A stretch of DNA of 32,000 nucleotides, taken from the NCBI RefSeq assembly GCF_900095195.1, contig NZ_LT606950.1, forward strand, positions 1,087,207 to 1,119,206. Direction: 5' to 3'. A program made the position numbers and the translations under genes. The stretch comes from Polynucleobacter necessarius (lineage in GTDB: Bacteria; Pseudomonadota; Gammaproteobacteria; Burkholderiales; Burkholderiaceae). Positions 1-32,000 of this stretch are shown here, in pieces. Numbering within the stretch: position 1 is the stretch's first letter; each line of letters opens with the position of its first letter. Under the pieces are notes generated by a model. It was not told the origin of the DNA and did not search any database. It worked only from the letters and a program-made list of their open reading frames with translations.

Positions 1-1
1 T

Positions 2-97
2 TGCGGCTGCAAAGAACCTCCAGAGGCCTGGGGCGCTGATTTTGTGATTCATGCACCGCTTGAACTGTTACAAATCATCTTCCCCAATAGGGAATAA
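2..97 (+). CDS. 3' end of a CDS that begins upstream of the window; product not identifiable
   Basis: This frame is open from the window edge to TAA at 95-97 (...CGCKEPPEAWGADFVIHAPLELLQIIFPNRE*). It is too short for a family call. Confidence 0.3.
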   Translation, partial: CGCKEPPEAWGADFVIHAPLELLQIIFPNRE

Positions 98-107
98 GCC
101 AAAGTTA

Positions 108-138
108 TTGCACAATTTAAGGCTACTCGCCTTAAAAT
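108..138 (+). promoter_or_regulatory. candidate sigma70-type promoter for ssrA
   Basis: TTGCAC at 108-113 and TAAAAT at 133-138, about 25 bp upstream of the mature tmRNA 5' end. The 19-bp spacer is longer than optimal. Confidence 0.25.
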
Positions 139-161
139 AGACCCTCCAATGCATGCACTTC

Positions 162-520
162 GGGGTCGACATGGTTTCGACGTAGATTACAAAGCATCAA
201 GGGCATACCGAGAACCCGTTATCTCGTAAATCAATGGGAATGTAATAACTGCTAACGACGAACGTTACGCACTAGCCGCTTAATTGCGGTTGCCCCTGAA
301 CTGATTCTCTCTTGGGTCAGGTAGCGCAAGCTACATCAGGGTCATATACAAGAGATAAGGCTATTTTGCGTCACGAAGAATAGTTCGAAAACCAAGTGAA
401 TCGTCAGCGAGAAACGTGTCAATCCGTGCCTCATTGATTAAATCAAACGATATGACTAAGTATGTAGAACTTGTTGTAGAGGATTTGCGGACGCGGGTTC
501 GATTCCCGCCGACTCCACCA
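162..520 (+). ncRNA. ssrA: tmRNA (transfer-messenger RNA)
   Basis: The 5' end GGGGTCGACATGGTTTCGACG pairs with the 3' end CGACTCCACCA to form an acceptor stem with G3-U. A T-arm GGGTTCGATTCCCGC is present. The internal tag reading frame GCT AAC GAC GAA CGT TAC GCA CTA GCC GCT TAA (251-283) encodes ANDERYALAA*. Confidence 0.95.
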
Positions 521-530
521 ATTTAATAAG

Positions 531-560
531 TCCCTCTGATTCTTAGAGGGGCTTTGTTTT
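531..560 (+). terminator. rho-independent terminator after ssrA
   Basis: Stem CCCTCT (532-537) and AGAGGG (545-550) with loop GATTCTT, followed by GCTTTGTTTT. It overlaps the last codons of the convergent methyltransferase pseudogene. Confidence 0.7.
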
Positions 561-1731
561 AATAGCTAAACGCCACAATGTGGTGACCTCTTTAGCTCTA
601 GCAGAGTAAAGCGCATCGGTTTTATCAAACACTTTTGGATGATGAGGTTTGGTATCCATGCGAGCAACCACCCGTAAACCTGCATCATCAATCCAAGATA
701 GCAATTCCTCTCTTGTTCGCAATTTTAAATGTTCCGCTAAATCAGGGAGGGTTAACCAACCCTCCCCATGGGATTCCAAATGGTCTTTTAAGCCAATACA
801 ACATTTGACTATCTTGGTCATAAACAGCTTGCTCCAGTAAAGAACTAGGTCGGGCGGGCAACCAAGGCGGATTGCAAATCACCAGTGCAGCCCTTCCATC
901 TGGGAATGGATGGGTATTTAGAATCTGGATCCGCGACTCCATTCTCAAACGCTGAATGTTTTCTAGAGCGCAAGCAATCGCCCGCTCATTCAAATCGGTT
1001 CCGATGATCTTTTGAATGCCACGTAATGCCAATACAACTGATAGAACGCCAGTTCCAACACCGATATCGAAAGCAGTCGGCGCCCCTCAAGCGCTGCAGA
1101 CAGCGGCGCCTTGAGGACGAGCTCAATGTATTCGCCGCGAATGGGTGAAAACACGCCATAGTGTGGATGAATCCGAATTTCATCCTCCTCCTCTCACTAA
1201 GATGGGAACACCCTTCTTGCGCCACTCATGAGCACTGATAACGCCGAGCAATTCTCGAAGTGAAACAACATAAGACTCTTGTTGCACCCCATAAGCCTCA
1301 AGACAAGCTTGAGTTACTTCAGGAGTACGACGCAACGAGATGCTGTGATCAGCATTTATCTGAATCAGCAGCATTCCTAGAATGCGTGCACGCTACGATT
1401 GAGAAAGTCGATGCAGATTAAATGTTTCTAAGGGGCTTTTATTCTTATCAAGATCCTTTTTTTGACTGGCGCGCTGTGATTTTTTCGATGACCTATCTAC
1501 CCTCCTTACTAAGGCCTGCAAAAGCTGTCGAGCATTTTGAAAATCTCCACGGTAGAGGATCGCAGTTCCCTCGCATGCCAGGCGATAAGCCGCATCTGCC
1601 GTTAACGTATCGTCGCCAATCTGAATTTTTTTATGTGGCGCAATTCTATTTTCGGAGTGCCATTTTGCTGAACAAGTTTCGGAGTGCCATTTTGCTGAAC
1701 AAGTTTCGGAGTGCTCTTCCCAGGAAATCAT
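543..1731 (-). pseudogene. class I SAM-dependent methyltransferase (NPPW motif), disrupted
   Basis: Fragments 1393-1791, 1180-1374, 742-1032 and 543-821 join into one protein. Its landmarks are ...IRIHPHYGVFSPIRGEYIELV...FDIGVGTGVLS...IGTDLNERAI...LVICNPPWLPA...GEGWLTLPDLAEHL. There is an in-frame TAG at 1393-1395, and at least three frame changes near 1190, 1085 and 800-830. Confidence 0.8.
1650..1714. repeat. 27-bp tandem repeat, about 2.4 copies
   Basis: TTTCGGAGTGCCATTTTGCTGAACAAG occurs at 1650-1676 and 1677-1703, with a partial third copy at 1704-1714. On the minus strand it is in frame and gives HSETCSAKW HSETCSAKW HSE in the methyltransferase N-terminus. Confidence 0.95.
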
Positions 1732-1741
1732 GAGCGCTTTA

Positions 1742-2593
1742 TCAAAAACGATTGTTTTGGTAATCGTCAATCGCCTGTTCAATTTCAGCACGGGTATTCA
1801 TAACAAATGGACCGTATTGAACAATAGGCGCATGTAGAGGAAAGCTGCCAATACAATGAATTGAGCGCCCTCATCGCCTGCCCTCACCTTTAGTAAATCA
1901 CCATCGCCCAAAATAATCGCCGCTTGTTTTGGTGCCGCCCTCATCGGGCCGCCCACTTCTAAATCACCTTCGTAAATATAGATAAATGCATTCAGCTCTT
2001 TTGGGATTCGATGCTCAAAATCAGTATGTGCTGGCAAGTGCACATCTAAGAAAAGGGTGCTGTAGTGATGCCTTGAACAGGTCCCCGAATACCCACCATC
2101 ACTTTCATAAGCGCCTGCAATGACTTTTGCAGCACCTCCATTCACCAAGGATACCGAAGGAATATCTTCCACCTGAATATCTTTATAACCTGCTGGCTTC
2201 ATCTTCTCGTTTGCGGGCAAGTTGATCCACAATTGAAAACCTCGCATCGCGCCCGAAACCTGTTGCGGCATCTCAGAATAAATAATTTCGCGTCCTGCAG
2301 TCATCCACTGCACGCCACCCGCTTTTAAGATGCCCCTGATTTCCCAAGTGGTCCTCATGCGGCATATGACCTTTTAGCATATAGGTTACCGTCTCAAAAC
2401 CACGATGAGGGTGCGGTGGGAAACCAGCAACATAATCATTGGGATCATTGGATGAAAACTCATCCAACATGAGAAATGGATCCAGCCTTACTTGATTTTG
2501 TCCACCCAAACTTCTGCGCAGCTTTACACCTGCACCATCTGAAGTCGCAATGCCAGGAATGATGGTTTGAATATTTCGAATCATCTTGGCCAA
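1742..2593 (-). pseudogene. pirin family protein, frameshifted
   Basis: The N-terminus reads ...DPFLMLDEF...GFPPHPHRGFETVTYML.GH..HEDHLGNQGHLK (2273-2593). The middle is fragment 1798-2358. The true C-terminus ...PIVQYGPFVMNTRAEIEQAIDDYQNNRF* is in a third reading and ends at 1742-1744. Frame changes lie near 2323-2326 (extra A in an A-run on the coding strand) and near 1848. Confidence 0.85.
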
Positions 2594-2614
2594 GAGTTCA
2601 TATCTGCAGGCATC

Positions 2615-3166
2615 TTAAGCTGGCGGATGATCTTCGGGATTGACGTCCAAGGCAATCAAAAAGCGAGACACCATGTTGTAGGCAGCAACTACAGTGACTA
2701 ACTCAACAGTATCGGTATTACCTAAAGTTGCTTGTAATCGCTTCATGAGTGCTGGATCCACTTTGATATTGCGGGTCATTTGATACGACAAATCGGCCGC
2801 ATCATTCTCCACCTGAGAAAACAGGTCTCGCGGAAATTGGCTTTGCCCAATCAATCGCAATGCTTGCACTTGTTCTTCAGTGCCCCCAGCCTTCTTAAAA
2901 AGGGGTGCATGGTGAAAAAACTCGTATTCAGCACCGTTGAGCACAGCTACTACACACATTGCCAACTCTCGCAGTTTGGGATCCAAGGAGAGATTATTGC
3001 GAATCTCTCCGATGAAATGATTCCATCCCTCGGCGATGGGAATGCTGTGTAACAGCATGCGATCGAGGTTAATAAATTGACCGCCACGACGCTGACGAAT
3101 CGCAGCCACCAAATCTGCTGGTTCAGCCAAATCCATCGGCTGATACGGAATTAGACATTCAGACAT
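2615..3166 (-). CDS. carboxymuconolactone decarboxylase (AhpD-like) family protein
   Basis: Uninterrupted 183-aa ORF with a CMD-family look (...ELAMCVVAVLNGAEYEFFHHAPL...). It lies 9 bp downstream of the Bug gene on the same strand. Confidence 0.8.
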   Translation of the reverse strand: MSECLIPYQPMDLAEPADLVAAIRQRRGGQFINLDRMLLHSIPIAEGWNHFIGEIRNNLSLDPKLRELAMCVVAVLNGAEYEFFHHAPLFKKAGGTEEQVQALRLIGQSQFPRDLFSQVENDAADLSYQMTRNIKVDPALMKRLQATLGNTDTVELVTVVAAYNMVSRFLIALDVNPEDHPPA

Positions 3167-3175
3167 AAGCGCTTT

Positions 3176-4177
3176 CTATTGGGCAGCTTCTTTAATATTA
3201 TTTTCAATTACGAACTTACCCCAGATACCAATTTGCTTACCAATAAATTCACGTGCAGACTCAGGCGTACCCCCAACAATTTCAATGCCTTGTGATTTCA
3301 ATTTCTCGGCAATAGCTGGGGTTTTCAGCGCTTTATTCAAAGCCTTATTCATGGAATCGATGATTGGCTGTGGCGTTTTTCCTGGCGCTAACACCGCCCA
3401 CCACGCAGGAGCACTAAATCCAGGGAATCCGCCCTCTGAAATCGTAGGCACATCTGGTAATGAAGGAGATCGTTTTGCAGTCGTGATTACCAACGGAATT
3501 ACACCCTTGTTGTCAATATGTGGCTTTACTAAAAACTCTGACCCGACCGCTAACTCTACCTGACCACCCAGAGCATCTTGCATCAATGGGCCGCCGCCTC
3601 GATAAGGGATGTGGTTCCAGTCAAATCCTGCCTGTTTGGCAAGTCGAGCCATAGCCAAGTGTCCCAGACTACCAATACCAATTGAGCCGTAGCTAAATTT
3701 CTTACCGGCTTTAGATTGCTCTACCAACTGCTTAAAACTGGTAATACCAGAATTCTTGCTAGCTACTAATACCATCGGCGAAGTGCCCACTAAGATCACA
3801 GGCGCAATGTCTTTTATGGTGTCGTAAGGAAGCTTGTCTTTTAGACTTGGATTAACGCCATGCGTATCAAAAACTACGGCGAAGGTGTAACCATCCGGAT
3901 CGGAGCGGGTCATTGCTGAAGTACCAATCACCCCAGACGCACCGCCAATATTCTCAACGATCACGTTTTGCTTTAACTCGTTTTGCAACGCAGGCGTCAA
4001 AATTCGGGCAACCTGATCAACGGATCCACCAGGAGGAAAAACCGCAATAAACCGGATGGGTTTTTGTGTCGGCCATGCACCACCCCCTGCAGATTGAGCA
4101 AAGGATACATTGCTCGCCCCCAAAACACACAACGCAAATATCAGGGCTCTTTTGACCTTTTTTAGTAAATCCAGCAT
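3176..4177 (-). CDS. Bug family (TctC-like) tripartite tricarboxylate transporter substrate-binding protein, intact
   Basis: Uninterrupted 333-aa ORF with a signal peptide (...ASNVSFAQ). Family hallmarks are present: PIRFIAVFPPGGSVD, DPDGYT, SYGSIGIGSLGHLA, IPYRGGGP and PDVPT. Confidence 0.9.
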   Translation of the reverse strand: MLDLLKKVKRALIFALCVLGASNVSFAQSAGGGAWPTQKPIRFIAVFPPGGSVDQVARILTPALQNELKQNVIVENIGGASGVIGTSAMTRSDPDGYTFAVVFDTHGVNPSLKDKLPYDTIKDIAPVILVGTSPMVLVASKNSGITSFKQLVEQSKAGKKFSYGSIGIGSLGHLAMARLAKQAGFDWNHIPYRGGGPLMQDALGGQVELAVGSEFLVKPHIDNKGVIPLVITTAKRSPSLPDVPTISEGGFPGFSAPAWWAVLAPGKTPQPIIDSMNKALNKALKTPAIAEKLKSQGIEIVGGTPESAREFIGKQIGIWGKFVIENNIKEAAQ

Positions 4178-4261
4178 GGATTGTCTCCTTTAGATAAGAC
4201 CTCAAGGTTACCACCGCTAAGGCCGATTTGCTCGATAATACTGAGGGAGCCATAGAAACCA

Positions 4262-5110
4262 ATGAAGTCGATTTTAAATATTGCCGCTTATTTATTTGTG
4301 ACCCTTGATGGGTTACCGGAATTGCGCGCAAAAATGTTGCATGAGTGTCATGAGCGCGATATTAAAATACTATCTTGCTCGCTGGTGAAGGCATCAATAT
4401 GTTTCTTGCTGTGCATTGCGCGGCTTTTTAGACTGACTACGCAGTGACCCCCGCTTTGCCCCCTTAGAAGCAAAAGAGAGTTGGTCTGAGGAGCAGCCTT
4501 TTCATAAGATGCTGATCAAAATTAAAAATGAAATTATTCGCATGAATCACCCGGCGATTCAACCGGAAAAGGGTCGTGCAAATTTTATTTCTCCAAAAAA
4601 ATTACAAGAATGGCTTGATCGTGGCACAGATGATCTTGGGCGACCCGTAATGATGGTGGTACCCGCAATGCATTTGAGGTTGAATACGGGACTTTTGAAA
4701 ATGCACTGCACTTTAATATTGAAAAATTCACCGAGTTTCCAGCCGCCATCTCAGCCCACAAAGAAAAGTTGATCGACAAAACTTTGGTGAGCTTTTGCAC
4801 TGGTGGCATTCGCTGTGAAAAATCAGGGTTATACATGCGAGAAATTGGGATGGAGCACAGTTACCAATTAGAAGGCGGCATCCTCAAGTACTTTGAAGAG
4901 GTCGGGTCAGCCCACTACAGTGGAAGTTGTTTTGTTTTTGATGGGCGCGAGGCTCTAGAGCCCGATTTCAGTATTACGCCAACTGAACGTACCATCCGAC
5001 GAAAAGCAAAAGCGTCTTCATCTCCCAAAAAAACTAATAGTTTTTTAAGTCCAGCAATAATTCATATAACTTCTCAGCAGCGGGTGCGAGACTACGACCT
5101 TTCTTACTAA
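4262..5110 (+). pseudogene. trhO: rhodanese-domain tRNA uridine(34) hydroxylase (UPF0176/YceA family), multiply frameshifted; 3' boundary uncertain
   Basis: ILNIAAYLFVTLDGLPELR...(4262-), PFHKMLIKIKNEII...ISPKKLQEWLD (4509-) and ...[18 protein letters not shown]...[11 protein letters not shown]...CFVFDGR (4769-) lie in different frames. They are joined by [21 protein letters not shown] in yet another frame. Confidence 0.75.
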
Positions 5111-5721
5111 TTAATCCAATTCGCCGCGAAACAACTGGATCTACTAACGTTATGCTTGCAAGGACCGGATGCTCTTTACTAGGCATGGCTAAAGATGGCA
5201 CCACAGCAATTCCCATTCCGGCCTCAACCAAACCCAGAAGCGTAGTGACATGCTGTGCCTCATAAATGATATTGGGCGCCTGTGACTTTCCAGCTAAAGC
5301 AAGGTCAATCAACATTCGATTGCCCGAGGATTTTGAGACCGACATGAAGTCATATTTACTGACCTCCTGCCAAGTGACCTTTTTCTTCTTACTCAGAACA
5401 TGATCTTTACGATGGAACGCACGCGATGGTGATTTCGCCCATCCGCACCCCACCAACCCCCTCAATTCCTAAGAGCGCCTCATCAAGCCCCTCTAAAAGC
5501 ACCTTCGCCTTTTTTGCAAAACCCATTCCAATAGAGGTGAGCTCCATATTTCGGGTATCGCGATCAATGAGCCTTACCCCCAACGCAGACTCGAGCTTTT
5601 CGATTCGACGGCTGAATGCGGGTTGTGAAATATTGACCGATTCTGCAGCTTTCCTGAAGCTCTTAATTTCAGCAACAGCCAAAAAGGCTTGCAGATCATG
5701 CAAATCAAAGTTAATAGCCAT
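5034..5721 (-). pseudogene. LysR family transcriptional regulator with internal deletion and frame change
   Basis: An N-terminal HTH (LHDLQAFLAVAEIKSFRKAAESVNISQPAFSRRIEKLE) is in fragment 5407-5721. The C-terminal effector domain (...YEAQHVTTLLGLVEAGMGIAVVP...) is in fragment 5034-5465. The frames differ and the total is only about 228 codons, against about 300 typical for the family. Confidence 0.8.
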
Positions 5722-5736
5722 AGTATTTATTTGTTA

Positions 5737-5766
5737 ATTGCATTAATACTTAATAATATTGCATTA
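5737..5766. promoter_or_regulatory. candidate operator in the LysR/Bug divergent intergenic region
   Basis: The 9-mer ATTGCATTA occurs at 5737-5745 and 5758-5766, with starts 21 bp apart. It sits between the LysR start (5721, minus) and the Bug start (5833, plus). The first copy lies within TTAATTGCATTAA, a T-N11-A-like element. Confidence 0.3.
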
Positions 5767-5832
5767 TACAAAATGAAATAAAAGCGCAAAAATCGCAGCA
5801 AGTATCAAAATTAAACTTTCTGGAGACAATTC

Positions 5833-6630
5833 ATGAGATCCAAACTCAAAACTGCATTGCTTTGCGTACTTTGTGTGCCAGCATTTTTAGTCACTACAAC
5901 GCTTGCTCAAAACTACCCTAGCAAAACAATTACGATCGTCGTGCCAACGGCACCAGGCGGCGCAAATGACGCTATGGCCAGAATCCTTGCCCAAGGACCA
6001 AGTCAAAAAATGGGGCAGCCTGTCATTGTCGACAATAAGCCCGTCGCCAATGGCGCAATCGCTACTGAGTTTGTAGCAAGAGCAGCCCCTGATGGCTACA
6101 CCATCCTTTTTGGTTACATAGCAACTCATGGAATTAATCCTGCGCTGCAAAAGTTGAAATATGACCCCATCGCAGATTTTGGGCCAATTGGTATTGGTTG
6201 CAAATTCTCCAACGCTGTTAGTGGCTACAAACAGTTTGCCCGTGAACAACGCTAAAGAATTGGTAGCGCTACTAAAAGCAAAACCCGACAGTATCAGCTA
6301 TGCATCCGCAGGAAAAGGCACTGCGCCACATCTAGCAGCAGAACTATTTCAGATAAATACCGGTACACATATGTTGCACGTTTGGTAATACGGTTGATCG
6401 TTTATCGCCTGCAATCCCAAGAGCCTTTAGTTTCCCGCCAGTAACTTGAGGGTAGGCACTGAATAAACTTGGGAACATTACTTAGGTAGTGCCCCCAATG
6501 GTATCGACGATGGCTGGTGCGGATCCCCTATACGGGACGTGCCAACCCTTAAAGAACAAGGCATTCCAAATATGAATGCACACAGTGATATGCATTATTT
6601 GCGCCTGCAAAAACGCCTAAACCTATCGTT
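5833..6630 (+). pseudogene. Bug family (TctC-like) substrate-binding protein: frameshifted, internally inverted, 3'-truncated
   Basis: Signal peptide plus ...ITIVVPTAPGGANDAMAR...APDGYTILFGY (5833-), then a frame change near 6190. ...ISYASAGKGTAPHLAAELF...HMLHV runs to 6381. The next 53 codons are on the opposite strand (6382-6536). It resumes at (V)PTLKEQGIPNMNA, changes frame, and FAPAKTPKPIV ends near 6630. Confidence 0.85.
6382..6536 (-). other. 155-bp in-place inverted segment of the Bug pseudogene
   Basis: The reverse complement reads (V)PYRGSAPAIVDTIGGTT*VMFPSLFSAYPQVTGGKLKALGIAGDKRSTVLP(N). This is the part of the Bug protein expected between ...HMLHV and VPTLKEQ. It is flanked by GCACGT (6376-6381) and ACGTGC (6537-6542). 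Confidence 0.85.
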
Positions 6631-7252
6631 TGGATCGTCCATTGGGGCTGCTCATGACTCCATTCCCACGCGGTTGAGTCAAGGGCAAACATTCGATGTG
6701 TTTGTCTTGGCAGGCTCCGCACTAGATACTTTTATTCAGGCCGGCAAAATCAAAAATGGCACTCGGGTAGACCTAGTTTCATCCCAGATTGCAGCAGCAG
6801 TTCGAGAGGGTGATCCGGTCTCAGATCTCGACTCCCTGGATTCATTTAAAGAATCGTTGCTTACCCATGGAAGAATTGCGTATTCAGCCAGTGCCAGTGG
6901 AACCTATCTTTCTACCGAGCTCTTTCCTAAATTGGGTATTTCTGAAGAGATGTCTGTAAAAGCGCAGAAAATTTTTAGCGAAAGGGTTGGAACCATCCTG
7001 ATGCGCAATGAAGCCGACCCTGGATTCCAGCAAATGAGCGAGCTGTTGCCAATTAAAGGTATCAAGATCATCGAAGATCTTCCCCCGGAGGCCCAGAGAT
7101 CATTTTTCTTTTCAGCAGGCAATGGAAGCGATACAAAGAATGAGGAGCGTGCGCGACATCTCATTGAGATTCTGGCATCCCCTGCGGTTGCAGATAACAT
7201 TCGCCAGACTGGCTTAAAACCAGTCCTCGCAAAAGCGCCCTGGCTAAGCTAA
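6631..7252 (+). pseudogene. ModA-like periplasmic substrate-binding protein (PBP2 fold), 5'-truncated remnant
   Basis: ...FDVFVLAGSALDTFIQAGKI..TRVDLVSSQIAAAVREGDP...IAYSASASGTYLSTELFPKLGI...GFQQMSELLPIKGIKIIEDLPPEAQ...FSAG...LASPAVADNIRQTGLKP. The signal peptide and about the first 50 residues are missing. The fragment is fused directly to the Bug remnant. Confidence 0.6.
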
Positions 7253-7268
7253 ATACGCTTGCCTGCCG

Positions 7269-7292
7269 AATATCTTGTGCGCACAAGATATT
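7269..7292. repeat. perfect 24-bp palindrome in an intergenic region
   Basis: AATATCTTGTGC|GCACAAGATATT lies 17 bp after the ModA-like stop and about 80 bp before the next Bug start. No T-tract follows. Confidence 0.95.
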
Positions 7293-7372
7293 GAATGGAG
7301 CTTAGATCCCAAGCATTAGATTGCAGTTTCAAATATGATTAAGGATCATCAACCATGATTCCTATTTGAAAC

Positions 7373-8348
7373 ATGCCAGCCCAAAAAAACCTTCTCAAGC
7401 ATGGAATTGCTGCGCTACTCTGCCTCATCGCAACCACATTGAGTGCTCAAAGCTATCCCACGCAACTCATTAAAATTGTTGTGGGATTCTCTCCTGGCGA
7501 AGTTCCAGATATCGCAGCAAGAATAATTGGCCAGCATATGAGTGAAAACTGGAAGCAGCCAGTCGTAGTAGAAAATAAACTTGGTGCTGGGAGCAATATC
7601 GCTGCTTAGCTTGTTGCTAACGCACCTTCGGATGGCTACACCCTTCTCTCCATTTCTTCAGATTTTGCAATTTCACCGGCCATTTATCCCTCGTTAGCAT
7701 TTGATCCATTAAAAGACTTTTCAGGAATTACCTTAACAGCTACTGGACCTGCGCTAGTCCTGATATCTCCTAACTTAAAAATCAACAACGTAAAAGAGTT
7801 GGTCGAATATGCCGTCAAAAATCCAGGCAAAGTGACTTACAGTTCAGCGGGTGTTGGAAGCGGCTCTCACTTTGCAGCAGAGCTAATACAAGCCAAGACC
7901 GGTGCCGAGTTATTGCACATTCCCACAAAGAGAATTCCCGATGGAATCACCGAAGCAATGTCTGGAAGAGTTGATTTTTTTATCAGCCCCTATGCCAGCG
8001 CCATCAATTTGGTGAAGTCCGGAAAGGTTCGAGCGATTGCGATCACCAGTACCAAACGGTTTAAAGATTTACCCAACCTACCAACCGTATCAGAATTAGG
8101 TATTCCTGGCTATAAATGAGAATTCTGGTATGGCTTGGTTGCGCCCGCCAAAACACCAAAATCCATCCTTCAAAAAAATTGCTTCTGAGGTCAAGCACAT
8201 TCTTGAACTACCCTCGGTTAAGGAACGTTTTGATGAATTAGGTACAACCGCAGTTTCAAGCACACCCGATCAATTTGACAAATTGATAGCCACCGGAGTC
8301 ATCGAGTTCTCGCGATTAGCAAAATTGTCAGGCATTAAATCTGAGTAA
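7373..8348 (+). pseudogene. Bug family (TctC-like) substrate-binding protein with two in-frame stops and a frameshift
   Basis: The signal peptide and most of the protein (to GIPGYK) are in one frame, interrupted by TAG at 7607-7609 and TGA at 8117-8119. The frame changes in the A7 run at 8172-8178 (...TPKSILQK / KIASEVKHILELP...). Confidence 0.85.
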
Positions 8349-9155
8349 TGATGGGTAGCGTGCATAAAATCGTCACTAGGCACGGCAATCAAATTGCTTT
8401 TACGATTGAAGGGATGGTCCCTGGCTCACGCTATCGCATTCTCTTGCCAGCAATATGGGCATGTGGAAGCCACAACTTCCACTACTGACAAAACAATTTA
8501 AGGTCTTACGGTTTGATACGCGCGGACATGGTCAAAGTTCAGCACCACCAGACCACTACACCTTAAATGATCTCGCCCAGGACGCATATGATCTTTTTCA
8601 GGAGTTGAAAATAGAGCGCACACATTGGTTGGGGCTCTCCATGAGCGGAATGATCGGGCAGACTTTAATTTTGAAACACCCCCATCTATTCGCCTCCCTT
8701 GTTCTAGCGGATACTACCAACAAACGCCCTGAAAATGCTCAGCAAATGTGGGGGGAAAGAATTGCTCAAGCAAAGGCTGGAGGAATGTTATCCATGATTG
8801 ATAGCACTCTTGCACAGTGGTTTAGCGATGATTTTCGCAAAGAGAATCCAACAATCTTCAAGAAATTTCGGAAGGTATTGCTAACACCCCTTTAAATGGC
8901 TTTTGTGGTTGCTGCGAGGCTATTTCACAGATCGATACATTAAATCGCCCCTCTGAAATTGTTTGTCCTACATTAATCTTGGTTGGAGAGTGCGATCATG
9001 GTACTCCGCCACAGATGTCACGAGCAATGAAAGAAAAAATGACCAATGCTCAGTTGCATGAAATCCCGAATGCAGGTCACATTTCTAATATAGAACAACC
9101 AGAGGTATTTCATCGCTATTTATTGAATTTTTATAGACAAAACAACTTTTTATAA
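8348..9155 (+). pseudogene. alpha/beta hydrolase (3-oxoadipate enol-lactonase-like), frameshifted
   Basis: Three frames join to give MMGSVHKIVTRHGNQIAFTIEG / GPWLTLSHSLASNMGMWKPQLPLL...RFDTRGHGQS...WLGLSMSGMIGQ / ...IANTPLNGF...CPTLILVGECDHGTPP...IPNAGHISNIEQPEVF. Frame changes lie near 8410 and 8870. Confidence 0.8.
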
Positions 9156-9209
9156 ACGAGTAAAATCATTCTGCGGTCAAAAATGCAGATTAATAATAGG
9201 AAATGAGAT

Positions 9210-9520
9210 ATGTCTACTTATACTGTTAAATGGTCGCGGAGTTTTTTATGTGGTTTGCTAAAAGTGGTAATTGGTCTCTGTATTTACAACAGCGCCACTG
9301 CCCAAACATCCTGCTCATACCCAGCTAAACCAATTAAATTAATAGCCCCTGTTGCTGCAGGGGGGGTCTGGATAATATAGCCCGGACCTTAGCCGAAAGG
9401 ATGTCGAAGTCACTAGGTCAATCCATTATTGTTGAAAATATTGGCGGTGGCTCAATTGCTTCGCAAGCGGTAGCAAAAGCCGCGCCTGATGGTTACACAT
9501 TACTGGTTGCCTATGTTGGG
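9210..9520 (+). pseudogene. Bug family substrate-binding protein, N-terminal fragment (left part of a gene split by inversion)
   Basis: MSTYTVKW...signal...YPAKPIKLIAPVAAGG, then a frame change in the G7 run at 9360-9366, then LDNIARTLAERMSKSLGQSIIVENIGGG...APDGYTLLVAYVG. Homology stops abruptly near 9520. Confidence 0.75.
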
Positions 9521-10453
9521 TGGACTCGCAGCTCGATACGTTCAACGTCTTCAGCCTTAACACCTTGAGCGCGCAATTGTGCGCAAGCGTCGATAGCAGG
9601 GTGAATGACAATTCCGCAGGCAAATGGCTTGTAGGTGTTTAGTGAAATTTCAAAAGACTGCCCTAGATTTCGATCAATTTCAGACCAGTCGTTTTTGGTA
9701 GACACGGTTTGCATGTAACCACGCCCAGCTTCGAGTGCTTTCGAGCTCGCAGTAAAACCATGTTTTGCCAGCAAGGCTGAGAGTTGACCGGCTCGAGCAG
9801 CGCCACCAGGGTGAAACGGCTTGGTCATGATGCCAAATTGTTCGCGCATACCTACTGGTTGTGATGCAGCAATACCTAACGCCATCAGCGTCTTCCGGGG
9901 GTCTAGCTCATCAAGCGCGAGCAAGCAGCTGCAGACCACAGCATGCCAGTTGAACCGGTAATGTGCCATCCTCGGTGATAGTGATCGGGGTACATCGCAT
10001 TACCAACATGGCAGGCTACATCAATACCTAACACTAAAGAGTCAATCAGTTGACGACCATTTGCATGGATATGCTCGCCTAGTGCCAGAATTGCAGATGC
10101 AACGGGGCCTGCTGGATGAATAACGGTTTTTAAATGGGTATCGTCGAAGTCAAAAGTGTGGGAGCTAATACCATTGATCAGAGCCGCTCCACCCATATCA
10201 ACCTTGTCTTTTCTTCCTAAAATGGTGGCTTGGGTCGCTGGTTGAAATTCCCGAATAGCGGCAAGCGAAGACTCAACACTTTCATGATTGGCTGCGCCAA
10301 TAGCACACCAAGCCAATTGAGAAACGTGCGATGTGCTTCATGCTCTACCTCGGGAGTCCATCCTTGGCTTGGATGAGTGGCGACAAAATCGGCCAACAAT
10401 TTGGTAACCGGTGGGGCATTTAGATCAGCCGCCGCTGCTATTGCATTAGACAT
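9511..10453 (-). pseudogene. MmgE/PrpD family protein, N-terminal ~314 codons (inverted part), frameshifted
   Basis: SD GGAG precedes the ATG at 10453. Fragments 10217-10453, 9903-10316 and 9511-9969 join as ...HRTFLNWLG/CAIGAANHES...SHTFDFDDTHL..IHPAGPV...GWHITGSTGML/...ALGIAASQ..GMREQFG.MTKPFHPG.AAR...ERIELRVHP. Frame changes lie near 10310 and 9940. Confidence 0.85.
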
Positions 10454-10482
10454 TCAAGCTCCGTTCACAGATAAGTTTTTTA

Positions 10483-10776
10483 TTAATGATGTTGTTCTGA
10501 ATTAGTCATTTCAATATTTCTATCTTTAGCAATTTTTGCCCAGCGAGCAATATCCTCCTTAATGTAATTACCGAATTGCTGCGGAGTCATTGGCATTAAT
10601 GTCATTGCTTCGCTGGTCATCTTCTCAGAAAATTCTGGGGTAGCTAGCGCTTTATTCAATTCAACATTTAATTTATTGACGATTGGCTCTGGTAGATTGG
10701 CGGGCCCAACAATGCCATACCATTGCTGACCCTCAAAGCCGTTATAACCAAGCTCTTTAAAAGTAGGAATGTTTGG
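10483..10776 (-). pseudogene. Bug family substrate-binding protein, C-terminal fragment (inverted part)
   Basis: The minus strand reads (L)PNIPTFKELGYNGFEGQQWYGIVGPANLPEPIVNKLNVELNKALATPEFSEKMTSEAMTLMPMTPQQFGNYIKEDIARWAKIAKDRNIEM...* with its stop at 10483-10485. No N-terminal part lies upstream on this strand. Confidence 0.75.
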
Positions 10777-11116
10777 TCAAGCTGGCGAAAGCGAATACAC
10801 AGATGAGATCGTCAATCGTCCCGATGTTGTGGCATTACGAGCCAAGGTGAATGCCACAACAGATACTTCAATCAGCGAAGCCTCGGTCGATGTACGAGTT
10901 TCTCTTAAGAACGGCAAAGAAGTTCATGTATTTGTTAAAAATGCCATTGGCTCCCTAGAGAATCCAATGCGCGATGAAAATCTTGAACATAAGTTCGCAA
11001 GCCTAACTGAGCCAATCATCGGTAAAGAAAAAACACGCCAACTACTTTCCGCCTTATGGAAACTGGGACAAGCAAACGATCTGAAGCAAATTATTGCGTT
11101 GTCTACTCCTGACTAA
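10769..11116 (+). pseudogene. MmgE/PrpD family protein, C-terminal 115 codons (non-inverted part)
   Basis: (M)FGQAGESEYTDEIVNRPDVVALRAKVNATTD...SLENPMRDENLEHKF... looks like the C-terminal domain of the PrpD family. It is on the opposite strand to the N-terminal part. Confidence 0.8.
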
Positions 11117-11135
11117 TATTGAAAGGTTTTCAGTA

Positions 11136-12112
11136 ATGTCCTCTTTACAAAACATTGTTACTCTCGGAGACTATGAACGCGCCTTAAGACGATTTTCCAA
11201 TTGGGATGTGTTGGATAAAAAATCAAATATCACAATTCATCATGAGCCGTTACGCGATGAAGCCCTGTACGAGGCAGCAAAAGATGCAGATGCTATAGCA
11301 ATAATACGAGATCGATCTCCATTCAATGAGGCCATGATTGCTCGTCTTCCAAAACTCAAATTTTTAATGTTTACTGGGGGCGTAATGGCACGCCGGACGC
11401 TGGCGCACTAATAAAGCGAAATATTCCCATTGCATGTACGCCAGGGGGACCTTCAAAAGAAACGACCGCGGAACTGACGCTGACTCTGATATTGGCATCT
11501 GCAAAGCGCTTGGTAGAGCAAAATGCTTTAATGGCAGAAGGTGGATGGCGGGATCAGCTCTCTGTATTGCCAATGCTTTCTGGCGAACGCCTCGGTATTA
11601 TGGGTCTTGGAGCGATTGGTAGTCGCGTCGCACGTGTTGGATTGGCCTTTGGCATGGAAGTTGTTGCTTGGAGCCCACGCATGACGCCCGAACGCGCAGC
11701 TGCTGAAAATGTAAAGGCAGTGAGCCTTGATGAACTCCTGTCAACTTCTAAAATCATCTCAATGCATCTCGTTGCAGGACCAGGAACCAAAGGATTAATT
11801 AGTGCAGATCAAATGTCACGGATGCGTCCCGACTCAATCCTTGTCAATACATCTAGATCCGCTTTAATCAATATGCAAGATTTACAAGCAGCTCTTGCCT
11901 TGGGTTGCCCAAATCAAGCCGCGATTGATGTATTCGATATAGAACCATTGCCAACACAAGATGCTCTTCGGAAAATGCCAAACCTTTTAGCAACACCACA
12001 CCTTGGTTTCATTGCTGAGCCTATATTTAAAATCTTTTCAGAGGGCATTACTAAAACCCTATCTGCATGGTTAGACAATCAGCCAGTCTCCCATCCATTC
12101 AAACCGACATAA
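11136..12112 (+). pseudogene. D-isomer-specific 2-hydroxyacid dehydrogenase, single frameshift
   Basis: MSSLQNIVTLGD...KLKFLMFTGG changes frame to RNGT.DAGALIKRNIPIACTPGGPSKETTAELTLTLILA...GIMGLGAIGSRVA...PHLGF. The shift is in the G5 run at 11376-11380; a G6 run would read TGGRNG in frame. Confidence 0.85.
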
Positions 12113-12119
12113 TCATTTT

Positions 12120-12659
12120 TTGAAAAAACTCACCCCACTTCAACTCTTTATTTGCTTTAGCAAGATAGGTCTCTCTGGATTTGGCGGAGTTCTACCTTGG
12201 GCTCGCAGAGGTTTAGTCGAGAAAGATAAACTACTTACATCCGAGGAATTCAGCGCCATCCTTGGTGTGTGTCAAATAATGCCTGGGCCCAATGTGATTA
12301 ATATCGGGGTTTGTGTTGGGTCGCGCTTTTGTGATGCAAAAGGTGCTATTGCTGCTGTAGCAGGCTTAACCACTGGCCCGATTTTTATTGTTATTTTATT
12401 GGCAATTTTGTATGACCACTACGGATACCTTGACTATATCCAAGGAGCCCTCAAAGGAATTGCTGCAGTAGGTGTTGGCCTGATTGCTAGTACCGGATTC
12501 AAAATGCTTCGAGATGAGTTTCGTTACCCGCCAATGTTTTTTGTAATCGGCATCACGTTAATTGCCGGCATTTATTTTGACTTAGCACTAGGTTTGGTAG
12601 CGCTCTTAGTTGCCCCCTTTGCCTACTATTTTGCTAGAAGAAAAGCGCGCAAGTTATGA
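12120..12659 (+). CDS. chrA: chromate transporter (CHR family, short form), first half-protein; start codon uncertain (TTG)
   Basis: The 179-aa ORF reads ...FSKIGLSGFGGVLPWARRGLVEKDKLLTSEEF...CQIMPGPNVINI. No ATG or clear SD is present. Its stop overlaps the next ATG as ATGA at 12656-12659. Confidence 0.7.
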   Translation: MKKLTPLQLFICFSKIGLSGFGGVLPWARRGLVEKDKLLTSEEFSAILGVCQIMPGPNVINIGVCVGSRFCDAKGAIAAVAGLTTGPIFIVILLAILYDHYGYLDYIQGALKGIAAVGVGLIASTGFKMLRDEFRYPPMFFVIGITLIAGIYFDLALGLVALLVAPFAYYFARRKARKL

Positions 12660-13107
12660 CGCTATTACTTAGCCTATTCATCAAGCTTTCACTATTTTCA
12701 TCGTCGCGTTTGGCGGAATTATTGCAGTTCTGCCATCCCTTCTTGATCTCGCCGTAAATCAAGAACACTGGATTGATTCAGCCACTTTCGCAGATTATTT
12801 TGCTATTGCGCAAGCTGCACCAGGACCCAATTTCATGACAGTCACTCTAGTCGGCTGGCATGTTTATGGGTTAGCAGGAGCCATTCTAGCCTCCATCGCA
12901 ATATGCTGGCCTCCCTCAGTGAGGGTTTTATTTCTTGAGCGCTACATCACGAAAATTCAAGACCACGAGAAGAAAAAAATTATTCAATACGCAGCTGCGG
13001 CTCTAGCTATTGGCTTAGTGCTTACCTCATCCTGGAAGCTTACTGTTGGTTTTAATGATCATTGGACTGCAATTGTATTAACAATTTTTGTCGCAGTCGT
13101 TACGTAA
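12656..13107 (+). pseudogene. chrA: chromate transporter (CHR family) second half-protein, frameshifted near its 5' end
   Basis: ATG at 12656 gives MTLLLSLFIK. The frame then changes near 12686 to FTIFIVAFGGIIAVLPSLLDLAV...AIAQAAPGPNFMTVTLVGW... Confidence 0.7.
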
Positions 13108-13135
13108 TTTTCCAAGATACACCCGCTCTACCTGA

Positions 13136-13152
13136 TAGCGCTCGGAGCGCTA
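13136..13152. terminator. possible hairpin between convergent chrA and tctA remnants
   Basis: TAGCGC-TCGGA-GCGCTA, a 6-bp stem with a 5-nt loop. There is no flanking T-tract, so support is weak. Confidence 0.25.
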
Positions 13153-13172
13153 ATCAGAGGCGCAGGCTTAAT

Positions 13173-14660
13173 CTAAACAGCTGCTTTGCGAGATCTCACT
13201 AGGCGTAAAACATTTGGGATAACCAGCAAAGCAATTGCAATCACCATCAATGTGCCCGATATTGGTCGCGTAAAAAATGTGGACCAATTTCCCTGACTGA
13301 TCGTTAGGGCTTGTCGCATAGACTGCTCTGCCATTGGACCCAAGATTAACCCGATAATCATCGGCGCAGCGGGAAAATCAAAACGTCGCATGCCAAAGAA
13401 ATCCGAAGAAAAATAAAAGTCCAACATCGAATACAGAATTAGGGGATCCGTAAACCCCAGCTACTGAGATCACAACGATGCCAGCATAGAGCCATTGAGG
13501 AGGTATCTTTAATAACTTTACCCAAAGTCCAACTAGCGGCAAATTAAGAACCAACAAAATGATATTGCCGATATATAAACTAGCAATCAAAGTCCAAACC
13601 GCTTTGCTGTGCAAACAGTGTAGGACCAACCTGAATACCATAGGATTCAAAGGCGGATAGGATAATCGCTGCTGTTGCCGATGTGGGAATACCCAAAGCC
13701 AGCAAAGGCATAGGCACTCCTACCGCGGAAGCATTGTTAGCCGCCTCAGGACCTGCGACTCTCTCTATGGCACCCTTACCAAACTCTTCTGGCTTTTTGG
13801 ATAATTTCTTTCCCGTAAAGTACGAGAGCAATGTGGGTAACTCTGCGCCGCCAGCAGGCATTGCACCAATCGGAAAGCCTAATAAACCTCCCCGAATCAT
13901 GCTTTCCAGGGTCTGGAAAAATCTTCTTTAGACAGCCACAGGCTGTCCGATACTGCAAGCATCTCTGATTTCTTATTTTCCTTGCCTTGCAAGCTAGATA
14001 TAAGGCCTCACCAATTGCAAAAAGCCCCACCGCAACAATTGTTACCTCAATACCATCCAAAAATTCAGGTTGGCCAAATGTAAAACGGGGCTGTCCAGTT
14101 TGCAAATCAATGGCGATGAGTCCAAATAATAAACCTTGCTACTAATCTGATGAGACCTCGCAGAGCAGAACTTCCTAAAACGGCAGATACTGTAACCAAA
14201 GCAGAATCATGAGACTGAAATACTCTGCAGGCCCGAAAGCGAGTGCTGCATCAACTACCCAGGGAGCGAAAAACGTCAAAGCGATCGTGCCAATTGTTCC
14301 GGCTACAAAACGTCCAATTGCAGCCGTTGCTAGCGCAGACCCTGCCCTACCGCGACGTGCCATCTTATTTCCTTCAAGCGAAGTCACAATCGTTGCTGAT
14401 TCACCCGGTGTATTTAAAAGAATAGAAGTCGTTGAGCCACCATACATTGCGCCGTAATAAATTCCGGCAAATAAAACAAAATAGCGGTTGCAGGAACCTT
14501 AAATGTTAATGGAAGCAATAATGCAATCGTCAGCGCCGGTCCAATGCCCGGCAATACGCCCACTAAGGTACCAACCAAGCAACCTAAGAACCCATAACAT
14601 TAAGGTCATAGGTTCCAAAGCAACAGCAAACCCCTGCATGAGGGAGTCAAATGAGCTCAT
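13173..14660 (-). pseudogene. tctA: tripartite tricarboxylate transporter large permease TctA, heavily fragmented
   Basis: The start reads [22 protein letters not shown] (ATG at 14660). The continuation [26 protein letters not shown], then ...[16 protein letters not shown]..., and the fragments 13776-14105, 13580-13900, 13378-13650 and 13173-13427 all lie in shifting frames. I count at least six frame changes. Confidence 0.85.
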
Positions 14661-15136
14661 AACTGTCTTTGCTTCAAAACTAAAACTGATTAATCGCCCC
14701 AAATCCACACCAAGGAGCACTGAGAATAAAGTCCAAAAAGCACCTGCGATACCCAGCACCATCAACATAGTTTTGATATTGAGCTTTGCATCAAAAGCCA
14801 TTGATACACCCAAACCACACAATGTCGCGGGCATTAAAAAACCAATTACTTTTGCGAGAAAGATAAAAACAAATCCACCACCAAAAGATATATCACGCGC
14901 ATTGAACCGCCTGGAAGTGGCCGCCCCTCTTCCTCATGTACACAGTCAGGCGCTTTATTCGTAATAGCGCTCAACAAATAAAAAACGCCTAATAAGGAAA
15001 GGAGTGCAACCAAAATTGACGGGGCTAATACTGGCCCTACCTCGGAGTACATCGTAGACTCAGGAATGCTAAGAACTTGCCAAATTGCCACGCCACAAAA
15101 CACCAGTAGAAAACTGGCCACCAGACGTGTACTCAT
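14661..15136 (-). pseudogene. tctB: tripartite tricarboxylate transporter small permease TctB, frameshifted; 3' end unclear
   Basis: MSTRLVASFLLVFCGVAIWQVLSIPES... (14846-15136) continues in another frame as ...FLMPATLCGLGVSMAFDAKLNIKTMLMVLGIAGAFWTLF.... That frame runs without a stop into the tctA start. The ATG overlaps the tctC stop as ATGA at 15133-15136. Confidence 0.6.
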
Positions 15137-16111
15137 GCCAAACCTAACTCTTTGAGGACGGTTTCGGTTTCAGAAATGTACTTCTTAAGCTGCGCATCAA
15201 ATGCAGTTCCCGATGCAAAAGCATCAATCCATTTTCTCTTTTCAAGCGTCTCTGCCCAACCCTTAGTGGCATAAATTTTTGTTGCGAGATCAATCAAGGC
15301 TGTCTTTTGGGCGGCATTAATGCCAGGCGCCCAAAAATACCGCGCCAATTTGCTGCAGTGACATTGACTCCGAGCTCCTTTAGGGTGGGCACATCTACGC
15401 CCGGAATTCTTTTACTACTCGAAACCGCTAGGGCCTTCATTTTCCCCGCCTTGATTTGCTCCGCAAACTCAGAATACCCTGAGATTCCAGAAACCACTTG
15501 TCCGCCTAAAATTGCGGCATTTGCGGGGCCCCCGCCTGCAAAAACAACATATGCCGCATCCAGCGGATTCTTACCAAGCGCTTTAATGATTAAACCCAAA
15601 AGTTGATGATCTATACCGCCTGCGCTGCCACCTGCTACCGAGACTGATTTTGGGTTTGCTTTAATAGCCTCTTCAAATTCTTTCCAAGTTTTGATCTTGC
15701 CGTCAGTAGGAGCCACAATGATTCCGGCCTCCTCAGTCAAACAAGCAATGGGAGTAACATCAGACATAGTTACTGGACTTTTATTGGTGATTGCTGCACC
15801 AACCATTACAAAACCGCCAACCATCAATGCATTAGCTTGCCCTTTACGTTGATTAACAAAACGGGGGAGCCCCACCATTCCACCAGCGCCACCAACATTT
15901 TCAAATTGAAATGACCCGACTAGACCGGCGTCTTTAGCAACTACTTCAATTGCCCTACCCGTGGTGTCCCAGCCACCTCCTGGAGCAGCAGGAATAAACA
16001 TATTAATAGATTCAAACAGCGGTTTATTTTGAGCAAGGGCAAAGGAGGGGATTGTATTTACTAATGTAAATTTGAACCATAAACCAAAAATTCTCTGCGT
16101 GTTGTCTTCAT
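15133..16111 (-). pseudogene. tctC: tripartite tricarboxylate transporter substrate-binding protein TctC, frameshifted
   Basis: ATG at 16111 gives MKTTRREFLVYGS. The frame changes near 16060 to FTLVNTIPSFALAQ...FIPAAPGGGWDTTGRAIE...SVAGGSAGGIDHQLLG.... A second change near 15320 leads to ...YFWAPGINAAQK...ETVLKELGLA*. Confidence 0.85.
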
Positions 16112-16204
16112 TTTTGTCTCCAAATTGACTTAGATTGCGAATCTAAATTCATATTAATTTAGTTTTCTAGAACTATACCTAAATTTAAGCTTAAGTAGCA
16201 TTGA

Positions 16205-16618
16205 TTTAGCGTAACGACTGAAAAGTCCAAATACCGAGGACTCGGAGCGCTTCTACGCGCATTTTTCAATAGCCAGTCTGCCAACGTAGTTTCGATTATT
16301 CCTTTGGGCACGTTACTTTCAAATATGGTGGGCGGGTTATCTCATCGGTATCGCACTGGCTTTTTTTGGGGCAATCCAAATCTCTCACCGGAATGGAAAT
16401 TGTTTGTCATTACAGGATTTTTAGGTGGCTTAACCACGTTTTCAAGTTTTTCCGCAGAAGTCGTCTCATTCGTCCAGCGTGGAGAGTTAGGGTGGGCTAT
16501 TGGAACGGCGCTACTCCATTTGGAGGGATCTGTTGTTCTTACCATGCTCGGCCAAAGAAAATTGCAAGAATGGAACCCCACATTAACTTTGCCTCCTTTA
16601 TTGAATAGTAAAGCCTAG
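16205..16618 (+). pseudogene. crcB: fluoride channel CrcB with missing N-terminus/start and an internal out-of-frame patch
   Basis: ...RGLGALLR...IPLGTLLSNMVGG...PEWKLFVITGFLGGLTTFSSFSAEVV...GWA resembles CrcB. The frame opens only after TGA at 16202-16204, and no start codon precedes the first transmembrane segment. At 16338-16370 the frame reads SHRYRTGFF where the +1 frame reads the expected LIGIALAFF. Confidence 0.7.
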
Positions 16619-17379
16619 CATGCTAATTGAGCCCATCTCAATGCCATCTACGAAAACATTTGCAACCTCGCCCTCTTGTCTTAACGCCATTGCGTATAGA
16701 GCTGGCCAATAGTGCTCAGCAGTTGATATGGATAAATGGGCAGCTTCACCGTAACTACCATAATCAATCAGCGCATCGTATGCATTAGATTAAAGATTGT
16801 TAGCAAAGTAATTATTGGAGTCGACCGCCCACGGGTAAGGTGTGGAATCATCTCGCCAGTCAATAAGACGTAAATTGTGCATCACATTACCACTGGCGAG
16901 AATCAATATATTCTCATCACGCAAGGGCCTTAATTGTTTTGCAAGCTCGAAATGTTCTCTCGCTGTCTTTGGGCTGTCGAGACTTAATTGCACAACAGGC
17001 ACATCCGCATTGGGATAAAGGTATTTCAGAATTGACCATGCGCCATGATCAATACCCCATTCATTCTCCTCAAGAACAACCGGTACACCGAGTAACTCTT
17101 GAATACGATCCGCTAGCGCGGGACTTCCCGGCGCAGGGTATTGAATATCAAACAAAGCTTGAGGGAAGCCACCAAAGTCATGAATTGTTTTGGGGTTCGT
17201 CATCGCAGTAACCCAAGTCCCACGAGTCACCCAATGCGCAGAAATCGCCAAAATAGCATCAGGTCGCTGAAGTGATTCTCCAAGAGGGCTCCACAAGCCG
17301 CAGTAAAACAGTTGGGCTCTATGGCATACATCGGACTGCCATGGCCAGCAAATATTGCAGGTTGGCGATGGCGAGCCAT
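16598..17379 (-). pseudogene. ygiD: 4,5-DOPA dioxygenase extradiol (class III extradiol dioxygenase, YgiD-like), frameshift plus in-frame stop
   Basis: ATG at 17379 gives MARHRQPAIFAGHGSPMYAIEPN. The frame changes near 17300 to ...PDAILAISAHW...IHDFGGFP...YPAPG...GIDHGAWS...LASGNVMHNL.... An in-frame TAA lies at 16790-16792. The same frame then continues SNAYDALIDYGSYGEAAHLSISTAEHYWPALYAM...SISMLGFTIQ* and ends at 16598. Confidence 0.8.
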
Positions 17380-17388
17380 TAAAACAAA

Positions 17389-17526
17389 TTAGCCAAAAAC
17401 GTAACCAGTGTGAGCAGCCACCAATGCAAACAAAATTGCCAAACTTGTTGCAGCACCCAATATGACGATCAAGGTAATGATCTTCTTATTGATTTCCTCT
17501 TTAGATTCGTTATGCCATTCGTTCAT
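17389..17526 (-). CDS. hypothetical 45-aa single-pass membrane peptide (below the ORF-track cutoff)
   Basis: MNEWHNESKEEINKKIITLIVILGAATSLAILFALVAAHTGYVFG*. The SD-like AGAGGA lies 7 nt upstream of the ATG at 17526, and the stop lies 10 bp upstream of the ygiD start. The prediction rests only on the ORF, the SD and the hydrophobic helix. Confidence 0.35.
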   Translation of the reverse strand: MNEWHNESKEEINKKIITLIVILGAATSLAILFALVAAHTGYVFG

Positions 17527-17576
17527 GCTAAATCCTCTTTAAACACGTTCAGATTAATAATGGCCATGATTATCCA

Positions 17577-17744
17577 CTATCGACCGCGGCCAGCCTTACG
17601 CATCATGCCTTTTCCGCCACCAAACCCTGCCTGAGGCCTGCCAGCAGGTCCTGATGGGCCTTTTGGCGCTGGCGGACGGGCTGGTGGTTTTGAGATAACC
17701 GGCTTTGCTGGAGTTTTGGGGTTTGGTTTCTTATTGTCAGTCAC
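17577..17744 (-). CDS. hypothetical 55-aa Pro/Lys/Gly-rich basic protein (below the ORF-track cutoff)
   Basis: GTG at 17744 is preceded by GGAG with a 6-nt spacer. Translation: (M)TDNKKPNPKTPAKPVISKPPARPPAPKGPSGPAGRPQAGFGGGKGMMRKAGRGR*. The composition is low-complexity, so a chance ORF is not excluded. Confidence 0.3.
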   Translation of the reverse strand: MTDNKKPNPKTPAKPVISKPPARPPAPKGPSGPAGRPQAGFGGGKGMMRKAGRGR

Positions 17745-17772
17745 TTTGAGCTCCTATGGATATCATATTGCC

Positions 17773-18435
17773 ATGATTACCGACTATTCTATCCAAGCCG
17801 TCGCCATTAATGCGATTCCCTTGATTTTTGCTATCGCCATCCACGAGGCAGCCCATGGTTATGCAGCCCATAAATTTGGGGATAACACCGCATACATGCT
17901 GGGCCGAGTAAGTCTTAATCCAGCCAAACATATAGATCCCGTTGGCACCATTTTGATTCCTTTGGCGCTTCTCTTGACGGGCTCACCGTTTTTAGTAGGT
18001 TACGCCAAACCAGTCCCTGTCAACTTTGGCCGCTTACGCAATCCTAGAATCGATTCCATTTGGGTTGCTTTAGCTGGTCCTGGCTCCAATTTCTTCCAAG
18101 CGCTGATTTGGGCAATATTCTTAATCCTGCTATTGGGTTTTGGAGTAAATGAGAAGTTCTTTATCTCCATGGCGCAAGCTGGCATTACCTGGAACTTGGG
18201 TTTGCTCGTCTTTAATCTTTTCCCCCTCCCGCCATTAGATGGCGGGCGCATTCTTTCTAGCTTACTGCCAGCACGTCAGTCAATCGCATTAGGGAGATTA
18301 GAACCTTGGGGCTTTTTTATTGTTCTTGCCCTCGTATTTACCGGAATTATTGGCAATCTCTGGATGGAGCCATTAATGGCCTTTTTTAAATGGGTCGTAT
18401 ACCTATTTACGATGCCTCTGCAGAGGCTCTTTTAA
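17773..18435 (+). CDS. site-2 protease family (peptidase M50) membrane metalloprotease
   Basis: MITDYSIQAVAINAIPLIFAIAIHEAAHGYAAHKFGDNTAYMLGRVSLNPAKHIDPVGT...NLFPLPPLDGGR, with the HExxH and LDG motifs. I prefer the first in-frame ATG at 17773 over the track start at 17716. Confidence 0.85.
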   Translation: MITDYSIQAVAINAIPLIFAIAIHEAAHGYAAHKFGDNTAYMLGRVSLNPAKHIDPVGTILIPLALLLTGSPFLVGYAKPVPVNFGRLRNPRIDSIWVALAGPGSNFFQALIWAIFLILLLGFGVNEKFFISMAQAGITWNLGLLVFNLFPLPPLDGGRILSSLLPARQSIALGRLEPWGFFIVLALVFTGIIGNLWMEPLMAFFKWVVYLFTMPLQRLF

Positions 18436-18476
18436 TTCGATTGTCATGCCAAATTCTTCGTTCTGGAGTATCCTGA

Positions 18477-18492
18477 TTTCACTTTAGTGAAA
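18477..18492. promoter_or_regulatory. inverted repeat upstream of the cytochrome c' gene (possible operator)
   Basis: TTTCAC-TTTA-GTGAAA lies about 45 bp upstream of the ATG at 18535, followed by a TATAAA box near 18502. It is short, and no known consensus was recognised. Confidence 0.2.
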
Positions 18493-18534
18493 ACCATGCT
18501 GTATAAATTAATCAATATGAATAACGAGGTTTAT

Positions 18535-18987
18535 ATGAAGTTCCAAAAAATGATTCTTGCTACTACCGTTAGCGCTCTCACCATTGGGTCTGGTGTCGCG
18601 TTTGCGCAATTTCAAAAAGCTGAAGACGCAATTAAATACCGTCAAAGTGTTTTTACCGTGATGGCAAACTCTTTTGGAAAAATCGGAGCTGTGGTGAAGG
18701 GTGAAGCCCCGTACATCAAAGATGAGGTCGCAAAAAATGCTGCTGTTGTAGCAACCCTTTCAACATTACCTTGGCAGGCTTTTGGCCCGGGAACCGAGGG
18801 TGGCAAAGCACAGTCTGATGTTTGGTCCGATTCCGCAAAGTTCAAAGCAGCATCCGAAAAGATGCAACTAGCGGTAGCTAACTTGAACAAAGCCGCTCAA
18901 TCTGGCGATCTCGGTAGCATCAAGAAATCTTTTGGAGCCGCTAGCCAGCCTTGCAAAGGCTGTCACGACGATTTCAAGAAAAAATAA
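18535..18987 (+). CDS. cytochrome c' (class II c-type cytochrome)
   Basis: SD GAGG lies 7 nt upstream of the ATG. The signal peptide is MKFQKMILATTVSALTIGSGVAFA. The body has a four-helix-bundle look (IKYRQSVFTVMANSFGKI...), with a C-terminal CKGCH heme-binding motif. Confidence 0.85.
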   Translation: MKFQKMILATTVSALTIGSGVAFAQFQKAEDAIKYRQSVFTVMANSFGKIGAVVKGEAPYIKDEVAKNAAVVATLSTLPWQAFGPGTEGGKAQSDVWSDSAKFKAASEKMQLAVANLNKAAQSGDLGSIKKSFGAASQPCKGCHDDFKKK

Positions 18988-19654
18988 GATAACCAACCAC
19001 TACAGCAATAACGCTTAAGAGAATTAGCGCGAAAGCGCGTTGTAAAACCCCATCTTTGGATGGCTGACCCAAGTCAGAAGGCGAATAGTCAGCCTCCTCG
19101 TTTGGGTCAATTTCTTTATCGCCCAACAACATCGGCTTGATTAAGTTTTCACCCTTATATTTCTTATAAAACCAAATGGCAGCGATATGAATGGTAACTA
19201 AGGTATAGATCAACACCTGATTACCTTCATGTATCTCCGACAAGAATGAAACTACTGCGTTAGGAACATATTTTGCTAATGGTCCCTGAAAAGCAATTTC
19301 ATTGTCAACAAAAAGACCTGTTATCACCTGAACACTTAAAACAAATAACAAGGCAAAAACTGAAAGAGCGCCAATCGGGTTATGTCCCAAGTAGCGCGGC
19401 GACCTTCCCTGGAGATAACCTAAAATAGCCGACCGAGTCGGAAAGAATGCGGCAAAGCGCGCATGTTTTGAGCCAACAAATCCCCAAAGAATTCTGAAGA
19501 TCAATAAGGTCAATATCGAATAACCAAAATAGGCATGCCACTCAATCGCATTACCGCCGATATTGACGCTAATGAAGCTCCCTGTAATACAGAGAACTAA
19601 TAGCCAATGAAATAAACGAATCGGCAAATCCCAAACACGAATAATTTTCTTCAT
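18974..19654 (-). CDS. cytochrome b561 family membrane protein
   Basis: The 226-aa ORF reads MKKIIRVWDLPIRLFHWLLVL...WHAYFGYSILTLLIFRILWGF.G....F, with conserved His-containing transmembrane helices. Confidence 0.85.
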   Translation of the reverse strand: MKKIIRVWDLPIRLFHWLLVLCITGSFISVNIGGNAIEWHAYFGYSILTLLIFRILWGFVGSKHARFAAFFPTRSAILGYLQGRSPRYLGHNPIGALSVFALLFVLSVQVITGLFVDNEIAFQGPLAKYVPNAVVSFLSEIHEGNQVLIYTLVTIHIAAIWFYKKYKGENLIKPMLLGDKEIDPNEEADYSPSDLGQPSKDGVLQRAFALILLSVIAVVVGYLIFS

Positions 19655-19696
19655 ACTTTAAGGATAAAGCACATTACCCCTTAAACTCACTGAAAT

Positions 19697-20898
19697 ATGA
19701 ATCCAGGAAAAGCATTTAGAACCCTACCAATCTACCGCATCGGAGCGACCTTAAGCTATCAAATTACGATGGTGGCGGTTGGGTGGCATATTTACGAGAT
19801 TACCAATAGCGTCATATCGCTTGGCTTGATTGGCCTCGAGGAACTTGTGCCCTACTTCGCTCTAGCTCTTTATGCTGGTCATGCGGTCAATCACCATTCA
19901 CGTAAATTGATTTCTGCCATTGCAGCAATCATTCATTTTCTTGTCGCACTTTTTCTTTGCGCCATTGCCCAAAACTGGCTATCACCTCCAGTGCCGTTGA
20001 TTTACATCGCTATAGGATTCATCGGCATCGCGAGAGCACTACTTCGACCCTCATACCAAGCATTATTTGGACAAATCATCCCGCGCGACCAACTAAGCAA
20101 ATACATGGCTTATGGAAACGTCTCCTTTCAAATCTGTGTAGTAGCGGGTCCCGGATTAGGGGGTTGATGATTGGTTTCACAGGCTTAACCGCTACTTATG
20201 GATTGGCTGCGCTCTGCGGATTAATGAGTCTGTACGGCGTATCGTTCATTCAGGCGAAATCAGAAAAATCCAAACCCGCAGAAAACCTTTTGAAAAGCTT
20301 TAAACAGGGGTTTGATTACGTTCGCAAACATGACCTAATTCTGAGCACGATGGCTTTAGATATGTTTGCCGTGCTATTTGGTGGTGCCGTCTCAATACTC
20401 CCTGCATTTGTGAGCGACGTTCTGCATGCCGGCCCCGAGACACTTGGTATTTTGAGGGCTGCTCCAGCGGCAGGATCGGTACTCATGGGCGTCTATCTTG
20501 CAAAACAGCCTATATTGCACAACTCCGGGAAATATTTGCTTCTATCGGTGGCAGGCTTTGGTCTCTCAATAATCTGTTTTGGACTTTCAACACAATTGTG
20601 GATTTGTGCTTTCTTTCTTCTGCTTTCAGGGTGCTTTAATTCCGTCTCTGTAGTAATTCTAAGCAGTATCGTTCAATTAACAACACCCGATAACATGCGT
20701 GGAAGAATAAGCGCTATTAATGGAATATTCATCGGGCCATCGAATGAATTAGGCGCTCTAGAGTCAGGTATTGCAGCCAGTCTTTTGGGTTTAGTCCCAT
20801 CCATTATTTTTGGATGAGCTGCAACCTTACTGATTGTATTGATCACGTATAGGCTTGCGCCAAATTTATATCGATTTCTTATCCGCGATATCACTTAA
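19697..20898 (+). pseudogene. MFS transporter, frameshift plus premature stop
   Basis: Fragment 19697-20167 (...VVAGPGLGG) and fragment 19957-20817 (LMIGFTGL...) join at the G5 run at 20159-20163. An in-frame TGA lies at 20815-20817 (IIFG*AATLLIV..., probably from TGG). The frame continues to TAA at 20896-20898. Confidence 0.8.
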
Positions 20899-21828
20899 TC
20901 TCAGGCAAATCCTTTTGAATGATTTTCAGGCCCTCACGTAAGGCAGTTTGATAGCGCTCACGCTCTGCTTTCATGGATTCCGAAGTCCAAGAATAAAACC
21001 CTTCGCCTGTTTTCATGCCAAACTTGCCGCTTTCAACCCGACTGCTGAGACACTTTGCAATCGTTGGTGAATTATTTAATGCGGGATAAATCGTAGCCCC
21101 TCCAGCAGCATGAACTTCAAGACCAGCGTGATCGTGCTGCATTGCGGGGCCAGCGGCTATGTAACGAAATCCAAAACCAAACCGTACAGCCTTATCAATA
21201 TCCTCTGGGGTACAAATTCCTGCGTCAACCATCGCAAACGCTTCACGAGACAATGCATGTTGCAAACGATTTGCCAAGACCCTGGCAAATCTTTTTTTAC
21301 AGTGACTGGAACCCATGCCACACAAGGTCATAAAACGAGACAAACTCTCTGCAACCATACGGGATGTCTTTTCACCGTACACCACCTCAACACAGGGAAC
21401 TAAATGTGCCGGCATAAAAAATGTAACCCAATCATCCGAGCAGCAGTTTTTAAATCGCCGGCGATTTGACTAATCGGAAAGCTAGTGCTGTTACTAGCTA
21501 GAACTGCTTCGGATTTTGCGTATTGCTCTAGTTTGGCAAATAACTCTTGTTTCATATCCAAGCGCTCTGGTACACATTCAATGACCAGATCGATGTCCGC
21601 CCAATCCACCTCCTCCAAAGAGCCCGCTATCGAGAGTAAATGGATACGGCGTTGTATCCCAATTCCGTCATTGGTGTTCGTAAAGTAATCCGGCAATAGC
21701 GCACGACGTTCTGTGGTGGGCTCCACTACCTGCACCGCACAACCGCCACGAGCGCAGACGGCAGCAACATCAGCGCCCATCGTGCCGCCACCAACCACCA
21801 CCTTGGTTTGAGCTGGGGTAAACAACAT
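20891..21828 (-). pseudogene. 3-hydroxyacyl-CoA (3-hydroxybutyryl-CoA-like) dehydrogenase, frameshifted
   Basis: SD AGGAGA precedes the ATG at 21828. The N-terminus is MLFTPAQTKVVVGGGTMGADVA (Rossmann fold)...MIGLHF. The frame changes in the A6 run at 21416-21421 to FMPAHLVPCVEVV.GEKTS.... A further out-of-frame patch lies at about 21278-21313. Confidence 0.85.
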
Positions 21829-21909
21829 GATTTTTCTCCTAAAAGGTAGGACTTTTTTCAAAATCCCCATATAATGGGGCCATTATTCCAATAAAAATCT
21901 GAGACAAAC

Positions 21910-22837
21910 ATGATTCCCGTCAATTCGGTGTTACAGGTCGGTTTTTTCCTGAGATTATGCAGGCGGAAATTAATCGTCGCCTAACACCGGTTCGTCAACC
22001 AGATGCGAGCGCCCCACCACCATCTGGGAATTTTGAAGCAATTTTGGTGCGCTCCATACAGCCCTTCCTGAAGCGCTCGTCAAACAGATCCCCAGTATTC
22101 GCATGGTATCGACTTGTGGTGTTGGTTATGACAACCTGCCCCTGAGCTATCTCAAACAACATGGAATCAAAGCAAGCAATACCCCTGGCGTTCTAAATGA
22201 CGCAGTGTGTGAATTAGCCATCGGCATGATGCTGAGCCTATTACGACACATTCCCGAATCGCAAGAACATGTTAAATCTGGCGCTTGGTCTAAAGGCGTA
22301 TTCCCACTCACCACCACATTGGCAGGCAAAAGAATAGGCATTGTCGGCATGGGTCGCATTGGCCAGGACTTAGCAAGTCGTTTGGAACCATTTAAGGTTG
22401 AGATTGCCTATACAGGACCGAGCCCAAAGCCAGTGCCATACACCTATTACCCACAAATACTGGATCTAGCCAAAGCGTGCGATGTCATGTTCATAGCTTG
22501 CCCAGCGAGTCTGCAAACCGATCGTTTAATCAATGCCAAGGTGCTAGATGCCCTGGGAAAATCGGCGTATTTAATCAATATTGCACGCGGCAGTGTTATT
22601 GATGAAGGAGCACTTTTAGGTGCACTGCAACATAAAGTAATAGCCGGTGCTGCGTTAGATGTCTTTAACAACGAACCTAATCTCAACCCCGCATTTTTAG
22701 ATCTTGATAATATCTTACTGACACCCCACATTGGAAGTGCTACCTTAGAAACACGGATAGCCATGACAAACTTAGCTATAGATAATTTAGAGGCATTCTT
22801 TAAAAAACAACCACTTCCCTCAGAAGTGCATTATTAA
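21910..22837 (+). pseudogene. 2-hydroxyacid dehydrogenase (glyoxylate/hydroxypyruvate reductase-like), frameshifted
   Basis: MIPVNSVLQVGFF / PEIMQAEINRRL...FEAILVRS / HTALPEALVKQIPSIRMVSTCGVGYDNL...GIVGMGRIGQ...NIARGSVIDE...LTPHIGSAT lie in three frames. Changes lie near 21950 and 22050. Confidence 0.8.
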
Positions 22838-22850
22838 ATTGGAGACAGTA

Positions 22851-22872
22851 TGACCATCGCTTGACCATCGCT
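22851..22872. repeat. 11-bp tandem duplication across the start of the DHDPS-family gene
   Basis: TGACCATCGCT occurs at 22851-22861 and 22862-22872, immediately after the A at 22850 that completes the ATG. Confidence 0.95.
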
Positions 22873-23790
22873 TTGCATCCCTCAACTTTGCCAGCAGTGG
22901 TATCGCCTGTGTTGACGCCCTTCAAGGCAGATGGCAATCCTGATGCTCAAAAACTTCTGAAGCAATGTAAATGGCTGGAGTCGAATGGAGTCGGTCAGGC
23001 CGTCTTTGGCACCAATTCAGAGGCAAACTCAATGTCCGCCCCCCAGAAGATGAGCACACTCACGACATTGATTGAGGGCGGCCTAAATCCAGCCCACATG
23101 ATGCCAGGTACAGGCGCAACCTCTATTGACGCTACGGTCAATATGACACGTCATGCAGTGAACCATCAATGCGCTGGTGTGCTCATGCTTCCACCGTTCT
23201 ACTACAAAGATGTAACCGATGATGGTTTGTTTGCTTACTTCTCCGAAGTGATTCAAAAAGTAGGGAGTTCAGCGTTGCAGATTTATATCTACAACATGCC
23301 GCCGGTTACCAAAATCAATCTCAGCCTATCGCTGCTCGAACGCTTAACAAAAGAATATCCAAAAACGGTTGTGGGCATGAAAGATAGTTCTGGCGATTGG
23401 GCTTATACCGAATCTGTCATTAAGCTTCTAGCCCCCTCCAGCTTCCGCGTTTACGCTGGTAGCGAAGTATTCTTGATACGCACTCTGCGAGCAGATGGTG
23501 TCGGCTGTATTTCAGCTACTACTACTAATGTGAATCCACAAGCAATTGCTGATCTTGCTGCACACTGGCGCGAATCCAATGCGGATGAACGTCAAGCTGT
23601 GCTCGATAAAGTTCGCGGCGTATTTGCAAAATACCAAATGATTGCTGGCATGAAAACAGCCGTAGCGCATTACAGCAACGATCCCGAGTGGTTACGTGTT
23701 CGGCCCCCGCTAACGCAATTAAGCGCTGATCAACAAGCGCAATTGTTAAGCGAATTAAAGCAAATTCAATTTAGTATGCCGGGTCTTTAA
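22861..23790 (+). CDS. dihydrodipicolinate synthase/N-acetylneuraminate lyase family (class I aldolase-type) enzyme; body intact, initiation region damaged
   Basis: The 309-aa ORF carries the family motifs GTNSE, IYIYNMP and VVGMKDSSG (Schiff-base Lys). The SD-proximal ATG at 22850 now opens only MTIA*, and the long ORF starts at TTG 22861. Confidence 0.8.
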   Translation: MTIALHPSTLPAVVSPVLTPFKADGNPDAQKLLKQCKWLESNGVGQAVFGTNSEANSMSAPQKMSTLTTLIEGGLNPAHMMPGTGATSIDATVNMTRHAVNHQCAGVLMLPPFYYKDVTDDGLFAYFSEVIQKVGSSALQIYIYNMPPVTKINLSLSLLERLTKEYPKTVVGMKDSSGDWAYTESVIKLLAPSSFRVYAGSEVFLIRTLRADGVGCISATTTNVNPQAIADLAAHWRESNADERQAVLDKVRGVFAKYQMIAGMKTAVAHYSNDPEWLRVRPPLTQLSADQQAQLLSELKQIQFSMPGL

Positions 23791-23824
23791 TTAACAATCT
23801 AAACAGTATTCACAGGAGACAACT

Positions 23825-24775
23825 ATGAAGCTATTCAAATGGATTGCACTATCCTTCACTTTTATATGCGCTAGCGTAAGTGCACAAAACCTTTCAATCG
23901 CTACAGGCGGCACTGGCGGTGTGTACTACCCGATGGGCGGTGGTTTAGCCGCCGTTCTATCGAGCAAAGTCCCTGGCATGTCAGCCACCGCCGAGGTTAC
24001 TGGGGGATCTGTTGATAACTTGAAATTGGTTGGCACAGGAACACCATATGTTGCTTTTTCAATGGCTGATGCTGCCAAAGACGCCACATCCGGTGCCGAT
24101 AAATTTAAAGATAAACCTATCGATATTCGAACCCTTTTAATTCTTTATCCAAATCAGATGCATGTTGCTACTGTTGAATCAACAGGTATCAAAACCATGG
24201 CGGATCTTAAGAGCAAACGAATAAGCACTGGGTCTCCTGGAAGCGCTACTGAAGTCATGGCATTCCGCCTTCTTGAGGCTGCAGACATAGATCCAAACAA
24301 AGACATTAAGCGTGAGCGTTTAAGTGTGGCGGAATCCGTTAATGCAGTAAAAGACCGAAAAATTGACGCGTTTTTCTGGGTAGGCGGCTTGCCAACAGCA
24401 GCAGTGACAGACTTAGCCAATAGCCCCGGAATGAAGATCGTCATGATCGATACCGCTGCAGAAGTGCCAGCCATGAATAAGAAATATGGCAACCTATACT
24501 TTCCCTCAGTGATTACTAAACAAACATATAGCGGCATGGCTAAGGACAACAATGTGGCGGCTGTAGCGAATTTACTGGTGGTAAGCGCTTCCATGTCAAA
24601 TGATGAGGCCTACAAAATTGTCAAAGCAATATTTGACAATCAATTGGACTTAGTAAGATCACACGCGGAATATCGTAATGTGAAGTTAGATGCGCAAAAA
24701 GCAAGCGCAACTCCAATCGCCTATCATCCTGGCGCATTAAAGTACTTTAAAGAAAAAGGTATCAAGGTCAATTAA
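23825..24775 (+). CDS. TAXI family TRAP transporter solute-binding protein
   Basis: SD AGGAGA, a signal peptide, and SIATGGTGGVYYPMGGGLAAVL...VTGGSVDNLKLV...FFWVGGLPTAAV...YHPGALKYFKEKG. Confidence 0.9.
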   Translation: MKLFKWIALSFTFICASVSAQNLSIATGGTGGVYYPMGGGLAAVLSSKVPGMSATAEVTGGSVDNLKLVGTGTPYVAFSMADAAKDATSGADKFKDKPIDIRTLLILYPNQMHVATVESTGIKTMADLKSKRISTGSPGSATEVMAFRLLEAADIDPNKDIKRERLSVAESVNAVKDRKIDAFFWVGGLPTAAVTDLANSPGMKIVMIDTAAEVPAMNKKYGNLYFPSVITKQTYSGMAKDNNVAAVANLLVVSASMSNDEAYKIVKAIFDNQLDLVRSHAEYRNVKLDAQKASATPIAYHPGALKYFKEKGIKVN

Positions 24776-24791
24776 GCTGACATAGGCCAAT

Positions 24792-24814
24792 AGGGGTGAG
24801 TTAATCTCACCCCT
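24792..24814 (+). promoter_or_regulatory. intercistronic stem-loop between the TAXI binding-protein gene and the permease gene
   Basis: AGGGGTGAG-TTAAT-CTCACCCCT, a 9-bp GC-rich stem, lies 17 bp after the stop at 24775. There is no strong T-tract. Its position suits partial termination or mRNA stabilisation. Confidence 0.5.
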
Positions 24815-24858
24815 TCTGCATTAAGAAACGCATAAATATAAAAAAGATAGGTTGAGAC

Positions 24859-26871
24859 ATGAACCAAAACACCATTGATCATGAGACCCAAGAAAAATTA
24901 GATGCCTTTATCAAGCAGGAAGAGGGCGACCCAAATGATTACAAAGGTTTATTAGCTAAGTTCATTACTTTGGTTGCCGTGGGCATGTCTTTGTTTCACC
25001 TATACGCTGCTTTCTCGATTGTTCCAACTCAACAGCTGCGGGTAATCCACGTCGCTTTAGTCTTGTTTCTGGTCTTCTTGAGCTTTCCAAGCATGGCTCG
25101 CTTTAAGAAACGCCTGATGCCATGGGATGTGATCTTTGCCCTTGGATCCATTGCCATCGCATATTACATTTTGTCTGGCGGCGATGATTTCATGGACAGA
25201 AATACCGCACCCAACTCTACAGACGTCATCGTGGGTATTGGGCTAATTATCCTGATACTCGAGAGCGTTCGCAGAACCAATGGTATGGTGTTGGTAACCG
25301 TGACGGTATTATTTTTGCTGTACGCATTATTTGGTAATTATTTGCCAGCCCCATGGACCCACAAAGGCTATGGCTTAGATCGTCTGGTAGGCTATATGTA
25401 CATGACGCTAGAGGGTGTTTATGGAACAGCCGTGGATGTCTCTGCAACACTGATCATTCTGTTTACTATCTTTGGCGCCTTTTTACAATTTACAGGCGCC
25501 GGAAAATTTTTCATTGATTTTTCATTTGCAGCAATGGGTGGAAAATCCTCTGGTGTTGGAAGAACCATTGTTCTATCGTCTTTCCTAATGGGCGGCCCCT
25601 CTGGGTCAGGCGTTGCCACTACGGTAACTGTAGGCTCTGTTGCGGCACCAATGCTCGATAAGGTTGGCTACGAAAAGAATGCTGCAGGTGGCCTCCTAGC
25701 TGCAGGTGGTCTTGGTGCCATTATTTCACCGCCTGTATTAGGAGCAGCTGCATTTTTGATTGCAGACTTTCTCAAGATCTCTTACTTGGATGTATTGCTG
25801 ATGGCAACCATCCCCACCATTCTGTTTTATTTGGGTTTATTTGTCATGGTGGAAATCGACGTGCGCAAATATGGCATGAAAAATATTCATTTTGAATCTG
25901 CTGAATCCGCCTGGCAACTAACTAAAAAATACTGGTTCCATTTCTTTTCACTAATTTCGATTGTGGTATTCATGATGTTCGGCTTCTCGCCAGTCATGTC
26001 AGTGTTCTGGGCGACAGTTGTTTCATCATTCTCCAGCATGCTGCGAGAAGATACCGCGATCATCCCCTGGGCCTGGTTTAAGGGCAAAGAACCCATCTTA
26101 TCCGGACTATACAAATCCAACCTAACTAGTGCTTTAGCTTCCGGCTCAACTGGCGTGTTAGCCATTGCGGCAACTTGCGCCGGAGCTGGTCTCTTTGTTG
26201 GTACAGTCACACTAACTGGACTGGGATTGAAATTTAGTTCGATTGTGATTCAATATGCTGGTGGCTCTTTGCTTCTAACTGCCATCTTCACCGCCCTCAT
26301 TGTTTGGATTGTTGGTCTTGCAGTTCCAGTAACGGCGTCTTACATTATTTGTGCAGTCATCGCCGCACCCACCCTAATTAATTTGGGCGTACCGGCATTT
26401 GCTGCTCATATGTTTATCTTTTATTACGCCGTTTTATCGGAGGTTTCTCCTCCAACTGCGTTGTCCCCTTTTGCAGCAGCAGCCATTTGCAAAGGAAATC
26501 CCTACAGAACAATATTGCAAACCTGGAAATATGTTGCCCCAGCAATTTTGGTGCCATTCATGTTCGTTCTCAATAAGTCAGGCGTGAGCTTATTGTTGAT
26601 GGGTTCCAGCAATGCGCTTGAACAAGCAGATTGGTCTCAGATTGCATGGATTTCATTTACCGCTGTGATTGGGATTATCTGTTTGGCAGGCGGATTGCAA
26701 GGCTGGTTTATTGAGAAGACCAAAACCTTTGAGCGCATCATGATGGTTGTATCCGGGGTTGCGCTTGCCTACCCTTCCACAGAAGCTGACCTCATTGGCT
26801 TTATTGGTTTTGGAGTGGTGCTTATTACACAAGCTCTCACCTATTTCAAACTGAATCGCAGATCATCCTAA
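24859..26871 (+). CDS. TRAP transporter fused permease (4TM/12TM, TAXI-associated type)
   Basis: Uninterrupted 670-aa polytopic membrane ORF directly downstream of the TAXI gene. Confidence 0.9.
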   Translation: MNQNTIDHETQEKLDAFIKQEEGDPNDYKGLLAKFITLVAVGMSLFHLYAAFSIVPTQQLRVIHVALVLFLVFLSFPSMARFKKRLMPWDVIFALGSIAIAYYILSGGDDFMDRNTAPNSTDVIVGIGLIILILESVRRTNGMVLVTVTVLFLLYALFGNYLPAPWTHKGYGLDRLVGYMYMTLEGVYGTAVDVSATLIILFTIFGAFLQFTGAGKFFIDFSFAAMGGKSSGVGRTIVLSSFLMGGPSGSGVATTVTVGSVAAPMLDKVGYEKNAAGGLLAAGGLGAIISPPVLGAAAFLIADFLKISYLDVLLMATIPTILFYLGLFVMVEIDVRKYGMKNIHFESAESAWQLTKKYWFHFFSLISIVVFMMFGFSPVMSVFWATVVSSFSSMLREDTAIIPWAWFKGKEPILSGLYKSNLTSALASGSTGVLAIAATCAGAGLFVGTVTLTGLGLKFSSIVIQYAGGSLLLTAIFTALIVWIVGLAVPVTASYIICAVIAAPTLINLGVPAFAAHMFIFYYAVLSEVSPPTALSPFAAAAICKGNPYRTILQTWKYVAPAILVPFMFVLNKSGVSLLLMGSSNALEQADWSQIAWISFTAVIGIICLAGGLQGWFIEKTKTFERIMMVVSGVALAYPSTEADLIGFIGFGVVLITQALTYFKLNRRSS

Positions 26872-26895
26872 CGAGATTTTCTGAGATGCATGGAA

Positions 26896-26927
26896 TTCAG
26901 CCCGCTATTGTGGGCTGAACTCTTTTT
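26896..26927 (+). terminator. rho-independent terminator of the TRAP operon
   Basis: TTCAGCCC-GCTATTGT-GGGCTGAA followed by CTCTTTTT. Confidence 0.75.
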
Positions 26928-26954
26928 AAGAGAGGCCTCTTACAAGACTCATCC

Positions 26955-28086
26955 TCAGGAAATCTTAGTCCAAGGAGATTTGCCAGCATATTTCTGTATT
27001 GACGCTTCATCAAACTCAAATCCAAGACCTGGGGTTTTATGCAAAATGAGATCCCCATTTTTAAATGCCAACTGCTTATTGATTAATCTGCGGAAATTGA
27101 GCACCTGATCGTCCAAGAAAAATTCTACGAAGCGTGCGTTAGGTGTTGCCGCTACTAGTGGCGCATGCAAATCATGAAACCAATGCGGGCACGCTGCAAT
27201 CCCTTTGACATCAGCATAGGCAGAAATACGACGCCATTCGGTAATACCACCACAAACAGCGGCATCGGACTGCAAAATAATCGCACCACCAGATTCAATG
27301 AGCTCTCTAAAGCGCCAACGACCCGCCTCCATTTCTCCGGGCGACATTGATGGTAGTTTGTCGAGCTAGCGCAGCATGCAAGTCAATCGCATCTGGAGAA
27401 AATGGCTCTTCTATCCAATACGGGTTATAGGCCTCAAACCTGCGGACATACTCTAGCGCTGTGGGCAGATCTCGCCAGGCATTGTTGGCATCCAGCGTCA
27501 ATAGAACTTCATCACCAATGGCTTTGCGTACAGCCTTAACACGTGTTTCCTCTTCTGCAGGCGATAAACGTCCGACTTTCATTTTGACGGCCCTAAAGCC
27601 TTGCTTTACATACGACTCCACATCCTTACCAAGCTTGGCCGGCGTTTTTCCATCAAGGTAGTAGCCACCACTCGCATAAGCAGGCACACGATCATCAACA
27701 ACCGATCCGAGGTATTGGTGTAAAGGTAGCCCAGCAGATCGGGCATTTAAATCCCAAAGAGCAGTATCTAATATTGAAATCCCCCGCATTACAGCACCAG
27801 TACGCCCTTGCAAAATGGATTCGCTATACATTTCCATCCAGAGGCCCTCGGAGCGATGGCTGTTCTGACCAATCAATTTTGGTGCCAGCAGTTGCTGAAC
27901 AGCAATTTTGGCAATTTCACCGCCTGCACTACCAACATAGCAAAAGCCCATTCCCTCATTGCCATCCTTGCCGCAGACTTTTACTAAACAATAATGTCGC
28001 TCAGATACAGTGCGAGTGGAAAATGAGGTGACCTTATCGAGAGGTACTGCGACTGATGTTACCTGCACTGATTCAATAATCGGCAT
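26955..28086 (-). pseudogene. enolase-superfamily enzyme (mandelate racemase/muconate lactonizing family, probable acid-sugar dehydratase), single frameshift
   Basis: Fragment 27307-28086 reads ...ILDTALWDLNARSAGLPLHQYLG...FRAVKMKVG...LLTLDANNAW...NPYWIEEP.... Fragment 26955-27347 reads GEMEAGRWRFRELIESGGAIILQSDAAVCGGITE.... They join at ...TTINVA / GEME near 27339-27341. Confidence 0.85.
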
Positions 28087-28127
28087 CTGAACTCCTTAAT
28101 CAAAAATTTATTTTATCCAGTATTCCA

Positions 28128-29660
28128 ATGCTTGATTTGGCAGCATTTATGGCAATTTATTGCACTACAACAAAAGAATTCAGCCATGGTTTCACATTAT
28201 TAGATAATGATTCTGTGAAAAAAATTGTGTCCGCTTATCGCCTCCTTGCCAGAAAGCTCGCATTTATCCTGAGGGGCAGCCTCATTGGCCTGACTTTAGG
28301 CTTTAGTCAGATATCTGAAACTAAAACACCAGCTCAAAAATCCAACGAGAACCGCCAAAAGGTGACGGTGCAAAACACAAAATCGGTGGGGTTTAAGGAT
28401 AAATCTGTAGTAACCAACTCTAAAACTAACAGCATGAGCATGAGCCTGAATCCATCGCTCTTTCAGAAAAAAAGTCCGGATGAGTTGATGCTCAATATAG
28501 ATGCGAATCTAGACTACCGAGTCTCGCAAGGTTGTCTCCAGCGTAGCTTTTTTGAAGGTAACTTACCGGCAAGCATTGGGATTAATAACCCACAGTTTTC
28601 TGAGTTTTTCAAAAGCCAAACGAAAAACTTTTTTGAGAAGATGCGTGGCAACTGCATTCCATATGCTGTGGCATTCACCACTCGCAATAAGTTCGACTCT
28701 CTCAGCATCATGAATGGCCCTATCCAAGATAGCAAAACCGAAGTTTGGACATTTACGCCATCTGCTTTTGGCGGGTTCTTGGTGCAGCAAGATTTTCTAC
28801 GCAATGAATCTAAAAATCTCACCGAAATTCGCGTACCACTCAAAGAAGTTTTATACGACCCTCGCAAATTGGGAGACAAGTTACCAGTCGAGTTAGTTTG
28901 GGAGCTTAATTCGATCATCAAGCAGATTTACCCAGAAGCAAATAACTCACTAGAGAATACCAACAGCATCGTGCGCCTCATTGTTGATTTTGGAGACCGT
29001 GAAAAGTGGGCGCAAATTTGGGCGGCGGAGATTATTGACCTTTCCAATAAGGAAGTATTTGCTAGCGCCTTTTGGGTTGAACGCAACGATATACCGGGCG
29101 CTTTCTTCACGAGCAACGGCGAATCCCTTGAGCAATCATTTTGGACCAATCCACTAAGTTATCGCCGTATCTCACGCGGTGTCGGCATGGTCCGTGCTGG
29201 TGCCCCGAAACGATCCAAGAATAATCCTGCCGTAACTCAACTCGCACCCACAAAACAACGCTATCGCACCCACATGGGCATCGACTATGCCGCTCCCGTG
29301 GGAACACCAATCTTTAGTGTAGCCAATGGCAAAGTGGTCCATCTTGGCTATAGTGGCGCATTCGGAAAATTAATCGTTTTAGAGCATCCTGGCGGATATC
29401 ACACTTACTATGCTCATCTGAGTGGCTACAACTCAGAGCTAGACGTCGGTAATGAGATACGTCGCGGACTAGAAATTGGTTATGTTGGATCTACCGGTAG
29501 ATCCACAGGTCCACATCTGCATTTTGAACTACGAAAAAATGGTATCTATGTTGATCCATATGCTACTAAGACACAATTAGATCTGTGGTCAATGCGCGAT
29601 AGTGAAAGCGGGCAACTTACTCGCGAGATATTGCTTTTTGGCAGTCCAATGTCACGTTAA
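28128..29660 (+). CDS. M23 family (LytM-type) metallopeptidase with a long N-terminal region; start uncertain
   Basis: The C-terminal domain reads HMGIDYAAPVGTPIFSVANGKV...LEHPGGYHTYYAHLS...GSTGRSTGPHLHFE (HxxxD and HxH motifs). A membrane-anchor-like segment is KKIVSAYRLLARKLAFILRGSLIGLTLGF. The true start could be GTG near 28215 rather than ATG 28128. Confidence 0.85.
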   Translation: MLDLAAFMAIYCTTTKEFSHGFTLLDNDSVKKIVSAYRLLARKLAFILRGSLIGLTLGFSQISETKTPAQKSNENRQKVTVQNTKSVGFKDKSVVTNSKTNSMSMSLNPSLFQKKSPDELMLNIDANLDYRVSQGCLQRSFFEGNLPASIGINNPQFSEFFKSQTKNFFEKMRGNCIPYAVAFTTRNKFDSLSIMNGPIQDSKTEVWTFTPSAFGGFLVQQDFLRNESKNLTEIRVPLKEVLYDPRKLGDKLPVELVWELNSIIKQIYPEANNSLENTNSIVRLIVDFGDREKWAQIWAAEIIDLSNKEVFASAFWVERNDIPGAFFTSNGESLEQSFWTNPLSYRRISRGVGMVRAGAPKRSKNNPAVTQLAPTKQRYRTHMGIDYAAPVGTPIFSVANGKVVHLGYSGAFGKLIVLEHPGGYHTYYAHLSGYNSELDVGNEIRRGLEIGYVGSTGRSTGPHLHFELRKNGIYVDPYATKTQLDLWSMRDSESGQLTREILLFGSPMSR

Positions 29661-29680
29661 GCCTTCAAGACACCGAATAA

Positions 29681-29708
29681 AAAAAGGGCTCATGAGCCCT
29701 TTTGCTTT
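29681..29708. terminator. bidirectional rho-independent terminator between the M23 and uspA genes
   Basis: The palindrome GGGCTCATGAGCCC has an A-tract upstream (AAAAA) and TTTTGCTTTT downstream. It lies between convergent genes. Confidence 0.75.
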
Positions 29709-29724
29709 TCAAGTTCTACAACGA

Positions 29725-30165
29725 TTAACCAAGAACGAGAACCGGTAATTTCGAGTGCACGATTACTTTATGGGTCTCGCTACCCAGTAGCACCCCTTTG
29801 ATGCCAGTACGCTTGTGGGATACCATCACAATCATATCCGCCTTTGCCTTTTTAGCACCGTCCAAGATACCTTCTGAAAGATTCGTATTGGCGATATGCA
29901 ATGAATTGGCTTTTACGCCGGATCCAAGGGCGGTAGCAGCTTTCTTAAAAACATCCTTAGCGTAAGCATCGCATGCTGCCTTATGCTCTTTAGCCGATAC
30001 GCCGTAGCCCATCGTGCTATCTGAATACACCAATGGAGGTAGGGGATCGGAAACATAGACCAAAGTAACTGCCGCACCATCCGCCTTTGCTAATTCAGCG
30101 ACTTTCTTCAAAGAATTTTTACTAACATCCGAACCATCGACTGGTACCAATAAATGCTTAAACAT
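29725..30165 (-). CDS. uspA: universal stress protein (UspA family)
   Basis: The 146-aa ORF reads MFKHLLVPVDGS..S...L..A..LAK...A.V.L..V...ADMIVM.SH.R.G....LGSET..V...S..PVLV. Confidence 0.85.
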   Translation of the reverse strand: MFKHLLVPVDGSDVSKNSLKKVAELAKADGAAVTLVYVSDPLPPLVYSDSTMGYGVSAKEHKAACDAYAKDVFKKAATALGSGVKANSLHIANTNLSEGILDGAKKAKADMIVMVSHKRTGIKGVLLGSETHKVIVHSKLPVLVLG

Positions 30166-30248
30166 ATGCCTATCTCCTAAAAAATTAAACTATTGGCCTG
30201 TTATTTCCATCATAATCCTTATTATTACGCTATCAAAGCACAAAGGGT

Positions 30249-30655
30249 AAGTTAATTGCTCAGGTATTTGGAATCTACCTCTCTTTCTTGGTCACTCTCA
30301 TCGCAGTGGATTTGGTGTAGATTCTTGGAATCGCAAAAAACCTATATCGCCATGAAATGGGGGATTTAATGGCGAGCGACTGAAGTTACTTGCGGGGCTG
30401 GCCTTTTATCTTCTTTATGCCTTGGGTGTCTGTATTTTTGTTATTGCCCCAGCACTTTCAAAACAGTCACTTTCGCACGCCTTGTTATATGGGGCTCTGT
30501 TCGGCTTGTTTTGCTATATGACCTATGATCTCACTAACCTAGCGGTTATTCGTGACTTTCCTACCAAACTGGCATTCATTGACATTGCTTGGGGCTCTTT
30601 AGTTACCGCTTTTTCTGTGGGGCTTGCCTACTGGGTAGGCAATCGACTCTCTTAA
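30249..30655 (+). pseudogene. DUF2177-family small membrane protein with no start codon, an in-frame stop and a frameshift
   Basis: (K)LIAQVFGIYLSFLVTLIAVDLV*ILGIAKNLYRHEMGDLMA has TAG at 30318-30320, probably from TGG. The frame then changes to ...LLAGLAFYLLYALGVCIFVIAPAL...YGALFGLFCYMTYDLTNLAV...AWG. No ATG/GTG/TTG lies at the expected N-terminus. Confidence 0.65.
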
Positions 30656-30662
30656 AACGTAC

Positions 30663-32000
30663 ATGTTCTTTCAACCCAAAATTATTGATTGCTTAAAGTA
30701 TTATAACCGCGCTTCATTTTTCAATGATGCTGTCGCCGGTATCACGGTCGGAGTAGTTGCTCTGCCGTTAGCGATGGCTTTTGCCATCGCCAGCAGACTA
30801 ACTCCAGAAGCGGGAATTTTCACGGCCATCATTGGCGGCGGCTTGGTTTCATTGCTAGGGGGTAGCCGCGTACTGATTGGCGGACCTGCTGGAGCATTCA
30901 TTGTCATTGTGTATGGAATTGTGGAGCGCTATGGCGTGCCAAATCTCTTATTAGCCACAGTAATGTCTGGAATATTTTTGTTGCTCATGGGAGCTTTAAG
31001 ACTGGGAACATTGGTCAGATTTATTCCAGTTGCGGTCATTATTGGTTTTACTAACGGCATTGCCGTATTAATTGGCTTGTCACAAGTAAAGGATTTCTTT
31101 GGCTTATCAATCGATAAAATGCCAGCACAATTTTTTCAAGCAATACAGACGCTTTACCTTGCCGCTAACACTGTAAATCCAGTTGCACTGAGCCTTGCGT
31201 GCGGTAGCTTAACGCTCATCCTTCTTTGGAAGATGTTACAAAAGCACCTCGGCTGGCTTGGTCATTTACCCGGAACAGTAGTTGCCATGATCAGCGCTAC
31301 AGTCGTCACCGCACTATTTAATCTTCCCGTTGATACGATTGGCACACGATTTGGCGGCATTCCTTCAAGCCTCCCCCATTTTGAATGGGTATCTATCACC
31401 TGGGGTACCGCACAGTTCATGATCGCGCCTGCCTTGACGTTGGCATTATTGGGCGCTATCGAATCTTTGCTGTGTGCTCGTGTTGCCGATGGCCTCATAC
31501 ATGACCGACACGAATCCAATCAAGAGCTGATGGCACAAGGAATTGCAAATATTGTGACTCCATTTTTTGGAGGCATGCCAACGACTGGCACGATCGCCCG
31601 TACCGTGACAAATATTGAAAGCGGCGCCAACAGCCCAGCTGCTGGAGCTGTTCATGCACTCACTTTATTACTGGTCGTTTTATTTGCAGCGCCTCTTGCC
31701 AAAGACATTCCACTAGCGAGTTTGGCGGCAATCTTGATGTATGTCGCTTGGAACATGGGTGAATGGAAAAAATTTATCGATCTCAAGCAATTCCGACTGC
31801 CTTATCGGCTAACGATTTTGAGTGTCTTTTTGCTCACCGTCATTTTAGATCTAACCGTTGCGATTCAAGTCGGCCTGCTTTGCGCATTCATTACATTTAT
31901 CTATCGCATCTCCAGCTTATCGCGTTGCGAACCTGCAGACCCCACACTTTTCCCAGCGCTAAACCCACATCAGGGCCGAATCGATGCCTATCGTATTTAT
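30663..32000 (+). CDS. SulP family inorganic anion (sulfate/bicarbonate-type) permease, 5' part, runs off the window
   Basis: ATG at 30663. The frame is open for 446 codons to the window edge: MFFQPKIIDCLKYYNRASFFNDAVAGITVGVVALPLAMAFAIASRLTPEAGIFTAIIGG...GAIESLLCARVADG...QELMAQGIANIVTPFFGGMPTTGTIARTVTNIESGA.... It is absent from the supplied track, presumably because it has no stop. The minus-strand ORFs listed there (30701-30907, 31262-31519, 31446-31655) are antisense artefacts. Confidence 0.9.
   Translation, partial: MFFQPKIIDCLKYYNRASFFNDAVAGITVGVVALPLAMAFAIASRLTPEAGIFTAIIGGGLVSLLGGSRVLIGGPAGAFIVIVYGIVERYGVPNLLLATVMSGIFLLLMGALRLGTLVRFIPVAVIIGFTNGIAVLIGLSQVKDFFGLSIDKMPAQFFQAIQTLYLAANTVNPVALSLACGSLTLILLWKMLQKHLGWLGHLPGTVVAMISATVVTALFNLPVDTIGTRFGGIPSSLPHFEWVSITWGTAQFMIAPALTLALLGAIESLLCARVADGLIHDRHESNQELMAQGIANIVTPFFGGMPTTGTIARTVTNIESGANSPAAGAVHALTLLLVVLFAAPLAKDIPLASLAAILMYVAWNMGEWKKFIDLKQFRLPYRLTILSVFLLTVILDLTVAIQVGLLCAFITFIYRISSLSRCEPADPTLFPALNPHQGRIDAYRIY

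Follow-up and report, generated by a model that had tools for sequence, protein, structure and literature searches.

A small derived inversion in a Bug/TctC pseudogene of Polynucleobacter necessarius and the recurrence of micro-inversions around it

The inverted block and its host gene

In a 32-kb stretch of DNA from Polynucleobacter necessarius (hereafter the window, meaning the whole stretch analysed), the reading frame of a Bug gene runs into a stop codon, and the residues that would be expected to follow are encoded on the opposite strand. This raises the question of whether a segment of the gene was inverted in place, by what process so small an inversion might arise, and whether the flip acts as a switch or is one more sign of decay. 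Polynucleobacter necessarius is a genome-reduced obligate endosymbiont of the ciliate Euplotes (PMC11253213). The Bug locus itself is crowded with fragmented open reading frames (ORFs).

The host gene occupies positions 5833-6631 on the plus strand and belongs to the Bug/TctC family (Pfam PF03401); it was aligned codon by codon to the intact 324-aa orthologs L167-L169. Bug/TctC is the substrate-binding protein of a tripartite tricarboxylate transporter. The middle part of this gene is present as its exact reverse complement at positions 6382-6536 (155 bp). The plus-strand ORF 6161-6388 terminates with ...NTGTHMLHVW*, and the frame is picked up again at 6539 with VPTLKEQGIPNMNA. The reverse complement of 6382-6536 translates to PYRGSAPAIVDTIGGTT*VMFPSLFSAYPQVTGGKLKALGIAGDKRSTVLP, and flipping the block in silico yields a single uninterrupted frame, ...HMLHVPYRGSAPAIVDTIGGTT*VMFPSLFSAYPQVTGGKLKALGIAGDKRSTVLPNVPTLKEQG..., in which the asterisk marks an in-frame TAA inside the block (6482-6484, minus strand) where the orthologs have CAA or CAG.

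The Pfam searches give the same picture. With the block flipped, the sequence matches the TctC profile continuously from position 2 to 219 with 206.6 bits (cut-off 27), whereas the unflipped sequence matches positions 2-140 only, with 133.1 bits. The 52 aa of the minus strand of the block alone match profile positions 137-188 (E=5e-10). Both edges of the block are directly abutted by hexamers that are complementary at 6/6 positions, namely GCACGT on the left (6376-6381, in the His-Val codons CAC GT.) and ACGTGC on the right (6537-6542, in the Asn-Val-Pro codons AAC GTG CC).

The original prediction for this locus had described a 155-bp segment inverted in place between GCACGT and ACGTGC, and these coordinates were found again in the sequence. 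It had further held that the frame halts at 6388 and resumes at 6539, with the missing residues on the minus strand of 6382-6536, and this was confirmed as well. Its claim that re-inversion restores the frame exactly agrees with the continuous frame, with the continuous TctC match and with the absence of gaps against 15 orthologs (see below). The similarity of the minus-strand translation to Bug proteins, on which it had made its case depend, proved significant in the profile match to positions 137-188 given above.

Judged from its reading frames, the Bug gene is a pseudogene that carries at least five disabling lesions besides the inversion and would be dead in both orientations. In addition to the TAA inside the block, these are a +1 insertion of T at 6194/6195, the loss of one nucleotide at ~6579, a change of TGG to TGA at 6586-6588, and a ~300-bp deletion at ~6627-6631 (a blastn gap from 6794 to 7101 of L001). 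The deletion has removed the C-terminus and fused the Bug remnant to the following SBP_bac_11 gene. Between the +1 and -1 frameshifts, the TAA and TGA stops, the C-terminal deletion and the inversion, no intact Bug reading frame is left in this gene, and the 155-bp inversion is without function. An intact Bug paralog lies near the pseudogene, and its STIR1 ortholog is 85% identical.

Direction of the inversion and its siblings in the region

The ancestral order at the Bug gene was read from a set of 19 orthologs, comprising eight Polynucleobacter genomes or MAGs from a species-representative scan, seven metagenome contigs and four contigs from the best protein matches. All of them (19/19) are un-inverted and collinear at the Bug gene, and the syntenic Bug orthologs share 81-90% identity at the protein level. 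Neither the GTDB-representative scan nor the JGI metagenome scan returned a locus of the window's own lineage. Against the orthologs the window gives forward matches as far as ~6382 and from ~6539 onwards, and between these a reverse-strand match that spans 6378-6542 (E 1e-25 to 1e-41). The reverse-strand HSPs fall exactly into the syntenic gap, as for example in L002, where the reverse match runs from 6707 to 6543. With the block flipped, a MAFFT alignment to 15 orthologs crosses both junctions with zero gaps, and the identity of the block to its relatives (0.74-0.83) is equal to that of the flanks. Alignment to orthologs on both strands had been proposed as a check, and it returned a reverse match over the block in every relative.

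Since all orthologs are collinear and the flip is free of gaps, the inversion is a derived change that is exact to the base and, so far as the relatives show, confined to this lineage. The order of the Pfam profile points to the same polarity. On sequence evidence it is confirmed as a real, lineage-specific and derived change, which is seen in one deposited assembly. As aligned here, it is a pure micro-inversion, that is, an in-place reverse complement in which no base was gained or lost.

A protein match of 99% identity led to a sister strain, for which three separate datasets each supplied one contig; two of the contigs are Logan assemblies of SRA runs, the third is an ENA assembly, and the three sequences are the same. 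The strain is 98.7% identical to the window (170 mismatches over 13,157 aligned bases). Window positions 5687-14732, and with them the whole Bug locus, are deleted in the sister, and the Bug inversion can therefore be neither dated by the sister nor independently confirmed there. Comparison of the sister with the window revealed two further in-place inversions, one in crcB and one in a gene for a LigB-type dioxygenase. Four contigs served as outgroups; they are ~90-93% identical over crcB and its flanks and carry crcB and TctC intact, as well as an intact LigB in the case of L164.

The crcB micro-inversion (16234-16551, plus strand) is derived in the window, the sister and all four outgroups being collinear. 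The middle 308 bp of crcB (16239-16546) are flipped and bounded by CCGAG (16234-16238) and CTCGG (16547-16551), and the N-terminus and the C-terminal tail of CrcB are still encoded on the minus strand. The 120 CrcB homologs among the matches listed are all 125 aa long and collinear with the order seen in the sister. The site of the other event is a LigB-type dioxygenase pseudogene (16694-17088, minus strand), which is ancestral and collinear in the window and inverted in the sister. Only the sister has this block (window site 16699-17083) in flipped orientation, identically in all three of its assemblies, and the sister gene has suffered a separate internal deletion of 147 bp. The arms of this site in the window, GTATA (16694-16698) and TACAC (17084-17088), are complementary at 4/5 positions, and they are perfect in the sister.

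A larger inverted block lies at 9518-10785 (minus strand) and contains the C-terminal portion of a further Bug gene and, from an MmgE/PrpD-like gene, the N-terminal ~2/3; the family of the latter was named by eye from ORF translations. The window at ~9518-10785 aligns in reverse to every relative that covers the block, which confirms the larger inversion previously claimed at 9.5-10.8 kb. Its right junction (10769-10785) matches both strands of the relatives and forms an inverted repeat that is imperfect, with 10/17 in L001. The left junction lacks ~0.5 kb, which is most simply explained if the segment first inverted and a single deletion then removed sequence across this junction.

In total, four inversions of 0.15-1.3 kb lie in or beside the 32-kb window, accompanied by many deletions; the comparison with close relatives covered the window up to 24.7 kb. 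The recurrence of short-inverted-repeat rearrangement, which had been suggested from the Bug flip and the larger inversion, is hence borne out beyond the earlier claim by the addition of crcB and LigB. Between the sister strains we count 2 inversions per 170 substitutions (~1 per 85) over 13 kb, a density of micro-inversions that is locally unusual. Being one of four small flips in the same neighbourhood, the 155-bp flip is best understood as recurrent genome decay and not as a functional switch.

Flanking repeats, junction anatomy and candidate mechanisms

In random trials with 155-bp blocks in the same window, a perfect inverted repeat of at least 6 bp at the block edges occurred with P=1.75e-3 (0.175% of trials), and the repeat that flanks the Bug block is thus a real signature of the event. 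The window alone contains ~2,900 hexamer inverted-repeat pairs at a spacing of 100-400 nt. With so many comparable pairs, the repeat gives no account of why the Bug site was chosen. In the relatives the left hexamer reads GCAYGT, or in some of them TCATGT or CCATGT, and the right one reads A[T/C][G/A]T[N]C. A perfect hexamer pair was found in 0/19 un-inverted orthologs, 15 of which scored 2-5/6 and four of which were inspected and found imperfect. The closest Bug outgroups are 73-76% identical at the DNA level, which is too far to let them stand for the pre-event hexamers; the 6/6 match here, as against 2-5/6 in the relatives, agrees with a repeat written by the event and is no proof of it.

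The polarised events allow the junctions to be compared before and after inversion. In crcB sense, the ancestral sequence reads TTTGGC·GCC·GGACTC...CATGC·TCG·GTATTT, and the window reads TTTGGC·CGAGCATG...GAGTCC·TCG·GTATTT. GCC was lost in this event, and TCG was retained and also added as an inverted copy, CGA. Because of a 1-nt ambiguity at each junction the tract measures 3-5 nt, and, whichever reading is taken, as many bases were lost as were duplicated. The in-register complementarity of the crcB arms was 2/5 before the event and is now perfect (CCGAG/CTCGG). For LigB, the ancestral arms GTGTA...TATAC (4/5; window and three outgroups) became GTGTA...TACAC in the sister (5/5). The overwritten tract of LigB is 1-5 nt long and that of Bug at most 6 nt. 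Microhomology at the ancestral junctions amounts to 1 nt each in crcB and to 2 nt per junction in LigB; for Bug, pairing sufficient for a nascent 3' end to anneal is plausible provided that the hexamer was already there.

The net length change is zero in all three resolved events (Bug, crcB and LigB), and the derived perfect flanking repeats are 6 nt (Bug), 5 nt and 5 nt long, all of them at least 4 nt. In both crcB and LigB the bases at one breakpoint have been replaced by the complement of those at the other breakpoint. This overwriting indicates that the event itself wrote at least part of the flanking repeat, which is therefore not simply its substrate.

Several processes were set aside on the evidence of the crcB junctions. 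Reciprocal recombination between pre-existing inverted repeats, considered as a general mechanism, is rejected for crcB by the complementarity of 2/5 before the event, and blunt cutting, flipping and ligation is rejected for crcB as well, since three junction bases would still differ. Serine recombinases cut with a stagger of 2 nt and tyrosine recombinases with one of 6-8 nt; the action of either at pseudo-sites is disfavoured by the overwritten crcB tract of 3-5 nt. For the original prediction, which had placed the Bug inversion at a very short inverted repeat and had offered two mechanisms for it, the outcome is mixed. The repeat is present, but it may be a trace left by the event and not what the event acted on, as no un-inverted ortholog has the perfect pair. 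A replication template switch, one of the two mechanisms, fits a repeat that is a product, whereas intramolecular recombination between pre-existing repeats is unsupported as a general mechanism.

We tentatively favour the reading that the Bug event was a neutral, unprogrammed micro-inversion, conserving length, independent of homology and with two junctions, and most likely brought about by an intermolecular replication template switch; we infer both this enzymology and a mechanism common to the Bug event and its siblings. In such a switch, the nascent strand would quit its template at one short arm, copy back along the opposite strand, first through the spacer and then through the second arm, and finally rejoin the original template in register. 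As an outcome, the spacer would be inverted, one arm would be replaced by the exact complement of the other, and a perfect short inverted repeat would remain. Arms that are perfect only in the derived genome, as in LigB (from 4/5 to 5/5) and crcB (from 2/5 to 5/5), are the footprint that template switching predicts. Template switching is also the conventional explanation for micro-inversions (PMC8755829; PMC5453318).

The dimensions of the events deserve separate mention. At 1 nt per junction, the microhomology of crcB is poor for annealing, and a return in register would be a coincidence, which makes both steps hard to explain by template switching. Moreover, spacers of 155-385 bp combined with arms of 5-6 nt are far beyond the documented range; the spacer inversions ascribed to template switching in yeast have spacers of 2-5 bp and arms of at least 10 bp (PMC8604942), and the primate inversions measure 17-33 nt (PMC8755829).

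A serious, though less probable, alternative to template switching is the Ikeda model, in which a type IIA topoisomerase, either gyrase or topo IV, exchanges subunits or interfaces conservatively after staggered breaks. Type IIA topoisomerases cleave with a stagger of 4 nt. Two cleavage complexes 155 bp apart would swap partners and religate the segment inverted; their non-complementary 4-nt overhangs would form a heteroduplex at each junction, and after replication the 4 nt of one site would be found at both junctions, where they would form a perfect inverted repeat of at least 4 bp, and those of the other site would be lost. The scheme would involve zero net length change and make prior homology unnecessary. 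Worked through manually with the ancestral and derived crcB sequences, it predicts a one-strand product that the observed junctions equal, and crcB was inverted without a pre-existing repeat and with 1 nt of microhomology per junction. A 4-nt tract is within the allowed range of all three events (the 3-5 nt of crcB bracket it), the two variable positions of the right Bug hexamer fit one 4-nt window, length is conserved in 3/3 events, the derived repeats all reach at least 4 nt, and blocks of at least 155 bp are compatible with two adjacent gyrase complexes. Among the three events, however, crcB alone discriminates, and there 3, 4 or 5 nt would all fit; the consensus of gyrase sites is too weak to be of use with three sites, and religation over mismatched overhangs is not established in vivo. 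For gyrase, rapid DNA-induced interface swapping has been shown, and 'micro-deletions or -inversions' were raised explicitly in this context (PMC11164529). Less probable by a shade is the wider proposal that the micro-inversions of this lineage are natural footprints of gyrase interface swapping, formed at a high local rate (~1 per 85 substitutions) and neutrally preserved in a pseudogene-rich genome; in that case the lineage may also have lost functions that normally resolve trapped cleavage complexes. Double-strand-break repair, whether of a break inside the segment by microhomology-mediated break-induced replication (MMBIR) primed at the flanking inverted repeats or by two breaks and a flipped rejoining, we regard as unlikely. 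Such repair has been put forward for micro-inversions of primates whose flanking repeats are very short or imperfect (PMC8755829), and the many deletions in the region indicate frequent breakage or mis-repair, but exact length conservation in 3/3 resolved events is unexpected from end joining. The MMBIR version requires an inverted-repeat microhomology that is missing in crcB, and a blunt flip-and-ligate leaves the three crcB junction bases different.

Very unlikely, in our view, is an assembly or amplification artefact in which the 155-bp segment was mis-oriented and the chromosome is in truth un-inverted. The DNA of symbionts that cannot be cultured is sometimes amplified before sequencing, and amplification is a source of inverted chimeras; the Bug orientation is taken from one deposited assembly, the sister strain having deleted the region. 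Yet both junctions are exact and reciprocal, and a 6-bp repeat is far below the k-mer or overlap length of an assembler. Amplification chimeras are single junctions present in a minority of reads, and the LigB inversion, an event of the same type, is identical in three sister assemblies. A programmed invertible segment, in which a recombinase switch or shufflon would toggle the Bug gene, is extremely improbable. In-place inversion between inverted repeats does represent the anatomy of a switch, but the arms have 6 bp only, all 19 orthologs show a single orientation, and the gene is dead either way, with one stop inside the block itself. The sibling events, moreover, affect unrelated genes with unrelated flanking sequences. 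No recombinase-like ORF was seen by eye among the neighbours within several kb (LysR, TctC, SBP_bac_11, hydrolase and PrpD-like), and the Pfam matches tabulated for the sister locus include no recombinase either.

Comparison with known systems and implications

The Bug flip belongs to a known class, the pure micro-inversions abutted by short inverted repeats. Those described between human and chimpanzee (PMC8755829) are likewise exact reverse complements, with edges that abut perfect or near-perfect inverted repeats of 3-75 nt; they have no functional role, and their mechanism is debated. At 17-33 nt they are shorter than the inversions reported here, which span 155-385 bp (5-20 times longer), with one more of ~1.3 kb. 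The events of this study also differ in that they occurred in a bacterium and inside pseudogenes, and that they are far denser per substitution (2 per 170).

Template switching at quasi-palindromes (PMC8604942; Ripley 1982 in the form in which it is cited there) combines the inversion of a spacer with the perfection of an imperfect repeat, as was observed for LigB and crcB, and the four-point template-switch model shares these two features (PMC5453318). In comparison with the quasi-palindrome events (PMC8604942), the spacers here are 30-100 times longer, the arms have 5-6 nt, and crcB was essentially armless beforehand.

Inversions that arise independently of RecA in E. coli are similar in that they are bacterial, take place within genes and at short inverted repeats, and do so without a site-specific recombinase. 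Schofield, Agbunag and Miller reportedly described them in Genetics in 1992 as very rare selected events between pre-existing inverted repeats of 12-23 bp. In this study, in contrast, the arms have 5-6 nt, and only once the inversion has happened do they match perfectly. The small inversions of plastids are said, after Kelchner and Wendel in 1996, to combine long stems (about 10-25 bp) with short loops that can invert repeatedly in either direction. Plastid genomes, too, are reduced and derive from an endosymbiont, and their inversions likewise recur in place between inverted repeats, but the events reported here have very short arms and long blocks and give no evidence of reversibility. The Hin/Gin/Cin and FimBE systems and the shufflons share in-place inversion between inverted repeats with the Bug flip; they depend on a recombinase of their own, on longer specific sites and on two functional states, none of which was recognised here.

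To our knowledge, no natural micro-inversion has been attributed to gyrase interface swapping. The process resembles the present events in being a homology-independent, conservative breakage and reunion (PMC11164529), with the difference that the 4-nt footprint seen here is compatible with it and does not prove it.

Taken alone, the 155-bp flip is ordinary decay and represents one more lesion in a dead gene. Its value lies in the recurrence of such events and in the polarised junctions, for which the outgroups keep the ancestral junctions base for base. From crcB and LigB we learn that an inverted repeat beside an inversion can be written by the event and is not required for it, which calls for caution where 'inverted-repeat-mediated' rearrangement is inferred from derived sequence alone. 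A whole-genome comparison in this clade could separate template switching, break repair and topoisomerase exchange, which are still debated as sources of micro-inversions (PMC8755829; PMC11164529). If the micro-inversions did arise through gyrase, this genome, its sister and the free-living outgroups would constitute a natural mutation-accumulation series, which could settle the origin of micro-inversions and provide in vivo evidence for the Ikeda model. For genome annotation, pseudogene fragments that lie on opposite strands may belong to a single gene.

Micro-inversions in crcB and the LigB-type dioxygenase gene

In the window, the fluoride-channel gene crcB has its middle 308 bp (16239-16546) inverted with the base count conserved, which makes this the second such micro-inversion of the genome; together with its arms, CCGAG and CTCGG, it spans 16234-16551. 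In the sister strain and in four outgroup contigs (about 90-93% identical across the gene and its flanks), crcB is collinear, without the inversion. Between the ancestral junction and that of the window 3-5 nt have been overwritten, and the CCGAG/CTCGG repeat is therefore a product of the inversion event. The sister-strain crcB (reverse complement of contig L160, 14187-14510) is degenerating too, with an internal stop and small indels, and displays a GGA to CGA change exactly at the junction site.

A further micro-inversion, of about 385 bp, lies in the LigB-type dioxygenase pseudogene and belongs to the sister strain, the window (16694-17088) retaining the ancestral order. The derived arrangement is found at L160 6110-6356 and in the sister-strain contigs L161 and L162, and is identical in these three assemblies from three separate datasets. 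Complementarity of its arms rose from 4/5 before the inversion to 5/5 after it, and the inverted block has additionally undergone a 147-bp deletion, so that window 16785-16931 is missing there. The LigB-type gene of the window itself contains an in-frame TAA at about 16790. Given this stop and the decay of crcB in the sister strain, both genes were probably already dispensable at the time of inversion.

The inverted blocks measure 155 bp (6382-6536, Bug pseudogene), 308 bp (16239-16546) and 385 bp (16699-17083). Each roughly equals or exceeds the persistence length of DNA or the footprint of gyrase, and all three are longer than typical template-switch inversions, which measure less than 50 bp, although three events are too few to interpret either observation.

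The Bug pseudogene and the larger inversion

If a one-base bulge is allowed, the arms of the Bug inversion (6371-6381 and 6537-6548) extend beyond the hexamer: GTT-GCACGT pairs with ACGTGCCAAC (reverse complement GTTGGCACGT), matching 9/9 left-arm bases and 9/10 alignment positions. The extended match could be due to chance, at roughly 3% by hand estimate, or could reflect a longer arm that pre-existed in the lineage of the window. Downstream, at 6627-7252, a deletion of about 300 bp joins the pseudogene to a solute-binding gene of the SBP_bac_11 type (PF13531), itself truncated, creating a chimeric ORF of 237 aa (6539-7252) that a gene caller could take for a real gene.

The inversion of about 1.3 kb at 9518-10785 links a fragment of a Bug gene to a fragment of an MmgE/PrpD-like gene, the latter family being assigned by eye. 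Its right junction (10769-10785) lies within an imperfect inverted repeat of about 17 nt. The left junction lacks about 0.5 kb, corresponding to 10388-10788 plus 12065-12153 of L001, the un-inverted syntenic locus of a relative; this gap is best read as a subsequent deletion.

Large indels between the window and the sister strain

Large indels separating the two strains are far more numerous than their 1.3% divergence would suggest. The 9 kb at window 5687-14732, from the LysR-Bug intergenic region to within the tctA/tctB remnants, are wholly missing from the sister (corresponding site L160, about 8286-8293). This loss is a single large deletion that took several pseudogenes, including the Bug pseudogene with its 155-bp flip. 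Four further segments of 0.35-1.0 kb (882-1446, 2709-3056, 20243-20769 and 21403-22392) are present in the window and absent from the sister. In the LysR-family regulator gene, about 207 bp present in the sister are lacking in the window at about 5411; the gene is intact in the sister (285 aa) and forms two separate ORFs in the window.

Follow-up and report, generated by a model that had tools for sequence, protein, structure and literature searches.

An in-place inversion of about 1.25 kb in a decayed Bug-PrpD gene pair of the ciliate symbiont Polynucleobacter necessarius

Background

Small DNA segments that are inverted in place are known from several systems. In chloroplast genomes, small inversions are associated with hairpins in non-coding DNA, with stems that are usually 8-50 bp long and loops of less than 200 bp. 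In human genomic disorders and in cancer, FoSTeS/MMBIR yields rearrangements of the deletion-inversion-deletion type. Site-specific switches (Hin, Gin, FimB/E and the shufflons) likewise invert a segment in place. Finally, template switching between short inverted repeats, in which two strand switches leave a segment reverse-complemented in place with no recombinase involved, has been documented in bacteria (quasipalindrome mutation or 'spacer inversion'; Ripley 1982), with hotspots in thyA and rpsL of E. coli (reviewed in PMC5941160) and with cases described in yeast (PMC8604942).

The organism considered here, a Polynucleobacter necessarius symbiont, is an obligate dweller of ciliates with a shrinking genome, of which the chromosome measures 1,550,368 bp (~1.55 Mb). 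Boscaro and colleagues reportedly described, in 2013 and 2017, the decay of pseudogenes in the P. necessarius symbionts of Euplotes. A 'large number of pseudogenes' has been noted in Polynucleobacter symbionts (PMC5018217). The published descriptions searched stress frameshifts, stops and deletions, and small in-place inversions as a mode of decay were not found in the literature searched. Below we consider one such inversion, located in a window of 32 kb (the whole stretch of DNA that was analysed), and argue that it may reflect a single replication error in an operon that was already dead.

Results

In all 32 closest Polynucleobacter relatives, the genes for Bug and PrpD are intact and colinear, each relative yielding one blastn HSP, and the syntenic contigs L163, L168 and L170 encode an intact Bug of 334 aa and an intact PrpD of 457 aa. 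As seen via the relatives, the ancestral gene order on the plus strand was Bug(TctC)-PrpD-2-hydroxyacid dehydrogenase-ChrA. The main comparison for the window was with L168, a fully syntenic metagenome contig of 104 kb. By blastn, positions 9327-9518 of the window correspond to L168 6662-6860 (+), positions 9517-10777 to L168 8541..7270 in reverse (75% identity over 1272 bp), and positions 10769-16111 to L168 8629-14008, again on the plus strand; that is, the flanks are colinear and the internal block alone is reversed at the orthologous position. The block as a whole (9517-10777, now on the minus strand; ancestral counterparts L001 9523-10792 and L168 7270-8541) gave a reversed HSP of 1260-1272 bp, with 73-79% identity, against every relative tested. 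These alignments decisively support the proposal of the first-pass annotation: an inversion of ~1.25 kb has broken up a formerly colinear Bug-PrpD pair of the plus strand, leaving four pieces, and the pattern of the pieces is far beyond chance. The alternative of four separate genes, oriented as they now are, was considered and rejected, the fragments being complementary, non-overlapping parts of single orthologues. Neither a sister strain with at least 90% identity nor an intermediate state was present in the databases searched, where the PrpD tail and ChrA have next-best homologues of no more than 88% identity.

Pfam matches, translations and the sequence itself place the four pieces at the positions and on the strands that the first-pass annotation had given. 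The N-terminal remnant of Bug, a TctC-family periplasmic receptor, extends from the signal peptide to ...LLVAYVG at 9210-9520 (+), is covered by the ORFs 9210-9380 and 9401-9568, matches Pfam TctC 9-48 at 9401-9520, and is colinear with L001 8906-9114 as well as with the L168 segment given above. The N-terminal ~314 codons of the MmgE/PrpD-family gene, which end in ...RIELRVHP, lie at 10453-9511 (-; Pfam MmgE_PrpD_N 3-244 and MmgE_PrpD_C 1-37); the annotation was right about this location but not about a single frame, since the ORF list contains three ORFs in three frames (10453-10217, 10316-9903 and 9969-9511) and the piece carries two 1-bp deletions. Inside the flipped block, the original intergenic spacer of 29 bp is retained at 10454-10482 (-; homologous spacer L001 9800-9853), and the SD sequence GGAG can be read in it, as claimed, 5 nt upstream of the minus-strand PrpD ATG at 10453. 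The C-terminal remnant of Bug (PNIPTFKELGY...ARWAKIAKDRNIE...; Pfam TctC 187-273) occupies 10483-10776 (-), its frame opening at PNIPTF directly after a stop, with no Leu before it. The C-terminal 115 codons of PrpD (MFGQAGESEY..., 10769-11116, +; Pfam MmgE_PrpD_C 69-172) have an intact frame, and RefSeq gives them a separate entry of their own, WP_231968558.1, named 'MmgE/PrpD family protein'. What is missing is the middle of Bug, 407-408 bp or 136 codons, rather than the ~125 codons estimated earlier, and 87 bp or 29 codons of PrpD, close to the ~30 estimated; these losses are the same in all six relatives aligned.

The four pieces are remnants of pseudogenes. Their -1 frameshifts comprise one in the N-terminal part of Bug (a 1-bp deletion at L001 8950, with an in-frame stop near 9380), two in the N-terminal part of PrpD (1-bp deletions at L001 10000 and 10402) and one in the C-terminal remnant of Bug, where 1 bp is deleted at L001 9793, just ahead of the original stop. 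The genes adjoining Bug and PrpD in the window are fragmented as well, and deletions of 206, ~307 and ~363 bp relative to L168 are found in the region. The window belongs to the same group of organisms as the other P. necessarius symbionts of Euplotes and resembles them in genome size (1.55-1.9 Mb) and in that frameshifts and deletions have independently hit the same genes of metabolism and transport. In particular, another symbiont, L015/L081, carries lesions in these genes that differ from those in the window, so that the same genes decay independently and, therefore, selection on them is relaxed. The symbiont no longer maintains Bug and PrpD, so the inversion was selectively neutral.

Both junctions show microhomology. 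The TGGG at the left junction (9517-9520) fits the Bug sequence ...GTT GGG, as found in L003 and L010, and also the reverse complement of the PrpD sequence ...CAC CCA, CACCC(A) being present in the PrpD of all relatives; the microhomology here amounts to 2-4 bp. At the right junction, ATGTTTGG(T) (10769-10777) encodes Met-Phe-Gly when read as PrpD and, in its reverse complement, Pro-Asn-Ile of Bug, and the stretch shared by the two genes, ATGTTTGGT, comprises 2-9 bp. The HSPs overlap by 2-3 bp at the left junction and by 9 bp at the right one. The true extent of the right-junction microhomology is given as 2-9 bp because the conserved codons guarantee AT.TT.GG only, i.e. six of the eight bases. 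Among the relatives, PrpD has (G)ATGTTTGGTCAAGC / ATGTTTGG in five of 31 (L003, L004, L009, L010 and L012), with ATC, ATT or AAG in the remainder, and Bug has CCAAACAT in none of ~33, most of them having CCNAAYAT. The first-pass annotation had claimed that an 8-bp inverted repeat was present in both ancestral genes: ATGTTTGG is indeed found at 10769-10776 and is readable both ways, but it is a single copy at the junction, so that its two-copy ancestry is only deduced. The left junction reads GTTGGGTGGAC and contains neither ATGTTTGG nor CCAAACAT, so a second repeat copy is absent there.

The block is not the only one of its kind. Over the 19 kb that are syntenic between L168 and the window, the orientation is reversed at three blocks. 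One is a 155-bp inversion in another Bug pseudogene (block 6382-6536, -, within 6376-6542), seen in reversed HSPs against L007, L011, L015, L023, L168 and L169 and in the junction alignment; it is perfectly reciprocal and length-conserving, and lies between the 6-bp inverted repeats GCACGT (6376-6381) and ACGTGC (6537-6542). The other, of ~313 bp, affects crcB/fluC (16239-16551, within 16234-16551), which is now on the plus strand with its neighbour genes still on the minus strand, and aligns in reverse (blastn HSPs) to no fewer than 16 genome relatives as well as to L106, L162, L168 and L169. Its ends are CCGAG (16234-16238) and CTCGG (16547-16551). This inversion is non-reciprocal, with 5 bp retained inverted at both ends and a few bp lost, and thus a copying mechanism fits better than a crossover; as a hint read from the junctions, copying may have proceeded by strand switching of the polymerase. 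The two inversions are located 3 kb and 5.5 kb, respectively, from the Bug-PrpD block, which makes three flips within 10 kb, all of them in pseudogenes. By comparison, not one in-place reversal was found over the same region in 190 pairwise comparisons of 20 relatives, another symbiont included. No further inversions were detected in the 17-32 kb half of the window against 26 metagenome contigs, and a sensitive on-diagonal minus-strand scan for smaller inversions returned none: its two hits, at 19065-19110 and 24792-24818, are conserved palindromic hairpins. The first-pass annotation mentioned neither the frameshifted state of the pieces nor the fact that the inversion is one of three in the neighbourhood.

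Discussion

That the inversion is real and mediated by microhomology we consider very probable. As to its origin, we tentatively propose that this in-place, lineage-specific inversion in a dead operon arose in one replication error during which the template was switched twice, although the chance that this is so falls somewhat short of even. Under this proposal, the block from Bug Pro-Asn-Ile to PrpD ...Arg-Val-His-Pro would have been re-joined in reverse at two microhomologies, a TGGG-like one on the left and a ATGTTTGG-like one on the right. The nascent plus strand would leave Bug at ...TATGTTGG, anneal ~1.7 kb ahead to the opposite template at PrpD ...CACCCA, copy 1.26 kb backwards and return to its own template at PrpD ATGTTTGG. 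Such an event would at one stroke leave out 407 bp from Bug and 87 bp from PrpD, and would require no long repeat, mobile element or recombinase. Both the replicative mechanism and the timing as a single event are what we infer.

The described systems resemble this picture to different degrees. The 155-bp inversion, with its clean 6-bp arms, fits template switching at short inverted repeats exactly. Yet the documented spacers of this kind measure a few to tens of bases, whereas the blocks here are 155, 313 and 1,260 bp long, and in the Bug-PrpD case the return switch would have missed the reciprocal site, with 407 + 87 bp lost. The locus also resembles the products of FoSTeS/MMBIR: it has four breakpoints, its middle segment is inverted, sequence is missing on either side, and each join shows 2-9 bp of microhomology; it differs in being a fixed, neutral pseudogene scar of kilobase scale in a bacterial symbiont, for which a role of replication is only deduced. 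The chloroplast inversions are similar in being recurrent, small, in place and flanked by short inverted repeats; their genome, too, is reduced and poor in recombinases, and only the comparison of relatives reveals them. Here, however, the arms measure 5-9 bp and are situated in what used to be coding sequence.

The same end state could also have been reached in two steps. In the scheme of the first-pass annotation, Bug (CCAAACAT) and PrpD (ATGTTTGG) first underwent a reciprocal inversion through an 8-bp inverted repeat, and then came a deletion of ~494 bp at the left junction, which, being the later event, would account for the absence of the second repeat copy there. A deletion of this kind is possible, the right junction may hold up to 8-9 bp common to both genes, the PrpD version of the repeat is found in five relatives, the 155-bp inversion exemplifies a clean exchange of this type between 6-bp inverted repeats, the region has many deletions of 200-360 bp, and a left microhomology of 2-4 bp is typical of deletion scars. 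However, this route takes two events, the second of which must fall on a junction (with ~7% of the ancestral sequence deleted, we estimate ~13% for either junction), CCAAACAT occurs in the Bug gene of no relative, and the intermediate has never been observed; on its own, we hold it to be rather unlikely. The mirror order, in which inversion at the left breakpoints (the 4-bp inverted match of Bug ...GTTGGG and PrpD ...CACCCA) preceded a slippage deletion at the right junction between 8-bp direct repeats (ATGTTTGG), is more doubtful still. It draws on the GTTGGG of Bug in L003 and L010 and on the CACCC(A) in the PrpD of all relatives, and the inversion would leave ATGTTTGG-like direct repeats ~0.5 kb apart, a classic substrate of RecA-independent deletion; nevertheless, it carries the same cost of two events, needs an unproven 8-bp identity and has to start from an inversion on 2-4 bp of homology only. 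The mirror order and the one-step deletion-inversion-deletion fit the data as well as the later left-junction deletion of the annotation does. Several observations speak against the one-step route: the two neighbouring inversions are clean or nearly so, that is, the process acting in this lineage does not as a rule drop hundreds of bases; the region has undergone enough independent deletions of 200-360 bp to make a later deletion over a junction quite plausible; documented template switches at short inverted repeats usually span tens of bases and not 1.3-1.7 kb; and the databases searched contain no intermediate genome. Weighing these points, we favour the one-step double template switch, with the reservation already expressed, over inversion and later deletion, which, both orders taken together, we regard as a serious but less probable account.

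More remote explanations would remove the biological mechanism altogether or replace it with a dedicated one. That all three inversions arose in whole-genome amplification (as phi29 chimeras) or in assembly might be suspected from the occurrence of three events in 10 kb against none in 20 other genomes, the more so as DNA of ciliate symbionts is often amplified, and MDA chimeras are known to carry inverted joins, with short microhomology and a deletion in between. But a chimera gives one junction, whereas each event here has two matching junctions that bound a colinear block; random chimeras fail to reach consensus, the junction repeats of 6-9 bp are far below the k-mer sizes of assemblers, the source record is a finished 1.55-Mb chromosome, and the location of all three events in pseudogenes is what would be expected of tolerated real mutations. 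We deem an artefact improbable. Hardly any credence can be given to a programmed, recombinase-driven switch (of the Hin/Fim type or a shufflon) or to homologous recombination at long inverted repeats or IS copies, which would explain the bare fact of in-place inversion and nothing else. In contrast to the site-specific switches, the locus lacks a recombinase, conserved inverted-repeat sites and any logic of promoter or alternative genes; part of the sequence has been lost, the genes are frameshifted and the cargo is non-functional. Neither a recombinase nor an IS element was found in the 32-kb window, the gene content of which is that of L168, where there is no recombinase; the window is colinear with, and alignable to, free-living relatives throughout, save three stretches of at most 206 bp each. 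A repeat search detected no inverted repeats of at least 14 nt at the junctions, only short imperfect pairs away from them, and the unrelated junction sequences of the three inversions argue against a sequence-specific recombinase. Colinearity and the repeat search together effectively refute a recombinase switch as well as long-repeat or IS recombination.

Conclusions

The Bug-PrpD inversion itself is a neutral scar of decay and not a new biological system; it explains why a mere gene tail of 115 aa figures in RefSeq as an 'MmgE/PrpD family protein'. Beyond this single locus, three small inversions bounded by microhomology and several deletions of 200-500 bp are found within 19 kb of one young endosymbiont, in a region that is strictly colinear in 20 relatives. 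It is conceivable, although we consider it unlikely, that small (0.1-1.5 kb) in-place inversions flanked by microhomology arise more often than usual in the lineage, a 'template-switch mutator' signature, possibly because a factor that keeps strand switching in check has been lost (a 3' exonuclease or a helicase that processes forks, for instance). If this reading were true, one would expect dozens to hundreds of flips in the pseudogenes across the whole genome, and early genome reduction would include a mode of gene death, by inversion, that has so far gone unrecognised. If the density seen here holds across the genome, small inversions would be a measurable and under-reported part of the mutational spectrum of early reduction, and the annotation of pseudogenes would call for caution, since opposite-strand fragments of one gene get called as separate genes.

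Bug and PrpD in four pieces

In the window, the adjacent genes for a TctC-family periplasmic receptor (Bug) and an MmgE/PrpD-family protein (PrpD) survive as four pieces that, according to Pfam, cover the two families in complementary, non-overlapping parts. The plus strand carries the N-terminal piece of Bug (9401-9520, TctC positions 9-48) and the PrpD tail (10769-11116, MmgE_PrpD_C 69-172; translation MFGQAGESEY...), and the minus strand carries the N-terminal part of PrpD (10453-9511, MmgE_PrpD_N 3-244 plus MmgE_PrpD_C 1-37) and the C-terminal piece of Bug (10776-10483, TctC 187-273), where PNIPTFKELGY... directly follows a stop. The placement of these pieces in the first-pass annotation is borne out by the six-frame ORF list, the sequence, Pfam and the translations, and the sequence contains both the GGAG-bearing 29-bp spacer and the octamer ATGTTTGG (10769-10776). 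The N-terminal PrpD piece does lie on the minus strand, but not in one reading frame: compared with intact orthologues, it has suffered two 1-bp deletions and therefore falls into three ORFs. The N-terminal Bug piece shows a 1-bp deletion as well, and the C-terminal piece shows one just ahead of its stop. WP_231968558.1, an 'MmgE/PrpD family protein' of Polynucleobacter necessarius, has exactly the sequence of the 115-aa PrpD tail; RefSeq lists this orphan fragment as a stand-alone protein, an annotation artefact that the inversion has caused.

An inversion in the lineage of the window

Comparison of the window with five relatives by blastn yielded the same picture in each. In the relative L001, where Bug and the 457-aa PrpD are both intact and a 2-hydroxyacid dehydrogenase and ChrA come next, window 9318-9519 corresponds to 8906-9114 (+), window 9517-10777 to 10792..9523, reversed (77% identity), and window 10771-13023 to 10882-13156 (+). 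Bug-PrpD forms a single colinear HSP in all 32 of the 32 closest loci. The 104-kb metagenome contig L168 has the gene order of the window throughout (LysR, Bug, SBP, Bug, hydrolase, ABM, Bug, PrpD, 2HADH, ChrA, ChrA, TctA/B/C, CrcB, LigB), and window 3565-22605 is colinear with its positions 1-20532, three reversed blocks excepted. The colinear pair of the relatives, together with the colinearity with L168, refutes the possibility of four independent genes in their present orientation and, as far as sequence comparison can tell, establishes the inversion read in the first-pass annotation as a derived state in the lineage of the window. When scanned against species-representative genomes, the PrpD fragment matched almost exclusively Polynucleobacter.

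The upstream LysR-Bug-SBP-Bug-hydrolase block (window 4966-9318 vs L001 8651-8906) is missing from L001, L002, L018 and others and present in L015, L023 and L168; it is a gene-content island that varies from one Polynucleobacter species to another.

Lost sequence and junctions

When ambiguous junction bases are counted with the retained pieces, Bug has lost 407 bp (136 codons, rather than the roughly 125 first estimated) and PrpD 87 bp (29 codons, close to the estimated 30), with the same values obtained from six relatives. The left junction reads ...TATGTTGG|GTGGAC... On the Bug side, the relatives have TATGT(N)GG(N)AC, with GTTGGG in L003 and L010; on the PrpD side, they have GT(N)CA(Y)CC(N), the reverse complement of which is (N)GG(R)TG(N)AC. 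The microhomology here amounts to two to four bases (TGGG).

The right junction reads ...GGAATGTTTGGTCAAGC... Since GATGTTTGGTCAAGC is found in PrpD of five relatives (L003, L004, L009, L010, L012), with Ile or Lys in the others, Met-Phe-Gly is a real ancestral state of PrpD in part of the genus. The conserved Pro-Asn-Ile/Val of Bug is encoded by CCNAAYAT in most relatives and by CCAAACAT in none. Conserved codons guarantee six of the eight bases (AT.TT.GG), and a perfect inverted match of 8-9 bp is reached only if the ancestor made two specific synonymous choices. Because the junction keeps a single copy, the true microhomology is at least 2 bp (AT) and at most 9 bp long; the earlier claim that the octamer stood in both ancestral genes is plausible, though not proven.

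Neighbouring inversions and deletions

Listing of all reversed HSPs revealed two further in-place inversions in the window. The smaller is a 155-bp block (6382-6536) in another Bug (TctC) pseudogene, flipped between GCACGT (6376-6381) and ACGTGC (6537-6542), with the left junction TTGCACGT|TTGGTAATACGG and the right junction CGGGACGTGC|CAACCC; the block includes a CAA-to-TAA stop. Since the region has the same total length as in intact orthologues (55 codons), the exchange is perfectly reciprocal, at a 6-bp inverted repeat whose core is the palindrome ACGT. The other inversion places ~313 bp of crcB/fluC (fluoride channel; 16239-16551) on the plus strand, while the adjacent TctC and LigB genes keep the minus-strand orientation seen in every relative; it is reversed relative to at least 20 relatives and confirmed in the independent metagenome contigs L106, L162, L168 and L169. 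The Leu-Gly codons CTCGG are found inverted at both ends (CCGAG 16234-16238, CTCGG 16547-16551, a 5-bp inverted duplication) and a few bp of the N-terminal side are lost, so that the junctions are not reciprocal; frameshifts occur inside.

No in-place reversal was seen in 190 pairwise comparisons of 20 relatives, the other symbiont included (mean 14.5 kb aligned), where the five reversed HSPs were distant paralogue matches. The right half of the window contained no further inversion, and a sensitive diagonal scan for more yielded conserved hairpins only: the short palindromic sequences at 19065-19110 and 24792-24818. In several relatives, the orthologous position matches the reverse complement of these sequences, which probably represent conserved, terminator-like hairpins.

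Three deletions independent of the losses in Bug-PrpD fall within the same 19 kb. One of 206 bp relative to L168, at ~5410-5412 between the LysR regulator and the first Bug gene, has flanking alignments that overlap by 3 bp. Another, of ~307 bp (window 6543-6626), lies only ~80 bp to the right of the 155-bp inversion, with which it may share its origin. Through it, that Bug has lost its C-terminal ~100 codons and the next gene its start, which yields a fused ORF (6539-7252) in which PTLKEQGIPNMN... is joined to an SBP_bac_11 protein. The third, of ~363 bp, took the ABM (antibiotic-biosynthesis-monooxygenase-like) gene, which encodes 100 aa between hydrolase and Bug in L168, L163, L015 and L081, and left 193 bp (9134-9326) vs ~556 bp in relatives.

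Possible mechanisms

No junction has an inverted repeat of 14 nt or longer, the window contains no IS element or recombinase gene (apart from three stretches no longer than 206 bp, all of it can be aligned to free-living relatives), and the junction sequences of the three inversions are unrelated, which excludes both a site-specific switch and recombination between long repeats. The data agree with illegitimate joining guided by microhomology. We tentatively favour, at somewhat under an even chance, a single replication error in which two template switches would have skipped both lost segments (deletion-inversion-deletion): one event suffices, microhomology is present at both junctions, and copying accounts for the non-reciprocal crcB junctions more readily than a crossover does. 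In bacteria, template switching with two switches at short inverted repeats is an established process (PMC5941160); it covers much shorter distances than here. The route of the first-pass annotation is an inversion at the right-hand inverted repeat, after which the left junction would have lost ~494 bp in one deletion. This order of events seems unlikely, and still more so its mirror image, in which the left TGGG would be the site of inversion and the 8-bp direct repeats thus created at the right the site of later slippage. Both two-step routes gain from the clean or nearly clean state of the two neighbouring inversions and from the deletions nearby: with ~7% of the ancestral sequence gone in the 19-kb region, the chance that a later deletion covers one or other junction would be perhaps 13%. 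The single later deletion is unproven; in the collections searched, no strain was closer than ~88% protein identity.

Chimeras from phi29 amplification are typically inverted joins with deletions and microhomology. An origin of the inversions in such an artefact, or in one of assembly, rather than in the organism is nevertheless very improbable, given the two concordant junctions per event around an otherwise colinear block, junction repeats far shorter than assembler k-mers, the finished state of the chromosome record, and the location of all three events inside pseudogenes.

Pseudogene decay and implications

The window (G+C 42-48%) contains many fragmented genes. Nearly every gene is broken at 7373-9155, 11094-12112 and 12835-17379, with a Bug in three pieces, an alpha/beta hydrolase and the downstream 2-hydroxyacid dehydrogenase in two each, a truncated second ChrA, and fragments of TctA, TctC and LigB; from ~17.7 kb onward, genes look largely intact, e.g. 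a 670-aa transporter (24859-26871). In another symbiont, P. necessarius PPGSP2 (1.89 Mb; L015 8793-11228 and L081 2916-5351), the Bug-PrpD locus is colinear with both genes inactivated, by frameshifts (+1 at L001 9030, +2 at 9085, +1 at 10863) that differ from those of the window. This difference shows that the same operon decays in parallel, independently, in different symbionts, so that the inversion is almost certainly neutral.

The event is one more case of microhomology-mediated inversion or template switching, a class already known, and represents no new system. The setting, pseudogene decay in P. necessarius, is known, too: these bacteria live as obligate endosymbionts in Euplotes, and their genomes, ~1.6 Mb in size, contain 'a large number of pseudogenes' (PMC5018217). 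That small in-place inversions lie so densely in one region of one lineage is mildly unexpected, and no account of this was found in the searchable literature; if this density holds genome-wide, it would point to a lineage-specific mutational signature.
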